Source: Anaerolineales bacterium (GTDB lineage Bacteria; Chloroflexota; Anaerolineae; Anaerolineales; Villigracilaceae). From it: 64,000 bases of DNA. The position numbers and the translations under genes are program-made. Shown here in pieces: positions 1 through 64,000 of the stretch (positions are counted from its first letter, which is position 1; every line of letters starts with the position of its first letter). The stretch covers positions 89,490 to 153,489 of the forward strand of contig JAXLVU010000005.1 of the NCBI GenBank assembly GCA_046328855.1. The letters are read 5' to 3'. The notes below the pieces were generated by a model. It was given only the letters and a program-made list of their open reading frames with translations. It made no database searches and had not been told where the DNA came from.

Positions 1-45
1 GCGAGCAATGATCTCGTCGCTAAGTAATGTAAGCTTTGGTCTCAT
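1..45 (-). CDS. 5' fragment of a probable trimethylamine-methyltransferase (MttB)-family protein, running off the window
   Basis: Reverse strand reads MRPKLTLLSDEIIAR after a GAGGT RBS; resembles MttB-family N-termini; lies downstream of a corrinoid protein; only 15 codons visible. Confidence 0.5.
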   Translation of the reverse strand, partial: MRPKLTLLSDEIIAR

Positions 46-82
46 GAGACACCTCTAAGTGGGATTAAGTTCTCTTTGGTGG

Positions 83-150
83 AGAGAACAGAAACGAGTA
101 ACGAGGGAGCAAATCAATTTTCTTACGCCTCGTTACTCATTTCGTACTGC
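83..150. repeat. Heptamer-like repeats forming an intergenic hairpin
   Basis: GAGTAACGAGG (96-106) is complementary to CCTCGTTACTC (128-138), with degenerate 7-nt periodicity. Confidence 0.5.
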
Positions 151-219
151 TTGTTTGCTAAAAGCAATTGGGTTTCCTGTGATTAACAGAAAAGAGGTTT
201 CAATACGTTTGTTTTGCGC

Positions 220-879
220 TTATGCTTTCCCAACCAACTGCTTCGCCAATGCCACGGCACCGACTGCGTCTTCTGAAGTTCCGTCTGCTTTGATTTTGGT
301 TGCCCAGTCGCGGGTGATGGGTGCACCGCCGACCATCACCTTGATGCGTGGACGCAGATTTTCCTTGTCCAACTCTTCAATGATTTCGCGCTGGCGCACC
401 ATGGTAGTAGTGAGCAATGCGCTCAAGCCAATAAGCTGAGCATCGATTTCCAACGCCTTACCAATGATCTTGTCTGCAGGTTGGTCTACGCCAAGATCGG
501 TCACTTCGAAGCCAGAAGCGCTCAACATGGTTCCCACAAGAGTTTTGCCAATCTCATGAATATCACCTTCTACCGTGGCGAGAATGACCTTGCCCATGGT
601 TTCACGGGCTTCGCCGAGTTTGAGCAATTCAGGTTCGAGGGTTGCCACAGCAGCTTTCATGGCTTCACCCGCCATAACCAATTCCGGCAAAAAGGCTTCA
701 CCTGCGCCGAACTGGTCACCGATGTAATTGACGCCGATCACAAATCCTTTTGTGATGGCATCGAGTGGGGGAATATTCATAGCAATGGATTTTTGGGCGA
801 GTTCCACTGAAAGATCAGAGTCTCCGTCGATGATACTTTGTGCCATATCCTTGAATAATTTCTCGATTTCTTCTGACAT
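220..879 (-). CDS. Corrinoid (B12-binding) methyltransferase partner protein, MttC/MtbC-like
   Basis: Cap domain (FLPELVMAGEAM), D-x-H-x-x-G motif (GDIHEIGK), SALLTTT, VMVGGAP. Confidence 0.93.
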   Translation of the reverse strand: MSEEIEKLFKDMAQSIIDGDSDLSVELAQKSIAMNIPPLDAITKGFVIGVNYIGDQFGAGEAFLPELVMAGEAMKAAVATLEPELLKLGEARETMGKVILATVEGDIHEIGKTLVGTMLSASGFEVTDLGVDQPADKIIGKALEIDAQLIGLSALLTTTMVRQREIIEELDKENLRPRIKVMVGGAPITRDWATKIKADGTSEDAVGAVALAKQLVGKA

Positions 880-897
880 AACTGCCTCCTGATGAAT

Positions 898-1638
898 TTA
901 CTTATTTTTTTTGATCAAGTGCGAAACTTGTTTTTCTTTTTCTCTTAATAACTTGGCAGGGATGTTACGGTAGTTTTCCAGCCATCTGCCAGATTCCATA
1001 ACATGCTCGAGCGAGACTTTCACTGCCAGGTCGGGGTCGTGCTTTTTGAACGCGCTCAAAATAGCAGCGTGTTCATCGTGCGTTTGCGATACGCTGCTTG
1101 AAACCAGCTCAGGTTGACGATAAAGCGCTTCATATAGCAGCCAATCTGGAAATGCATTTGAGACGATAGAGTAAAGTTCCACTAATAACTTATTCCCTGA
1201 TGCCTCTGCAATTGCCCTATGAAATTGACGGCTTAGTTGTCGCTCTTGAGGCATTTCGTTCAACTCTACGTGGCGATCCATTTCTGCCATAATGGTTTCA
1301 AGCTTTTGCACCTGCTCAGGCGTAATGTTAAGCGCGGTTTCCCGAGCCACCATCGCCTCAAGAAAGAGGCGCATCCCATAGGCTTCTACCACATCCTCAG
1401 TAGACATTTCTCGCACGCGTACGCCCCGATAAGGGACTCGTTCCGCGATGCCTTTTGCTACAAGAAGGTCAAACGCCTCACGGACGGGGGTCATACTGAC
1501 GCCCATCTGGCTGGCGATGTCTTCCTGCCTCAGCCAATCACCAGGTCCATATCGACCCGCAATGATCTGTCTGTGCAGGGCATCGTAAATTTCCTCTTTA
1601 AGGGGTTTGTGAGAAAGTTCTTTCGCTGCCATTACCAT
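898..1638 (-). CDS. GntR/FCD-family transcriptional regulator
   Basis: wHTH (GVSMTPVREA); FCD domain (FHRAIAEASGN, EHAAIL). Confidence 0.92.
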   Translation of the reverse strand: MVMAAKELSHKPLKEEIYDALHRQIIAGRYGPGDWLRQEDIASQMGVSMTPVREAFDLLVAKGIAERVPYRGVRVREMSTEDVVEAYGMRLFLEAMVARETALNITPEQVQKLETIMAEMDRHVELNEMPQERQLSRQFHRAIAEASGNKLLVELYSIVSNAFPDWLLYEALYRQPELVSSSVSQTHDEHAAILSAFKKHDPDLAVKVSLEHVMESGRWLENYRNIPAKLLREKEKQVSHLIKKNK

Positions 1639-1683
1639 AATTGTACATTATATATAATCTGGACTGTTTTCGGAAGTGCCTAT

Positions 1684-2607
1684 CTAAGATGCTTTTCGCT
1701 CTGTCAGATGTCTATCCAGCAAGGCGATCAATTCATCGCGTGAATAATTATGCTGTGGATTGTCATTTTCGTCTAATAGCTTTGACATCAAGGCATTGAG
1801 CACGCGATTGCCTTCCCAGTGTGTTCCTACTAAGTAGCGGAGTTTTGGTTTTTCACTAAATAAGGCATCTTGCACAGCCTCCCAAACGATTTCAGGAGAA
1901 GATGGCTTACGATTGGTAGCAGACTCGGGTTCATTTGGATTCGGTTCTGATTCTTCTGCAAAACTTCCGAGGATAAGATCCGCCTCTTCCTTAAACGGAG
2001 GCTGGGCACGCTGAAAGTGAGCCAGAGTCCCCGCCTGAGATTTTTCCCCGATCTCCGAGATAATCCCGCCGGGCTGGACAATGCTGACTTGCACGCCATA
2101 CGATCTGAGTTCCTCACTCAATACAGCTGTATAGGCTTCTAAAGCATGCTTTGTCATCACATATGGACCGTAATACTTGCTTGCCAGCATCCCTCCCTGA
2201 GAGCCAATGTTTACAATGCGTCCCTTGGATTCGATCAATAAATTCATAAAAGCATTACTCATGCGGTGTGGACCAAATACATTGACATCGAAAATATCCT
2301 GCATCTCTTCGTCTGTCCATGTGGTGAGCATTCCTAATTCACCTATGCCTGCATTGTTGACTAAGCCATAGAGTCCATGTCCTGCATTCTTGACAGTTTC
2401 TACAGCCGATTGAATATGCCTCGCGTTGCGAACATCCATTAGCAATGGTGTGACATTTGGGATTTCAGATAACGCCATCATGTCTTTTTCTTTTCGCACT
2501 GTGGCATATACGATACATCCACGCTCGGCGAGGCGTAGCGCGAGGTGTTTTCCAATACCGCTGCTGGCACCAGTAATTAAAATCGCTTGTTGAGTTGGAA
2601 GAGACAT
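1684..2607 (-). CDS. Short-chain dehydrogenase/reductase
   Basis: TGASSGIG, NNAG, YxxxK (YVMTK); start set at MSLPTQ. Confidence 0.92.
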   Translation of the reverse strand: MSLPTQQAILITGASSGIGKHLALRLAERGCIVYATVRKEKDMMALSEIPNVTPLLMDVRNARHIQSAVETVKNAGHGLYGLVNNAGIGELGMLTTWTDEEMQDIFDVNVFGPHRMSNAFMNLLIESKGRIVNIGSQGGMLASKYYGPYVMTKHALEAYTAVLSEELRSYGVQVSIVQPGGIISEIGEKSQAGTLAHFQRAQPPFKEEADLILGSFAEESEPNPNEPESATNRKPSSPEIVWEAVQDALFSEKPKLRYLVGTHWEGNRVLNALMSKLLDENDNPQHNYSRDELIALLDRHLTERKAS

Positions 2608-2646
2608 GATAAAAAATTCCCTTTTTGATATGAGTATAATCAAATT

Positions 2647-3288
2647 ATGTCTAGAAATTATGTAGTGCCTTTAACTGAAATCCGCCGCGAGCAGACGGTG
2701 GTCAATTCGCGCTTCATTGCTACGCTCGCGCCTGCTTTTTCCATCGACGAAGCTCGCGCCTTCATGAAGCGGATTCGAGAGGAGTTTGCAGACGCATCTC
2801 ATAATGTCCCTGTTTATATTATTGGCGGTGGAAACACAGTAACGGAATATTTTTCAGATGATGGTGAGCCGAGTGGAACTTCTGGCAAACCTGCGCTGAC
2901 TGTTTTGCGTGGAAGCGGACTGGGGGATGCGGTTTTAGTAGTCACCCGTTATTTTGGGGGCACCCTGCTCGGAACTGGCGGACTGGTCAAGGCGTATACA
3001 GAGGCGGCTCAGTCTGTCGTCAATGTTGTAGAACGCGGAAGGCGAGTCCCTGTATGTGTAGTGATGGTGGCAATCCCCTATAACTTGTTGGAGAGAGTTA
3101 GATTATTGGCTACAAAGAATAGCGGTAATATCTTAGGTGAAGATTATGCCGCGGATATCACATTGACTTTGCGATTCCCTGTTGAATATTACGATAACTT
3201 TCAAACAGATCTACGAGAACTTACTGCTGGGAAAATTCAAGCAGAAGTGATTGAAACAAAAGAAGAGATTATACGTGTAGACAAATAA
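2647..3288 (+). CDS. yigZ: YigZ/IMPACT family protein
   Basis: SRFIA, SDDGEPSGTSG, VVTRYFGGTLLGTGGLVKAY. Confidence 0.93.
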   Translation: MSRNYVVPLTEIRREQTVVNSRFIATLAPAFSIDEARAFMKRIREEFADASHNVPVYIIGGGNTVTEYFSDDGEPSGTSGKPALTVLRGSGLGDAVLVVTRYFGGTLLGTGGLVKAYTEAAQSVVNVVERGRRVPVCVVMVAIPYNLLERVRLLATKNSGNILGEDYAADITLTLRFPVEYYDNFQTDLRELTAGKIQAEVIETKEEIIRVDK

Positions 3289-3346
3289 ATTTTTGATTTT
3301 TACTCCCTCAATAAAACATGTATAAAGTAAAATCCAAAGTATTGTT

Positions 3347-5545
3347 ATGAAAGAAAAAAATATCACTATTCCGACCATTGAGACCAATAGGGAAGTGCAA
3401 GGGGAGTTTTTTCGCGCCGTTATTTTATCTATCATGGCATTGACTGGTGTTTTTCTGGTTTTTGCTATTTTCATTTTTCATGAATTGTTGTTGCGTACAC
3501 TGATGATTAGCGGGGGGATATTTTTTCTTTCTGTTTTTATTCTCTTTCTGATTAAAAGAAAAAAAGTATTTCTGGCAAGCGCCTTTTTTGTAGGGTTTCT
3601 TTGGCTTTTGGTTGCATGGCTGACGTATATTACTGGTGGAATTACAGCTCCTATTTTTACTGGCTTTCTAATTGTTATTCTTCTTAGTGGGTTGATTTTT
3701 AACTTCCGTGTAGGCGTTTCCGTTGCTTTATTGACCGTTCTCTATGGTAGTGTTCTGATATTTATACAATCAAAAGGTTTTTTGCCGCCTGCCGCTGACT
3801 ATTCAAACGGTGCTCGATTGGCGATTTATACATTTTTCTTTTTTATTGCGCTTTATATTCAAAAAGCTGCCATTGATAGTACAAAACTAGCAACAGAAAA
3901 AGCTTATATTAGCGAAAATCAATATCAACTCTTTCTTGAGAATATTCCCACGATTACATATATCAATGATATATCGCCCGAGGCACGTACATTATATGTC
4001 AGCCCGCAGGTTGAGAATTTGCTTGGGTATTCTCCCGAAACCTTTCTTCACGATCCAACACTTTGGATGAAAATCATTAATGAAGATGATGTTGAAAATG
4101 TTCTTTTGAAGAACCAGGCTTCGGTGGAAACAGGTGAACCATTCAAAGTGGAGTATCGCCTTATAACGAAAACCGGAAGCATGGTTTGGGTTCGCGATGA
4201 AGCCAAGCTAGTTCGAGATGACCATGGAGAGCCAGCATATTGGTTGGGGGTTTGGACCGATATTACCAAGGAAAAAAGTTCAGAGAAAACGTTGGCATAC
4301 ATGGTTCAAACGCAATCCATGCGGAATAACCAGTTGCAGACGGCGAGTGAAGTGTCGCGTGCGGCTACGTCTATTTTGGAGCTGAGTGAATTGATGCCCA
4401 AAGTTGTGGAACTCATCCGCTCGCATTTTGATTATTATTATGTGGGCATCTTTTTGGTTGAAAAAGAGACGAACAATGCAGTGCTTACTGCGGCAACGGG
4501 TTCAGCGGGAAAAGAAATGCTTGCAAAAGGGCATTTCCTGCCTATTGCCAATTCATCCATGATCGGTTGGTCGATTGTCAATAATCGGGCGCGGATTGCT
4601 CTGGATGTTGGGAAGGATGCGGTTCGTTTCAAAAATCCACTTTTGCCGCTCACACGCTCAGAGGTGGCTTTCCCTTTGAGGTTTCATGGAAGAGTTATTG
4701 GAGCAATGACGATTCAATCGGCATTGCCATCTGCGTTTACAGATGCTGATATTACCGCCTTGCAAACCATGGCGGATCAAGTTGCAAATGCCATTGAAAC
4801 CGCACGCTTACTTGATGAACGTGTGACTTTAATCAATGAACTTGAAACAAAAAATGCGGAACTTGAACGATATACCTATACGGTGTCGCATGATTTGAAA
4901 TCTCCGCTTGTGACAATTCGCGGCTATGTGGGGTACTTAAAAGAGTCTGCTGTCAAAGGAGATATGCAGCGTTTTGAAGTGGATATGAAGCGGGTCATCA
5001 AAGCTACTGAGACGATGCAAGCCTTGCTGAATGACCTGTTGGAACTGTCTAGGGTTGGGCGGGTAATCAATTCTTTGGCTAATGTCCCATTCGAAGATAT
5101 GGTGAAGGATGTCCTGACTTTGGTTGTCGAGCCGCAAAAGGGACAAAGAGAGTGGTTTGTTGTCCAAAGTGGACTTCCTGTGGTGCGCTGTGATCGAACT
5201 AGAATTTTAGAAGTGCTCCAAAATCTGGTCTTGAATTCTATTAAATTTATGGGCAGTCAGCCGAAACCTTCTATTCGAATTGGGCAGGCTGGTTTTGACA
5301 AGAAAACGAATTTTCCTATTTTTTATGTTGCTGACAATGGTATTGGGATTGCCCCCAAATATCATGAGACGGTCTTCGGGTTGTTCAATCGGCTTGACCA
5401 AAAAGAAGAGGGGACAGGGATTGGACTCACCCTTGTGAAGCGCATTATTGAGGTCCATGGCGGGCGGATATGGCTGGAATCTGAGGGACAAGGAAAAGGC
5501 ACTACTTTTTACTTTACATTGCCTCCCGCAGAGGTTACACCCTAG
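3347..5545 (+). CDS. Membrane-bound PAS-GAF sensor histidine kinase
   Basis: ~6 TM helices, PAS/PAC (YVSPQVENLLGY..WVRD), GAF, H-box SHDLKSPL, N/G boxes (DNGIGI, GTGIGL). Confidence 0.93.
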   Translation: MKEKNITIPTIETNREVQGEFFRAVILSIMALTGVFLVFAIFIFHELLLRTLMISGGIFFLSVFILFLIKRKKVFLASAFFVGFLWLLVAWLTYITGGITAPIFTGFLIVILLSGLIFNFRVGVSVALLTVLYGSVLIFIQSKGFLPPAADYSNGARLAIYTFFFFIALYIQKAAIDSTKLATEKAYISENQYQLFLENIPTITYINDISPEARTLYVSPQVENLLGYSPETFLHDPTLWMKIINEDDVENVLLKNQASVETGEPFKVEYRLITKTGSMVWVRDEAKLVRDDHGEPAYWLGVWTDITKEKSSEKTLAYMVQTQSMRNNQLQTASEVSRAATSILELSELMPKVVELIRSHFDYYYVGIFLVEKETNNAVLTAATGSAGKEMLAKGHFLPIANSSMIGWSIVNNRARIALDVGKDAVRFKNPLLPLTRSEVAFPLRFHGRVIGAMTIQSALPSAFTDADITALQTMADQVANAIETARLLDERVTLINELETKNAELERYTYTVSHDLKSPLVTIRGYVGYLKESAVKGDMQRFEVDMKRVIKATETMQALLNDLLELSRVGRVINSLANVPFEDMVKDVLTLVVEPQKGQREWFVVQSGLPVVRCDRTRILEVLQNLVLNSIKFMGSQPKPSIRIGQAGFDKKTNFPIFYVADNGIGIAPKYHETVFGLFNRLDQKEEGTGIGLTLVKRIIEVHGGRIWLESEGQGKGTTFYFTLPPAEVTP

Positions 5546-5546
5546 T

Positions 5547-5563
5547 TTTACAAATTCTTCACA
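5547..5563 (+). promoter_or_regulatory. Putative OmpR-type direct-repeat box
   Basis: TTTACA-aattc-TTCACA; 13/14 identical to the reverse-strand site at 8557-8570; TAGAAT -10 at 5605-5610. Confidence 0.5.
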
Positions 5564-5658
5564 ATCTGTTCGTATTTAATCCACCTGAAGCGAAGGCATT
5601 TTTATAGAATCAGCAACAGTTCTTTATATAAGGCTGTTAATTGAATCTTGGAGAAAAA

Positions 5659-6150
5659 ATGTCTAACTCAAATCGAACAAAATTACTTTTGGATATTGGT
5701 ACGTTTATCGCCTTTCTCATTACGATGGATCCACGCTTCAGCGGGTTGGCAATTCATGAGTGGCTATCACTTGCCCTGGCTGGCACAATTATTGTCCATC
5801 TTTTATTAAACTGGGACTGGATTGTGAATATTACGAAACGCTTATTTGGCAAAGCGAATGCAAATGCGCGTGTCAACTATGTGCTGAATTGGCTGTTGTT
5901 CATCGACGGGATTCTTATCATGTTATCTGGCATCATGATTTCGGAAGTTGCCATTCCTTCTTTGGGGCTGGCTCTACCTATGAACTTTGTCTGGCGTAGA
6001 TTGCACGATATGTCTGCCAATCTTGCATTGCTCATTATGGGGTTGCATATTGCTATGCACTGGAATTGGATTGTAACCACGTTTACCCGAGTTTTCTTGA
6101 GCGGTTTCAAGAAGAAACAACCTGCCATCACAGCAGTTAAGGAGGCGTAA
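5659..6150 (+). CDS. DUF4405-like 4-TM protein, possible b-type heme binder
   Basis: Internally duplicated TM pair with H...H..(N/H)W.WIV motifs; GGAG RBS. Confidence 0.7.
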   Translation: MSNSNRTKLLLDIGTFIAFLITMDPRFSGLAIHEWLSLALAGTIIVHLLLNWDWIVNITKRLFGKANANARVNYVLNWLLFIDGILIMLSGIMISEVAIPSLGLALPMNFVWRRLHDMSANLALLIMGLHIAMHWNWIVTTFTRVFLSGFKKKQPAITAVKEA

Positions 6151-6152
6151 CC

Positions 6153-6467
6153 ATGAATACCTTATTTCGGGTCTTGATTATTTTAGTGGTTGCCACGATC
6201 ATTGGTGGACTAATGTATGTCGGTGTGAGCGCTTCAAATTCATCAAACAATGGTTTCCCAGAATTTGAAGGCGGAAGAGAACGACCGCAATTTGCTGAAG
6301 GTTCCGAGTTTCGCCCAGATGGCGATCATGATGAAGGACGAGGCGAACAAGGTGGATTTGGTTTCCCCGGTGGCGTCATCAAAGCTCTAGTACTCATGAC
6401 AATTGCAGGTTCTATTTATTCTGGAATTGTTTGGGCAGGCAAGAAAACAAAGCAAGCCCTTGCGTAG
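6153..6467 (+). CDS. Small 2-TM protein with Gly/Phe/acidic loop
   Basis: AGGAGG RBS, two hydrophobic segments, terminator follows. Confidence 0.75.
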   Translation: MNTLFRVLIILVVATIIGGLMYVGVSASNSSNNGFPEFEGGRERPQFAEGSEFRPDGDHDEGRGEQGGFGFPGGVIKALVLMTIAGSIYSGIVWAGKKTKQALA

Positions 6468-6478
6468 GAAGCGACATC

Positions 6479-6515
6479 AAAAAAGAGGACATGCTCAGCA
6501 TGTCCTCTTTTGTTT
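6479..6515. terminator. Bidirectional intrinsic terminator
   Basis: AAAGAGGACATGCT-c-AGCATGTCCTCTTT with A/T tracts between convergent genes. Confidence 0.85.
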
Positions 6516-7835
6516 TTAGATGTTTGGAATTTCAATAACTACTTTCAGCCCTTTGCCTTTTTCACTTTCAGCCCAAATGCGACCCTTATGCATTTCTACA
6601 ATAGACTTGGCAATGGCAAGCCCTAACCCAGAACCGCCATCATCTCGAGTACGGGATTGATCCACGCGGTAGAAGCGGTCAAAGAGGTGAGTAGCTTCTT
6701 CGGGATGCACCCCGTCGCCGCTATCTTTAACGGAGAGTTGGATGCTGCTTCCTGTAAGTTGAGTTTTCAATTCCACGCGTCCACCTTCGGGAGTGTGACG
6801 GAGAGCATTATCCAGAATATTTTTCAGGACTTGAGCGAAACGGTTCGGGTCGAGATTCGCCGTCAGGGTTGTTGAAGCAGTTTCAAGGTCGAGAGTGATG
6901 CGTTTCTGGTTAAACAGAGTCAAGTAATGAGCGTGGATGTCGCTCATAAAGTTGTTGATGTCCACGGGTTGGAAATCGACAGAAAGTTCGCCTGCATCGG
7001 CAAGGGACAAAGTCCGCAGGTCATTGACCAGATGTTCGAGGCGTTCGGCTTCTTCACGAATGATCTCAAAATTTTCAGCATTCGGCTTCAAGACACCGTC
7101 TTTTACACCTTCAGCGTGCCCCAGAATAAGGCTGATGGGCGTACGAAGTTTGTGGGCGATATCGGCTGTCATTTGTTTGCGGAGGTTGAACGAACGTGCA
7201 AGGTCTGCGCTCATCTTGTTGAACGATTTAGCTAATTCGCCGATCTCATCTCTCGAACGGACTGGAACCTGACCGCCCAGATTTCCATCTGCCATATGGT
7301 GCGTGGCTTTCGTAAGTTCACGGACCGGGCGTAGGATACTGCGTGAAAGCAAGATGCCGATGAAGAGCGCAAAGACAAGAGTAGCAATGGCGCTTAAGAA
7401 AATAGAGCCGTTCAAACGGCGTAAGAACTCGTAATCAAGCGGATTTTTTTCAGGGGCGCTGGGTAACAAAAGTACACCAACTGTTTTGTTATTCGATTGA
7501 ATGGGGTACCCTTCTTCAAGCTCTTCCTGACTGCATGGATCTCCAACGTTGTATTCATTACCTGCAACAAGGATATTGCCTTGTGGGTCTGCAATCGAAA
7601 AATAAAGTACATGATGATCATGATCGCCACGCTGAAATTCTTGCTCAACTCCGTCCCAAGTTTGATTGCGGCTGTAATACCGAGCAAGGTCATCTGCCAG
7701 GTCAGCAGTGTAGCGGTCACCTACAAAGCGTTCAAATTCGCGGCTTGCAAGAATGCGCGAAGAGACGACGATAATGCCGGTGCTAAATATGCTAATAAGC
7801 AAGAAGGAGAGGATAAGTTTGGTCGAGAGACGCAT
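6516..7835 (-). CDS. HAMP-domain sensor histidine kinase (BaeS-like) with atypical H-box HKLRTP
   Basis: 2 TM, HAMP (RDEIGELA), HisKA, HATPase (NALRH, FDRFYR, GSGLGL). Confidence 0.93.
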   Translation of the reverse strand: MRLSTKLILSFLLISIFSTGIIVVSSRILASREFERFVGDRYTADLADDLARYYSRNQTWDGVEQEFQRGDHDHHVLYFSIADPQGNILVAGNEYNVGDPCSQEELEEGYPIQSNNKTVGVLLLPSAPEKNPLDYEFLRRLNGSIFLSAIATLVFALFIGILLSRSILRPVRELTKATHHMADGNLGGQVPVRSRDEIGELAKSFNKMSADLARSFNLRKQMTADIAHKLRTPISLILGHAEGVKDGVLKPNAENFEIIREEAERLEHLVNDLRTLSLADAGELSVDFQPVDINNFMSDIHAHYLTLFNQKRITLDLETASTTLTANLDPNRFAQVLKNILDNALRHTPEGGRVELKTQLTGSSIQLSVKDSGDGVHPEEATHLFDRFYRVDQSRTRDDGGSGLGLAIAKSIVEMHKGRIWAESEKGKGLKVVIEIPNI

Positions 7836-7850
7836 GATATTACAATGGGA

Positions 7851-8534
7851 CTACTGTTTTCGCAAACGATAGCCAACACCATATACGGTTTCGATATGGC
7901 TGGGCTTGCGAGAATCATCTTCCACTTTGGCACGCAGATTCTTTATGTGAGTATCGATGGTACGTTCATAGCCTTCATAGCGCACACCTTGGATCACATC
8001 GAGCAGATCGAGGCGCGAGAAAACTTTGCCCGGTGCGGTCATAAGCGCGGCAAGCAGGTCAAATTCAGACGGGGTCAAATCCGCAGCACGGTCGCCAATG
8101 GAAACTTCACGTGTCTCACGGTTGAGGATGATATCCATTACTTTCAGCGTTTGCCCTTTGGCTTCGTTCTTTCCGGCGCGGCGCAATACATTGCGCACTC
8201 GCGCCATTAACTCGCGGGGTTTAAACGGCTTGGTTACATAATCGTCTGCACCGAGCTCCAGCCCAATGATCTTATCTTCGTCTTCCACTTTGGCAGTTAA
8301 CATAATGATCGGGGTGTCACTTTCAGCCCGGCGCGCATTCATAAATTCATAGCCGTTCATTTCTGGCATCATAATATCAAGCACAACAAGGTCTGGGTTT
8401 TCACGGCGAGCCACTTCCAGAGCTTCACGCCCGTTGTATGCAGTTAATACGCGATATCCTTCCTGCTCAAGATAACTTTGCAAGAGGGAAACCATTCGTC
8501 TTTCATCGTCTACGATAAGAATTGTTTGAGGCAT
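7851..8534 (-). CDS. OmpR/PhoB-family response regulator
   Basis: VDDE, LDIMMP, KPF, wHTH (IDTHIKNLR, VYGVGY). Confidence 0.95.
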   Translation of the reverse strand: MPQTILIVDDERRMVSLLQSYLEQEGYRVLTAYNGREALEVARRENPDLVVLDIMMPEMNGYEFMNARRAESDTPIIMLTAKVEDEDKIIGLELGADDYVTKPFKPRELMARVRNVLRRAGKNEAKGQTLKVMDIILNRETREVSIGDRAADLTPSEFDLLAALMTAPGKVFSRLDLLDVIQGVRYEGYERTIDTHIKNLRAKVEDDSRKPSHIETVYGVGYRLRKQ

Positions 8535-8556
8535 GATTTTATTATCCCATAAACCC

Positions 8557-8573
8557 TGTGAAGAAATTGTGTG
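8557..8573 (-). promoter_or_regulatory. Putative autoregulatory direct-repeat box
   Basis: Reverse strand CACACA-atttc-TTCACA just upstream of a GATAAT -10 (8541-8546). Confidence 0.5.
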
Positions 8574-8589
8574 AAATTCTGGAGGATAA

Positions 8590-8620
8590 GAACCCCCGCC
8601 TCATTTCAAGGCGGGGGTTG
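8590..8620 (-). terminator. Intrinsic terminator
   Basis: AACCCCCGCC / GGCGGGGGTT stem downstream of the 8642-9085 gene. Confidence 0.7.
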
Positions 8621-8641
8621 GGGTGGCGTTAGAACTGTGGA

Positions 8642-9085
8642 TTACGCCTCATCCTTTTTCTCTTCGTCTTCAACTTGAACTTCTACCGGCTCAGGAGCTG
8701 GAGCTGGTGCAGGTTCAGTTGCTTGTGCGCTGTTGACGTTCACGAGGCGCCAACCGCTACGTTTGATCAAGCTAAATGCCAGCCAAACCAAACCGCCAAA
8801 CACGGCGAGTTGAAGTAACCCAAACAGCGGACCAAAAAATCCGAATCCGCCGCGCCCGCCGAAGCCATGTCCGCGATCGGAGCCGCGCATCATGCCGAAG
8901 CCTTCGTTTGTCATTCCACCGCTGAAATCATGTCCGTGATGAAATGCGAAAGCGGAAGTTCCTTCTGCGGTGAGAGTTGTGCTATACATGGCGCCAAAGC
9001 GGAACCCTGCAAAGGCAACACCTGCCAACACAACGAGAGTGAGAAGGATGGTGAGAGTCCACCAAAGCCATTTTTTTGTTTTCAT
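8642..9085 (-). CDS. Small 2-TM protein with His/Gly/Phe-rich loop and Pro/Glu tail
   Basis: GGAGG RBS before MKTKK; HHGH and GGRGGFGFFGP low-complexity loop. Confidence 0.75.
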   Translation of the reverse strand: MKTKKWLWWTLTILLTLVVLAGVAFAGFRFGAMYSTTLTAEGTSAFAFHHGHDFSGGMTNEGFGMMRGSDRGHGFGGRGGFGFFGPLFGLLQLAVFGGLVWLAFSLIKRSGWRLVNVNSAQATEPAPAPAPEPVEVQVEDEEKKDEA

Positions 9086-9201
9086 GTTTACCTCCATTTG
9101 TAAACTTGACTCTATTGTTTCACACCTGTATTACAAAGCAATGGAGGAAATATGTGAAAGTTGTGTGCCCACAAGAGTTACAAATAACGCGCCCGTGGAC
9201 T

Positions 9202-11595
9202 TTATTCGTATGCCAATGTATCTCTCACCGTCAGCTTTGAGGCGCGGCGGGCGGGTAGTGCGCTGGCAAGAGTACCCAATACAAGAGTAAAAATTAACCA
9301 GGCAAGGATGCCAGTCACGCCGTAGATGGCAGGCATGGGCGCAGTTAGAATCGCCATACCGACCCCATAACATAAGACATTTGTGATGGGAATTGAGATG
9401 AAGATACTGATTGCCCAACTCAAAATACCGATCACCATTCCTTCTGTAATTACAATTGCCTGAATATCGCCATTGCTTGCGCCAATCGCACGCATAACAC
9501 CGATCTCACGGGTGCGTTCCAATACATTGATGCTCATGGTGCCCATCAAACCTAAACCGCCGACGAAAGCAATCAAGGAAGCCATAACCAGCATGAAATA
9601 CACCAGAACGTCTGTTTGTGCCTTTTGGTCGCGGATAAAATCTGCGCCTAGTTGCGTGGAACTGATCTGAATCCCACGTTCTTCGAATGCTCTCTGGATC
9701 TGGTCATTGATACGGTTTTGGGTAAGAGAGTCATGTTGGCTGGTGACAATGCGCAGAGAATATGCCATTTCAGGTTCACCAACTAAAACGCTCAAATATT
9801 CATAATTCACGTATAACAAGGGCGGGCTGACATTCCCGGTGATGCTATAGGTACCAACAATTTGCCACTTTGTCTTTTTGCCGTCAATATCAATGTTGAG
9901 CCAATCACCAACTTTTAGGTCAGGAAAGATTTGCAATAGGTGATTGCCGATCACAATCGCGTTTTCATCGCCAGGCTGTAACCAGCGACCAGAAGTGATA
10001 ATGGGGTCGATTAATTTCGAGTTGGAGGGAGGCGCAACAAATAAGATTTGTGTGCCGGCTTCATCATCGCCCATCTCAAGCGTTCCGGTCCATTCCAGCC
10101 AACCTTCCGCGCTTTCTACTCCAGGAATACTTGTGGCAATGCTGGCAACCTTATCGTATCGATAGCCTTTATCAAATGAAATATTGATATCTGCCAGAAA
10201 ATATCCTTGAATATCTTCGATTACTTTATCGAACGATGCCCATAAGTTATAAACAGCAATAAATACAGCGCCGCCAAGTACCAGCGTAAAAAGGGTCAAG
10301 CCGAGTCGGGTTTTTCTTCGAAAGGTGTTGCGCAACGAAATGCGGATCGGGCGCGGAATCAGCACAGAGTTTTTCCCCACCGTCTCTTCTTTTGTCTTGG
10401 CATTACCGCCCAACCCATAATCGCTCAACGCCTCACGAACCGTAATTCCGACGCTGTTGTAGATGGGCAGGATGGCAGCCATTAACGGAACGAAGATTGC
10501 GACCATTACTTGTTGAATCAAAGTAATGGAATACCCTTGATAGGCTGTCGGGTAAAAGTTCAGCCAGGCTGCCATTCCACCGCCAATCACTTGGGCGGCC
10601 AAATTGGCAAGAGGCACAGCTAGTAAGAGTGCCCCAATGCCAAATCCCATGATAAGTACCAGATACATAAAAAATATCTGCCAGACATTTCCGCCGGTTG
10701 CTTTCATAATGCCGATCTGACGTGTATGCTGGGTCATTAATGCGGTAATGGTATTGACGATTAAGAAACCACTTAGTAACACAGTGAGATAACCAAGAAC
10801 ACCCAATACAAAGAATACGCCTTGGGTAATGCTGTAAGCGAAGTGATGCCCTGGTTGATATACACTCACAAAATATACTGTAGACCCTGCGCGTTTCAAC
10901 TCATCGGCTACCGCCTGAGCGACAGCAGTGACATGGTCTGCATCTGTTTGCTTTTCAGAAACGCTGATCGATAGCCTTCCATATTGGTTGATATTTCCGC
11001 CCAGCCATTCCAATGTATCAGGTGTGACATATGCATTAACTTGTTGTGCTAAGTTGTAAGGGAAACCCGTCACAGCGTGCATGTACCCTGTAAAGGTCAA
11101 TTCGCGGCGTTTGCCGTTATCCAGTTCAATGACGAGCATATCTCCAGGGGCGTACCCCAAAGACGATGCACTGGCATCAAGAATGACCTCTTTTTTGCCA
11201 TACACAGGAATTTTAGTCTCTCCAAGTGCCGGTTTGAGAAAATTCAACGTCAACGAATTCGGGTTTTCAGCTGCTGTGAAAGAGATATTAATCTTCGTTC
11301 CATCAGGGCTAATGAGCTGACCACTGATGCCTGAATATCCTTCCACTGCCTCCACGCCGGGCACTTCACGCGCCATTTCAACGAGATCATCAGTTAGATC
11401 CGAAGCATATACCTCTGCTTCAGATGGATTTGCTGAAAGAAAATCCCCGTCCATACTTTCATTCATATACAAGCCAAGGTTGCTATTGAAGCCTACAGCA
11501 AACGTTCCAACTGCAATGGTGGCAATGGTTAGAAACGTCCGCCCGCGGTTGCTCCAAAAATCAGCCCAGACTTTTTTCCACCGACTAGCAATCAT
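9202..11595 (-). CDS. ABC transporter permease, double MacB/FtsX type
   Basis: Two FtsX repeats (RQIGIMKATG; ERTREIGVMRAIGA) with large extracytoplasmic domains. Confidence 0.92.
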   Translation of the reverse strand: MIASRWKKVWADFWSNRGRTFLTIATIAVGTFAVGFNSNLGLYMNESMDGDFLSANPSEAEVYASDLTDDLVEMAREVPGVEAVEGYSGISGQLISPDGTKINISFTAAENPNSLTLNFLKPALGETKIPVYGKKEVILDASASSLGYAPGDMLVIELDNGKRRELTFTGYMHAVTGFPYNLAQQVNAYVTPDTLEWLGGNINQYGRLSISVSEKQTDADHVTAVAQAVADELKRAGSTVYFVSVYQPGHHFAYSITQGVFFVLGVLGYLTVLLSGFLIVNTITALMTQHTRQIGIMKATGGNVWQIFFMYLVLIMGFGIGALLLAVPLANLAAQVIGGGMAAWLNFYPTAYQGYSITLIQQVMVAIFVPLMAAILPIYNSVGITVREALSDYGLGGNAKTKEETVGKNSVLIPRPIRISLRNTFRRKTRLGLTLFTLVLGGAVFIAVYNLWASFDKVIEDIQGYFLADINISFDKGYRYDKVASIATSIPGVESAEGWLEWTGTLEMGDDEAGTQILFVAPPSNSKLIDPIITSGRWLQPGDENAIVIGNHLLQIFPDLKVGDWLNIDIDGKKTKWQIVGTYSITGNVSPPLLYVNYEYLSVLVGEPEMAYSLRIVTSQHDSLTQNRINDQIQRAFEERGIQISSTQLGADFIRDQKAQTDVLVYFMLVMASLIAFVGGLGLMGTMSINVLERTREIGVMRAIGASNGDIQAIVITEGMVIGILSWAISIFISIPITNVLCYGVGMAILTAPMPAIYGVTGILAWLIFTLVLGTLASALPARRASKLTVRDTLAYE

Positions 11596-12734
11596 GATGA
11601 AACTCCCCGCCAGGACAGATTCTCACCATTGTGTTTGCCAGCCATCTCTTTCAACGCTTCACGCGTAACGTCAGACTGACTCAGCAATTCTGTGAGCTTG
11701 TCATACCCGATCGCAAGAACCTCCACTGGTCCCGCTTCCGAGGCGCGGATGGAAGCACGATGCTTCTTCTCGTGGAAAAATTCCATTTCGCCGAACACTT
11801 TTCCAGGTCCGAGTTGAACCGCCACTACATCCGATTGATTCGGGCGAGGCAAAACAACTTCCACAGTGCCATGTGAAACGATATAGAACGTATCTGCATT
11901 TGTTCCTTCAGAAAGGATCATGGCGCCCGGCTCGAAGTTCATTGGAGTGGCTGCTTTTGTGGCTTGTAAAAGCTGAGTGTGAGAAAGTGTTGGCATGGCT
12001 TTTGCTACATACTCATTGACGATTTCACCGTCTGCAATGAGTGCGGTGCGATGGGTACGTTTTGCCATGGCGCTGTCGTGCGTGACAATGATGATGGTCT
12101 TTCCCTTTGCCACAAGGTCATTGAATAACACAAAAACAGACTCGGCTGTTCTTGAGTCAAGATTCCCTGTTGGTTCATCTGCGATGATGACGGGCGGATC
12201 GTTGGCAAGTGCGCGTGCAATTGCCACACGCTGTTGCTGACCGCCAGAAAGGGCAGTGGGGAGTTTATGTGCGTGGTCTGCCAGTTCTACCAATTCGAGC
12301 AGATCTATAGCGCGTTTGCGGCGTTCGGCAGGTGAATACATGCGGCAAAAATCCATGGGTAGCATGATGTTTTCGATCACTGAGATCATTGGCAAAAGTT
12401 GAAAAAACTGAAAGACAACGCCCAGATTCTTTCCGCGCCAACGTGCCATTTTGTTTTCATTGAGTGTGTGCACACCTGTACCGTTGACCCAAACTTCGCC
12501 ATTTGAGGGTCGGTCAATGCCGGTGATCATGTTCAACAAGGTGGTCTTGCCGCTGCCCGATTTGCCGATAATACTCACGAACTCGCCTGCTTGAATTTGC
12601 AAATCCACATTACTAAGCGCATGGTAATCACCAACTGCCGTTTTGTAGAATTTGTTCACACTGCGAATATCAATGATTGGACGCTCTGCAGTTTCGCTGC
12701 CTTCTGCTTTGGTTTTGAAAAATGATATAGCCAT
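11592..12734 (-). CDS. ABC ATPase (LolD/MacB-like) fused to a C-terminal cNMP-binding domain
   Basis: GKSGSGKT, LSGGQQQR, ADEPTGNLD; C-terminus FYIVSHGTVEV...FGEMEFF...HRASIRA. Confidence 0.9.
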   Translation of the reverse strand: MAISFFKTKAEGSETAERPIIDIRSVNKFYKTAVGDYHALSNVDLQIQAGEFVSIIGKSGSGKTTLLNMITGIDRPSNGEVWVNGTGVHTLNENKMARWRGKNLGVVFQFFQLLPMISVIENIMLPMDFCRMYSPAERRKRAIDLLELVELADHAHKLPTALSGGQQQRVAIARALANDPPVIIADEPTGNLDSRTAESVFVLFNDLVAKGKTIIIVTHDSAMAKRTHRTALIADGEIVNEYVAKAMPTLSHTQLLQATKAATPMNFEPGAMILSEGTNADTFYIVSHGTVEVVLPRPNQSDVVAVQLGPGKVFGEMEFFHEKKHRASIRASEAGPVEVLAIGYDKLTELLSQSDVTREALKEMAGKHNGENLSWRGVSS

Positions 12735-12749
12735 AAGGATCTCTTTCAC

Positions 12750-12781
12750 AAGTAAGTCAGGCTTAATAGCCTGACTTACTT
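12750..12781. other. Intra-operon hairpin
   Basis: AAGTAAGTCAGGCT-taat-AGCCTGACTTACTT perfect 14-bp stem. Confidence 0.7.
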
Positions 12782-12783
12782 GA

Positions 12784-13905
12784 TTACTCGAAGGTCACGA
12801 CAGCAGTCATGCCCCAGCGCATGGACGGGTCGAACTCGGTCAAAAGGATGGTGACTTCATAAACGACATCCCCTTGATTTTCGGAATAATTCTGACCGAT
12901 GGAAAGCACATTGCCTTTGAATTCCTTACCAGGAATGGCATCTAACTTAACTGTGACGGGTTGCCCTTCTTCAAGATTGACCACATCAATCTCGGTCAGG
13001 TCACTGGTTTTGACGAGCCATTTGGATGTATCGGCAATGGTTGCCACGGGCGCTGCATCGGTGGCAAATTCGCCAACTTTGAGATTCAAGTCTGTGATCA
13101 CGCCAGCGTGAGGGGCACGTAACTCAGCATTTGCAAGAATGGCACGCAGGGCGGCGGTATCGAGCGAGAAATCGGTATCTTGTAGTGCATCGAAGTCCGC
13201 TTGAGCATTGGTCAGTCGTACCTTTGCGTTTTGGTAGTTGCTCTCCACCTCCAACCAGCGAATGGCAATCCGGTATAACTCCCAAGCTTCATCGAGAGCC
13301 TTTTTCTTTGCGCGCGCTTCGCCGTTCAAGGGACGGTTATCATTTTTATGATTTTCAAGGCTGGCTTCATAGAACTCCATCTCTTCCTGAGTCATCTCAG
13401 AAAAATCTGGCTTCGGTTCTTCATATTTGATCAATTTTTCTGAAAGATGTTTATAGGGCTCGAATTCTGCACGGGCAACATCCAATTTTTCGAGGGAGGT
13501 GGAAATGGCTTCTGTAGGGGTCATACCATTCCATCGGGCAGGGACATCGAAATCATCCAAATGGCTTTGGGCGTCACGATATTCCTTATAGGCTTCGGTC
13601 AGTTCTTGTGTGGCTTTTGCCTGAGCATCTTTGAGCGATTGGGCATTTTCAGAACGCACAACAGCAAGCACATCGCCTGCTTCCACACGTTCTCCTTCTT
13701 CTACGGGTAATTCGCTGACCAATCCGCTGGTGTTGAGGGAAATTTCAGTATAAGTAATAGGTTCCAATTTTCCTTCAGCAATAATGGTATCGTCTGCTTC
13801 AACGACTGGAATGGGCGTGCTTTCAGGCGTTGCCGCAGAGGCATTTCCGCAGGCTGTGAGGGCTAGTGCAAGTAAGATCGTGATGATAAGTTTAGGCGAT
13901 TTCAT
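12784..13905 (-). CDS. HlyD/MacA-family adaptor lipoprotein
   Basis: Lipobox LTAC, lipoyl half motifs (VEEGERVEAGDVLA; LRAPHAGVI), coiled coil, MRWGMTA. Confidence 0.88.
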   Translation of the reverse strand: MKSPKLIITILLALALTACGNASAATPESTPIPVVEADDTIIAEGKLEPITYTEISLNTSGLVSELPVEEGERVEAGDVLAVVRSENAQSLKDAQAKATQELTEAYKEYRDAQSHLDDFDVPARWNGMTPTEAISTSLEKLDVARAEFEPYKHLSEKLIKYEEPKPDFSEMTQEEMEFYEASLENHKNDNRPLNGEARAKKKALDEAWELYRIAIRWLEVESNYQNAKVRLTNAQADFDALQDTDFSLDTAALRAILANAELRAPHAGVITDLNLKVGEFATDAAPVATIADTSKWLVKTSDLTEIDVVNLEEGQPVTVKLDAIPGKEFKGNVLSIGQNYSENQGDVVYEVTILLTEFDPSMRWGMTAVVTFE

Positions 13906-14022
13906 GTCCGCTTCCTTTGCAAGGATTGATTATTTGTTATGACCGGATGTATAGAAAAAAGTTTCAAATTTTGGTGAACTTTTCGTGTTTACTTACGATG
14001 CCATGGGAAGTTTGGTTGCACA

Positions 14023-14056
14023 AAAAAGAGCACAATCTAAAAGGATTGTGCTCTTT
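14023..14056 (-). terminator. Intrinsic terminator after zwf
   Basis: AAAGAGCACAATC / GATTGTGCTCTTT stem with T run on the minus strand. Confidence 0.8.
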
Positions 14057-14100
14057 GCGTATTACTTCTCTATTATTTTTTTCCACCCTTGAGAACTGTT

Positions 14101-15579
14101 TTATTTTTCCAACATCATGCTAGCTTCTTCATTTAGCCAGCGCCGACCGTCTCGAGCGAGCAAGTCGTAGCCTTCGGGCGGACCCCAACTTCCGGGTTTG
14201 TAAACAGCCAACGGCGGAGTCTGATGCGTTTCCCACGTCTGGAGAATGGGGTCGATCAGCGACCAAGCGGTCTCCACTTCGTCTGCACGTGTGAAGAGAG
14301 AGGCATCGCCTTGCAGGGCATCCAACAAGAGGCGTTCGTATGATTCGGGGATGGACGACTTACCAAAGGCATCATCGTAGTGGAATTCCATGTCTACTGA
14401 GCGGGTTTCGTTGACTGTGTCTGGCGCTTTGGCTTCGAAGCGCAAGTGGACACCTTCATCGGGTTGTAGGTAAAGCACCAACATGTTCGGCTTCATGGTT
14501 TGCATGGGGAACATGGTGGTAGGCGGCTCTTTAAATTGGATGATGATCTGGGTTTGCTTTTCGGCGAGGTTCTTGCCTGAGCGCAGATAGAAAGGCACAC
14601 CCTTCCAACGCCAGTTGTTGATAAAGAGTCGCAAAGCTGCGTAGGTAGGCGTAGTGGATTTGGGGTTGACCTTCTCTTCGCTTTTATAACCCTTATATTG
14701 CGCACGGACTGTGTTCGCTGCGACCTGTTCGGGAGTCATGGGCTGGATGGCGCTGAGAACTTTGACCTTTTCATTGCGCAAATGGCTGGCGCTGAACGAA
14801 GCGGGCGGCTCCATAGCGACCAGGGTCAGGATCTGCAAAATATGATTTTGGAACATATCACGCAAGACGCCGACGCCGTCATAAAAACCGGCGCGATGTT
14901 CCAAACCAACTTTTTCAGATACAGTGATCTGAACGTGGTCAATGTAGTTTCGATTCCAGATCGGTTCAAAGATGGTATTGGCAAAACGGGTGAAGAGAAT
15001 GTTTTGCACGGTTTCTTTGCCGAGATAGTGATCGATACGATAGATCTGGTTCTCGTGTAATGCTTTGTGGACTTGTTTGTTCAACTCTACAGCCGAGGCA
15101 AGGTCGGTGCCGAAAGGCTTTTCAAGCACCACGCGTCTCCAGCCGCCGTTCTCATGCAATTGACCGGTTGCATCGAGATTGTCTACGATAGTGGGGAAGA
15201 GGGTTGGCGGCAAAGCCATGTAAAAGAGACGGTTCGCTTCGCCTTCTTCAGAGGCGGTCAGTGAATCTGCAAGAGATTGAAAATCCGCTTTTTCGGCGTA
15301 TTTGCCGGTATGGTAGTGCAGGTTGGGGGCAAAAACGTTCCACTCTTCGTCGGTAAATTCATACCCGGCGAATTCTTTCATCCCTTTGTAGAGATGTTCG
15401 CGGAACTCGTCATCGGTAAAAGCGGTTCCGCCGAAGCCGTAAATTTGAAATTTCTTCGGGGTGCGGCGTTTGCGGAAGAGATTGAACAGCGAAGGGATAA
15501 GTTTGCGCTGGGTCAAGTCGCCGGAGGCACCGAAGATAATGATTGTAGTAAGAAGCCCGTTATAAAGAGGAGTATTCAT
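14101..15579 (-). CDS. zwf: Glucose-6-phosphate 1-dehydrogenase
   Basis: GASGDL, EKPFG, RIDHYLGKE, RWKGVPFYLRSGK. Confidence 0.98.
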   Translation of the reverse strand: MNTPLYNGLLTTIIIFGASGDLTQRKLIPSLFNLFRKRRTPKKFQIYGFGGTAFTDDEFREHLYKGMKEFAGYEFTDEEWNVFAPNLHYHTGKYAEKADFQSLADSLTASEEGEANRLFYMALPPTLFPTIVDNLDATGQLHENGGWRRVVLEKPFGTDLASAVELNKQVHKALHENQIYRIDHYLGKETVQNILFTRFANTIFEPIWNRNYIDHVQITVSEKVGLEHRAGFYDGVGVLRDMFQNHILQILTLVAMEPPASFSASHLRNEKVKVLSAIQPMTPEQVAANTVRAQYKGYKSEEKVNPKSTTPTYAALRLFINNWRWKGVPFYLRSGKNLAEKQTQIIIQFKEPPTTMFPMQTMKPNMLVLYLQPDEGVHLRFEAKAPDTVNETRSVDMEFHYDDAFGKSSIPESYERLLLDALQGDASLFTRADEVETAWSLIDPILQTWETHQTPPLAVYKPGSWGPPEGYDLLARDGRRWLNEEASMMLEK

Positions 15580-15587
15580 AAAGTTTT

Positions 15588-15653
15588 GACCATAGACAAT
15601 GGACGACAGACGATGGATGGTTCTCCATGGTCAATAGTCTATCGTCCGTTGTC
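15588..15653. repeat. Heptamer tandem repeats in inverted arrangement
   Basis: GACCATA GACAATG GACGACA GACGATG ... CATGGTC AATAGTC TATCGTC CGTTGTC. Confidence 0.8.
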
Positions 15654-15659
15654 GGTTTT

Positions 15660-16571
15660 CTATTTAGCCTTCTTAATAGCATGCCCGCCGAACTGATTGC
15701 GCAAGGCAGATAGCATACGAGCAGGGTAGTTCTCTTCGTCGCGGCTGGCGAAGCGCATTTGCAATGCGAGAGTAATGACAGGGGCAGGCACATCGAGGTC
15801 AATGGATTCAAATACGGTCCAGCGACCTTCGCCAGAGTCTGCCACCCAAGGCTTGATGTCCTTGAGTTCGGTATCTTCGTCGAGGGCGTTGGCGGCGAGG
15901 TCGAGCAACCACGAGCGGACAACACTTCCATGCTGCCAAATGTGTGAGACCTGCGAAAGGTCGAGCCCAAATTCTTTCTTATTCTTCAAGATACCGAAGC
16001 CTTCAGCAAAGGCTTGCATCATGCCATATTCGATGCCGTTGTGAACCATCTTCACATAGTGACCAGCGCCATGCGGACCGACACGTCCCCAGCCGAGTTC
16101 TTTTCCGGGGGCGAGGGTTTCGAAGATGGGATTCAATTTCTTGGTCACTTCTTCTTTGCCGCCGATCATCAGACTGTAGCCTTCGGTGATGCCCCAAATG
16201 CCGCCGCTGGTGCCGCAGTCGACAAAGTCGATGCCTTTGGCTTCGAGCATTTCAGCGTGTTTGATGGTGTCTTTGTAGTTTGAGTTGCCGCCGTCGATGA
16301 TGATGTCGCCGGGTTTCAATAAGGCGGCGACTTTCTCAATGGTTTCGGTGGTGGTGGCACCAGCAGGAACCATGACCCAAACTGCCTTCGGGGATGAGGT
16401 GAGCTTGCCGACAGCTTCTTCCACTGAGTATGCGCCTTCAATACCTTCTTTGACGGCACCATCCACTGTTTCTTTTGTGCGGGCGTAACCAATGACGCGA
16501 TGTCCGCCTTTGGTGAGGCGTTTCGCCATGTTTAATCCCATTTTGCCTAAACCGATCAATGCTAATTCCAT
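15660..16571 (-). CDS. gnd: 6-phosphogluconate dehydrogenase, decarboxylating (short form)
   Basis: GLGKMG, DGGNS, GHYVKMVHNGIEYG, LRNQFGGH. Confidence 0.97.
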   Translation of the reverse strand: MELALIGLGKMGLNMAKRLTKGGHRVIGYARTKETVDGAVKEGIEGAYSVEEAVGKLTSSPKAVWVMVPAGATTTETIEKVAALLKPGDIIIDGGNSNYKDTIKHAEMLEAKGIDFVDCGTSGGIWGITEGYSLMIGGKEEVTKKLNPIFETLAPGKELGWGRVGPHGAGHYVKMVHNGIEYGMMQAFAEGFGILKNKKEFGLDLSQVSHIWQHGSVVRSWLLDLAANALDEDTELKDIKPWVADSGEGRWTVFESIDLDVPAPVITLALQMRFASRDEENYPARMLSALRNQFGGHAIKKAK

Positions 16572-16632
16572 TTTATTGCTCCTTTTACGATTTCGCTTTT
16601 ATGAGGGTGACGCCTCATAAAAGCGGTGTGAT

Positions 16633-17340
16633 TTATATAAACTTTCCCGCCGCTTCATCGATCATCCAAACCAGATTTCCATCTGTGGGTTGAATGCGTT
16701 GAGCCGGGAGTAATTCCAAATTTTTTTCACCCTTTATGACGTTGCGTAAAGTCTCTGCCTTGCCTGCGCCAGTGACCAAAAACCAAACCTCTCTGGCGTG
16801 ATTGAACACCTTTGGCGTTAGAGAGACGCGGTTGGCGGGGCGGTCTTGATACTGAGCAGTAACAGCAATGGTGGATGTTTCGATATCCACTTGTGAGCCG
16901 GGGAAGAGTGAGGCGGTGTGCCCGTCATCGCCCATGCCGAGTAGAACTAGGTCGAAGCGCGGAAAGTCGAAGGGCGCGTCGGCGAATCCGCTTAGGGTGT
17001 AAGCATAGGCTTGGGCGGCTGAGGCAGGCTCAAGTTCCGATTCGACGCGGTGAATGTTTGTCGTCCCAATTCTGTTGAAGAGAATTCCACGCATGGATCC
17101 GTAGGTATTGCCGGGGTCATCCACGGGTACACAGCGTTCGTCTCCCCAAAAGAAATGCACACGCGACCAATCCAATGTTTGATTGGCAAGTTTTTCGTAC
17201 AGCTTCATGGGAGTGCTGCCACCAGAGAGCGAAACGAGAAAACGCCCGCGTTCTGCAATGGCTTGGTTGATAAGCTCGATAAATTTTTTTGTTGCAGACT
17301 GACTGAGTTCGTCACTGTCTTTGAATTTTTGGATATTCAT
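16633..17340 (-). CDS. pgl: 6-phosphogluconolactonase
   Basis: LSGGSTP, WGDERCVP, LLGMGDDGHTASLFP. Confidence 0.97.
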   Translation of the reverse strand: MNIQKFKDSDELSQSATKKFIELINQAIAERGRFLVSLSGGSTPMKLYEKLANQTLDWSRVHFFWGDERCVPVDDPGNTYGSMRGILFNRIGTTNIHRVESELEPASAAQAYAYTLSGFADAPFDFPRFDLVLLGMGDDGHTASLFPGSQVDIETSTIAVTAQYQDRPANRVSLTPKVFNHAREVWFLVTGAGKAETLRNVIKGEKNLELLPAQRIQPTDGNLVWMIDEAAGKFI

Positions 17341-17348
17341 AATTGGTC

Positions 17349-17372
17349 GATTTTATCGCAAATGATAAAATC
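17349..17372. promoter_or_regulatory. Symmetric bidirectional promoter (back-to-back -10 boxes)
   Basis: GATTTTATC-gcaaat-GATAAAATC; TAAAAT on each strand, 9 and 7 nt from the divergent ATGs. Confidence 0.65.
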
Positions 17373-17378
17373 TGAGCG

Positions 17379-18230
17379 ATGATTCAGATTAATTTAAAGA
17401 AACTTCAAGCGCTTCGCACGCGGACCTTTAACCTGCCTCCGCAGAAACGGGTTTCATCTCCCGCCTCGGCTTTGACCTTCGTCAACAAACGCGGCTTCGT
17501 TTACTTCTGGCCCATCAAAGGCATTGACCTACCTTCGCTGTGGACAGCAGTTGCAGGCGATAGACCTGTGGCAGATAAGCACGATGACCCAGGTCATATC
17601 ACGTGGGGCTGGAAAGATGATGCGCTCGATAAAAAGATTTGGTACTACGGGAAAATCTTGCGTGGCAAGGCGACCATGATCTCATTGGAGATTGCGCCGT
17701 ATTTTTATGCCTTGTCTGAAAATTATGGCTCACCCGAAGAAGACTACTTGATTGCCTATCAAGAAGGGCGTTTGCCGCAATCTGCGAAGCAAGTGTATGA
17801 AGCTTTACTGGATAAAGGGGCGATGAATACTTTGGACTTGCGCAAAGAGGCGAAGTTATCCAATGCCAAAGATTCTGAATTCAATAAGGCATTGGAATAT
17901 TTACAACGCGATCTTAAAATATTATCCGTCGGCGTGGCGCAGGCTGGCGCGTGGAAGTATTCTCATATCTACACTATCACGACCAGTCATTTCCCTGAAT
18001 TGGCAGAGCAAGCGCGGACAATCACAGAATCGCAAGCGCGGGCTAAATTATTGGAACTGTATTTTGACATGGTCGGCACGGCACAAATCCGTGATGTGCA
18101 GAAGTTGTTTGGTTGGGGGAATGAAGTTGTGAAAAGGGCGGTGGGCAAGCTGGTGGATGTTGGTAATTTGGTTCCGGCGGAGCATCCCAAACACACTGGT
18201 GAATGGGTGGCAGTGAAGGAAGCGATATAG
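17379..18230 (+). CDS. Winged-helix protein, YcaQ/AlkZ (HTH_42)-like
   Basis: LPSLWTAV, WGWKDD, WYYGKILRGKAT and a central wHTH; family called from overall resemblance. Confidence 0.6.
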   Translation: MIQINLKKLQALRTRTFNLPPQKRVSSPASALTFVNKRGFVYFWPIKGIDLPSLWTAVAGDRPVADKHDDPGHITWGWKDDALDKKIWYYGKILRGKATMISLEIAPYFYALSENYGSPEEDYLIAYQEGRLPQSAKQVYEALLDKGAMNTLDLRKEAKLSNAKDSEFNKALEYLQRDLKILSVGVAQAGAWKYSHIYTITTSHFPELAEQARTITESQARAKLLELYFDMVGTAQIRDVQKLFGWGNEVVKRAVGKLVDVGNLVPAEHPKHTGEWVAVKEAI

Positions 18231-18231
18231 C

Positions 18232-18264
18232 AGACCTCGGTGGGTTGAAAACCCTCCGAGGTCT
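18232..18264. repeat. REP-like palindrome, probably also a terminator
   Basis: AGACCTCGGTGGGTT-gaa-AACCCTCCGAGGTCT followed by a T run; related copy at 43239. Confidence 0.75.
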
Positions 18265-18275
18265 TTTTTTACCCC

Positions 18276-18315
18276 TTGACTTAATAAAATAAACACTGTA
18301 TATTTACACTGTATA
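18276..18315 (+). promoter_or_regulatory. Sigma70 promoter overlapped by tandem operator-like sites
   Basis: TTGACT-N17-TATATT; ACACTGTATA repeated at 18293 and 18306. Confidence 0.75.
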
Positions 18316-18332
18316 GTAAATAAGGAGCCGAA

Positions 18333-19022
18333 ATGGTGAGACCCAGCAAGAAAACACAGATCCAAAATTTGCAGGAAGCCATCAAAGACACAGCATGGAA
18401 ACAGATCGCTGAGACAGGTACAGCGACACTGTCGTTGCGCGCGATTGCGCGTGAATTGAAGATCACGGCGCCCGCCATCTACAACTACTTCCCAGATCGG
18501 GATGCGCTCGTGACTGCACTGATCATTGATGCCTACACTTCTTTTGGTGATTATCAGATCAGCGCACGTGATGAGTTCCCCGAAGTAGATATGGTGGGGC
18601 GTTTGAATGCTATTGGGCATTCTTATCGAAAATGGGCGTTGGAATACCCACAACGTTATCAACTCATCTTTGGAACACCCATTCCCGGCTATCAAGCACC
18701 TTTGATGGAAGTGTTGCCATCTGCGGCACGTTCTTTAAGTGCGCTTGTTAGCGTTATTGACCAATTACGTGTAGCCAACAAGTTGCACTCCGAGGGATAT
18801 CCCACTGTCCAGCCGGGGTATGAGCAACAGTTCGCGGTGTGGAAAAGCTTTGCAGGCAACTACGATATTTTGTCACTGGCTGTATCGATGCTGGTTTGGA
18901 GTCGAGTTCACGGACTTGTCTCATTGGAGATTTCCAATAACCTACCGCCCTTTGGCGTGAATGGGGATGCTCTTTATTCGTACGAACTTGAATCCATTTT
19001 CAATCAATTTATTAAGAGGTAG
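18333..19022 (+). CDS. TetR/AcrR regulator with WHG-type C-terminal domain
   Basis: LSLRAIARELKITAPAIYNYF; WSRVHGLVSLE. Confidence 0.93.
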   Translation: MVRPSKKTQIQNLQEAIKDTAWKQIAETGTATLSLRAIARELKITAPAIYNYFPDRDALVTALIIDAYTSFGDYQISARDEFPEVDMVGRLNAIGHSYRKWALEYPQRYQLIFGTPIPGYQAPLMEVLPSAARSLSALVSVIDQLRVANKLHSEGYPTVQPGYEQQFAVWKSFAGNYDILSLAVSMLVWSRVHGLVSLEISNNLPPFGVNGDALYSYELESIFNQFIKR

Positions 19023-19028
19023 AAAATT

Positions 19029-19532
19029 ATGTCAAACATTTTCAATGGACGTTACACCGCAAAAACAGACCAGCCCTTTGTGGTTTTTCTGATCGGAATG
19101 CGGATCAATAAATGGTGGCGGATCGATAAGTGGCTGCCCGTTTCGAATGCAATGAACCCGATGATGCGAACTTTATACGAATATCCTGAAAAGGGTTTCT
19201 TGCATGCAGAATTTTTCTGGAATTTCAGTGGACCGGTTCTTATCCAATATTGGCGCTCGTTCGAAGACTTGGAAAAATTTGCCCGCAACCCGTCTGACCC
19301 CCATCTTGGTCCGTGGAAGAATTTCAATCAACTCGTTGGCAGTGACGGAACCGTTGGTATCTGGCATGAGACATATACCGTCAACCCGGATCAATTCGAA
19401 TGTGTGTATGGCAATATGCCAAAATTTGGACTCGGCGCTGCATTTGAGCATGTGGAAGCTGTGGGACGCCGCCAAACGGCACGCAAACGATTAAGTGCAA
19501 ATACCCCCGAATTAATTACAAAGACAAATTAG
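19029..19532 (+). CDS. DUF4188-family protein
   Basis: VVFLIGMRIN, QYWRSFEDLE, GIWHETY, YGNMP. Confidence 0.85.
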   Translation: MSNIFNGRYTAKTDQPFVVFLIGMRINKWWRIDKWLPVSNAMNPMMRTLYEYPEKGFLHAEFFWNFSGPVLIQYWRSFEDLEKFARNPSDPHLGPWKNFNQLVGSDGTVGIWHETYTVNPDQFECVYGNMPKFGLGAAFEHVEAVGRRQTARKRLSANTPELITKTN

Positions 19533-19599
19533 TAGAAAATTTCCCTTCCATCCAAACGGATATGGCATCCATTGAAAAACAGTTCGTAAAGGAGTAACC

Positions 19600-20901
19600 A
19601 TGAAAACACTTATTCTCGACGGTTCCCATGCCAACGACGCCCTCAGTGGGCGGGTGGTTGCCAGCCTCGAAGCCAACCTGCAAGCACGCGCCTGGGACAC
19701 CTCAACTATTGTCTTACGTGAACAGAAGATCGGCAACTGCGCCGGGGATTTTTTCTGCTGGGTCAAATCGCCTGGCGTCTGCAATACCGATGACGATAAT
19801 CGCATCATTGCCGAAAAAGTCATTCAAAGCGACCTTGTCATTTATCTAACCCCGGTCACCTTTGGCGGCTTTTCCTCTGCCCTCAAACGCATGGTCGATC
19901 ACCAAATTCAAAATATCTCGCCCTTCTTCACAAACGTCCACGGCGAAACCCATCATCAAACCCGCTACAACCGCTACCCCAACATTATCGTCATCGGTTG
20001 GATGGACGAACCCGAAACTCAAACCGAAGCCATCTTTCGGCATCTCGTCCAGCGCATGTCCATCAACATGAATTCAAAAACCACAGTAGCAGGATTGATA
20101 ACGGGTCAGCCCTCAAACTCTGATTTGACCGCTCAAACCGAATCCTGGCTCGAAGCGATTGCCCACGCTTCCTCCTCACCCGTGCATGCTCTGCCATCCC
20201 CAACATTTTCTTCCGTTGAAGCGGCTCCTGTCAAACACGCTGTGCTGCTGGTGGGAAGTCCACGCACCAAGAAGAGCACCTCTGCTTCTTTGGGAGAGTA
20301 TCTCTTTGAAAAGTTAAATCAAAAAGGGGTTGAAACTCAAACCTTTCATATGTATACCATGCTCAATTCACCAGCAAAAATGGACAAGCTTTTTGCAGAG
20401 CTTGAATCAGCCGACCTGGTCACGCTTGCCTTCCCCTTGTATGTAGATACTCTACCCGCGCCTGTCATTTCCATGCTCGAGAAGATCGCGCTGTACCGAA
20501 AAGAAAAAGGCATTCGTTTCCATTTTTCAGCCATTGCCAATTGCGGTTTCCCCGAAGCCTATCATACTGATAATGCGCTTGCTATCTGTGCCGAGTTCGC
20601 CCGCCAGAACGGTTTCAACTGGTTGGGTGGTCTTGCCCTTGGCGCAGGCGAAGGGATTGTACATGGCACTCCGCTTAAGGATTTAGACGGACGTGCAATT
20701 CCCATCAGGAAAGCGCTTGAGTTGGCAGCCGAGTCTATTGTGTTGGGTAAGCCTGTTCCGCAATCTGCGCGTGCCTTGTTAGCGCGACCGATTATCCCTG
20801 GGTGGTTGTATAAAGTGATGGGCGGCTTCGGCTGGCGACAGTGGGCTAAGCAATTTGGGTCTCACAAAAAATTACGAAACAAACCATATCAGCACCAATA
20901 A
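19600..20901 (+). CDS. Tandem flavodoxin-fold NAD(P)H-dependent oxidoreductase
   Basis: Two FMN-reductase-like domains (ILDGS..TPVTFGG; LVGSPR..FPLYVDTLP); Isf-like CAGDFFC-x7-C. Confidence 0.8.
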   Translation: MKTLILDGSHANDALSGRVVASLEANLQARAWDTSTIVLREQKIGNCAGDFFCWVKSPGVCNTDDDNRIIAEKVIQSDLVIYLTPVTFGGFSSALKRMVDHQIQNISPFFTNVHGETHHQTRYNRYPNIIVIGWMDEPETQTEAIFRHLVQRMSINMNSKTTVAGLITGQPSNSDLTAQTESWLEAIAHASSSPVHALPSPTFSSVEAAPVKHAVLLVGSPRTKKSTSASLGEYLFEKLNQKGVETQTFHMYTMLNSPAKMDKLFAELESADLVTLAFPLYVDTLPAPVISMLEKIALYRKEKGIRFHFSAIANCGFPEAYHTDNALAICAEFARQNGFNWLGGLALGAGEGIVHGTPLKDLDGRAIPIRKALELAAESIVLGKPVPQSARALLARPIIPGWLYKVMGGFGWRQWAKQFGSHKKLRNKPYQHQ

Positions 20902-20918
20902 AAAATAGGAGTTTATAA

Positions 20919-21356
20919 ATGTATACCGTATCCATTACCCGTCTTCGAGTTCGTTCCATTTTTTATATGCCGCTCTTCATGCTGCATGCCATGCGCACCA
21001 TGACGCAAGCTCAAAAAGCCGACGGCGTTCAGGGCGTGGAAACCCGTTTCGAGAAAAATAATGTCGTGTGGACAAAAACAGTTTGGACTGAAGAATCGGC
21101 TATGAAAAAGTATCGTGGCTCAGGCGCGCATCAGATCGCCATGCGTATTCTTTCTGAGATGTGTAACGAAGCTTCGGTAGCGCGTTGGCAGCAGGACGGC
21201 ATAGAACTTCCCACATGGGAAGAAGCGCATCGCCGCATGTTGACCGAAGGCAAGCAGTCCAAAGTGAAACATCCTTCGCCCTTACAGTCTTCAGGGCGTA
21301 CTGCGCCAGAGATGATGCAATCTGGTTTCAAAATGCCGTCCCCTCCGGCTGTGTAA
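20919..21356 (+). CDS. DUF3291/ABM-fold protein
   Basis: SITRLRVRS, WTKTVW, SGAH, PTWEEA. Confidence 0.7.
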   Translation: MYTVSITRLRVRSIFYMPLFMLHAMRTMTQAQKADGVQGVETRFEKNNVVWTKTVWTEESAMKKYRGSGAHQIAMRILSEMCNEASVARWQQDGIELPTWEEAHRRMLTEGKQSKVKHPSPLQSSGRTAPEMMQSGFKMPSPPAV

Positions 21357-21367
21357 GGAATTTTCTA

Positions 21368-22219
21368 ATGAACTTTGCAAAAGGCTGGATTTTCAATCAC
21401 CCGGTCACACGCCGCGTGCAGGATGAGTATTTTGAGAATGATGGCATTCGTCAACATTATGTCACTTTGGGCGAAGGTCCGTTGGTGGTGCTGATCCACG
21501 GTATCCCTGAATTTTGGTATTCGTGGCGGCATCAGATTGAAGCATTGTCGAAGCAGTATCAAGTTGTTGCAATAGACCAGCGCGGATTCAACGAGTCGGG
21601 CAAGCCTGCTTCCACCGATGGCTATCGGGTGGAGAGGTTGGTAGAAGATGTTGCGGCGTTGATCAAGCATCTCGGACGGAAGCAGGCTGCGATCGTCGGT
21701 CATGATGCGGGGGCTTGGCTGGCATGGCACTTCGCGGCGCTTCATCCAGAACTAACGGAGCGGCTTGTCATCTTGAGCGTTCCACATCCCAATGCTATGC
21801 GCGAGGAATTGGCGGAGCATGGCGAGCAACATCGGGCGAGCGGATATGCGCGGGCAATGCAAAAGGAAGGCGCGAAGCCGATGTTCCGCACGTGGCAGAT
21901 CAGTTTGTTGTTGGATCGTGCCGCCTTGCCCTTGTATTTGTATGCTGATCGAAGAACAGACGCCAATGCAATCACTTCGTTCTATCAGTTGAATTATCCG
22001 AAGGAGCCATATACTTTGGATGGAACACTTCCATTGATCGAAGCGCCGACGTTGGTTATCCACGGAAAACGAGATCGCTTTTTGCTGGCATCGGGACACG
22101 AGCATAATACGCGTTGGTTGAAGCATGAACCAAAAACGGTGATGTTGGATGCTGATCATTTTGTGCATCAGGAAAAACCCGCGGAAGTAAATCAAATTAT
22201 TTTGGATTGGTTGAAATAG
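21368..22219 (+). CDS. Alpha/beta hydrolase, epoxide-hydrolase-like
   Basis: HGIPEFWYSW, GHDAGA nucleophile elbow, HFVHQE; start after AAGGA RBS. Confidence 0.88.
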   Translation: MNFAKGWIFNHPVTRRVQDEYFENDGIRQHYVTLGEGPLVVLIHGIPEFWYSWRHQIEALSKQYQVVAIDQRGFNESGKPASTDGYRVERLVEDVAALIKHLGRKQAAIVGHDAGAWLAWHFAALHPELTERLVILSVPHPNAMREELAEHGEQHRASGYARAMQKEGAKPMFRTWQISLLLDRAALPLYLYADRRTDANAITSFYQLNYPKEPYTLDGTLPLIEAPTLVIHGKRDRFLLASGHEHNTRWLKHEPKTVMLDADHFVHQEKPAEVNQIILDWLK

Positions 22220-22230
22220 GAGAAATAAAA

Positions 22231-23181
22231 ATGTCTGTCAATCATGTTGTGTTAGGTACTGGCGCGATCGGTCGCGCAGTTGCGAATGAGTTACTCAAGC
22301 GCGGAGAATCCGTCCGCATGGTGAATCGCTCGGGCAAAATGGAAGAAGCACCTGCCGGAGTGGAAGTGGTGGCTGCGGATCTGTATGACTCTGCCAAGGT
22401 CAAAGAAGTGACGCGTGGGGCGAAAGTGGTGTATCAAGCCTCGCAGCCGAATTACAACGAATGGACGACGAAATTCATGCCGTTGCAAAACGCGATCATC
22501 GAAGGCTTGACGGGCAGCGGAGCAAAATTAGTCCTGGTTGAAAACCTTTATATGTACGGCGAATCCAATGGCAAGCCGATGACCGAGGACTTTCCGCACA
22601 ATGCGCACACACGCAAGGGCAAGGCGCGCAGTGAATTGAGCAATGCAGCGTTTGACGCTCACAAAGCTGGCAAGTTGAAAGTGACCGCGGCACGTGGGTC
22701 TGATTTCTTTGGTCCGTGGGGTTTACCTACAGCGGCAATGGGAGAGCGCACGTTTTACCCGATGATCGCGGGCAAAGCGGCGGGCTTGATTGGGAATATT
22801 GACGTTCCTCATACGCACACGTATATCCCTGATTTTGGGAAGGCATTGGTTATCCTTGGCGAGCGGGATGAAGCCGACGGGCATGCCTGGCATGTGCCGA
22901 ATGACAATCCGCGTGTGACTCAGCGTGAGATGGCAAAGATGATCGCGGACGAGTTGGGACTGCCGCTCAAGGTCAGTGCAATGGGTAAAACCATGATGGC
23001 GATTGGTGGGCTGTTCATCCCTGAAGCAAAAGAATCTGTAGAGATGATGTACGAGTTTGAAAAACCGTTCATTGTGGATTCTAGCAAGTTCGAGAAAACT
23101 TTTGGAATGAAGGCTACCCCAATGAAGGATGCCATCAAAGAGACTGTGGCTTGGTATAAGAGCCATCCGCATACGAAGTAA
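22231..23181 (+). CDS. NAD-dependent epimerase/dehydratase (atypical SDR)
   Basis: GTGAIG, NLYMYG, DFFGP. Confidence 0.88.
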   Translation: MSVNHVVLGTGAIGRAVANELLKRGESVRMVNRSGKMEEAPAGVEVVAADLYDSAKVKEVTRGAKVVYQASQPNYNEWTTKFMPLQNAIIEGLTGSGAKLVLVENLYMYGESNGKPMTEDFPHNAHTRKGKARSELSNAAFDAHKAGKLKVTAARGSDFFGPWGLPTAAMGERTFYPMIAGKAAGLIGNIDVPHTHTYIPDFGKALVILGERDEADGHAWHVPNDNPRVTQREMAKMIADELGLPLKVSAMGKTMMAIGGLFIPEAKESVEMMYEFEKPFIVDSSKFEKTFGMKATPMKDAIKETVAWYKSHPHTK

Positions 23182-23204
23182 AGAACACGATTAGGAGAGA
23201 GAGT

Positions 23205-23660
23205 ATGGTAATCGCAACATCTTTAATGGCAACTTTGCATCATATAGCCGCTTTTACAATGACAGCCTGTCTGGTTTATGAGTTTATTGCTTTTCGTAGA
23301 TCATTAAGCGCTGGAGAAGTGCGCCGCATTCAACAAGTGGATTTATGGTATGGCATCTCGGCGGGCGTGTTGTTGGTGGCTGGGCTACTGCGTGTGTTCA
23401 TTTTTGAAAAAGGGGCAAGTTACTACGGCGCTAACCCATTGTTCTGGGTAAAGATGGCTTTGTTTGTGCTAGTTGGGATACTTTCTATTTACCCAACCAT
23501 TCGTTATATTCGCTGGGGGAGCGTGGTGGAAGAGAGAAATTTAGAGTTGCCCGATGATGAGCACAAACGAATCCGCTTGTTATTGAATTTGGAAGTAATC
23601 GGTATTGTGCTTATTTTATTTGCAGCACCAGCAATGGCACGAGCCATCGGCATGAACTGA
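23205..23660 (+). CDS. DUF2214-family membrane protein
   Basis: DLWYGISA, GLLRV..FEKG..YY..NPLFWVK, SIYPT, MARAIG. Confidence 0.85.
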   Translation: MVIATSLMATLHHIAAFTMTACLVYEFIAFRRSLSAGEVRRIQQVDLWYGISAGVLLVAGLLRVFIFEKGASYYGANPLFWVKMALFVLVGILSIYPTIRYIRWGSVVEERNLELPDDEHKRIRLLLNLEVIGIVLILFAAPAMARAIGMN

Positions 23661-23749
23661 CATTCTTTCTGTTTTGTAGTAGACGGTCTGAAAAAGAGCC
23701 TTAATGCCCGATGGACAGAATATTTTGACTTGAAAATGTTGGCAAAGGT

Positions 23750-24841
23750 TTATTTTAAGTGTTTGTGAATGTGATCTAAAAATTCCTGCCTAAATCTTTC
23801 AGAAGAAAAGCGAGCCGCATTTTCCGATGCGGCTTTGCTATTTAAAGGCATTTTCTCAAATTTCAAGACAGCATCTGTAAGCGATTCAGCAGATTGTTCC
23901 TGGAAGAGTAGCCCTGTTTCTCCATTTCGAACGATTTCTGATGCGCCACCTTTGTAATACGCAAGGACAGGGCACCCTGCTGCTTGGGCTTCAACCATGG
24001 CAATGCCGAAGTCTTCAGTTGCCATATAAACGAATGCTTTGGCTTTATTCATCAGCTCTGTAACAACCGAGTCAGGTTGATAGCCCATAACTGTGATATT
24101 TTTGTTTGCTATTTCTTGAACATGCTGAAGTTCGGGTCCATCGCCGACAATGATCAGTGGTAAACCAAGCGAGTTAAACGCTTTGACGATTTCGATTCCC
24201 ATTTTGTAGGGTACAAGACGTGATACAAGCAGATAATAGCTCTCGCGCTGTGAAGATGGCATAAAGCGACTGATATCTACAGAAGGGTAAATGACTTGCG
24301 AATCTCGCCCCCAGGCTTCGCGGATATGTGCGGCAGTCCACTGGGAGTTGGCGATCAGCGAATCAGACCGGGCGGAGGCAGAGACATCCCAACGACGGAG
24401 CAGGCTCAAGGTCCCGTTTGCGGCGAGGCGGATGAGGGGGTTGGTCAAGCCGTGTAGCTTCAGATAGTCATTCCGCATGTGCCAGGCATAGCGCATCGGC
24501 GTTGAAATATAGGAGATATGCGTTTGACCTTTGTGCGTTTTCGCTCCGTGCGCCACAGCATGTGAGAGTGAAAGGACAAGGTCGTATTCGCTTAAGTCTA
24601 AAGATTCAATCGCAAATGGCATGATGGGCAAGAGTTTGCGATAATGGCGTTCAATGTTTGGAATATTTTGCAAAAAGGTGCTTTGAACTTTGATGCCTTT
24701 TAGCTCTGTGTGTTGAAAGTTTTTTGGGAAATACGTAAGCGCGAAAATATCCGCATGGGGAAAAAGATGCAGCAATTGAACTAAGAGGCGTTCACTGCCT
24801 CCAAATGTGCTCAGCCATTCATGAACGATGGCAACTTTCAT
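23750..24841 (-). CDS. Glycosyltransferase family 4
   Basis: HEWL..FGGSER, RLVPYK, EDFGIAMVEAQAAG. Confidence 0.93.
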   Translation of the reverse strand: MKVAIVHEWLSTFGGSERLLVQLLHLFPHADIFALTYFPKNFQHTELKGIKVQSTFLQNIPNIERHYRKLLPIMPFAIESLDLSEYDLVLSLSHAVAHGAKTHKGQTHISYISTPMRYAWHMRNDYLKLHGLTNPLIRLAANGTLSLLRRWDVSASARSDSLIANSQWTAAHIREAWGRDSQVIYPSVDISRFMPSSQRESYYLLVSRLVPYKMGIEIVKAFNSLGLPLIIVGDGPELQHVQEIANKNITVMGYQPDSVVTELMNKAKAFVYMATEDFGIAMVEAQAAGCPVLAYYKGGASEIVRNGETGLLFQEQSAESLTDAVLKFEKMPLNSKAASENAARFSSERFRQEFLDHIHKHLK

Positions 24842-24934
24842 ATATTAATCAACATTTGTGGGCGAATAATCGAAAACATAACCGGCGACAGATTATAATT
24901 GTAAAATTGGATTGCTCAGGTCTTATTTGTTGTT

Positions 24935-26254
24935 GTGAATAACTTCTTTCCTCGCTTCTTTAGAATTAGTGCGCAGCTATTTTTTGCGTTGACGATCATC
25001 CTCATGCCGTTTCGGTTGCGGCTGGTATTATGGGCGCGTCCATTCTTCCCGGTGTATTCTGATTACACCGATTTTCTTTTATTTGCCAGCGACCTTGGGG
25101 TTTTATTTACACTTGGTTTGTGGGCGTCTTCGCTGGTGATTGAGCGACGCAAGGTGAACATTGGAAACCCTTTGACCTGGTATTTGCTCTTGGGAATAAC
25201 GTTTTCAGGATGGGTATCTATTATCGATAGCGTTGACCCAATCATCACATGCTATCATGCCATTCGCTTTGTATTTTTGCTTTTGTTTTATTTGTATATC
25301 GTAAATGAAATTGTAGATGTCGTTTGGGTGTTGGTGCCTGTTGCACTTCAAGCGATGATACAAGTGCCTGTTGCAATAGGTCAGTTTCTAAGGCAATCTT
25401 CTCTTGGGCTTCAAGTATTGGGAGAGCATTCCCTTGACCCGCTTGTTTTGGGAATAAGCATTATCCCTGTCAATGGGGCTCGGATTTTACGTGCCTATGG
25501 ACTTGCGGATCATCCTAACATTTTAGGCGGTTGTTTGGCATTTGTGCTTGTCATTCTGTTTGCTTTTTTCTTTTATGGTAAGAAATGGCAGCCTTACTTC
25601 GCAGGAGTAGTAATCGTCCCAACCTTCCTTGCATTGTTATTGACTTTCTCTCGTTCTGCCTGGGTCGCTTTGTTTGTAGCTGTAAGTTTTATTTTGCTTT
25701 GCGGAACTCTCTCAAAACGATTTGACGGGCTTAAAAGACTTGTTATTTTTGGGGCTATCACCTTGGTTGTTATAACTCCATTTGTATGGAAAAACTTTTC
25801 TGTTTTTGGGCAGCGAGTCAACTCGGGGAATGTGGCGCAAGACCAACCTATGAACGAGCGAGCGTATTTGCTTGAAGCTGGAAACACCCTTTTTATTGAA
25901 CACTCTGCGATTGGGGTTGGGCTGGGCGCTTCACCACTTGCCATGAAATTACGCTTCGAAAATTTCAGAATTAATTATCAGCCCCCACATTTCACCCCTT
26001 TGCTTTCTGCTTTGGAAACCGGTGTACTCGGCGGCGGTTTTTATCTTATGTTATTTCTCGCTCCCGGTGTGACCTTTCTTTTGCGCTGGCGGCATTATAC
26101 CCATCACCCCCTTGCTGTGGGAGCGTTTTCTTTATTGTTTGTCATTTCTGTTGTGAATCTATTCGACTATTACACTTGGATGTATGCGCCAGGGCGCCTT
26201 TGGCAATGGTTGGCATGGGGGCTCTATTCAGCCTCATTAGAGCGAGCTGGGTAG
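24935..26254 (+). CDS. O-antigen ligase/Wzy_C-family membrane protein
   Basis: RAYGLADHPNILGG, LTFSRSAW, GVGLG, PPH..LLSALETG; multiple TM helices. Confidence 0.85.
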   Translation: MNNFFPRFFRISAQLFFALTIILMPFRLRLVLWARPFFPVYSDYTDFLLFASDLGVLFTLGLWASSLVIERRKVNIGNPLTWYLLLGITFSGWVSIIDSVDPIITCYHAIRFVFLLLFYLYIVNEIVDVVWVLVPVALQAMIQVPVAIGQFLRQSSLGLQVLGEHSLDPLVLGISIIPVNGARILRAYGLADHPNILGGCLAFVLVILFAFFFYGKKWQPYFAGVVIVPTFLALLLTFSRSAWVALFVAVSFILLCGTLSKRFDGLKRLVIFGAITLVVITPFVWKNFSVFGQRVNSGNVAQDQPMNERAYLLEAGNTLFIEHSAIGVGLGASPLAMKLRFENFRINYQPPHFTPLLSALETGVLGGGFYLMLFLAPGVTFLLRWRHYTHHPLAVGAFSLLFVISVVNLFDYYTWMYAPGRLWQWLAWGLYSASLERAG

Positions 26255-26255
26255 T

Positions 26256-27752
26256 ATGCTTCAATACCTTCTTGCTCCTGTGGTCATCATCTATACCATG
26301 GCGATGTTGACCTTGGCGATTTACATCTGTAATCTCTTATATTTGATGGTTGTCAGCTTGCGAAACCGCAACAGTATCAAGCCAGAAGTTTTTCGAAAGT
26401 TTGAAGAACTGCCGATGGTTACCGTGCAATTGCCAATTTACAACGAATGGTATGTGGCAGAGCGCCTTTTGGATGCTTGCGCAGCGTTAGAATATCCGCA
26501 GGACTTGTTGGAGATTCAAGTACTGGACGACTCAACAGACGAAACCGCCTTGCTTATTGCTCAAAAAGTAAGGAACATACAGAAAACGGGTGTGAATATT
26601 GTTCATGTTCACCGGAAGAATCGATACGGCTTTAAAGCAGGCGCACTTGCTAATGGACTTGTAACAGCGAAGGGTGAATTCATCGCCATCTTCGATGCGG
26701 ATTTTCTTCCCCAAAAAGATTTTCTCATGCAAATGTTGCCACGCTTCGATCATAAAAAAGTCGCCTTTGTTCAAGCCCGTTGGGGGCATCTCAACCGTGA
26801 CTATTCATTGTTGACCTTGCTTCAATCCTTTTCGCTGGATGCTCATTTTGCCATTGACCAGCTTGGACGTTCGAGTGCTGATTATGTTTTCAATTTCAAT
26901 GGCACCGCCGGTGTGTGGCGTAAGTCAGCTATCTTGGATGTAGGGGGTTGGCATGCCGATACACTGACCGAAGATATGGACCTTTCTTATCGCACATTCC
27001 TAAAAGGATGGTCTGCTCGTTATGCCGGGGACGTGGAAGCGCCGGCTGAGTTACCGGTTAGTTTTACAGCATATCGTCGTCAGCAATATCGCTGGGCACG
27101 CGGAAGTTTAGAATGCGCTATCAAATACCTCCCTGTGATTTGGCATGGTAAATTTTCATTTATGCGTAAACTGCAAGCCACCTTTCACCTCACAGGATAT
27201 TTACTGCATATGCTTACAATCATGCTCATGGTATGCTATCCGTTATTGTTGATATTTTCAAAACAGTTCCCAACCTTGCTGGCTCCTGTTGGAATTGGAA
27301 TCTTGATGAACTTTCTTGCCATTGCGCCAGCTCTATATTTTGTTGCAGCTCAACATTTACTCAAACGTCGTTGGTTGCGATCTCTGCCAACAATTCTTTT
27401 GCTCTCTGTATTTGCTTCTGGCATGGTCCTGAATACCATGCGTGCGCTGTATCAAATTTTACAAAAACGCGTGGTTCCATTTGAACGCACACCGAAATTT
27501 GGTATTACAGAACGTTCGCAGTCGTGGCGCGGGAATCGTTATCTAACCCGTTTCGATACCTTAGTGATTTTCGAAATTGTGCTTGGTTGCATTAATCTTT
27601 GGTCTGCCTGGTTAGCTTGGTCTTCTGGCTATTATTTGATGACGATTTATGCCTTCTTGTTCGCTTTGGGATTATTCTTCTTTTCGGGCTTTACCTTATT
27701 TCAATCCATTTCTGCCCGCTTCACTTCAGAGCAGAAGCCTGCTTCTGCCTAA
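26256..27752 (+). CDS. Processive-type GT2 glycosyltransferase (cellulose-synthase-like)
   Basis: QLPIYNE, DDSTD, KAGAL, FDAD, TED, QQYRW; C-terminal TM helices. Confidence 0.93.
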   Translation: MLQYLLAPVVIIYTMAMLTLAIYICNLLYLMVVSLRNRNSIKPEVFRKFEELPMVTVQLPIYNEWYVAERLLDACAALEYPQDLLEIQVLDDSTDETALLIAQKVRNIQKTGVNIVHVHRKNRYGFKAGALANGLVTAKGEFIAIFDADFLPQKDFLMQMLPRFDHKKVAFVQARWGHLNRDYSLLTLLQSFSLDAHFAIDQLGRSSADYVFNFNGTAGVWRKSAILDVGGWHADTLTEDMDLSYRTFLKGWSARYAGDVEAPAELPVSFTAYRRQQYRWARGSLECAIKYLPVIWHGKFSFMRKLQATFHLTGYLLHMLTIMLMVCYPLLLIFSKQFPTLLAPVGIGILMNFLAIAPALYFVAAQHLLKRRWLRSLPTILLLSVFASGMVLNTMRALYQILQKRVVPFERTPKFGITERSQSWRGNRYLTRFDTLVIFEIVLGCINLWSAWLAWSSGYYLMTIYAFLFALGLFFFSGFTLFQSISARFTSEQKPASA

Positions 27753-27764
27753 CATACCTTAACC

Positions 27765-28658
27765 GTGTCTCCTAATTTTTCCTCCTCTCTAGAACGTGCC
27801 ATTCTAGAAACACTAGCGTATTCTGATGTCTTTGATTACCCTTTGAATTTGGATGAATTGCATCGTTATCTAACATTCCCTGCCACAAAAGAAGAACTTC
27901 GCAATTCTTTGAAATCTACTTCATCTGTTTCTTCAAACGGCGATTTTTATTTTTTGCCCAAACGAGATGTTATAGTAAACATCCGCCGTGAGCGTGAGAA
28001 ATTATCTATTCCTGCCTTTCGTCGCGCCCTTCTCTATGGACATATCCTTGGTATATTCCCTTTCGTTCGCATGGTGTCCATGACCGGCTCTTTGGCTGTT
28101 CTCAACCTCTCCAAAGATGCCGATATGGACTACATGCTCGTCACACAACCAGGTCGCTTGTGGTTGGTGCGCGCTTTTGCTGTAACTTTTGGTCGCATCA
28201 TGCGGCTTTGGGGTGACCGAATCTGTGTCAATTTGCTGGTAACCGAATCTGCGTTGGAGTGGAAGCCTCAAGATTTATACTCCGCTCGCGAAATGTGCCA
28301 AATGATTCCCATCACAGGTATGAATATTTATCAGTGCTTGCGGGCAGTGAACCCTTGGATAGAAACCTATCTGCCAAATGCAAAATCTGTGCCGGTGAAT
28401 ACGCCCAAAACTCAACTTGGAAAATCGTTATTGCAAAAATTGTTTGAAATCCTGTGGGTTGGAAAAATGGGTGATGTACTTGAAACATGGGCGATGGATT
28501 TTCAGGTCAAAAAGATCATGAATACTTATGGAACTGCACAGGAAGCAAAATTTACTACAGACCTGTGTCAGGGTAATTTTGACAACCATCATTTTGGGAC
28601 CGATCAATCTTTTCGGGAAAGACTTGCTTGTTTAGAGGAGAGTGGCATTCATGACTAA
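27765..28658 (+). CDS. Putative Pol-beta-type nucleotidyltransferase-fold protein
   Basis: TGSLA...DADMDYMLV (GS..DxD) after an N-terminal YSDVFDYPL helical domain. Confidence 0.6.
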   Translation: MSPNFSSSLERAILETLAYSDVFDYPLNLDELHRYLTFPATKEELRNSLKSTSSVSSNGDFYFLPKRDVIVNIRREREKLSIPAFRRALLYGHILGIFPFVRMVSMTGSLAVLNLSKDADMDYMLVTQPGRLWLVRAFAVTFGRIMRLWGDRICVNLLVTESALEWKPQDLYSAREMCQMIPITGMNIYQCLRAVNPWIETYLPNAKSVPVNTPKTQLGKSLLQKLFEILWVGKMGDVLETWAMDFQVKKIMNTYGTAQEAKFTTDLCQGNFDNHHFGTDQSFRERLACLEESGIHD

Positions 28659-30054
28659 AGTTCTTTTTGGTCAATCTTATTATCTGCGTTTTGACCCAAA
28701 ACTTTGGCGTGTCATGCAGCCATATCCACCTTTGGGCACATTGTACGCAGCCAGTTACATTCGCGCGCATGGTTATGAAGTAGCTTTGTTCGATGCCATG
28801 CTGGCAGAGTCTGAGGAAGAGTGGGCAAAGTCGCTGGATGAAAATAAGCCAGACTATGCGGTAATTTATGAAGATAACTTTAATTATCTTTCTAAAATGT
28901 GTCTCTCACGAATGCGCGAAGCCGCCTTCACAATGATCCAAATGGCAAAACAGCGCGGATGTATAGTTATTTTATGCGGAGCAGATGTAACCGATCATTG
29001 TGCCAAGTATTTAGAACAGGGCGCCGATTATTGCATTCTAGGCGAAGGGGAGGAAACACTCGCAGAATTGCTGGACCAGTTGTCGGCGGGAAAAGATGCG
29101 CGTGATGTCATTGGGCATGCTTCACGATTCACTTTGCACCCTACCCGTCGTCCCGATATCAAGAATGTCGATGCACTCCCATTTCCTGCGTGGGATTTAG
29201 TGGATGTGCAAAAATATAAAAAGATATGGTACGAAAAACATGGCTATTTTTCGATGAACATGGTCACTACGCGTGGTTGCCCGTATCACTGTAATTGGTG
29301 TGCCAAGCCGATTTGGGGACAACGTTATAACTCACGTTCGCCCGAGAATGTGGCTGCTGAGATGAAGTGGATCAAGGAAAATTTCGCCCCTGACCATATT
29401 TGGTTTGCAGATGATATTTTTGGTTTGAAGCCCAATTGGGTGGAACGATTTGCTGATTTGTTAATCGAACATGATGCAGTGATTCCATTCAAGTGCTTGA
29501 AGCGCGCAGACTTGGTGACAGAGAAAACCGCTGCAGCTTTGGCTAAAGCAGGTTGTAAGATTGTGTGGGTGGGAGCAGAATCTGGCTCCCAGAAAATCTT
29601 GGATGCGATGGATAAAGGCGATAAGGTCGAAGATATTTATCGTGCATCAGAGTTATTGCATGCGAATGGGATTCAAATTGGTTTCTTTTTGCAGTTTGGT
29701 TACCCAGGTGAAACCTGGGATGATGTGCAATTGACATTGAAAATGGTCCGCGATTGCATGCCAGATGATATTGGCATTTCTGTTTCTTATCCACTGCCGG
29801 GGACGAAATTCTATGAGCGTGTGAAATTGGAATTGGGCGAAAAACAGAATTGGGTGGATTCGGACGATCTTGCCATGTTATATCGCGGTCCATTTCCACA
29901 AGAGTTTTATCGCATTCTGCATGGACGTGTGCACCATGAATTCCGTCTGCGCAAGGCGTGGAAGAAGAAGGAGTTACGCGGTATGCTACTCTCACCTTAT
30001 TATCTTTTCGGTTGGATGCGGGCTGAAATCCGTTTGAGAAACTTTGTGCATTAA
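28651..30054 (+). CDS. B12-binding radical SAM enzyme
   Basis: YPPLGTLY B12-binding domain, GEGE, TRGCPYHCNWC, GAESGS. Confidence 0.93.
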   Translation: MTKVLFGQSYYLRFDPKLWRVMQPYPPLGTLYAASYIRAHGYEVALFDAMLAESEEEWAKSLDENKPDYAVIYEDNFNYLSKMCLSRMREAAFTMIQMAKQRGCIVILCGADVTDHCAKYLEQGADYCILGEGEETLAELLDQLSAGKDARDVIGHASRFTLHPTRRPDIKNVDALPFPAWDLVDVQKYKKIWYEKHGYFSMNMVTTRGCPYHCNWCAKPIWGQRYNSRSPENVAAEMKWIKENFAPDHIWFADDIFGLKPNWVERFADLLIEHDAVIPFKCLKRADLVTEKTAAALAKAGCKIVWVGAESGSQKILDAMDKGDKVEDIYRASELLHANGIQIGFFLQFGYPGETWDDVQLTLKMVRDCMPDDIGISVSYPLPGTKFYERVKLELGEKQNWVDSDDLAMLYRGPFPQEFYRILHGRVHHEFRLRKAWKKKELRGMLLSPYYLFGWMRAEIRLRNFVH

Positions 30055-30062
30055 CCAAAAAC

Positions 30063-31241
30063 ATGCTTAAAAATATTACATGGACGGTTATATCACGCTA
30101 TGGCGCACAAGGATTGGCGGTTGTTTCAAATATTCTTCTTGCTCGCTACCTTGGTGTGGAAGGCTTCGGAGAATATGCGCTTGCTTCAGCCGTTTTGTTG
30201 ATTGGGAATGCCTTTACGAATTTTGGCATGGATATGATACTCATCCGCAAGTTGTCTGTTACTGACATGCCATGGCTACTGACCGACGGTTTAGGTGGAC
30301 AATTATTCTTGTCATTGGTCTATAGTGGTACAGTGTTCTTTGTAGGGCAGTTCTTCGAGATACCTTTTGTAGTGAAGTTTTATACTCTGGCGCTCTTTCC
30401 GCTTTCGTTTTATTCGATCTTTACCATCGCAGTGCGTATCCGTGGGCAAATGGCAATCTATTCCATTGCACAGTTGTTGATGGCGGTCTTGCAGTTTTTT
30501 GCTGTGTCGGTGTTATGGATGGCGCAGGGAGATCTCGAATTTTTGATCTTCACTTTGCTGCTTGCCCATGTGCTGCTTGCCGTGTGGGCAGGTGGACATT
30601 ACAAGATACGTTTTGAATTCATTTCTTTGGTGCGGTCATTTGCCTTATTGAAAGAGTGTCTGCCTATGGCAGTGATTGGGACGTTACGTCTCGTATATGA
30701 GAAACTTCCTGTCGCCTTACTGCCGATCCTTTCAGGGTATGCGGGAACTGGTGTGTTCTCTGTCGCTTTGCGTGTGACAGATGCGGGCAAGTTGGGGCAT
30801 TTTTCTGCATTCACTGCTATGTACCCAGAAATGACGCGGGATGATAATTTTGGCAAACAGCAAAAAGGCTTAACTCCACTGTTGGCATTTGCCTTCGTGA
30901 TTTCTGGGGTACTCATTGTCTTTGCTGAGCCTTTGGTGCGCATTTTATTTGGCAACAAGTTTTCAGATTCTGCGCTTGCCTTACGGGTGCTGGTGTGGAG
31001 CATCCTACCGTATGTGATGGTGACATACACCTCACTTGGGCTGGTCGCATTGGGATATGAGAAACCGGTCTTGCATTCTCTATTACTTGCGTTGCTTGCC
31101 CTGGTATTGTCACTGTCTGTCTTGACCGTTCAATTTGGCGGAGTGGGTTCTGCTCTGGCGGTTTTGTACGCTGAGATTTTTCATGCCGCGTTATTATGGC
31201 TCCAATGGAGAAAGCATGTCCTTTCCAAACTTCCCGGATAA
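30063..31241 (+). CDS. Wzx-like oligosaccharide flippase
   Basis: LARYLGVEGFGEY, FGMD, multiple TM helices. Confidence 0.85.
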   Translation: MLKNITWTVISRYGAQGLAVVSNILLARYLGVEGFGEYALASAVLLIGNAFTNFGMDMILIRKLSVTDMPWLLTDGLGGQLFLSLVYSGTVFFVGQFFEIPFVVKFYTLALFPLSFYSIFTIAVRIRGQMAIYSIAQLLMAVLQFFAVSVLWMAQGDLEFLIFTLLLAHVLLAVWAGGHYKIRFEFISLVRSFALLKECLPMAVIGTLRLVYEKLPVALLPILSGYAGTGVFSVALRVTDAGKLGHFSAFTAMYPEMTRDDNFGKQQKGLTPLLAFAFVISGVLIVFAEPLVRILFGNKFSDSALALRVLVWSILPYVMVTYTSLGLVALGYEKPVLHSLLLALLALVLSLSVLTVQFGGVGSALAVLYAEIFHAALLWLQWRKHVLSKLPG

Positions 31242-31986
31242 GTATCGTGGACTTCCGGTGATGCGACCGGAAGATACCATTGCCATGCGCAAACGTTTTG
31301 GAAAATTCCCAAAGGTGGATGTACCTGAAGGATTAATTCTCTGCCTTAAGAATGATCTTCCCACCCAATTACGTTGGAAGATACCAGTTCGAAAAGCTGG
31401 CAAGGTGATGGGAGACTTTTACTTGGTCAAGGCAACACGTGGACGGGTGGGTGTGCTGTCTAATTTTGGGATTGGGGCACCGGTTGTGGCTTCATTGACC
31501 GAAGAAATGATTGCTTGGGGAGTGAAACGGTTCGTAATCCTTTCGTGGGGTGGAGCGTTACAAACATATCTCGACACAGCTGATATTGTTTTAACTGACA
31601 GGGCAATTCGCGATGAAGGAGTGTCTCAGCATTATTTACTGGCTGAAAAGTTTGTAAATGCTAATGGTTTCCTCAACGAAAAACTAAAGAAGCATTTACC
31701 AGACGGCTTTGTGACCGGGGCAACATGGACAACTGATGCTCCATATCGAGAGACACGGGAAGAGGTACAACATTACCAGACGGAAGGTGTGCAAGTAGTG
31801 GAAATGGAGATAGCTAGTCTGTTTGCTGTGGCGCAGGTACGGGGTGTGGAAGCGGCGGCTGTGGTGATAGTGGCGGATAGGCTGGCGAACTTGGAATGGG
31901 AGATACCAAGGGACATGAAAGCCATTAATCACTCTTTTGAAAGCGCATATCGTGCTGCCATTATGGCATTGAACGAGGATGCATGA
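31216..31986 (+). CDS. Nucleoside phosphorylase (PNP/UDP family)
   Basis: GIGAP, AIRDEGVS, WTTDAPYRET, VEME; GGAG RBS before 31216. Confidence 0.9.
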   Translation: MSFPNFPDKYRGLPVMRPEDTIAMRKRFGKFPKVDVPEGLILCLKNDLPTQLRWKIPVRKAGKVMGDFYLVKATRGRVGVLSNFGIGAPVVASLTEEMIAWGVKRFVILSWGGALQTYLDTADIVLTDRAIRDEGVSQHYLLAEKFVNANGFLNEKLKKHLPDGFVTGATWTTDAPYRETREEVQHYQTEGVQVVEMEIASLFAVAQVRGVEAAAVVIVADRLANLEWEIPRDMKAINHSFESAYRAAIMALNEDA

Positions 31987-32867
31987 ATTTCGTTTGTCCA
32001 CGTTGTAAGGGTGAGTTGACGTTTGAAGCGCCAGACCAGCTTCAATGTGAGAAAGAGGCGCTGACTTTTCGTCAAGTAAATGGTGTTTGGCAATTTCTGC
32101 TTCCTGAACGCGAGGCACATTTTTCCCGATTTGTTGAAGAGTATGAAAAAGTTCGTCATTTTGAAGGGCGATTTTCGGCAGATGCGGAATATTATCGAGC
32201 ATTGCCTTTTCAAGACTTAAGCGGACGTTTTTCTTCTGATTGGAAAATTCGTGCTGCGAGTTTTCAAGTGTTGAAAAAGTTGTTATCACAACCATCTGCT
32301 ATTGTGGATTTGGGCGCGGGCAATGGCTGGCTTTCAAATCAGTTGGCGGAATCTGGACATGATGTTTTTGCGGTCGATCTGTTGACGAACTCTGAAGATG
32401 GTTTAGGAGTTCGGCGATATTATGAGACCAGTTTTACCTCTGTTCAGGCAGAGTTTTTATTTTTGCCATTTTCTAAATGTTTTGCAGATTTTGTAATCTT
32501 CAATGCATCATTTCATTATGCCGAAAGCTATGAAAAGGTCTTATTAGAAGGTTTCCGAATCATTAAGCCAGATGGAGCGATAGTAATTATGGATTCTCCA
32601 ATCTATCACGAGGAGGCTTCTGGGCGAGCTATGATGGATGAGCGCAAGGCGCAATTTTTGTCTCGGTATGGGTTTGCATCAGATACTATTCGGAGTGAAG
32701 GTTTTTTGACCTATGAACGTATGAAATCTTTAGGAAAATCGCTCGGCATAAAATGGCAACATATAGTTCCCAATTACGGGTGGAAATGGAGGCTTCGCCC
32801 GCTGATGGCTCGCTTACGGGCGAAACGGGAACCTGCTCAATTTGGTTTGTGGCTGGGCAAGCGCTGA
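31983..32867 (+). CDS. Class I SAM methyltransferase with N-terminal Trm112-like Cys motif
   Basis: FVCPRC, VDLGAGNG, FNASFHY. Confidence 0.88.
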   Translation: MNFVCPRCKGELTFEAPDQLQCEKEALTFRQVNGVWQFLLPEREAHFSRFVEEYEKVRHFEGRFSADAEYYRALPFQDLSGRFSSDWKIRAASFQVLKKLLSQPSAIVDLGAGNGWLSNQLAESGHDVFAVDLLTNSEDGLGVRRYYETSFTSVQAEFLFLPFSKCFADFVIFNASFHYAESYEKVLLEGFRIIKPDGAIVIMDSPIYHEEASGRAMMDERKAQFLSRYGFASDTIRSEGFLTYERMKSLGKSLGIKWQHIVPNYGWKWRLRPLMARLRAKREPAQFGLWLGKR

Positions 32868-32959
32868 AACTTACTTAATGTTTCTGCGTATATGAAGAGG
32901 CTTTCAAAATTGCTTGAAACGGTATACACTAATTTCAAGAGTAACACAGGAGAATTTTT

Positions 32960-33487
32960 ATGAATAAGACTGGTCGTTCTCAACTTGCTTTGGGCATTAT
33001 CTTGATCCTGATCGGCGGTTGGTTCTTGTTGAACCAAACCATGCCCGACTTTAGGAATTTCTTTGAGCCATATACTCAATGGCCCGTCAATATGTTATTG
33101 ATTGGTGCGGGTATTTTGGTGATAGGTCTGGTCACCGGCTCGCCCGGACTTGCTGTTCCGGCTGCAATAGTGGCTGGTATTGGTGGAATTTTCTATTACC
33201 AGGAAACAACAGGGAATTATGACTCGTGGTCTTACATGTGGGCGTTAATCCCCGGCTTTATCGGCGTGGGCACCATCCTTCAAGGGTTGCTTGGCGAGAA
33301 TACAGGTCACAACTTGAAGCGCGGCTTGAATCTGATGGTGGTCAGCGCTGTATTATTCCTGGTCTTTGCTGCTTTTCTTGGCGGATGGAATATTCTTGGC
33401 GAGTTTGGTCCGGCTGTATTGTTGATCTTGCTGGGCTTATGGGTTTTGGGGAGCGGGTTATACCGTTCGTATCGCAAGAAGGAATAA
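32960..33487 (+). CDS. Membrane protein, LiaF/LiaI-like TM repeats
   Basis: Six Gly-rich TM segments, WP..LI.G pattern. Confidence 0.65.
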   Translation: MNKTGRSQLALGIILILIGGWFLLNQTMPDFRNFFEPYTQWPVNMLLIGAGILVIGLVTGSPGLAVPAAIVAGIGGIFYYQETTGNYDSWSYMWALIPGFIGVGTILQGLLGENTGHNLKRGLNLMVVSAVLFLVFAAFLGGWNILGEFGPAVLLILLGLWVLGSGLYRSYRKKE

Positions 33488-33491
33488 TAAA

Positions 33492-34277
33492 ATGAACCGA
33501 AATTCTTTGTTTTGGGGAACCGTTCTGCTGCTGGTTGGCGGATTGATGCTCGCCGGAGAGATGGGAATTCGCCTCCCGAACGGAAACTCCTTATTGGGTT
33601 TGTTCTGGCCCATTTTCCTCATTGGGTTTGGTGTTTGGGTTTTGCTAAGTGTGTTCATGCGCAAAAATGTTGAGGTCGAACCTGCTAGTGTTGACCTGCA
33701 AAATGCACGTTCTGCAAAAGTGCGCATTAATCATGGCGCGGGCGAATTCCGTTTGCATAGTGGCGCATCAGGAAATCAACTTCTGCAAGGTACATTTGCT
33801 GGCGGGTTGAGTCACACCTCAGACTTAAGTGGCGATGTGCTTAATGTAAAGTTGCAACCTTCAGAAAACCATATCATGTTTCCGCCATTTGGCTGGAAAG
33901 AGCAATTTGATTGGGATATGTCCTTTAATGCTTCTGTACCTTTGGCATTGAACCTAAACTTGGGTGCAAACAAGGCAGATATTAACTTGCGGGATATGAC
34001 AGTTACAGATATTCAGCTGAAATCTGGCGCAAGTGAAACAGTAATCACCGTGCCATCTACTGGGCGCCTCTCTCTGGACTGTGAAATTGGTGCTGCATCT
34101 TTGACCGTTATCGTCCCTGACGGCGTTGCTATCCGTGCACGCGCAACCATGGGCGCTGGTGATTTTAAAGTAGACCGATCTCGCTTCCCAAGCGACGAAT
34201 CGCCAGATTTTGCTTCTGCCCCCAATGCAGTGGATATCCACGTCAAAGGCGGAGCCGCATCTGTTAGGGTTAAGTAG
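33492..34277 (+). CDS. LiaF-like protein: 2 TM plus beta-repeat (toast-rack-like) domain
   Basis: FWPIFLIGFG followed by GA-x repeats (HGAGE, LGAN, SGASE, IGAAS, MGAGD). Confidence 0.7.
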   Translation: MNRNSLFWGTVLLLVGGLMLAGEMGIRLPNGNSLLGLFWPIFLIGFGVWVLLSVFMRKNVEVEPASVDLQNARSAKVRINHGAGEFRLHSGASGNQLLQGTFAGGLSHTSDLSGDVLNVKLQPSENHIMFPPFGWKEQFDWDMSFNASVPLALNLNLGANKADINLRDMTVTDIQLKSGASETVITVPSTGRLSLDCEIGAASLTVIVPDGVAIRARATMGAGDFKVDRSRFPSDESPDFASAPNAVDIHVKGGAASVRVK

Positions 34278-34285
34278 GAGATTTC

Positions 34286-35056
34286 ATGATGATGAAACGT
34301 TTTGATCCACGCATTGTTTTAGGCATATTGCTCATCTTGGGCGGCGGACTTGCCCTTGCTCAAACGATGGGATATTTGCAAAATGCCACAGACTATTTCT
34401 GGGGTGGTGTCTTTATGGTCGGAGGTTTGGCATTCCTTTCCTTACTATTCAGTGATAACTGGTGGGCGGCTTTCCCTGGCTTTACCCTCTTGGCTTTAGG
34501 GACGCTGATTCTTCTGCCTGAATCGTTAGATGATATTGGCGGAGCCATCTTCTTAGGAGGAATTGCCATTTCATTTTGGTATGTCTACTTTACTGACCGA
34601 CAAGGACGGTGGTGGGCGATCATCCCCGGTGGTGTATTAACCGCACTCTCCCTGTTAATTCTTGCTTCTTCCTATTTTGAAGAATATTCAGGTGCTATTG
34701 TCTTAGGCGGAATTGGTCTGACTTTCTTTGTCGTTTACCTGACCAGCCCCCAAGAACGCTGGTGGGCGCTTATTCCCGGTGGTGTTTTGGCAACCTTGGC
34801 TGGTATGACGATTGCTGCTGAGCGTTTTGGCGAATTCCAAACTGCGGGCTTTTTCTTCCTCGGGCTTGCATTTACCTTCTTGCTTGTTGCTTTGCTGGCA
34901 GGCATGAAATGGGCATACTGGCCTGCGTTGGGGCTAGGTGTTATGGGGCTACTAGGACTTGGCTCGCTTTTGCAGTTTGCTAATTACCTTTGGGCAGTCG
35001 TATTGATCCTTGTGGGCGGTTTTCTTGTCGTTCGCAACTTCATCCGAAATTCCTAA
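34286..35056 (+). CDS. Multi-TM protein with internal WWA(I/L)IPG repeats
   Basis: WWAAFPG, WWAIIPGG, WWALIPGG, WAYWPA at ~50-aa spacing. Confidence 0.8.
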   Translation: MMMKRFDPRIVLGILLILGGGLALAQTMGYLQNATDYFWGGVFMVGGLAFLSLLFSDNWWAAFPGFTLLALGTLILLPESLDDIGGAIFLGGIAISFWYVYFTDRQGRWWAIIPGGVLTALSLLILASSYFEEYSGAIVLGGIGLTFFVVYLTSPQERWWALIPGGVLATLAGMTIAAERFGEFQTAGFFFLGLAFTFLLVALLAGMKWAYWPALGLGVMGLLGLGSLLQFANYLWAVVLILVGGFLVVRNFIRNS

Positions 35057-35070
35057 ATTCTAAAAGAATC

Positions 35071-35103
35071 AAAAAGCCCTCGCAATTTGCGAGGGCTTTT
35101 TTT
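35071..35103. terminator. Bidirectional terminator
   Basis: AAAAAGCCCTCGCAA-t-TTGCGAGGGCTTTTT. Confidence 0.88.
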
Positions 35104-35347
35104 AGTTGCTGGCTAGTACATGAATTTCTGGGAAGAACTGATGGACTGTTCCTTCCACCCAGCCATGTAAGGTGGATGGAAGCAAGGGACAATTCAAACA
35201 AGCCCCTCCCAAATGAATCTTTAGATCATCTCCCGTGAGAGAGACAAACTCCACAGTGCCACCGTGAAATTGCTCTATATAGGCGCTCAGGTTTTCCAAA
35301 AGTTGGCGCACCTGGCTTTCACGAATAGCTGATGTAGAAACAGACAT
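35102..35347 (-). CDS. Nfu/NifU C-terminal-domain Fe-S carrier
   Basis: HGGTVEFV, LGGACLNCP. Confidence 0.88.
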   Translation of the reverse strand: MSVSTSAIRESQVRQLLENLSAYIEQFHGGTVEFVSLTGDDLKIHLGGACLNCPLLPSTLHGWVEGTVHQFFPEIHVLASN

Positions 35348-35349
35348 AG

Positions 35350-35805
35350 TTAATTCCTTTCTTCGTGAACAAGTGGCTTGATCTGTTCGTGGGCATTTTT
35401 CCAACGAGGAGAAACGTTTAATGCCAATCGATCTATGATAATCTTTCCTGTTTCTGGAGCTTGCGTAAGAAGGTTTTGCAGCAATTCACGATGGATACGA
35501 ATTGTTTCTAGGCTTGTTTCGCTGGCAACACTTGAAGAATATTTTTTCCCCCCAACCACAGCAGACCACCCAAACACATCTCCATCTTTTAGACGCGAAA
35601 GCACAATGCGTGGACCATCATAAGGCTTATAGCTAATGACAGCTTTACCCCTTAAAATTAGGTATAAATATTTGGCAATATCGCCTTGTTCAAAGATAAC
35701 CGTCCCTGGAGAACACGCAAATTTCTCAAACACCGACATTAAAGTAAACCTTTGTTCGGGGTTGAGATTTTCAAATAACGGGATTCCTGGCAGGTTATCT
35801 AACAT
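35350..35805 (-). CDS. Stand-alone cNMP-binding-domain protein
   Basis: IPLF, IFEQGD, LYLILRG, GDVFGWSA; no HTH. Confidence 0.85.
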   Translation of the reverse strand: MLDNLPGIPLFENLNPEQRFTLMSVFEKFACSPGTVIFEQGDIAKYLYLILRGKAVISYKPYDGPRIVLSRLKDGDVFGWSAVVGGKKYSSSVASETSLETIRIHRELLQNLLTQAPETGKIIIDRLALNVSPRWKNAHEQIKPLVHEERN

Positions 35806-35958
35806 TTGAAATCATGTTACTCATTGTATAAACAGCCTGCCAGTATCATCCTTCCTAAAGAGGATGACATTCATCCTGTTTTATGTTGTGATATTTTCCC
35901 TTAGTGTATACTTTGTGAAAATGGTAATTTTTACTCGTGCTATACCCTCAGAATTTTG

Positions 35959-36162
35959 ATGAAAAAAACAGAAAACCTTTCGTCTTTTGAAAAACTATTG
36001 CTTGGATTAGAAAAGCCAGAAATTCTCGAAGTGGATGCTCCGCTTCGAAAAGGTTCAGTTTGCCCAAATTGTAATGAAGGACAGCTTGATTACAATGGCA
36101 TGCTTCAATTGGAATGTCCCTCTTGTGGCTTTGTTAACGGGGAAGGTGGAGGGTGCACCTGA
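35959..36162 (+). CDS. Small zinc-ribbon protein
   Basis: CPNC...CPSC; stop overlaps the next start (TGATG). Confidence 0.7.
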   Translation: MKKTENLSSFEKLLLGLEKPEILEVDAPLRKGSVCPNCNEGQLDYNGMLQLECPSCGFVNGEGGGCT

Positions 36163-36788
36163 TGACTGAAATAAACTCCCGTGAGGAGACCAACAATTTG
36201 GATCTTATGGAACAAGAAGTACCTGCAAACACAACCCCTCTTGGGCGTATTATGGCATTGGTGATGATCGGGTTTGGTTTCCTCGCGCTAGGAATCGCCT
36301 TTTTGTTATTGAAAAGTCAGGATGAAGTTTCTACCGGCTCTTCCATCGACTTTTCAACGGTGCCTGCAAAAGTAGATTTCCCTGCCCCAGACCTGAGTTT
36401 TATTGACTTAGGCACCGACCCTGTGTCTCTTTCGGATTATCGCGGAAGTGTTGTGTTGGTAAATCTATGGGCAACATGGTGCCCGCCTTGCCGTGAAGAG
36501 ATGCCAACCTTGCAGGCGTTTTATGAAAAATATAAATCAGAAGGCTTTGTTTTAATCGCTATCGATCAAGGTGAGACGTTACCCCAAGTGTTACCTTTTG
36601 TGAAAGAAATCAAATTGTCTTTCCCCATATGGTTAGACTACAGTAGTGAAGCTGGACGCGCATTTGAAACAATGAATCTCCCTAGTTCTTATGTTATTGA
36701 TCGTAATGGGCAGGTTCGTTTAATGTGGATTGGGGGCATTTCAAAAAAGAATCTAGAAAAATATGTTCCTGATGTGATTGAGGAGTAA
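36162..36788 (+). CDS. TlpA/ResA-family membrane-anchored thiol-disulfide oxidoreductase
   Basis: TM anchor, NLWATWCPPCREEMP. Confidence 0.92.
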   Translation: MTEINSREETNNLDLMEQEVPANTTPLGRIMALVMIGFGFLALGIAFLLLKSQDEVSTGSSIDFSTVPAKVDFPAPDLSFIDLGTDPVSLSDYRGSVVLVNLWATWCPPCREEMPTLQAFYEKYKSEGFVLIAIDQGETLPQVLPFVKEIKLSFPIWLDYSSEAGRAFETMNLPSSYVIDRNGQVRLMWIGGISKKNLEKYVPDVIEE

Positions 36789-36795
36789 AAATAAA

Positions 36796-37266
36796 ATGGA
36801 TGTGATATTGAATTGGCAAGGGAAAATGGTATTTGAAGGGGCGGGACCTTCTGGTTTTACACAACGTTTAGACTCAGATGTTTCTGCTGGAGGAGATAAT
36901 AGTGGCGCACGCCCTATGGAAATGATTGCAATTGGATTGGCTGGTTGTACCGCCATGGATGTCATCTCGATACTTTCAAAGAAACAACAACAAGTAACAG
37001 ATTTTCAAATTAAATTTCATGCAGAACGTGCCAGTGAGCATCCCAAAGTCTTCACAGAATCAGTGATTGAATATCAGGTTTATGGTACGAACATAGATGA
37101 AAAGGCTCTAGTACGTGCTATTGAGCTTTCGGCAGAAAAATATTGTCCTGCCCAAGCTATGCTCTCCAAAGCATTTCCGATTCGATTAATATACAAAATA
37201 TTTGATGCAGAGACAAAATCATTGTTGCAGGAAGGCGAGTATCAGCCAAAACAAAAGGTCGCGTAA
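36796..37266 (+). CDS. OsmC/YhfA-family protein
   Basis: RPME..GLAGCTAMDV, LSAEKYCP. Confidence 0.9.
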   Translation: MDVILNWQGKMVFEGAGPSGFTQRLDSDVSAGGDNSGARPMEMIAIGLAGCTAMDVISILSKKQQQVTDFQIKFHAERASEHPKVFTESVIEYQVYGTNIDEKALVRAIELSAEKYCPAQAMLSKAFPIRLIYKIFDAETKSLLQEGEYQPKQKVA

Positions 37267-37279
37267 TGCGACCTTTTGT
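37251..37279. terminator. Bidirectional terminator
   Basis: ACAAAAGGTCGC / GCGACCTTTTGT. Confidence 0.8.
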
Positions 37280-37280
37280 T

Positions 37281-38771
37281 TTACGGGTAATTTGCACTGA
37301 TGGCGGTGTAAGCATCACCGCATACACAGGCTGTGACAGTTAATCCGCCTTTGGTGAGGGTACCTTCATAGGCTTCTGTGCCACTGTGTGGCACCCAGCC
37401 ACTAATTACAAAGGGCAATGCACTATCAGCGGGAATCCACTCGCCGTTGTATTTTCTGGCAATATGAACATGTGTCCCGGTAGAGCGACCGCCCTCACAA
37501 GAGGGGTACCCGATCATATCACCTGCTTTCAAGTCTGCGCCGAGAGTTGCACGTTGATCTGTGGCAAGGTGTAAATAGAAAATTACCCAACCTGTGCGTT
37601 CATCGCCATCACGGTCGAGGTCAAGAGCTAAGCCATCTTGCGCAGACCGAACGACCAACCCGTCGGCAACAGCGGTGGCAAAGTTCTCAGGCTTTGCAGG
37701 CACACAGCCCGATTGTTCGGCAGGAGGCGCGAAGTCTAACGCTGCAAATGGAAAGCCTGTGCCCCAACCAGTATGGGGTCCGCCTGTGAAACTCCAGGTT
37801 TGATCTCCGGGGAAAGGCAGGGAAAGTTCTGGCTGAACTAAGCTTCCGGGAATTAGGTCGAAGTGATTCTCCCAAGGGTCGCCAAAGAAAGTGGAATATG
37901 TTTTATAAAGCCCATCGGGTCCAATCGCTCGGTTGTACTCGTCGCCCGTGAACATGCGTGAATAATAGTATTGAAGTGCAACCGAACCTGGGTTTTGCCA
38001 CGGGTCTGGGCGAATGAGAATAGCGTTGTCATCTTCAAACTCAAGTAGAGTGCCAGTACGCCAACCATAATAGCCGTTGTTGAGTGTGTTAGCGGCAAGC
38101 ACAAGTTGTAGATATGGCGAATCCCAAAAGGGACGCCTAAGCCCAAGTAGGTTTTTGCTGACCGGTGGAGCCGGTTGGGTTAGAGCTCCGCCTTGATATT
38201 CAAGGATTGCTAATAACAATTTAGGGCTAATGCTATAGTTGATCGCTGCATAGTCTACAAGTGCTGCGCCAGTTTTCCACTCGCCGCCGACATAGGCACG
38301 GTAGGTGGAAAGCCAGCCCGTTTGAGTTGAGAGAAATGCGGCTGTATTGAAGCCAATGTTTGTCGGACTGTTTATAAAGGCATGATCTGGAATGATCTGA
38401 AATGCGCTGCCCCAAAGCGCACGATAATAGATTGGGATCTTCATTGGCATGCCTTGCGGCATAGTGGTTGCATCGCGGGGGATAAATGAATTCGCTTCCA
38501 GAATTTCATCTACACTGGTGTTGAAGCGCAAAGCAAGAGATGGGAGCGTATCTCCAGTTTGAGCAATATAGTCTACTAATTCGCCAGGCGCATAAGGACG
38601 ACGAGTTGGGAAGGGCGTCAGTAGCGATGGCGATTGTGCCACTGCATTGTTGGGGAGTGGAGTAGAGGCAGTCGTTTGATTATTGGGCAGAGATGAGCAG
38701 GACGAAAGATATATAGCTGTTATTAGAATAACAGCCTGGATTTTTTTAATTGTTTTAGTTATCTTCTTCAT
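37281..38771 (-). CDS. LysM + M23 (LasA-like) metallopeptidase lipoprotein, paralog 3
   Basis: Lipobox LSSC, LysM (YIAQTGDTLPSLALRF), H-x12-D, CEGGRSTGTHVH. Confidence 0.85.
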   Translation of the reverse strand: MKKITKTIKKIQAVILITAIYLSSCSSLPNNQTTASTPLPNNAVAQSPSLLTPFPTRRPYAPGELVDYIAQTGDTLPSLALRFNTSVDEILEANSFIPRDATTMPQGMPMKIPIYYRALWGSAFQIIPDHAFINSPTNIGFNTAAFLSTQTGWLSTYRAYVGGEWKTGAALVDYAAINYSISPKLLLAILEYQGGALTQPAPPVSKNLLGLRRPFWDSPYLQLVLAANTLNNGYYGWRTGTLLEFEDDNAILIRPDPWQNPGSVALQYYYSRMFTGDEYNRAIGPDGLYKTYSTFFGDPWENHFDLIPGSLVQPELSLPFPGDQTWSFTGGPHTGWGTGFPFAALDFAPPAEQSGCVPAKPENFATAVADGLVVRSAQDGLALDLDRDGDERTGWVIFYLHLATDQRATLGADLKAGDMIGYPSCEGGRSTGTHVHIARKYNGEWIPADSALPFVISGWVPHSGTEAYEGTLTKGGLTVTACVCGDAYTAISANYP

Positions 38772-40401
38772 CGTCTTCGCGGATGATATTGGACCAAGCC
38801 TGGCTTAACAAGTCTGCAGTGACGACTTGATCTCCTTTAACGAGTTGACCTTTATAAGGGGCGTCTCCAGCAACAACTCGCCAGCCGCTCATTACAAATG
38901 GAATGGGTCCATCTGCTGTGACCCATTCGCCATTGAATTTACGGGCAAAATGAAGGTGGGTTCCAGTTGAAACACCGCCTTCGCAAGAAGCGTGACCAAT
39001 CCGGTCATTGAGTTCAAGATAGGTGCCAGCAGGGACGCGGTCTTTTGTCGCAAGATGTAGATATAAAAGATCCCAACCGGTTTGTTCATAGCCATCTCCA
39101 TCGAGATCGACCATCACAACCCCATTTTCTGAGCGAATGACCAACCCTGGAGCCGCTGCGACAACCCAGGCATCATTTGGAACACAACCCGATTTTGCCG
39201 CAGCAGGAGCAAAATCAATCGCGGAATAGATGCTGTGCGATTGTCCATAAATGTTTGGGTTGATTTGCCCCCAACCATTGTGTGGACCGCCCGTAAAACT
39301 CCACTTTGCGCCTGGTTCAAACGGTAAGACAAGCGGTGGTTGATTTAAGCCCGGGGGAAAAATAGGACCGACTAAATCTGCCCGTGCCCAAGGGTCGCCA
39401 AACATTTCATTGTACAAGGCTGGAAAACCAGAATCTGGATTGATGATCTGCGACCACTGAGATTCGCTATGAAGTTTGGAAAACAGATATTGAATAGCAA
39501 CAGTCCCAGCATTCAAGCGTGGATCAAGGCGAAGTTTGGTTCCATCGGGGAATTCGATGTGGGTGATGGTGCCAGCCCGCCAGCCATAATACGCAATGGA
39601 CATGTTGTTAATTGCCCAGGTCATTTGAACGCTCATGCCTTTGTAGCGATAGTCATTGAAGCCCATTGGAAAGTCTGTATGCAACAAGTCTATGGGTTGA
39701 CCACGTACCCAACGTGCCTCATATTCAAGCAAGCCAAGCAACAAACGCGGACTGACGGAGTTCTCGACGGAAAGCCGGTCAATGGCATCGTAGCCTTGAA
39801 CCCAGCCTACAGACCCTAAATAATCACGGAAAGAACTGAGGTATCCGTTTTGATCTTTAACAAATTTTTCTGTGTCGAAGCCAATGGATGTAGCGGAGAA
39901 AACAAATTCAGCATCTGGCAAAAGTTGAATGTTGGGGGTGGTGGGTTCATTGATGCGGTTTGGAATGACAAGCAGGGTGCCAGGGTCGATCAAGGTTGTT
40001 TTGGTGAGATCGGCATCTGAAATGATCTCCGATTCGCTTACTCCAAACCGTGCTGCAACGGCTGAGAGCATGTCTCCGCTTTGAGCATAGTACAGAAAGG
40101 GAGCCGCATCGTTAAGCGGAGCTGTAGTGACGGATGGTTCTACCGCTTGTGTTTGTTTTGTTACAGCTTCTTTTGTGACTTGCGGAGTTGGCGTTTGGGC
40201 ATTCTCCGTCTCAATGAAAGGTGGAATGGTTGAAGTTGGGAAAACGATCGGGTCACTCTGACCAGCAAACGGGTCTGTAAGAGGCGCTGTTTGAGAGGCG
40301 TTTGGGGTTGGGGTGGGAACAACTCCCCAAATGGAAGGTGAAGTTCCACAGGCAGAAATGGTCATCGATAGTGCGATGAGAACAGCAAGGATGCGTTGCA
40401 T
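38755..40401 (-). CDS. LysM + M23 (LasA-like) metallopeptidase lipoprotein, paralog 2
   Basis: Lipobox ISAC, Pro/Thr linker, LysM, GGPH...AIDF, CEGGVSTGTHLH. Confidence 0.85.
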   Translation of the reverse strand: MQRILAVLIALSMTISACGTSPSIWGVVPTPTPNASQTAPLTDPFAGQSDPIVFPTSTIPPFIETENAQTPTPQVTKEAVTKQTQAVEPSVTTAPLNDAAPFLYYAQSGDMLSAVAARFGVSESEIISDADLTKTTLIDPGTLLVIPNRINEPTTPNIQLLPDAEFVFSATSIGFDTEKFVKDQNGYLSSFRDYLGSVGWVQGYDAIDRLSVENSVSPRLLLGLLEYEARWVRGQPIDLLHTDFPMGFNDYRYKGMSVQMTWAINNMSIAYYGWRAGTITHIEFPDGTKLRLDPRLNAGTVAIQYLFSKLHSESQWSQIINPDSGFPALYNEMFGDPWARADLVGPIFPPGLNQPPLVLPFEPGAKWSFTGGPHNGWGQINPNIYGQSHSIYSAIDFAPAAAKSGCVPNDAWVVAAAPGLVIRSENGVVMVDLDGDGYEQTGWDLLYLHLATKDRVPAGTYLELNDRIGHASCEGGVSTGTHLHFARKFNGEWVTADGPIPFVMSGWRVVAGDAPYKGQLVKGDQVVTADLLSQAWSNIIREDDEEDN

Positions 40402-40442
40402 GGTTTGGATGATTATAACCAGTTATGTTAATGGGAAGTGAG

Positions 40443-42050
40443 TTAGCGGGAGATGAGGTTGGCGGGTTGTGCGGCATCTAACGCTTCGATGCTGACACCG
40501 TTGCGTGTGAGGAAGCCATCGTACTCATAGCCAGTGCCGCTGGATATCCAACCATCAAGATTCCATGGGTAGGGACCATCTGCGGCAATCCATTCGCCAT
40601 TGTATTTGCGGGTGATATGGACGTGAGTGGCGTTCGAAATGCCGCCCTCGCATGAGGGGTGCCCTACTTTTTCATTGCGGAAGAGGTATTCACCAGGGGT
40701 AACACGCCCAGCAGCTGCAACATGCATGTAAATAATGACCCAACCTGTTTGTTCGTATCCGTCATTATCAAGGTCTTGGTACACCGAACCTGTACCTGTG
40801 CGAGTGACGAGCCCATCTGCAATAGCAGTGACCCAACTGGTGCTGACGTTACAACCGCCACTGTTATCTGGCGGAGCGAAATCAAGCGCGCCCCAGGCAG
40901 AACCAGAGTCCCATGCGCCGTGTGGACCACCTGTGAAGTACCAGCTTTCGCCAGCAGCAAATGGTAGAGACATTTGTGGCTGTGTAAGCGTAGCAGGGAT
41001 TAATGGCTCAATGGCATAGTTGAACGGGTTTTCGAAAAGTACAACATATGTAACCACTACGCCGGTTTGGCTTGTGGCGTATTGCCAGGCATCGTAGCCA
41101 TAAAGTTGTGAGAAGAAATATTGTACGGCGGCTGTACCGGCATTTATGGTTGGGTCAATCGGAATGACTTGACCGTCGGTTAACACCCAGGTGGAGAGAC
41201 CATTGGCTTTCCATAGATAATAGCCGCGGTTGAGTGTATTTGCTGCCCAAACCACCTGACGATATAACCCTGCACGGGCTTCATCATAATACCCCATCGG
41301 GTAATCGATATTGGTTGGGGTTGGGTTGGTGACCCAGCCGCTTTGATATTCGAGCAAGGCAAGCAATATACGTGGGTTTACTGAATAGTTGTACGAAACG
41401 GCTTCAATGATATCGGCGCCATTTAGCAAAATCCCATTGACATCTTGAGTATAGTAGTTGAGATACCCGTTCTGGCTGGCAATGAAGTTTCTTAAATTAA
41501 ATTTGGCTGTTGCAGGTCCGTTGACCAGTTCGGAGTCTGGAATGATTTTTAAGGACTGTCCGCTTGAAACGCTGACTTGTGCCGCTGGAATATTTAAAGC
41601 CATGCCGACTTCAAGAGCGTTGGGATCGGTGATCCCATTGGCATCCATAAGAGTTTGCAGGCTAATGTTATAGCGTTGAGCAATGGCGCCTAAGGTATCG
41701 CCAGCTTGAACCACATACTGATCCGCATCTTGGCGTGGTGTCGGCAACACCCGAGCTGTATCTGGAGTAGGTGAACCCGAAATGATCTGGCTTTGCACCC
41801 CGATGAGAGAAGAAATATTCAAAGGCACGCGAGTGGGGGTTGGCGGGCGTGTGGAGGTTGCTGAGGGAATAACCGTTTCAGAAGACAGAGGCGTGGTCAC
41901 TGCCACGTTACTATTTGGCGGAAGAGTGGCTCCATTGGTAGAAACGAAAGGGTTATAGGTAGGGAAGGTTGCAGGTTCTTCTGTGGCAGGTGCGCAAGAG
42001 ACGATGAAACTGGCAAGTAAAAATATAGATACAGTTTTACGAAAAGACAT
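40443..42050 (-). CDS. LysM + M23 (LasA-like) metallopeptidase lipoprotein, paralog 1
   Basis: Lipobox IVSC, LysM (YVVQAGDTLGAIAQRY), H-x12-D, CEGGISNATHVH. Confidence 0.85.
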   Translation of the reverse strand: MSFRKTVSIFLLASFIVSCAPATEEPATFPTYNPFVSTNGATLPPNSNVAVTTPLSSETVIPSATSTRPPTPTRVPLNISSLIGVQSQIISGSPTPDTARVLPTPRQDADQYVVQAGDTLGAIAQRYNISLQTLMDANGITDPNALEVGMALNIPAAQVSVSSGQSLKIIPDSELVNGPATAKFNLRNFIASQNGYLNYYTQDVNGILLNGADIIEAVSYNYSVNPRILLALLEYQSGWVTNPTPTNIDYPMGYYDEARAGLYRQVVWAANTLNRGYYLWKANGLSTWVLTDGQVIPIDPTINAGTAAVQYFFSQLYGYDAWQYATSQTGVVVTYVVLFENPFNYAIEPLIPATLTQPQMSLPFAAGESWYFTGGPHGAWDSGSAWGALDFAPPDNSGGCNVSTSWVTAIADGLVTRTGTGSVYQDLDNDGYEQTGWVIIYMHVAAAGRVTPGEYLFRNEKVGHPSCEGGISNATHVHITRKYNGEWIAADGPYPWNLDGWISSGTGYEYDGFLTRNGVSIEALDAAQPANLISR

Positions 42051-42080
42051 AAATGTGATTTTACCAAATCGTGTAGGTAA

Positions 42081-42110
42081 AAAAAGAGGCGCAAACATTG
42101 CGCCTCTTTT
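42081..42110 (-). terminator. Intrinsic terminator ending the hydrogenase/CBS region
   Basis: AAAAGAGGCGCAA / TTGCGCCTCTTTT. Confidence 0.8.
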
Positions 42111-42127
42111 CAAGTTTGTTGAGAAAA

Positions 42128-42574
42128 CTACGATTGAAAACCAGAGCCCATGATGTAATTTTCAAGCCCGCGGATTTCACTTTCTTTGATGTCAATCGCT
42201 GCCAGCATCACATCGCGCATGGAAACCAAACCTACAAAATGCTCGCCTTCCACCACGGGTAAGTGGCGGATTTTGTATTGTTTCATCAGCCCCATGCATT
42301 GTTCAACAGTGGTGTCCATGGTTACATTGATCATCTTCGGTGTCATCACATCTTTGACCTTTGTATCCTTGGCAACCCGCCCCAACACTTCACCTTTATA
42401 GAGGTAATCACGTTCAGTATAAATACCAACGATTTTTCCGTTATTTGTTACTAACACAGCTCCAATGTGGGCTTCTGCCATTACCTTTAGAGCATCCAAC
42501 ACAGTTTGAGAGGCTTCAACAGAGTAGTTCGTTGCAAATTCTTTGGCTTCCAGAAGTTTTCGGACAGTGGTCAT
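42128..42574 (-). CDS. CBS-pair protein
   Basis: IGAVLV..IVGIYTERD; IRHLPV..GLVSMRD. Confidence 0.92.
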   Translation of the reverse strand: MTTVRKLLEAKEFATNYSVEASQTVLDALKVMAEAHIGAVLVTNNGKIVGIYTERDYLYKGEVLGRVAKDTKVKDVMTPKMINVTMDTTVEQCMGLMKQYKIRHLPVVEGEHFVGLVSMRDVMLAAIDIKESEIRGLENYIMGSGFQS

Positions 42575-42711
42575 GATTTTCGTCTCCTTATATAGTATCT
42601 TTTTTATCATAGGCAAAATAAAACGTCACACGGAAAAACTCCTCATCTCGCGTGACGTTTGTCATCTGATTTGATTTATACCCATCCGCAAGGACTGCTT
42701 TCGCTTCTTTC

Positions 42712-43218
42712 TTAATCTCCAGCCTGTTTCAGCGCTTCTCGGGTGTTCATCCACGCCCAAGCCAAATCCACAGCCTCGGGCACAAGAGCAGCCGTCGGCG
42801 CGGAAAGGAGGCGCGAGAACAGAAATTGATATCCGCGCACTGAGAGCAATGCTGCATCCGATTTACGATGATAGACCGTCTCGCAGATCGACATCAACGA
42901 CTGAGCGGTGAGGTGATGCGTGAAAGGTGATTTCTGAAAGTCACTTTCCACATCAATGATGCGTACTTCCTCTGGAATATTGCCCGTGTGCGCGTCCACA
43001 AAGCAGACGTATTCATATTGAGCAATATCTTCCGCCATTTCGGGCGTGAGTTGCAGATGAAAAGCGAAATCTACCTGTGAGTTTTCAGGGAAATCATCCT
43101 CGTATGAATCGGGTGCAGGCAGCCCCATTCGGACCGCCAACGCCCGCAGAATGTGCCAGGCAACACCATCATCTTCACGGTCGGGGTTTCCGTAGCCTAG
43201 TAATAAAATTTTTTTCAT
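42712..43218 (-). CDS. Hydrogenase maturation protease (HoxW-like)
   Basis: GYGNPDREDDGV, QLTPE, FVDA, THH; downstream of the large subunit. Confidence 0.88.
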   Translation of the reverse strand: MKKILLLGYGNPDREDDGVAWHILRALAVRMGLPAPDSYEDDFPENSQVDFAFHLQLTPEMAEDIAQYEYVCFVDAHTGNIPEEVRIIDVESDFQKSPFTHHLTAQSLMSICETVYHRKSDAALLSVRGYQFLFSRLLSAPTAALVPEAVDLAWAWMNTREALKQAGD

Positions 43219-43238
43219 TCAACCTCTAAAACCTTGAT

Positions 43239-43271
43239 AAACCTCCGAAGTCTCTAAGACCTCGGAGGTTT
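43239..43271. repeat. REP-like palindrome
   Basis: AAACCTCCGAAGTCT-cta-AGACCTCGGAGGTTT. Confidence 0.75.
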
Positions 43272-43275
43272 AGGA

Positions 43276-43722
43276 TTACTCGCCATATCCCGTTCCAAGG
43301 ATGTAATGCTCAAGTTTATTGATTGTCCCTTTGTCTTCAGCCAGTAAAGCTTCTGCCAGCCTGCGAATGGAAACGATGCCTACGACTTTTTCTTTTTCCA
43401 TAATGGGCAGGTGTCGCACATGGTGCTGGTACATCAGGTCGGCGCATTCGGTTAACAAGGTATCCGGCTTGACCATGACGAGGTTTGTGCTCATCAATTC
43501 CCGGACGGGAGTTTCATTGGCGTGCTTGCCCTTGAGTTCGCCTCGCCGGGCATAATCTCGTTCGGTGAAGATGCCAACGATCTTCTCGTCTTCTGTAACC
43601 AACACGGCTCCCACATTGCCTTCATCCATTACTTTCAATGCATCCAGTATGGTGGCAGTAATGGGCACTGTAAAGACTTCTGTGCGGGCTTTGCTTTCGA
43701 TGATCTTTCGTACAGTCGTCAT
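43276..43722 (-). CDS. CBS-pair protein, paralog of 42128-42574
   Basis: MTTVRK start, VGAVLV..IVGIFTERDY, VRHLPI. Confidence 0.92.
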   Translation of the reverse strand: MTTVRKIIESKARTEVFTVPITATILDALKVMDEGNVGAVLVTEDEKIVGIFTERDYARRGELKGKHANETPVRELMSTNLVMVKPDTLLTECADLMYQHHVRHLPIMEKEKVVGIVSIRRLAEALLAEDKGTINKLEHYILGTGYGE

Positions 43723-43775
43723 GGTTGAACTCCTTTGCTAATCAAAGTGAACGATGGACGACGAAACACTAAACC

Positions 43776-45203
43776 TTAATCGCGTTTCAGGGTCTTAATC
43801 ATTGTACCGTCTGGAGCAATAAAGTCAACTTGGATGGGCATCTGCCCGACGGCATGCGTGGAACAGGATAGGCACGGGTCATAGGCGCGGATGGCGGCTT
43901 CGACGCGGTTGAGCATCCCTTCGTGGATGTCTGGTCCCTTGACGTAGGTCTTGGCGACGCTGTCCACGGCGTTGGTCATTGCCCAGTTGTTATGACCTGT
44001 CGAAACGATCAGGTTCACCTTGAGCAACTTGCCGTTTTCGTCTGCGGTGTAATCGTGGATGAGCGTTCCGCGCGGAGCTTCCAACACGCCCACACCATGA
44101 CCGGTGTAATTCTTGCGGGTGTTGAGGATGTCTGTGCTGGTGATGTCTGTGTCTTCGCACAGCACACGCGCACGTTCTGCCGCGAACAAGGCTTCGATCA
44201 GACGGGCATAGTGATAGTACAGCGTGTTCTCGACCATCTTGCCGCCATTGAGGTTCTTGAAGAGTTTGAGTTCTTCATTCGCCAGCGGAGTATCAATTTT
44301 CTCGGCGAGGTTCAGGCGTCCCAGCGGACCGACGCGATAGACGCCGCCCGGATAGCCCAATTTTTTGTAATACGGGAATTTGAGATACGACCACGGCTCG
44401 ACGTGTTCCGCGATGTGATCCAAGTAATTGGCAACCGGGAATTTTTCCAACGGCTTGCCTTCATTGCTGATGAGGCGGATGTCGCCGTCGTACAGTTCGA
44501 GCCCGTTTTCAGGGGTGGTCAGACCGAAATAGCCGGTTGGGAAGACGGCGAACTTGTTGATGTCTTCCATGTTCTTCGCCGCCCAGTCTTTCATGATCTG
44601 AATGCCCAAGAGCAGGGTTTCTACAGCAGCATCGACACCACTGAGAATGTAATCACGTTCTTTAATGGTCAGTGCTTTGTTTACGCCACCGGGCACAGCA
44701 AAGACCGGGTGTAGTTTACGTCCGCCCAAAGTCTTGATAATTTCCTGACCGAATTTGCGCAACTGCACAGCCTTCACGGTCAACTCAGGGTTTGCACCGA
44801 TCAAGCCAACCACACTGCGGATTTCTGGCGAAGCGTCGAAGCCGAGCAACAGGTCAGGACCCGCCAACTCGAAGAAGTGCATGCCGTGGCTTTGAATGAC
44901 CTGTCCCATGTGCATCAATTCGCGCAACATACTTGCCGGGCGCGGAGGGGTTTGCCCCGTCAACGCGTCGCTCGCTTTTGCCGCCGCGAGGTGATGACTT
45001 ACCGGGCAGATGCCACAAATGCGCGGCGTGATCTGCGGCATTTCAAAATACAAACGCCCTTCGCAGAATTTTTCAAACCCGCGAAACTCGTTGACGTGCA
45101 TATAAGCATGGTCAACAGTATGATCGTCCTTCATGTGGATCGTCACCTTGGCATGACCTTCAATGCGAGTGACCGGTTCGATGGTTATTTTCTGTGTAGT
45201 CAT
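43776..45203 (-). CDS. hoxH: [NiFe]-hydrogenase large subunit, group 3 (HoxH/HydL)
   Basis: TRIEGH, L1 [11 protein letters not shown]2 DPCLSCSTH, cleavable C-terminal tail. Confidence 0.96.
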
Positions 45204-45207
45204 AAGC

Positions 45208-45241
45208 TATTCCTCATTCATCATTCTGCATTCATCATTTC
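45208..45241. repeat. Heptamer tandem repeat in the hoxY-hoxH spacer
   Basis: TTCCTCA TTCATCA TTCTGCA TTCATCA. Confidence 0.75.
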
Positions 45242-45783
45242 TAATGCCAATGCAACAACTCATCTTTCAGTTCCGGCTTGCGCCCCTGTGCCAGTTCTGA
45301 AAGCACATAAAAGATCACATCTGCATCGGGCGGGCAGCCGGGCACGTTGTAATCGACGGGCACCACTTCATGCACAGCCCGCGCCTGAGTCATCGTTGCC
45401 AGTTCGGGGTCGTTGGGAATTTGGCTTCCCTCTTCGTTGCTTTCGGCTTCCACATAGGCACGGCGCAATGCTGCTTCCACACCGCAGAGGTTTCGCAGTG
45501 CTGGCACGCCGCCAAATACGGCACAGTCACCGAGCGCTACTAAAATTTTCGCGCGTTCGCGCATCTTGTGAGCCACTTCTTCGTTCGCGGAATTGTTCAC
45601 GCCGCCTTCGAGCACGCCCACGTCCACGCCGCTGGCATCGGGTTCTTTCAAGTCGGTAATGGGCGTAGAGCGCAAGTCTGCCAGTTCGGCGATCTTCAAA
45701 ATGCGCTCGTCCATATCGAGCAAAGACATGTGACAGCCTGCGCAGCCGCAGATCCAATCAGAAGCGATTTTTGGTTTATTCAT
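45241..45783 (-). CDS. hoxY: [NiFe]-hydrogenase small subunit (HoxY/HydS), single proximal cluster
   Basis: GCAGC, GDCAVFGGVP, PGCPP; 180 aa. Confidence 0.95.
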   Translation of the reverse strand: MNKPKIASDWICGCAGCHMSLLDMDERILKIAELADLRSTPITDLKEPDASGVDVGVLEGGVNNSANEEVAHKMRERAKILVALGDCAVFGGVPALRNLCGVEAALRRAYVEAESNEEGSQIPNDPELATMTQARAVHEVVPVDYNVPGCPPDADVIFYVLSELAQGRKPELKDELLHWH

Positions 45784-45790
45784 AAGTTCC

Positions 45791-47764
45791 TCAATTCAGC
45801 GACACGCTAGATTTGCGCTCACGGATGGACTTTGTCCAATCCGCATCCAAGGTCAATTTCATTCGTTTGGCAAGATCGGTCAACACATCCAAATTGTCGC
45901 GCACGTTTTCCGGCGCGTTGATCGCCTTTTCGGTTTTGTGAATGCGACCATCGAGATTAATGTAATGACCTTCCTGCTCCGCCCAAATGCTCACGGGCAA
46001 CACCACATCGGCTTGCTCGGTCAGTTTGGATTCATAACTTGCCTGCACCACCAAATAAGCCGCCTTGGATGTTTTCTCCACCAATTTCTTCGAGGCATAA
46101 TCATCGCCAACCGCAATGTAAGTCACTTTTTCTCCATTGGGATTGAATGGCTGCTCGAGTCCCATCAACGAGGCAGACTGGCTATTGGACTCACCTTTCA
46201 GCGAAAGGATGTTGCTGCGTTCGCCATCCACGGCTCCCACCTGGACTGCGAGCTGGTACAGCGCTTCGATCAGTTTTTCATCACGTTGAGCGGTGACGCC
46301 CTTACCAAAGACGATCATCGGCGAGATAGCATGCGCCAGCATCTGCGCGGCTTTGGTCAAGTCAGCTTCGGAGATGCCAGTTTCAGCGACAGCTTTTTTG
46401 ATGCGAGCATCGGCGTCCTTGATGTTCAGGGACTTGCGTTCGAGGTTTTCTTTTGCAATGACCGCTTGCAGCGCAAGGATCAGCGTCTGGTCGGAACCAG
46501 CTTTCGGCTTAAGCGCGACGCGGGCAATTTCATCCAGTGAAGTTTCATCCGGGTCGATGTTGATCAAGTTCACGCCAGCGTTCAAGTTGCGCTTGAATAA
46601 AAATCCCGCCACCATGTGGCTGCGGTTGACATTCGCGCCGACGCACAGAACCGTGTCCGCAGTTTTGAGCGCGTCGAGTTTGCCTTCAAAGTTTTCGTGC
46701 GTCTCAGCAAATTTTGCCACCGCCGCAGTCGGCACGCCTTCTTCGATGCTGGTGACAAGTTTGCTGTGAAGTTTTGTTTCAAACAGATCTTTGAACGCTG
46801 CCAATGTCTCTGCCGACAAACGAGTGGATGCTAACGCAGCGACACTTTCCTTCGCCATTTTTTCCTGCACAGCGCTCAAGGCTTCATCCCAGGAGACGGG
46901 TTCGAGTTTGCCATTCTTCTTCATCAGCGGAGAGGTGAGGCGCACGCGATTGTCATTGGTGGTGTGATAACGTCCATGCTCGCACATCGCACCGTGATTG
47001 ACGGCTCCATCCCAATCGCCTTCGATGCGGACGATGCGGTTATCGCGCACCATGATCTTGATCGAGCAACCAACCGAACAACCCACGCAGAAGGATTTGA
47101 TTTCCTGTAAATTTTTATCGTGCGACTGATACGCGCTGGTGCGGTCGATGAGTGCGCCGGTCGGGCAGACCTGCACGCAAGAACCGCATTTGATACAGGT
47201 GCTCTCACCGAGTGGAATATCGGTATCGGCGACGATCATGCTTTTCGCGCCGCGCTCCGCAACGGAGAGCGTGAAGTTGCCCGCCATCTCTGCACAAGCC
47301 CGCACACAGCGGCGGCAAAGGATACAGCGATTGTTGTCGAGCACAAAATACGGATGTGATGTATCGACCGGAAAATCATTCCAGCCCGGCTGAATGGGCC
47401 AGTGAGTCATCTCTTCGCGGTAAGCGGAGTTTTGCAATTCGCAATCTCCACCGCTGACCTGGCAGAACGGGCAGAAGTGGTTGCGTTCGCTGAACAGCAT
47501 CGAAAGCACGAACTGACGCGATTTCTTAAGCGCATCGGTTTCAGTTTCCACTACCATGCCATTGTTGACCGGCAAGGTACAGGATGCCATTGGCACGCGA
47601 ATGCCTTGCACTTCCACAATGCACAAGCGGCAGCCGCCGTACGGGGTTAGTTCCTTGTGGTCGCATAGACGTGGAATGTGAATGCCCGCCATCTCTGCCG
47701 CACGCAGAACCGTTGTTCCTTCGGGGACGTCAATTTGTTGTTTGTTGATCGTTATTTGAACCAT
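45791..47764 (-). CDS. Long HoxU/NuoG-like Fe-S subunit (HydA of NiFe-HydABCSL type)
   Basis: [2Fe-2S] (LC..GGCRLC..C), HFCPFC..C, two CxxCxxCxxxC, CVGCSVGC..C, then a molybdopterin-oxidoreductase-like fold; no H-cluster motifs. Confidence 0.88.
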   Translation of the reverse strand: MVQITINKQQIDVPEGTTVLRAAEMAGIHIPRLCDHKELTPYGGCRLCIVEVQGIRVPMASCTLPVNNGMVVETETDALKKSRQFVLSMLFSERNHFCPFCQVSGGDCELQNSAYREEMTHWPIQPGWNDFPVDTSHPYFVLDNNRCILCRRCVRACAEMAGNFTLSVAERGAKSMIVADTDIPLGESTCIKCGSCVQVCPTGALIDRTSAYQSHDKNLQEIKSFCVGCSVGCSIKIMVRDNRIVRIEGDWDGAVNHGAMCEHGRYHTTNDNRVRLTSPLMKKNGKLEPVSWDEALSAVQEKMAKESVAALASTRLSAETLAAFKDLFETKLHSKLVTSIEEGVPTAAVAKFAETHENFEGKLDALKTADTVLCVGANVNRSHMVAGFLFKRNLNAGVNLINIDPDETSLDEIARVALKPKAGSDQTLILALQAVIAKENLERKSLNIKDADARIKKAVAETGISEADLTKAAQMLAHAISPMIVFGKGVTAQRDEKLIEALYQLAVQVGAVDGERSNILSLKGESNSQSASLMGLEQPFNPNGEKVTYIAVGDDYASKKLVEKTSKAAYLVVQASYESKLTEQADVVLPVSIWAEQEGHYINLDGRIHKTEKAINAPENVRDNLDVLTDLAKRMKLTLDADWTKSIRERKSSVSLN

Positions 47765-47789
47765 GTAATCCTCTTTAAAATTAGGATGT

Positions 47790-49433
47790 TTATCCAATAT
47801 GTTCGGGTACTAAATTCATCTCACACACGCCCGTCGGGCAACTGCCTAAGCGGATGTGTGCTTCTACTTCGGTACGAAAATGCTTGAGCATGTCGCGGAT
47901 CGGAACGGTGGCGGTCTGCCCAAGCCCACAATTTGAGGCGCGTTCCATTTCCGCGATCAATGTTTGCAGTGTATCCAAGTCATCCAGTTTGCCCTGTCCC
48001 TTCGAGATGCGATCCACGATCTCGTACGAGCGTTGGGTGCCCACACGGCAGGGTGTGCATTTGCCGCAGGACTCAAAGCGGAAGAATTGCAACAGCACTT
48101 TGACCAGGTCCACGATGCAGGTGTTCTGGTCGCAGATGAGAAGCGCGCCAGAGCCAAGCGAAACGCCTGCCTTGCGGAAAGATTTAAAATCCATCGGAAC
48201 ATCACGCAGGGAAGCCGGGATGATCGAGCCGCTGCTACCGCCGGTTTGGGCGAGTTTTAGCACGCTGCCGGGTTTCATCCCTTTGGCGTAGATGTTGATG
48301 ACCTCGCGCAAAGTGATGCCCATTGGCACTTCGATCACGCCGCTAAAGTTGACGTTGCCCATGATGGTGTAAACCTTCGTGCCCGGGCTGGAGGGCGTGC
48401 CGAACGAGCGATACCACTCCGCGCCGTTGCGCAAAATGGCAGGGATGTTCGCCAGCGTCTCCACGTTGTTGACCGTGGTGGGTTTATTCCATAAGCCACG
48501 CGTCACCGGGTAGGGTGGGCGGGGACGGGGTTCTCCGCGCTTGCCTTCGATGGACTCGATCAGCGCAGTCTCTTCGCCGCAGACGTACGCGCCTGCGCCA
48601 GCATGCACATGAATGTGAAAGTTAAAGTTCGTGTTGAAAATATTTTTGCCGAGGAAACCAAATTCCTCCGCCTGTTCAATCGCATGTTGCAGACGGCGAT
48701 AGGCATGACCATATTCGCCGCGAATGTAAATGTAGCCTTCGTCCGCGCCGACGGCGTAACCCGTAATTGCCATCGCTTCGAGGATTGCATGCGGGTCACC
48801 TTCGAGCACGATGCGGTCTTTGAACGTGCCCGGTTCGCTTTCATCGGCATTGCAGATGACATATTTCTCTTCACCTTTTGCCGCGCGCACAAATTTCCAT
48901 TTGCGCCCCGTCAAAAAGCCTGCGCCGCCGCGTCCTTGCAAGCCAGATTTTTCAACGACATCGATCACTTGTTCCGGCGTCATGTCGCTCAGCACTTTGC
49001 CAAGCGCTTCATAACCGTTGTGAGCGATCGCATCTTCAATGTTCTCGGGGTCAATGCGCCCGGCACGCTCGAGGACGATCCGCTGCTCCGATGGGTTGTA
49101 TCCTTTATGAGCGCGGAGAGAACCGATCTGTCCCGTCAACTGTTTGGGCGGGGCAAGCAAATCCTCAGCAACGCGTCCCTTGTAAAGATGTTCTTCCACC
49201 AAATAACGCGCATCGCCCGGCTTGACCGGTCCATACACTGCGGCTTCGGGGTACACCACAACAATTGGAAGGATATTTGTCCGCTCGATATCTTGGATCT
49301 CGGCGATATCGACTTCATCTTGCAATTGATACGCTTCCAACGCCTCTTTCAGATTTTCGAGTAGTTCGCTCGCTCCGAGCCTCATACTCTCTGGATCCGT
49401 GGAGACCAACATCATGGCACGTTTTGTTTTCAT
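47790..49433 (-). CDS. NuoF/HoxF flavoprotein, copy 2 (non-bifurcating-type signature)
   Basis: GRGGAGF, NADESEPGTFKD, ESCGKCTPCRVG; no C-terminal 2x[4Fe-4S]; Cys-less N-terminal thioredoxin-like domain. Confidence 0.92.
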   Translation of the reverse strand: MKTKRAMMLVSTDPESMRLGASELLENLKEALEAYQLQDEVDIAEIQDIERTNILPIVVVYPEAAVYGPVKPGDARYLVEEHLYKGRVAEDLLAPPKQLTGQIGSLRAHKGYNPSEQRIVLERAGRIDPENIEDAIAHNGYEALGKVLSDMTPEQVIDVVEKSGLQGRGGAGFLTGRKWKFVRAAKGEEKYVICNADESEPGTFKDRIVLEGDPHAILEAMAITGYAVGADEGYIYIRGEYGHAYRRLQHAIEQAEEFGFLGKNIFNTNFNFHIHVHAGAGAYVCGEETALIESIEGKRGEPRPRPPYPVTRGLWNKPTTVNNVETLANIPAILRNGAEWYRSFGTPSSPGTKVYTIMGNVNFSGVIEVPMGITLREVINIYAKGMKPGSVLKLAQTGGSSGSIIPASLRDVPMDFKSFRKAGVSLGSGALLICDQNTCIVDLVKVLLQFFRFESCGKCTPCRVGTQRSYEIVDRISKGQGKLDDLDTLQTLIAEMERASNCGLGQTATVPIRDMLKHFRTEVEAHIRLGSCPTGVCEMNLVPEHIG

Positions 49434-49442
49434 GGCTGGCTC

Positions 49443-49934
49443 CTATTCGTAACGTTCCAAAATTTCGGGTAGTTGTTCGACAGTGACGTTTCCGTACATG
49501 TCATCGTCAATCAACAATACAGGACCCACACTGCATAAACCGATACACGATGTGGTGACAAGCGTCCACTTTTTATCGGGCGTGGTTTCGCCATTTTCGA
49601 GATCTAGCGTTTCGCGCAAGGCATCCCAGATGGCTTTGCCGCCCACGACATGACACGGCGCATTCTCACAGAACTTGATGACGTGTCGTCCGCGCGGCTG
49701 GGTGGAGAGCATGTCGTAGAAACTCGCCAGCCCGTACAACTGTCCCTGTGAGACGAAACTGCCATCCTGATTGATCTGCACTTTCACTTCGCGAATGGCT
49801 TCGGCAGGGATGTACCCCAGCACATGATTGATCTCGCTGAGGATTGGGATAAACGCATCACGCCCACGTCCATGCTTTTCAATGGCTTCCTGAACGACTT
49901 CCTTGATTTCACGTTCTACCGCTGGAGCGTACAT
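49443..49934 (-). CDS. NuoE/HoxE [2Fe-2S] subunit, copy 2
   Basis: CENAPC...CIGLC. Confidence 0.92.
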   Translation of the reverse strand: MYAPAVEREIKEVVQEAIEKHGRGRDAFIPILSEINHVLGYIPAEAIREVKVQINQDGSFVSQGQLYGLASFYDMLSTQPRGRHVIKFCENAPCHVVGGKAIWDALRETLDLENGETTPDKKWTLVTTSCIGLCSVGPVLLIDDDMYGNVTVEQLPEILERYE

Positions 49935-49948
49935 TCAACCTCCGATAA

Positions 49949-51733
49949 TTACGAAAGAACCGAGACCGCGTTGAAATTACAAACTTGCATACAAATGCCG
50001 CAACGAATGCATTTGTTGATATCGATAGCATGTGCCTGTCTGCGTTCACCGCTGATGGCTTCCACTGGGCAGTTCCTCGCGCAGACCGTACAACCGGTAC
50101 AAGTTGGTGCCTGAATTTCAAAGTGGATCAAATTACGGCAGACCTTTGCCGGGCATTTCTTTTCATACACATGCGCCTCATACTCATGGCGGAAGTGTTT
50201 GAGCGTGCTCAAGACTGGGTTGGGAGCACCTTGTCCCAAACCGCATAAACTATTTTTAGCAACTTCATGGCACAGGTCTTCGAGTTTTTCAATGTCGCCA
50301 TGTTCGCCTTTGCCGTCGCAAATTTTCTGCAGCAGTTCCAGAATACGACGTGTTCCCACGCGGCAAGGCGTACACTTCCCGCAGGATTCCGCTTGCGTAA
50401 AGTCCATGAAGAAGCGGGCAATGTCCACCATGCAGGATGTTTCATCCATCACCACCAGACCGCCCGAGCCCATCATCGAACCGGCTTGGGTCAGTGCTTC
50501 GTAATCGAGCGGCAGGTCCAGATGTTCAGCGGTGAGACATCCGCCCATCGGTCCGCCCGTTTGTACGGCTTTATATTGCCTGCCGTCTTTGATTCCGCCC
50601 GCTACATCAAAGATAATTTCGCGCAAGGTGATTCCCATCGGCACTTCGATCAGACCCGGCTTGGCAACATTGCCGCCGACCGCAAAGGTCTTCGTGCCTT
50701 TGGATCGTTCGGTGCCCATGCTGGCGTACCAGTCCGCGCCTTTGAGGATGATTTGCGGCACATTGGCATACGTTTCTACATTATTGTTATTCGATGGCTT
50801 GCCCCAAACGCCCTTTACCGAAGGGAATGGGGGACGGGGACGCGGCTCTCCGCGCTGCCCCATGATCGATGCCATCAGAGCAGTTTCTTCGCCGCAAACG
50901 AATGCTCCCGCGCCAACGCGCACTTCCAAGTCGAAGTTGAAATCGGTACCGAGGATGTCGTTTCCCAAAAAGCCAAACTCACGCGCTTGGGCAATTGCCA
51001 CATTGAGTGTTTCCACCGCCAGCGGATATTCCGCACGGCAGTAGATATAGCCATAATTTGCGCCAACCGCATACGCGCCGATGATCATGCCTTCAATGAC
51101 CGAATGCGGATCACCTTCGAGTACACGGCGATTCATGAAAGCGCCCGGGTCACCTTCATCAGCATTGCAGACCATATACTTGATGTCACCCGGAACCTGA
51201 CGAGTGAGTCCCCATTTTCGCCCAGCAGGGAAGCCCGCGCCGCCACGTCCGCGCAGACCGGATTTGGTCACTTCTTCAATGACCTGTTCTGGCTTCATCT
51301 CGCCGATGACTTTTCCAAGTGCTTGGTAGCCATCCACAGCAAGATAATCTTCGATGTTCATCGGGTCGATCTCGCCGCAGTTGCGCAGCACCACACGCAC
51401 TTCCTTCGGGCGCAGCGGACCTAACTCTTCATCAACGATCGCTTTATGAACTTCGCGGAACTTCTCAACAATGCGCCCTTTTAGAAAATGTTCTTCCACC
51501 AAAAACGGCACATCGTCCGCGGTCATGCCGACGTAATGCACGCCTTCGGGGTAGACCATCATTTCGGGTCCATCTGAGCAACTTCCGATGCGTGAGGTTT
51601 CGAGGACTTGAATTTCGTCTAAAAGTCCCTGCGCAACAAGTTCATCTTGCAAAGCATCTACAACATCATGAGCGCCTTTCGCCAGGCACTCCGGGTCAGC
51701 ACATACTAAAATATGAGATCGATAAAAAGGCAT
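49949..51733 (-). CDS. HydB/NuoF flavoprotein, copy 1 (bifurcating-type signature)
   Basis: NADEGDPGAFM, ESCGKCTPCRVG, C-terminal CTGCTVCARNCP and CIRCGICMQVC. Confidence 0.93.
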   Translation of the reverse strand: MPFYRSHILVCADPECLAKGAHDVVDALQDELVAQGLLDEIQVLETSRIGSCSDGPEMMVYPEGVHYVGMTADDVPFLVEEHFLKGRIVEKFREVHKAIVDEELGPLRPKEVRVVLRNCGEIDPMNIEDYLAVDGYQALGKVIGEMKPEQVIEEVTKSGLRGRGGAGFPAGRKWGLTRQVPGDIKYMVCNADEGDPGAFMNRRVLEGDPHSVIEGMIIGAYAVGANYGYIYCRAEYPLAVETLNVAIAQAREFGFLGNDILGTDFNFDLEVRVGAGAFVCGEETALMASIMGQRGEPRPRPPFPSVKGVWGKPSNNNNVETYANVPQIILKGADWYASMGTERSKGTKTFAVGGNVAKPGLIEVPMGITLREIIFDVAGGIKDGRQYKAVQTGGPMGGCLTAEHLDLPLDYEALTQAGSMMGSGGLVVMDETSCMVDIARFFMDFTQAESCGKCTPCRVGTRRILELLQKICDGKGEHGDIEKLEDLCHEVAKNSLCGLGQGAPNPVLSTLKHFRHEYEAHVYEKKCPAKVCRNLIHFEIQAPTCTGCTVCARNCPVEAISGERRQAHAIDINKCIRCGICMQVCNFNAVSVLS

Positions 51734-51749
51734 TAGTTACTCCAGAGAA

Positions 51750-51779
51750 AGAGTCAAAAGGGTAAGTCCCTTTGACTCT
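51750..51779. other. Intra-operon hairpin between the ferredoxin and hydB genes
   Basis: AGAGTCAAAAGGG / CCCTTTGACTCT. Confidence 0.6.
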
Positions 51780-51783
51780 GAAA

Positions 51784-52152
51784 TTAGATGGGCAAAACGT
51801 AATCTTTCAAAGGCGTTCCATGTTGCACATGTTGCTTCATGATCTGACCGGCAACTTCCGCGTTGACTTTTCCATAGGTTACCTTGGCTGAATCACCCAC
51901 GACGACCTGCACAATGGGCTCTTGCTCGCACATGCCCATGCACCCGGTTTGGGTTACGGTCACACCGCTCAGTTTTTCGGCTTCGATGAAATTCAAAATG
52001 CTTTTCATCGTGTCGCGTGCACCGGCGGCGATTCCACACGTGCCCATCGCTACGATCACCTGAATCTGACCGGGAGCGGCTTTCATTTGTTTCTTGGCAA
52101 GCGCTTCTTCGCGAACGCGCTTCAGTTCTTCCAACGATTTAATGGCTGGCAT
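51784..52152 (-). CDS. Thioredoxin-like (2Fe-2S) ferredoxin, HndB/HydD-like
   Basis: MGTCGIAAGAR, TGCMGMCEQEP. Confidence 0.9.
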   Translation of the reverse strand: MPAIKSLEELKRVREEALAKKQMKAAPGQIQVIVAMGTCGIAAGARDTMKSILNFIEAEKLSGVTVTQTGCMGMCEQEPIVQVVVGDSAKVTYGKVNAEVAGQIMKQHVQHGTPLKDYVLPI

Positions 52153-52163
52153 GGTTACTCCTC

Positions 52164-52733
52164 TCAATATTCAATCTGCGGCGTGAGCGCTTGAATGCCT
52201 TCTTCGATCATGCCACGTAGAATTTTCAACACATCCGGCTCGGTCAGTGGGGTATCACCGAGCACCGATTTGATTTCTATATCATCCAGCTCGAACGATT
52301 TCATCGAGCCATCTTTTGCTGTAATCTCATACTTGAATGCCCAATGAATATGCGGGTATGAAATTAACAAGGTCAGGAAAGTGGTTCCGACGTCACCAAG
52401 TGGCATGCGGTCAATATGACTGTGACGAAACGACGCCTCGATACGCGTGCCTTTGCCGGGTTCTGTTTCCAGGCTTAAGCCACCCTCGGTCTGTTCAGCC
52501 GCCAACTTCAAGAGCGGAATTCCCAGCCCGACTTTTCGCGTGGTGCGCGTGGTGTAGAACGGATCAATTACATGTTTGGCAGTTTCTGCATCCATGCCTC
52601 TGCCGTCATCTTTTACTGAGACTTTGAGCAGATCGTTTTGCAAGTCTTCCACTACATCAATCTGAATACTTCGGCTTTCCGCCGCAACACTGTTTTCAGC
52701 AATATCCAAAAGATGCAGAGCGATCTCGCGCAT
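52164..52733 (-). CDS. Stand-alone HATPase_c protein typical of hyd/hnd operons
   Basis: MREIALHLLDIAENS, DDGRGM, DPFYTTRTTRKVGLG, HIDRMPLG. Confidence 0.9.
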   Translation of the reverse strand: MREIALHLLDIAENSVAAESRSIQIDVVEDLQNDLLKVSVKDDGRGMDAETAKHVIDPFYTTRTTRKVGLGIPLLKLAAEQTEGGLSLETEPGKGTRIEASFRHSHIDRMPLGDVGTTFLTLLISYPHIHWAFKYEITAKDGSMKSFELDDIEIKSVLGDTPLTEPDVLKILRGMIEEGIQALTPQIEY

Positions 52734-52735
52734 GG

Positions 52736-53245
52736 TTAACCTTGAACCTTCTTCAATACCTGTGGAAACTTGTTCGGGCGCAATTTGCCTTGCACTTCTT
52801 CGTTGACCACCACCACAGGTGCCTGACTGCATGCGCCCACACAGCGGCATTCTTCAAGCGTGATCTGCCCGTCGGGAGTCGTGTCACCGAGTTCAATGTT
52901 CAACATCTGTTTGGCTTTTTCCACCAGTTGCGGAGTGCCTGCTACATAGCAAGCTGTTCCCAAACAGAATTTGATGGTGTGCTTGCCGCGCGGCTTAGTC
53001 TTGAAAAAAGAATAGAACGTCACCACGCCGTGGACTTGCCCGAGCGGGACGTTCAAATTCTGTGCGATGTACACCTGCATGCAAGGGGAGACGTGCCCGA
53101 TCTTCGATTGCACTTCGTTCAGCACGAGCATGACCGCACCCGGGCGGTCTTTGTTCTCGGCAATGGCTTTGTCGATCAAGGGCTTTAAGTCTTCAGATTT
53201 AAGTGGGTCGTTCGCGGGGATGTCTTTCAATGCTCTTGTTGTCAT
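52736..53245 (-). CDS. NuoE/HydC [2Fe-2S] subunit, copy 1
   Basis: VVTFYSFF, CLGTAC...CVGAC. Confidence 0.93.
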   Translation of the reverse strand: MTTRALKDIPANDPLKSEDLKPLIDKAIAENKDRPGAVMLVLNEVQSKIGHVSPCMQVYIAQNLNVPLGQVHGVVTFYSFFKTKPRGKHTIKFCLGTACYVAGTPQLVEKAKQMLNIELGDTTPDGQITLEECRCVGACSQAPVVVVNEEVQGKLRPNKFPQVLKKVQG

Positions 53246-53264
53246 AAGTCGCCTTAATAAAGTA

Positions 53265-53282
53265 TTGTGATAATTTTCACAA
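53265..53282. promoter_or_regulatory. Rex-type operator
   Basis: TTGTGATAATTTTCACAA vs consensus TTGTGAA-N4-TTCACAA (one mismatch), between the -10 and the hydC start. Confidence 0.75.
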
Positions 53283-53286
53283 ATAT

Positions 53287-53315
53287 AGTTTACATGACCA
53301 TGTCAAATCAGTCAA
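53287..53315 (-). promoter_or_regulatory. Sigma70-type promoter of the hydrogenase structural operon
   Basis: Reverse strand TTGACT-N17-TAAACT. Confidence 0.6.
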
Positions 53316-53364
53316 TGAAGGATGTCACATGATGAATATGTAAATTATCTGTCAATTAAATCGA

Positions 53365-54099
53365 TTACATTCGTAGTTTTCTGCTATTTTCCGCCCTTAA
53401 TGCCATTTGAATCTCAGAAAGGGTAGGTGCTTCGAGCTCAAAAAATGTGCTGCCTAAAAATTCAGAAAGTCGATGAACGTCGCCTGATTGGATAACCGGC
53501 AGCCGTTTCGATGAGGGGAATTTTTGGTACAGCATCTCTCGGGTGATGTGGCGGGAAATTTCTAAAGCAGGGAAGTGCCACCAGTCTGCAAGGAAGCCAA
53601 GTGTAGGGAATAAGCCAAAGGAGGGACGGTCTACATGAGCTGGGATAACAATGCCATTCAACGTATTGACGAGTTCAATGATTTCTTCGATAGAGAATTT
53701 TGTAGCTGTGAGCAAGAGCCGCGGCTCTGTGCGGATGTATTCGCCTTGTTCATCGACTATAAATTGTTCACCAAGGTGATCGGCAGGATTCAATTCATCG
53801 GGGAGGGCAAGGTCAACTTGGTGTTGCCAGGCTTCGAGGTCCGCAAGAGAGGCGAAGAGACAAAGCAGATGGACATCTTCATGCGATTGGACTTCCATAC
53901 CGGGCAATACGGTCAGCCCAGTTCCATCTGCCGCCTTTTGGACAGCGCCTACGTTCGCGCTGGCGTTATGGTCGGTGATGGCGATGATATCGATGTGATG
54001 CTCAAGCGCCTCTTGCACGATGAGAGGCGGAATCATCTCCACTTCTGCGCAGGGGGAGAGGACGGTGTGAACGTGCAGGTCTGCACAAAAAGATTTCAT
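53365..54099 (-). CDS. PHP-domain phosphoesterase
   Basis: DLHVHT.LSPC, ITDHN, PAHVDR, SGDVH. Confidence 0.92.
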   Translation of the reverse strand: MKSFCADLHVHTVLSPCAEVEMIPPLIVQEALEHHIDIIAITDHNASANVGAVQKAADGTGLTVLPGMEVQSHEDVHLLCLFASLADLEAWQHQVDLALPDELNPADHLGEQFIVDEQGEYIRTEPRLLLTATKFSIEEIIELVNTLNGIVIPAHVDRPSFGLFPTLGFLADWWHFPALEISRHITREMLYQKFPSSKRLPVIQSGDVHRLSEFLGSTFFELEAPTLSEIQMALRAENSRKLRM

Positions 54100-54101
54100 A
54101 C

Positions 54102-54440
54102 TTAACGCAAGTTCAAATCCCAGAGGGCGCCGCAGATCTCATAGCTTGCTTTTTCTGTCGATAGCAAAATGACGCCTTGTTCATTGGCTTTGGCAATGGT
54201 GGCTTCATCGGGTTGGGCATTTTCGGTGATGATGACGGCTGAGACTTCAAGCATGGCTGCGACAGCGACGATGTTCATATGAGCCTGTAATGTGACCCAG
54301 ATGTTGCTGTTCTTTGCGCCTGCCATAACACATGAAAGCAAGTCAGATGTGTAGCCGCCTTTGGGAGTAATGGATGAAAAATCACGCGGCTCGGTAAGGA
54401 TATTGAGTTGAAGATTTTCAATGACGGTTTGAAGATTCAT
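54102..54440 (-). CDS. DRTGG-domain protein
   Basis: SDLLSCVM, WVTLQAHMNIVAVA. Confidence 0.88.
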   Translation of the reverse strand: MNLQTVIENLQLNILTEPRDFSSITPKGGYTSDLLSCVMAGAKNSNIWVTLQAHMNIVAVAAMLEVSAVIITENAQPDEATIAKANEQGVILLSTEKASYEICGALWDLNLR

Positions 54441-54442
54441 AG

Positions 54443-55444
54443 TTATCCCTTCTTGCTATTAAGGCTTTCGGTTGGAACATTGATACGCATCGTGAGTTTT
54501 GTGCCTTTGCCAGCGGTTGATTCCAACTCCATTGAGTCTACGCAGCGTTTTATGTTGACCAACCCCATGCCTGCACCAAAGCCCATTTCACGCACTTTAT
54601 CTGTGGCGGTTGAATAGCCAGCTTGTTGTGCCTTTTGCACATCAGGAATGCCGGGGCCATCATCTGTGGTGATCAGGCTGATGCGATGTGGTTCCACCTC
54701 AAGTTTGAGAACGCCGCCATTGGTGGTGTGAATAATTAGATTCATCTCTGCTTCATAGGCAGCGATGCCGCAGCGCCGTGCCAGTTGTGCATCGGCACCG
54801 AGGCGAAGCAGGGCGCGCTTGATGTTGCTGGATGCATTGCCGCCATGCATAAAATCCCCAACTTTGATGTTGTATCGTAAGACAAGTGTAGTGCGGTCTG
54901 AAACAATATCGTCGAATAAGTGGCTGGCACGATATCGCCGGACTTCCTCTTCTTTGTAATCACGTTCTACAGCCAACAGAATGCCGCGTGTGATATCACC
55001 CTTGGTGATGATGCCCTCTAACTTTTGGTGTTCACCTACCACGGGTAAGCGCCCCAGCCTTTTTTCGCTGAATGTTTTTATTGCTTCAACAACACTGTCT
55101 GTAGCTTTGACGGTGACAAGGGTTGTGCTCATGTAGGCTTTAACTGGGAGCGATAAACCATTTGTTTGCAAAGCCCGTACAATATCTTCAAGACTAATAA
55201 CACCGATCAAGTTGCCGTCGCTGACGACGGGCAAACCAGAGATGCGGTTGACCCTCAAAAGCTCTAATGCGCTGGAAAGCGGCACATCCGATGTGGTTGT
55301 GATGACATTCTTGATCATCACTTCACGTACTTTCAAGTCATATGAAAGTTCCTCGATGCGATTGATCTCATGTGCATCGCGGTCTGTGAGCGGACGATGC
55401 CGCCCAAACTTTTCCTGTTCAGTCGGTTGCCTAGTCGGATCCAT
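54443..55444 (-). CDS. CBS pair fused to an RsbT-like HATPase (Ser/Thr kinase/anti-sigma)
   Basis: ISGLPVV and LGRLPVV CBS repeats; YEAEMNLIIH, DDGPGI, GYSTA..GFGAGMGL. Confidence 0.9.
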   Translation of the reverse strand: MDPTRQPTEQEKFGRHRPLTDRDAHEINRIEELSYDLKVREVMIKNVITTTSDVPLSSALELLRVNRISGLPVVSDGNLIGVISLEDIVRALQTNGLSLPVKAYMSTTLVTVKATDSVVEAIKTFSEKRLGRLPVVGEHQKLEGIITKGDITRGILLAVERDYKEEEVRRYRASHLFDDIVSDRTTLVLRYNIKVGDFMHGGNASSNIKRALLRLGADAQLARRCGIAAYEAEMNLIIHTTNGGVLKLEVEPHRISLITTDDGPGIPDVQKAQQAGYSTATDKVREMGFGAGMGLVNIKRCVDSMELESTAGKGTKLTMRINVPTESLNSKKG

Positions 55445-55796
55445 TGCCTTCGTAGCTTTTTAATCCTAAGTCATGAAGTTTTCCGCATAGTTCAAACATA
55501 CCCATTGGGCTTGTGATCAACGGAATGTTTTCTTGATTTGCGATATCGATTGTCTCTTGCTGAGGTCTCTTGCCGCGGATAAAAACGATCGCACGGAAAT
55601 CTGCCATTTGCGCGGTTCGGACTACCTGTGGGTTGGTCAGCCCGGTCAACAGCACTGCTCGCGGACGGCTGTATGCAAGCACATCGCTCATTAGGTCTGC
55701 ACAGCAACCACCATGGATATTTACATCAGTATTCAATTCTGGGGTTAATAATTCACCTTGTGCTATCACAATAATGTCTTTCAAGTTCATATTCAT
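55431..55796 (-). CDS. DRTGG-domain protein
   Basis: ADLMSDVL, LLTGLTNPQVVRTA, FIRGK. Confidence 0.88.
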   Translation of the reverse strand: MNMNLKDIIVIAQGELLTPELNTDVNIHGGCCADLMSDVLAYSRPRAVLLTGLTNPQVVRTAQMADFRAIVFIRGKRPQQETIDIANQENIPLITSPMGMFELCGKLHDLGLKSYEGNGSD

Positions 55797-55962
55797 ATAT
55801 AAAGATGATCCTTTTCGACTCTTATTAAAAACTCTCTTTTAGAATTATTCCCTACTTAGTCTGTTTAGGTAAGTTTCTTTTCTCACGCTCAGTAGGTGAC
55901 TATTGACCTGTTATGATAGTTTTTATAAATTAAAACGTAAAAGAAAACCGCTCAATGAGCGG

Positions 55963-56334
55963 TTACTTAAAGTCTTTTCTACGTTTTAGTTGTTTTTTTC
56001 TTTTGATTTTTTTTGATTGAATGGTTCCACTCAGGTTTGATTTGAACTTTTGATGTTGTACTAATAAACTTCGAAGATAAGCCAATCCAATAACAAGAAA
56101 AAATATTGAGATTATTAAAAGCGGGAAAGACTTGCTACTGTTGATAATACTTCCGACTGTTGTTGTAAAACCTAAAATGGTTAAGAAATAAGCGAAGAAC
56201 CAATCAAAAGCGTTTGGCTTAGAATTTTTATATATCCAATGTGGCTGATTGATTGGTATTGGGACTCTAGATCTTCCTTTTGGTATATAAAATTCTATTG
56301 GAGTTTCATCACTATTATTATCTTTCTTTGCCAT
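55963..56334 (-). CDS. AT-rich hypothetical 2-TM protein with basic C-terminus
   Basis: GAGGAG RBS, TAATG coupling to the upstream gene, two hydrophobic segments. Confidence 0.6.
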   Translation of the reverse strand: MAKKDNNSDETPIEFYIPKGRSRVPIPINQPHWIYKNSKPNAFDWFFAYFLTILGFTTTVGSIINSSKSFPLLIISIFFLVIGLAYLRSLLVQHQKFKSNLSGTIQSKKIKRKKQLKRRKDFK

Positions 56335-56618
56335 TACTCCTCGTTAGCATCTTGGGGACTTAAATAACTGTATTGGCTCCATAAAGCAGCCAAATGTTCA
56401 ATCTCTTTCTTCATGCGAGCAGCAGTTTTGTCTGAGTTACGGTGAACTTTGCAGAAGATATCTGGGTCTGCGAGAAAAGCGCCAAGGCAAGCCTCGGTGC
56501 AAAGCAAAATTTTCTTGCCTTTGTATTCAGCAAAAGGAAAATATTGCGGGTCGGTATCGCGGAAGATACGTCCGCACAGGGTGGCGAAGGCTTTGGGTTT
56601 CGCCCGTTCTTCACTCAT
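56334..56618 (-). CDS. YHS/TRASH-like small protein
   Basis: LCG...EYKGKKILLCTEACLGAFLADP. Confidence 0.7.
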   Translation of the reverse strand: MSEERAKPKAFATLCGRIFRDTDPQYFPFAEYKGKKILLCTEACLGAFLADPDIFCKVHRNSDKTAARMKKEIEHLAALWSQYSYLSPQDANEE

Positions 56619-58333
56619 GCAGCTACTTCCGCAATAAAAACTTCAAATGGCGCGATGGTGAGATTGTCCGTTTTTAGGTCAGCAGGTGAGCGGACAGCAC
56701 TGGTGAATAGTGTATGTAGGTTCGTCCCATTCACAACCTGCTCGTTTGAGAAATTCAGACGTAAGCGTTTATCGGAATAATTTAATACAACCAACACGGT
56801 CTGCTTGGCTGATTTACGTACGAAGGAAAAGTAATCAGTTGCATCTTCGTGAAGCGGAAGATAGTCTCCTTCTACCAGCGCAGGAGTTGCTTTACGTACT
56901 TTTAGCAAATGTTTGTAGTAATTCAAAATCGAACTTGGGTTTTGCTCCTGCTCAAAGACATTGATGCCTTCTTTGTAATTCGGGTTGATCGGCAACCAGG
57001 TTTCTACACCTTCGGGAGAAAAGCCTGCATTTGCCTTGTTTGACCAGTGCATAGGCGTGCGGTTCTTATCGCGGGTCATTTCGGCAGTGCGAAACATGGC
57101 TTCTTCAGGGTCTACGCCCATTTCGGTGACGATGGTATGGTAATACCAGGAGCCCATTGTGTCTTTGACTTGCGAGATATGTGGCAGGAGATAATCAGTC
57201 ATACCTATCTCTTCGCCATTATAGAGAAAAGGTGTCCCTTGCAGGGTCAATACGAGGGCGGCATTGAGGCGGGCAAGCTCAGCATCATGAAGCTTGTCGC
57301 CATAGTTTGTGTAGATACGTGATCGGTCATGGTTGCTAAGTGTATTGCATGCCCAGCCTTTGATCGTCAGTTGATTCAAACGGGCAATACGTTCTTTTTG
57401 ATTTTGGCGGATGTGATTGGGTGTGATGCGGTTGGTGTTTGCCAACGGAAAATTGAAAACAAGATGAAGTTCGTCATTTCCATCGCCCATGTAGTCGATG
57501 TTGTCATCTTCACCGACTAACATTCGGTCGCCATCATATTCATTAAGAATACTACGCAGTTCCTTCATCAATTCGTGAACGCCGGGTTGACCCCATTGGT
57601 TTTTGAACATGTCAACCCAATATTTTTCTCTAAGCTTCTTGTCTTCTTCAGTTTCTGCAAGCTCTGAGAAACGGCGCAGTTCGGCAAGAGTCATAGGAAC
57701 GGTATGGGGTGTCAGATTTGGATCTTCGAAAACTGTGCCAATGGCGTCGAGGCGATAACCGTCTACACCAAGATCCAGCCAAAAGCGAACGGCATCCCAC
57801 ATGGCGGCTTTCACTTCAGGATTGTGCCAGTTCAAATCTGGCTGTTGTTTCATGAAGTAGTGATAGTAATACTGTTGGCGTTCAGGGGCATATGTCCACG
57901 CATCGCCATCAAAACAGGATTGCCAGTTATTGGGTGGGGTATCGACCCAAACATACCAATCCGCTTTGGGGTTATCGCGGCTGGATTTGGATTCAAGGAA
58001 CCAGGGGTGTTCGTCAGAGGTGTGATTCAGGACGAGGTCCAGAACGACGCGAATGTTTCGTTTATGAGATTCAGTGAGGAATGTTTTAAAATCTTCAAGG
58101 GAGCCGTATTCCGGTGCGACATTGGTATAGTCAGAAATGTCATAACCGCAATCCCAATTTGGGGAAGGGAAGTGTGGAGAAAGCCAAAGCGCATCCACGC
58201 CGAGGCTGACGAGATAATCTAGCTTTTCGGTAATTCCTTTAAAGTCACCGATGCCATCACCGTTGCTATCTGCAAAAGAGCGCGGATAGATTTGATAAAA
58301 AACAGCAGTCTGCCACCATTTGAGCGAAGTCAT
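56615..58333 (-). CDS. GH13 alpha-glucosidase/oligo-1,6-glucosidase
   Basis: YQIYPRSF.DSNGDGIGD, DLVLNH, GYRLDA, VGE, NHD, QPDLN. Confidence 0.95.
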   Translation of the reverse strand: MTSLKWWQTAVFYQIYPRSFADSNGDGIGDFKGITEKLDYLVSLGVDALWLSPHFPSPNWDCGYDISDYTNVAPEYGSLEDFKTFLTESHKRNIRVVLDLVLNHTSDEHPWFLESKSSRDNPKADWYVWVDTPPNNWQSCFDGDAWTYAPERQQYYYHYFMKQQPDLNWHNPEVKAAMWDAVRFWLDLGVDGYRLDAIGTVFEDPNLTPHTVPMTLAELRRFSELAETEEDKKLREKYWVDMFKNQWGQPGVHELMKELRSILNEYDGDRMLVGEDDNIDYMGDGNDELHLVFNFPLANTNRITPNHIRQNQKERIARLNQLTIKGWACNTLSNHDRSRIYTNYGDKLHDAELARLNAALVLTLQGTPFLYNGEEIGMTDYLLPHISQVKDTMGSWYYHTIVTEMGVDPEEAMFRTAEMTRDKNRTPMHWSNKANAGFSPEGVETWLPINPNYKEGINVFEQEQNPSSILNYYKHLLKVRKATPALVEGDYLPLHEDATDYFSFVRKSAKQTVLVVLNYSDKRLRLNFSNEQVVNGTNLHTLFTSAVRSPADLKTDNLTIAPFEVFIAEVAA

Positions 58334-58387
58334 TGTGGATGTAAATCCTTTTTATATTGAAGGTTTTAGATTTTACTAGTTGGAAAG

Positions 58388-58654
58388 CTACGGAGTGGAA
58401 ATGCTAGGTTCTTCCAGTTTTCCAATGATTTTTACACAATCATGTTTGAATACTTCATTTTCATGAGGAGCGTCTTCCATTTCACTACTCAGGTCCTGAC
58501 CGGGAAAATGAAGAAACTCATGCATTCTGGCTCGCCATTTTGGGCATTCGGTCACATCGTAAACGATGCCATTGTGGGCGATCCACATGCGGGTGCCGCG
58601 TTCGCCTGTATTGCGTTTTAATTCTGCGAGCGTAATAACACGATCTGGAATCAT
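58388..58654 (-). CDS. Cytochrome b5-like heme/steroid-binding protein
   Basis: ELKRNTG, NGIVYDVT, HFPGQDLS, APH, IGKL. Confidence 0.88.
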   Translation of the reverse strand: MIPDRVITLAELKRNTGERGTRMWIAHNGIVYDVTECPKWRARMHEFLHFPGQDLSSEMEDAPHENEVFKHDCVKIIGKLEEPSISTP

Positions 58655-59382
58655 GATGCTTTGAACGTGAGCCCTTCAGGAAGAGAATGTTTGATGTATT
58701 CAAGCAGCGAATAGATAATGAGCCCACAGCCGAACATTTCAACAGATTCTTCTAAACTGGCAACGACGGCATAAGTGAAATTTTTCTGCCCGAGGTTGGC
58801 AGCGAAATACCCGCTAACCATTTCTCCACCAATCACTCCGCTAATATATACAGCGAGTGAGAAGAAAAAGAGCAGTTTAAACTTTTTATCGAGATGCAAG
58901 AAGAAAGTTAGAAAAGCAAAACCGAAAAGTGCAACAGCAGCCATGCCAGGGATAATCCAAGCGAAAAAGAAAACACCGTGCGAACCGACTGCGGCACGCA
59001 TTGGTTTGATAAGGCGCTCATGGAATGAAGCAATTTCATCCACGGAAAGCAAGAAAAAGATAAAAGCAAGAGCATTCCATTGAAAACGATATTTATCTTT
59101 AATATTGTTTTTCCATAAGCCAATGGCAAGGAGCAGAAGTGCTGGAATGAAAAGCATTAGGGCATTGATGAAAGTTGGCACATTGCTTTCGTAGTCCAGA
59201 TAAAACGATGTCATCATAACGTCGATGAACATTTCATGTATGGGTCCGCGGATATCGCCAACACCAAAGAAGCGCATGTGTTGTCCCCAGATACTGAGGG
59301 CAACTAATAATGCTACGAGAGAGAAAAAGAAAATTAGAATTTTCTTGGGGCTGAAACTGATGATAGGAGTTTGGTTTGTCAT
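58651..59382 (-). CDS. Multi-TM hypothetical protein
   Basis: ESNVPT, SVDE..SFHE, EESVEM acidic motifs within TM segments. Confidence 0.8.
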   Translation of the reverse strand: MTNQTPIISFSPKKILIFFFSLVALLVALSIWGQHMRFFGVGDIRGPIHEMFIDVMMTSFYLDYESNVPTFINALMLFIPALLLLAIGLWKNNIKDKYRFQWNALAFIFFLLSVDEIASFHERLIKPMRAAVGSHGVFFFAWIIPGMAAVALFGFAFLTFFLHLDKKFKLLFFFSLAVYISGVIGGEMVSGYFAANLGQKNFTYAVVASLEESVEMFGCGLIIYSLLEYIKHSLPEGLTFKAS

Positions 59383-59432
59383 GGATACCTATGAGCGTTG
59401 ATTATACGTCGAAATGCTGGTCAGTTGTCGGC

Positions 59433-60470
59433 TTAGGAAGAGGCGGGGACGATCACTGTGCGCACGTCACTGCCAAAGCGCTCCAACTCATCGAGAGCGG
59501 TATTAATGGCATCTGCATCCAATGGAATGGTTTTACTGACAATTTTTGATGTATCTAATATGTTGCGGCGAGCAAGATCCACAAGCAGAGGGAGTTCTTG
59601 CAAGTGATGATCGTTGGATCCGATGAGCTCTACTTCATTGCCAAGCAGTTCACTGTAGGTTTGAACTTCGAGTGTTTTATTCGAAACGCCAACAATGACC
59701 ACACGCGCCATCACTCCTGCCACCTGAAGAGCTTGTTTCATTGTTTGTGGCAAGCCGATCATTTCAATGGCAACATCTACCCCTTTATTGTGAGTGAGAC
59801 GTTTTATTTCAGCTACGGCATCTAACTGTTTGGCATTGACAGGAATCGCGCCATGTTGTTTGGCAAGGTCCAGTTTAGCCTCATTAATGTCTACTGCGTA
59901 CACATCGAGTGCGCCAAAAGCTTTTGCCAGTTGAATGGCAGATTGCCCCAAACCACCTGCGCCGAAAATTGCAACGCTTTCACCGCTTTTGATGCGACTC
60001 TTTCGGAGTGCATGGAAGGCTGTGGCACTGGCGCACATCAGGGTTGCGCCTTGTTCAAATGGAATTTCATCTGGTAAATGAATGGCGTTGCGCGCCGGTA
60101 TGGCAATGTATTCCGCATAGCCACCATTGGTATAGTGCCCAAGCATCAAAACTTTTTCGCAAAATTGGTCATTGCCCGTTGAGCACTGATAGCAATCGCC
60201 ACACGAAAGATTATAGTGAAGAACAACTCGATCACCGATTTTTACATTGGTCACCAGTGCCCCAATTTTCTCAACCATGCCAGCTACCTCGTGCCCCAAG
60301 GTAAGTGGCACTGGTCGTATCGGCGATATCCCTGCGCGGTAATGTGCATCTGAATGACAGACTCCTGCTGCCTTGACCTTTACTAAAATATCGCGTTCGC
60401 CAATCTCAGGGATGGGAATTTCCTGCATTTGTAATGGTTGATTCGCACCGATAAAGCGGACAGCTTTCAT
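59433..60470 (-). CDS. Zinc-dependent alcohol dehydrogenase (MDR)
   Basis: CHSD, GHE, CGDCYQC..C, GAGGLG. Confidence 0.95.
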   Translation of the reverse strand: MKAVRFIGANQPLQMQEIPIPEIGERDILVKVKAAGVCHSDAHYRAGISPIRPVPLTLGHEVAGMVEKIGALVTNVKIGDRVVLHYNLSCGDCYQCSTGNDQFCEKVLMLGHYTNGGYAEYIAIPARNAIHLPDEIPFEQGATLMCASATAFHALRKSRIKSGESVAIFGAGGLGQSAIQLAKAFGALDVYAVDINEAKLDLAKQHGAIPVNAKQLDAVAEIKRLTHNKGVDVAIEMIGLPQTMKQALQVAGVMARVVIVGVSNKTLEVQTYSELLGNEVELIGSNDHHLQELPLLVDLARRNILDTSKIVSKTIPLDADAINTALDELERFGSDVRTVIVPASS

Positions 60471-60937
60471 GGCGTCTCCTTGTTCCAATAATTTTTCATT
60501 AACTCAATAGACCAATCTGGTTGGTGAATTTCTTCGCGCGGCAAAAATTCACGCATGACAGGCTTGATATCAAGGATGGGTGTGCCGTTAATAGCATCTA
60601 ACCCTTGCACATGCAGTTGACGACCTTCGCGCTTCAATACTTTAACGATTGTTGCTCCAAGCCTATTGGGCCGATTCTTCCCCCGTTGGCTGAGAATCCC
60701 TACTTTTGGCCAATCTGGGTTATTGCGTGGATGGCTTGATCTGGTTTCGATTTTTGCATCTGAAACCAAGTGGAAATGGTAGATGATCTCTGCATGAGAA
60801 AAGCTTTCGATTTCCAATAAAGCCTCTTCCGGCAAAGATGAGTCTAGCTCAATAATTGAGACAACATCTCCCCAGTTATCATCTTCAATTTCAATGCGTG
60901 CATTTTTTACAGTTGCAATAGGAGTTAATTGGATCAT
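60467..60937 (-). CDS. TsaA/TrmO-like SAM-binding beta-barrel protein
   Basis: VGILSQR..RPNRLG, GLDAINGTPILDIKP. Confidence 0.88.
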   Translation of the reverse strand: MIQLTPIATVKNARIEIEDDNWGDVVSIIELDSSLPEEALLEIESFSHAEIIYHFHLVSDAKIETRSSHPRNNPDWPKVGILSQRGKNRPNRLGATIVKVLKREGRQLHVQGLDAINGTPILDIKPVMREFLPREEIHQPDWSIELMKNYWNKETP

Positions 60938-60938
60938 A

Positions 60939-61490
60939 TCAAATCTTTTTTACCAAGTCACCATTTTGGAATTCACCGGGTTGAATTACGCGAGCGTTGA
61001 TTCCACGCAAACGTAGCGATTTGTTTTCAGAGGCGCTGATAAATTTTAAAGCATCCAACCCGAAGCGGGCAGAGAATTTCTTGCAACCCGTGTGGGGTGT
61101 AGCTGTCACTTCTATAACTGCGGTGCCTATCGAAAGTTTTGTCCCTGCCGGTAGGTTTTCTTCACTAAGGTCTAGGTCCACATAAAGCTGGTCACCTGCC
61201 CATTGCCAAAGGTTTTCATCTTGGGTCAACAAGTGGATCACGCGCGAATTCATCAAGGTAATTTGTGTCTCCGGGTTGGCAGACCCATCCGGTGTAGTTT
61301 TGCTGCCGCGGGCTTGCCAATTATCGCCTTCCAAGCCAATGGTTAAGTCCACTTTGCCTTGAGAGATAATTTCGCGTTCTTCAACAGAAGGTCTACGGAC
61401 GATCAACTCCAGTTTACCCTCCTGCTTTGGGGATTGTTTGATAAGAGGTAATCCTGCTTCAAGTTCTTGTATAGAACGGTGTTTCACCAC
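60939..61490 (-). CDS. MOSC-domain protein
   Basis: GLEGD, PHTGCKKF, RGINARVIQPG. Confidence 0.88.
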   Translation of the reverse strand: MVKHRSIQELEAGLPLIKQSPKQEGKLELIVRRPSVEEREIISQGKVDLTIGLEGDNWQARGSKTTPDGSANPETQITLMNSRVIHLLTQDENLWQWAGDQLYVDLDLSEENLPAGTKLSIGTAVIEVTATPHTGCKKFSARFGLDALKFISASENKSLRLRGINARVIQPGEFQNGDLVKKI

Positions 61491-61627
61491 TTTGTATCTC
61501 CAATCTCTAAAAAATGATTTAAATTATAGCTCGGTCTTAAGCGGATGTTAGATAGAGTATAAATAATTGTTAATGTTGCGCTTAAACCAGTTCATATAAT
61601 AAAGACGCTTTTGAAAGGGCATGTTAT

Positions 61628-62428
61628 ATGACTGAAATAGAAGAAACTGTTGTAGAGTTCGAACATTCGCGGCACCTAAATTTTTCGGGTACCAAAAACT
61701 TTCGTGATCTTGGTGGCTATCCTACAATGGATGGACGGTCGATTCGTTGGGGCGTTCTATATCGTTCTGATAGTTTACATAGGCTTTCCGAGGCTGATTT
61801 AAGAAAATTAGCTTCTTTGAAATTATCTCGGATATTTGATTTTCGTTCTGAAAATGAAGTACATCATGAGCCAGACCGCTTGCCTGCAGGAGTTAAATTA
61901 GTACATCTTCCTATGTTAGATGCTAGCACAAGAGTATGGCATGAGCAGCGAGCGGATATGGTAAAGAACATGAAAACGCTCAACCCAGCCGAGTTTATGT
62001 TTGCTACTAATATGGAATTGGCATCTAAATTCACACCTGAATATAAACGTTTTTTTCAAGAACTATTAGAGTCAAAAGGGAGCCCAATTTTGTTTCATTG
62101 TGCAGCCGGAAAAGACCGCACTGGATTTGCCGCCGCAGCTCTTCTTCGAATTCTTGGTGTGCCGCAAGACATTATTATGCAAGATTACTTGCTGACAAAC
62201 CGATATTTACTAGGTGCATATAAATTCAATCTCTTTATTGGAACAATCCTAAAAGGTAAAAAATTTACCGATGGTATCCGCGGATTTATGAGCGCTGATG
62301 CAACATACTTGAACACTGCCTTTGAAACTGTTGAAAAAGAACACGGGTCTTTTGCGAACTACGTTCGTGATGGTTTGGAACTCAAAGAACATGATATTGA
62401 TTGCTTGAAAAAATATTATTTGAAGTAA
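61628..62428 (+). CDS. Protein-tyrosine phosphatase (Y_phosphatase3/IphP-like)
   Basis: NFRDLGGY, HCAAGKDRTG, DYLLTN. Confidence 0.95.
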   Translation: MTEIEETVVEFEHSRHLNFSGTKNFRDLGGYPTMDGRSIRWGVLYRSDSLHRLSEADLRKLASLKLSRIFDFRSENEVHHEPDRLPAGVKLVHLPMLDASTRVWHEQRADMVKNMKTLNPAEFMFATNMELASKFTPEYKRFFQELLESKGSPILFHCAAGKDRTGFAAAALLRILGVPQDIIMQDYLLTNRYLLGAYKFNLFIGTILKGKKFTDGIRGFMSADATYLNTAFETVEKEHGSFANYVRDGLELKEHDIDCLKKYYLK

Positions 62429-62459
62429 AAAAATGACGAGCATCAACTCGTCATTTTTT
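62428..62459. terminator. Bidirectional terminator
   Basis: AAAAATGACGAG / CTCGTCATTTTT. Confidence 0.8.
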
Positions 62460-63120
62460 AAACCAGAATATCTTTTGCGGCAAATATTTCTCTTAATGTA
62501 TACATATCTCCGAATGGGATAGCCCCAGCTTCCTTAAGCTTTTCAGCAGGTGTAAATGCAGCATGTCCGTATACTTGCATACCTGCACGAATGCCAGCTG
62601 TCACACCAGGAATGCTGTCTTCGACCACAATACAGCGGGATGGTGGCACATCAAAAGCTTTGGCGGCAGCCAAATATACATCTGGTGCTGGTTTGGGGTT
62701 GGAGACTTCGTGTCCACTAAAAATGGAGTCGCCAAAAAACGGAACAAGTTTCGAAAGCCTTAAACGTTGATTGATTTCTTCGCGTGTTCCATTTGAGGCA
62801 ATACATATTGGAACGGATATGCTTTTTACCAGTTCATGTATTCCCTGTACAGGTTGCAGTTCTTGTTCGGTTAATATGGAAAGCCGTTCATCAAATACAT
62901 TAATGAAATTCTTGGGTGGTTCCCAATTCAAATCCTGTGCAATTCCACTAATGCGATCTGGTAGTGTAACCCCAGAGAATTTTCGTAAATAGGTAGGTTC
63001 GTCTATCGTAAACCCATGTTCACGAACGATTTCTACAAAAACACGATTTGCTAAAGGCTCACTGTCAACGAGTACGCCGTCGCAATCAAAGATAACAAGG
63101 TCAAAAGTAGCGGGTTTCAT
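62458..63120 (-). CDS. HAD-IA hydrolase (YieH/CbbY-like)
   Basis: FDCDGVLVDSE, KPAPD, VEDS. Confidence 0.93.
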   Translation of the reverse strand: MKPATFDLVIFDCDGVLVDSEPLANRVFVEIVREHGFTIDEPTYLRKFSGVTLPDRISGIAQDLNWEPPKNFINVFDERLSILTEQELQPVQGIHELVKSISVPICIASNGTREEINQRLRLSKLVPFFGDSIFSGHEVSNPKPAPDVYLAAAKAFDVPPSRCIVVEDSIPGVTAGIRAGMQVYGHAAFTPAEKLKEAGAIPFGDMYTLREIFAAKDILV

Positions 63121-63285
63121 AGCGGCGGGATTATACTCTGCTAGAGTGGGGAAAATAGAAGAACTCATCTCGAAAATTCATATTTTCAGGATAAGTTTGA
63201 GTTATTTGGGCTAAAGGTCCCATCTTGTTTCTAAGACGCGGTCCGTTAGAGTTTATCCATACCGCAATATAGAAGGAAGTATTGT

Positions 63286-63441
63286 GGATATTCGGATTGG
63301 CTGCCCCAAAGTAGAGCGGGATCAGTGTCTGGTTGAACAACTGTGAGGTAGGCAACTCCGCTATCTCAGATTGCCCGTTCCTATCTGCCATGCGGCAGTT
63401 TGTACTCTTGTGAGTACCAATAGAAAACTGTTCCCACATCC
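63286..63441. ncRNA. Candidate structured non-coding RNA, family and strand uncertain
   Basis: Higher-GC block in an AT-rich spacer with several stems: AGCGG/CCGCT, TGAGGTAG/CTATCTCA, CTGCC/GGCAG, GTACTC/GAGTAC. Confidence 0.45.
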
Positions 63442-63522
63442 TTTATAAAATAACCTAAATTGCTGACGTGAGATGGAAGTCTTGTGATTGCTTTACTTTG
63501 ACCTACCTGAAAAAAAGTATAT

Positions 63523-63558
63523 ACAAAGCAGGGACTGAGAAATCAGTCCCTGCTTTGT
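63523..63558 (-). terminator. Intrinsic terminator hairpin
   Basis: ACAAAGCAGGGACTGA-gaaa-TCAGTCCCTGCTTTGT. Confidence 0.85.
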
Positions 63559-63575
63559 CTTGTAGTAGTTGCAAA

Positions 63576-64000
63576 CTACGGAGCGCCAAAGCGTAGCTGG
63601 GTATCGAGGTACAGGTTGTTGTACCAAGGGAACCAGTAGGAAGAATTCAAGAGAGAATTAGGCAAGCCCATCATCTCGGTGAAACTGACCGGCACCCCCC
63701 CGATGAGATAGATCTCCCGCTCCGCAGCCACAATCGGCTGATCACTCACGATCTTTACGGGACCATTATCAATGCCTGCAAAACTGATGCGCAAACTCTG
63801 CCCGGTCCCGGAAGCGGTCAAGGCAAAGGGACTGCCCGCCATCTCAACCCCGCCAATGTAAACTCTGACAGAGGCAGGCACCCCACTGACATTCCCGAAA
63901 CGGAGCTGCGTATCGAGGAAGAGATTGTTGTACCAGGGGAAATAGTAGGTAGTGTTCACCAACGACTCCGGCAAGCCCATCATCTCAGTGAAACTGGTAT
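63576..64000 (-). CDS. 3' end of a repeat-containing surface/secreted protein; 5' part outside the window
   Basis: Frame open to the window edge; 103-aa repeat SFTEMMGLP...FPWYNNL.LDTQLRFG. Confidence 0.8.
   Translation of the reverse strand, partial: TSFTEMMGLPESLVNTTYYFPWYNNLFLDTQLRFGNVSGVPASVRVYIGGVEMAGSPFALTASGTGQSLRISFAGIDNGPVKIVSDQPIVAAEREIYLIGGVPVSFTEMMGLPNSLLNSSYWFPWYNNLYLDTQLRFGAP

Follow-up and report, generated by a model that had tools for sequence, protein, structure and literature searches.

A HydABCSL-type NiFe hydrogenase operon of Anaerolineae encoding two different NADH-flavoprotein pairs

Gene content and hydrogenase core of the operon

Positions 53245 to 43776 on the minus strand of the window (the whole stretch of DNA analysed, 64,000 nucleotides, to which all coordinates refer) were found to form one tight operon, in which NuoE-1 is followed by a HisK-like ATPase, a 2Fe-2S ferredoxin, NuoF-1 and NuoE-2, and thereafter by NuoF-2, a long NuoG-like HydA, HydS and HydL. 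It holds one NiFe pair, one NuoG-like gene and both NuoE/NuoF pairs, with intergenic gaps of 9–25 nt. An earlier note on this DNA had described this layout of a single NiFe pair, a single NuoG-like gene and two NuoE+NuoF pairs, and all the genes were found where it had placed them. Absent from that description were the HisK-like ATPase and 2Fe-2S ferredoxin genes between NuoE-1 and NuoF-1, as well as the flanking accessory genes, these being DRTGG, CBS-HATPase, DRTGG and PHP upstream, and CBS, maturation protease and CBS downstream. The genes are, in order of reading:

55431–55796, minus strand: DRTGG-domain accessory gene (Pfam DRTGG), opening the conserved set of upstream regulators and kept upstream of the cassette in relatives
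54443–55444, minus strand: CBS-pair and HATPase_c protein (Pfam CBS, HATPase_c), putative regulator, kept in relatives
54102–54440, minus strand: second DRTGG-domain protein (Pfam DRTGG), kept in relatives
53365–54099, minus strand: PHP-domain protein (Pfam PHP), kept in relatives
52736–53245, minus strand: NuoE-1, the HydC of the bifurcating-type module (2Fe-2S; Pfam 2Fe-2S_thioredx, E 1.8e-46; 4 cluster Cys)
52164–52733, minus strand: HisK-like ATPase (Pfam HATPase_c); with the ATG at 52733 as start it has 189 aa, the length seen in orthologues
51784–52167, minus strand: thioredoxin-like 2Fe-2S ferredoxin, HydD-like (Pfam and NCBIfam 2Fe-2S ferredoxin)
49949–51733, minus strand: NuoF-1, the HydB, a bifurcating-type flavoprotein of 594 aa (top PDB match 7T2R_B, 848 bits)
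49443–49934, minus strand: NuoE-2, 163 aa, 2Fe-2S, the NuoF-2 partner (Pfam E 7e-40)
47790–49433, minus strand: NuoF-2, a non-bifurcating-type flavoprotein of 547 aa (GTFK, Tyr, GGSSG; without C-terminal ferredoxin domain)
45791–47764, minus strand: HydA, the long NuoG-like Fe-S subunit, 657 aa from ATG (top PDB match 7T2R_A, 279 bits)
45241–45783, minus strand: HydS, small subunit of the NiFe pair, 180 aa, with one 4Fe-4S site (Pfam Oxidored_q6)
43776–45203, minus strand: HydL, the NiFe large subunit (top PDB match 7T2R_D, 574 bits)
43276–43722, minus strand: CBS-pair protein (Pfam CBS)
42712–43218, minus strand: hydrogenase maturation endopeptidase, HydP-like (NCBIfam TIGR00072, 52.5 bits, above its cut-off)
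42128–42616, minus strand: second CBS-pair protein (Pfam CBS), last conserved gene of the block, kept in close relatives

Inside the operon, promoter and terminator signals did not exceed the level expected by chance, and thus nothing visible sets the ratio of the two pairs or switches them. Of 30 bins across the operon, 29 were covered by contigs of an activated-sludge RNA library.

Regarding the core subunits, a TTG at 47797 would extend HydA to 668 aa; the orthologue consensus begins MVxITING. Ligand sets for five clusters (A1–A5, one His-ligated) are conserved in 29 HydA orthologues, with all ligands invariant except for three Cys in the first 2Fe-2S (A1) set, which are nearly so. The C-terminal domain of HydA is a molybdopterin fold, a HoxU model covers residues 13–234 only, and a Pfam domain search of HydA revealed no Fe_hyd_lg_C domain or H-cluster. 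HydS has one CxxC...C...C set and no space for medial or distal clusters; HydL carries both Ni-binding Cys motifs (the first of 10 residues, the second being DPCLSCSTH) and a 25-residue C-terminal tail.

The closest characterized relative is NiFe-HydABCSL of Acetomicrobium mobile (NiFe-Bfu, Bfu type 3; PDB 7T2R/7T30; Feng 2022, PMC8880783; Schut 2022, PMC9304861). Both systems have the gene order hydC, hisK, hydD-like ferredoxin, hydB, hydA, hydS, hydL and then protease, a long five-cluster HydA without H-cluster, a single-cluster HydS and a HydB with GAFM, the B2-site ligands and a C-terminal 2x[4Fe-4S] domain, with HydB, HydA and HydL all having their best matches in 7T2R at the bit scores listed above. 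They differ in that A. mobile has one B/C pair while a second NuoE/NuoF pair is here inserted between hydB and hydA, in that the N-terminal 2Fe-2S site of HydB here has three of the four Cys, and in the host, which belongs to Anaerolineae (Chloroflexota) here and to Synergistota there. The HisK-like counterpart in A. mobile is not part of the holoenzyme (PMC9304861). The locus is a HydABCSL operon of this known kind with a second, conserved NADH-flavoprotein pair of non-bifurcating type.

Synechocystis PCC 6803 HoxEFUYH (group 3d) resembles the second half of the operon in its order of NuoE, NuoF, NuoG-like, small and large subunits, corresponding to NuoE-2/NuoF-2/HydA/HydS/HydL, and in the short C-terminus of its flavoprotein. 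However, HoxU has about 240 aa compared with 657 aa in HydA, HoxF has AFM, Phe and GGPSG where NuoF-2 has TFK, Tyr and GGSSG, and HydL is closer to its A. mobile counterpart than to the next solved match, a HoxH at 400 bits. The genes had been named hoxY/hoxH in the earlier note, which holds with regard to a single NiFe pair, but the core is of A. mobile HydASL type and not a classical HoxUYH.

Two flavoprotein pairs of different type

The motif ADEGDPGAFM is present in NuoF-1 and its C-terminus contains two CxxCxxCxxxC motifs, as had been claimed. Its flavin site shows GAFM, Phe (GAGAF) and GGPMG, the latter loop being one residue off GGPSG, and the C-terminal 2x[4Fe-4S] ferredoxin domain (B3, B4) is recognized by Pfam Fer4 at residues 538–590, with 8 Cys. 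Upon alignment with 7T2R_B, five of five ligand positions of the B2 2Fe-2S site are kept (reference positions A. mobile Cys438, Cys476, His525, Cys531 and Cys536). At the N-terminal 2Fe-2S site there are only three of four Cys, with Arg at one ligand position, and many NuoF-1 orthologues show just one Cys there; the B5 cluster, which we take to be the N-terminal four-Cys 2Fe-2S cluster of BfuB, is said to be conserved across all Bfu enzymes (Schut 2022, PMC9304861). NuoE-1 has the Pfam 2Fe-2S_thioredx match and the four Cys by which a BfuC is recognized. The earlier typing of NuoF-1 as bifurcating agreed with published criteria (Losey 2020, PMC7311640; Schut 2022, PMC9304861) and with the trees, in which the protein falls in a separate, well-supported clade of bifurcating signature (SH-aLRT 99).

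In NuoF-2 the motif is ADESEPGTFK and the protein ends shortly after CPTGVC, again as first described; it is devoid of the C-terminal ferredoxin domain and has zero Cys in its N-terminal domain. Non-bifurcating beta subunits have been defined by Thr/Ser plus Lys/Ser/Ala replacing Ala/Glu plus Met in the NADH-site motif, by Tyr replacing Phe near FMN and by absence of GGPSG (Losey 2020, PMC7311640). All three features are found in NuoF-2 as GTFK, Tyr (GAGAY) and GGSSG, with PGTFK, GAGAY and GGSSG in every orthologue. The non-bifurcating type given to NuoF-2 in the earlier note was therefore upheld by these criteria, in part by those of Schut 2022 (PMC9304861), and by the NuoF-2 clade (SH-aLRT 100), which is distinct from that of NuoF-1 and nested in a TFK-type clade (97–98). 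NuoF-2 is not a recent copy of NuoF-1; the two share 49% identity, and NuoE-2 and NuoE-1 share 29%. The other members of the TFK clade mostly adjoin formate dehydrogenases (FdhA genes), as do the closest NuoF-2 relatives outside Anaerolineae. The proposed likeness to NuoF/HoxF was correct as to non-bifurcating type, although NuoF-2 is closer to formate-dehydrogenase beta subunits than to HoxF.

As in the non-bifurcating enzymes of Losey 2020 (PMC7311640), the extra Fe-S domains are absent, and the expected chemistry would be H2 formation from NADH with no ferredoxin involved, which is possible only when H2 is very low. The partner is, however, a NiFe HydASL core here and FeFe HydA there, and NuoF-2 coexists with a bifurcating-type pair in the operon. 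Absence of the extra Bfu clusters B2–B5 is a further mark of non-bifurcating subunits (Schut 2022), and NuoF-2 departs from it by keeping Cys439, His526, Cys532 and Cys537, invariant in 29 orthologues and equal to four of the five B2-site ligands of A. mobile HydB, where the Cys/His/Cys/Cys site holds a special 2Fe-2S cluster; because of this site, NADH-only function is not certain. In NuoE-2, Cys89, 94, 130 and 134 are invariant (29 orthologues). The CGEE motif, which goes with NADH preference in NuoF proteins, is present in both NuoF copies, and nothing supported the NAD(P)H wording used earlier by pointing to NADPH.

Distribution, conservation and possible partners

Among 59 informative genomes of Anaerolineae species, approximately 55 have the two-pair form, the cultured Ornatilinea apprima being one of them. 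The two-pair operon adjoins HydASL in about 52 informative genomes and in three more an intact cassette lies elsewhere in the genome; in these unlinked cases the block from NuoE-1 to NuoF-2 stays one cassette, regulators included. The bifurcating and non-bifurcating signatures of NuoF-1 and NuoF-2, respectively, are constant over about 50 Anaerolineae species. The arrangement is not a product of chance; about 50 species besides this one show it with unchanged motifs. We found no published description of it. NuoE-2/NuoF-2 is missing altogether from three genomes and the first pair from none, which makes the second pair an addition to an enzyme that works with one head. With dN/dS values of 0.03–0.11 for NuoE-2 and NuoF-2, and similar values for HydA, HydS and HydL, all subunits are under strong purifying selection.

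The idea of another catalytic subunit being served by NuoF-1 was not borne out, since this genome (about 80% complete) revealed no FeFe HydA and, besides HydA and the NuoG of complex I, no NuoG-type proteins; of five relatives checked, four likewise had HydA as their sole NuoG-type protein outside complex I. NuoF-2 lies directly upstream of hydA in most loci and most two-pair loci have no adjacent FdhA, with an FdhA-type gene lacking its own NuoE/NuoF found directly downstream of the operon in loci L009, L024, L029, L034, L054, L064 and L083. One metagenome contig, unrelated to this one, carries a comparable two-pair cassette ahead of FeFe HydA.

Predicted docking and interpretation of the two pairs

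A complex model of NuoF-2, NuoE-2 and HydA residues 12–240 gave an ipSAE of 0.85, a mark attained by 58 of 80 solved complexes and 2 of 110 mismatched pairs; the best control had 0.00. Contacts agreed to at least 96% between runs, with partner pLDDT of at least 80, and placed the 4Fe-4S loop of NuoF-2 (residues 452–468) against HydA residues 52–60, around the first HydA 2Fe-2S cluster. According to the model, NuoF-2/NuoE-2 would dock on the canonical HydA site, which is the HydB site in 7T2R. The result may merely mirror resemblance to solved NuoF-NuoG complexes, and a second docking site may also be compatible with the model. Docking onto a NuoG-like N-terminal domain would be shared with FdsB/FdsG of the NAD-dependent formate dehydrogenase of Rhodobacter capsulatus (PDB 6TGA), and TFK-clade NuoE-NuoF fusions beside FdhA genes group with NuoF-2; the differences are that NuoE-2 and NuoF-2 are separate genes and that HydA, which lacks a pterin-binding cap domain, delivers to a NiFe site.

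We favor, with slightly better than even confidence, a HydASL core having two alternative NADH-flavoprotein heads from one operon, with one head per HydA. The locus would then encode a soluble NiFe hydrogenase HydABCSL of A. mobile type (Bfu type 3), the HydA-HydS-HydL core of which is offered two heads. Head 1 (NuoE-1/NuoF-1, equal to HydC/HydB) would reversibly couple NADH and reduced ferredoxin to H2, whereas head 2 (NuoE-2/NuoF-2), a stripped NADH-only type without the ferredoxin-binding domain, would pass NADH directly to H2. Both would share the N-terminal HydA site, each HydA bearing either one, so that docking would be mutually exclusive and the cell would contain a mix of two enzyme forms.

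A different arrangement, which we consider unlikely, has both heads in one particle as a unit, either in a mixed dimer of pentamers or by use of a second docking site on HydA/HydB, resulting in a two-flavin hydrogenase that gates or shifts coupled versus uncoupled electron flow inside one complex. The single operon with its narrow gaps, the cassette and its regulators staying together even in genomes that encode HydASL at another locus, the similar cassette ahead of FeFe HydA and the geometrical possibility of mixed dimers, the A. mobile enzyme being a dimer of pentamers, all agree with such a particle. However, the sole modelled site of NuoF-2/NuoE-2 is the one occupied by HydB/HydC in 7T2R, the cofactors of the A. 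mobile pentamers are more than 40 Å apart and the pentamers therefore electrically independent, an ungated NADH-only head on the same chain would short-circuit bifurcation, and three lineages gave up head 2 yet retained everything else. A fuller version, in which one regulated HydASL particle or mixed dimer carries both flavoproteins and shifts between ferredoxin-coupled and NADH-only turnover, the HisK-like, CBS, DRTGG and PHP proteins might set the gear, and the two-pair cassette is a cross-phylum design for NiFe and FeFe enzymes alike, seems rather unlikely.

It is improbable that NuoE-2/NuoF-2 is instead something other than a simple NADH-only head, either bifurcating by a reduced route or differing in nucleotide preference or redox tuning. 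The short C-terminus, taken in the earlier note as a non-bifurcating mark, is alone not diagnostic, as Synechocystis HoxEFUYH has been reported to bifurcate without the C-terminal ferredoxin domain (preprint 10.64898/2026.06.25.734504), and the invariant B2-type ligands of NuoF-2 together with the kept 2Fe-2S ligands of NuoE-2 point in the same direction. Nonetheless, NuoF-2 has none of the three flavin-site features of the Synechocystis enzyme, there is no visible exit to ferredoxin since the N-terminal Cys and the ferredoxin domain are lacking, and CGEE gives no hint of NADPH in either copy. That NuoE-2/NuoF-2 is merely co-located with the hydrogenase genes and works for a different enzyme, for instance a formate dehydrogenase of NuoG type, appears very improbable, for although the FdhA neighborhoods of its outside relatives and the downstream FdhA-type genes in several relatives would suit it, the absence of NuoG-type proteins besides HydA and complex I NuoG here and in four of the five relatives, the usual position right upstream of hydA with no adjoining FdhA and the modelled docking onto HydA argue against it.

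With two alternative heads, one H2-making core probably runs in two energetic modes, and a cell with both forms would no longer be tied to the set NADH-to-ferredoxin ratio at which a purely confurcating enzyme makes H2. Where partners hold H2 very low, NADH alone could be vented as H2 via head 2; the module swapping and the switching with H2 pressure first proposed are still an inference. Anaerolineae are abundant fermenters of activated sludge and digesters, and cultured strains grow better in the company of methanogens that consume H2 (PMC9942424). The soluble hydrogenase operon standard in this group appears to give one core two energetic couplings, which would help to account for the disposal of NADH and reduced ferredoxin when their proportions vary. 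To enzymologists, the locus offers a natural comparison of a bifurcating-type and a non-bifurcating-type flavoprotein on the same HydA-HydS-HydL core, bearing on which features let a NuoF-type FMN site bifurcate. As Ornatilinea apprima P3M-1 (locus L078) is a cultured carrier, the two-head question is testable.

The two-pair operon and its hydrogenase core

One compact gene string on the minus strand spans 53245-43776 and holds, in the order assigned using Pfam and NCBIfam, the following genes:

53245-52736, minus strand: NuoE-1, 169 aa
ATG at 52733, minus strand: HisK-like ATPase, 189 aa
52167-51784, minus strand: thioredoxin-like 2Fe-2S ferredoxin (Pfam/NCBIfam)
51733-49949, minus strand: NuoF-1, 594 aa
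49934-49443, minus strand: NuoE-2, 163 aa
49433-47790, minus strand: NuoF-2, 547 aa
ATG at 47764, minus strand: HydA, long NuoG-like subunit, 657 aa (start set by orthologue consensus)
3' of HydA, minus strand: HydS, NiFe small subunit, 180 aa
3' of HydS, minus strand: HydL, NiFe large subunit, 475 aa

The intergenic gaps from NuoF-1 through HydS are 7-25 nt. The functional block exceeds this string, with DRTGG, CBS-HATPase, DRTGG and PHP genes upstream and, 3' of HydL, two CBS-protein genes with a maturation endopeptidase gene between them (Pfam/NCBIfam). Reading of the genes confirmed how the earlier note had described the operon, including its coordinates, the two NuoE/NuoF pairs, the GAFM and GTFK motifs and the two C-termini. 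The frequency of promoter-like and terminator-like sites inside the operon did not exceed that in shuffled sequence, which is uninformative with regard to regulation. Contigs from one activated-sludge metatranscriptome run covered 29 of 30 operon bins, several pieces being identical to the window; as assembled contigs these show the stretch to be present in RNA libraries, with gene ranking, a single transcript and DNA carry-over lying beyond their reach, and the low-cover bins at 49964-51217 carry no evidential weight.

For all of the genes except NuoE-2 and NuoF-2, the closest solved relative was found in PDB 7T2R, the electron-bifurcating NiFe-HydABCSL enzyme of Acetomicrobium mobile solved by cryo-EM. 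NuoF-1 matched its HydB with 848 bits, the NuoG-like HydA matched the 692-aa HydA with 279 bits, and HydL matched its counterpart with 574 bits, compared with 400 bits for the runner-up. The A. mobile operon consists of hydC, hisK, hydD, hydB, hydA, hydS and hydL plus a protease gene, with one B/C pair (PMC8880783, PMC9304861), whereas that of the window has an additional NuoE/NuoF pair inserted between hydB and hydA. Judging from motifs and ligand sets, the catalytic machinery seems complete, with HydL having a ten-residue motif, DPCLSCSTH and a C-terminal tail for the protease, HydS a single cluster site, and HydA five retained cluster ligand sets that are invariant or nearly so among 29 orthologues.

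The G+C content is 0.52-0.54 in the hydrogenase genes (window 44001-52000), compared with a lower 0.44-0.49 in the flanks. Directly 3' of the hydrogenase block, at 37281-42113 (minus strand), lie three tandem paralogues of 496-556 aa, each of which combines a LysM domain with a weak match to M23 peptidases. An alpha-amylase family gene (56615-58333, minus strand, 572 aa, Pfam E 9e-127) is located upstream of the regulators and fits a sugar-fermenting lifestyle.

Signatures and ancestry of the two NuoF proteins

Three sequence criteria separate bifurcating from non-bifurcating beta subunits according to Losey et al. 2020 (PMC7311640), and Schut et al. 2022 added further clusters, B2-B5, as bifurcating features (PMC9304861). 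NuoF-1 has ADEGDPGAFM (GAFM), Phe and GGPMG, and two CxxCxxCxxxC motifs form its C-terminal 2x[4Fe-4S] domain. It also retains the complete set of five ligands (5/5) known from A. mobile HydB for the unusual 2Fe-2S site B2. The corresponding motifs of NuoF-2 are ADESEPGTFK (GTFK), Tyr and GGSSG, and this protein ends ten residues past CPTGVC, lacking the C-terminal ferredoxin domain and having zero Cys in its N-terminal domain. Both signatures were constant over about 50 species, and the motifs agree with the typing of NuoF-1 as bifurcating and NuoF-2 as non-bifurcating in the earlier note, with the caveat that four B2 ligands are found also in NuoF-2: the matching Cys439, His526, Cys532 and Cys537 are invariant in 29 orthologues, the fifth position being Ser, as opposed to Cys or Thr in bifurcating enzymes. 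All five BfuB clusters are kept in every Bfu enzyme according to Schut et al. (PMC9304861); in NuoF-1 (49949-51733), the 2Fe-2S site of the thioredoxin-like N-terminal domain has three of four Cys, and only one in many orthologues. The Synechocystis HoxEFUYH enzyme was reported to be bifurcating although its HoxF, like NuoF-2, has no C-terminal ferredoxin domain; that HoxF does, however, have AFM, Phe and GGPSG (preprint 2026, 10.64898/2026.06.25.734504), where NuoF-2 has TFK, Tyr and GGSSG.

Phylogenies of the NuoF core, with representatives from a library of 1.8 billion proteins, placed the two copies in separate, well-supported clades matching their types. The NuoF-2 clade (SH-aLRT 100) was nested within a clade of TFK-type proteins (97-98), and NuoF-1 fell within the bifurcating-signature clade (99). 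Among seven neighbours in the TFK clade whose genomic context was inspected, five adjoin FdhA genes, one lies in an FeFe-hydrogenase operon likewise having two NuoE/NuoF pairs, and one had no partner visible on its contig. With this placement, these FdhA-linked neighbours and identities of only 49% between the NuoF copies and 29% between the NuoE copies, NuoF-2 is, at the level of sequence, an old, distinct lineage of non-bifurcating type. The same identities and separate clades led us to reject a recent duplication of NuoF-1. Nor is NuoF-2 the HoxF of a group 3d enzyme, since the solved HoxF (5XF9_A) scored 300 bits as compared with 574 bits for bifurcating-type HydB chains, and since the tree neighbours with known context mostly adjoin FdhA genes.

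Some relatives carry other NuoF variants. At two of the compared loci (L042:1853-4978 and L104:5918-9115), a NuoF-1 of 1041-1065 aa has Fer4_20 and Pyr_redox_2 domains (GltD/NfnB-like) replacing the C-terminal 2x[4Fe-4S] domain. An unrelated JGI metagenome contig (L087, 1133-9494) encodes a HATPase, a small ORF, NuoE, a similar NuoF-GltD fusion (2488-5535, 1015 aa), a second NuoE, a TFK-type NuoF and an FeFe HydA, so the two-pair design occurs also with an FeFe hydrogenase. These fusions hint that such variants may use NADP(H) as well, as their third substrate.

Conservation across Anaerolineae

Searching with HydL, we found 80 species loci within Anaerolineae, sharing 72-97% identity, the nearest being Anaerolineales MAGs (97%), with Ornatilinea apprima P3M-1, Brevefilum fermentans and Candidatus Villigracilis also among the 80. 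The synteny survey proposed in the earlier note showed the two-pair operon in about 52 of 59 informative genomes, as the full string NuoE-1, HisK, Fdx, NuoF-1, NuoE-2, NuoF-2, HydA, HydS and HydL, the order of the pairs being reversed in two. HydASL stood by itself at the locus in three genomes (3/59), with the pairs located elsewhere; in two of these the cassette from regulators to NuoF-2 was found whole, once adjoining hypB and hypF, and in the third it was divided over contig ends. Another three had pair 1 only, with a NuoF-2 orthologue absent genome-wide, one of them being a 4.9-Mb single-contig genome; as these nest among two-pair genomes in the NuoF-1 tree, their state represents loss of pair 2. 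The last genome (1/59) had no pair adjoining HydASL and no NuoF-2 orthologue, and pair 2 without pair 1 was seen in none of the 59. Compared with four relatives, NuoE-2 and NuoF-2 had dN/dS values of 0.03-0.11, a range similar to that of HydA, HydS and HydL. No published NiFe or FeFe hydrogenase operon combining a bifurcating-type with a non-bifurcating-type pair was found in the literature searched. This well conserved operon occurs in a cultured organism and can hence be tested there.

The partner of pair 2 and the use of one core

A different catalytic partner elsewhere in the genome, an outcome that the earlier note had held to speak against its reading, was not supported in the window's genome (about 80% complete), since no FeFe HydA was found there and HydA was the sole NuoG-type protein besides the complex I NuoG; the same two only were present in four of five relatives checked. 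Of the three NuoF homologues in this genome, the third adjoins the complex I NuoG. In several relatives, split FdhA-type genes (a NuoG-like N-terminus plus a molybdopterin part) lie directly 3' of the hydrogenase operon (3' of the protease gene at loci L009, L024, L029, L034, L054, L064 and L083; also at loci L036, L045, L047 and L055), in some without their own NuoE/NuoF and in others with a third bifurcating-type pair; the window has none.

Modelling NuoF-2, NuoE-2 and HydA residues 12-240 as a complex, each given as a 29-row alignment, resulted in an ipSAE of 0.85 (best control 0.00), the mark used being one that 58 out of 80 solved complexes and 2 out of 110 mismatched pairs had attained, with at least 96% contact agreement between runs and partner pLDDT of at least 80. 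In the model, the 4Fe-4S loop of NuoF-2 contacts HydA in its first 2Fe-2S region, and this corresponds to the canonical interface between NuoF and NuoG. This pass may stem from likeness to known structures, because similar complexes have already been solved; NuoF-2 still looks like a putative partner of HydA at the docking site of HydB.

As the best-supported reading we infer a single HydA-HydS-HydL core served by two alternative heads, and we infer likewise the docking geometry, activities and physiology of both. With NuoE-1/NuoF-1, the core would act like the A. mobile enzyme, reversibly forming H2 from NADH and reduced ferredoxin, and with NuoE-2/NuoF-2 it would link NADH and H2 without ferredoxin, a route that, judging from the analogous Syntrophus and Syntrophomonas enzymes, could operate only at very low H2. 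Both activities summed would lift the fixed NADH-to-ferredoxin ratio, a freedom that, if real, would suit fermenters living beside H2 consumers. The main rival is one particle carrying both heads, which is favoured by the two pairs remaining linked to each other where HydASL is unlinked; the independent losses of pair 2 speak against such a particle, however, as does the modelled docking of NuoF-2/NuoE-2 at the very site shared with HydB.

A second NiFe hydrogenase cluster, membrane-bound and group-4-like, lies outside the window on the same contig (G000:C31:221400-229000, locus L117:5426-13019), encoding a fused NuoC/NuoD-like large subunit, a NuoB-like small subunit, a NuoH-like protein, two antiporter-like subunits and a HycI protease, and likely provides this organism with a ferredoxin-linked route to or from H2.
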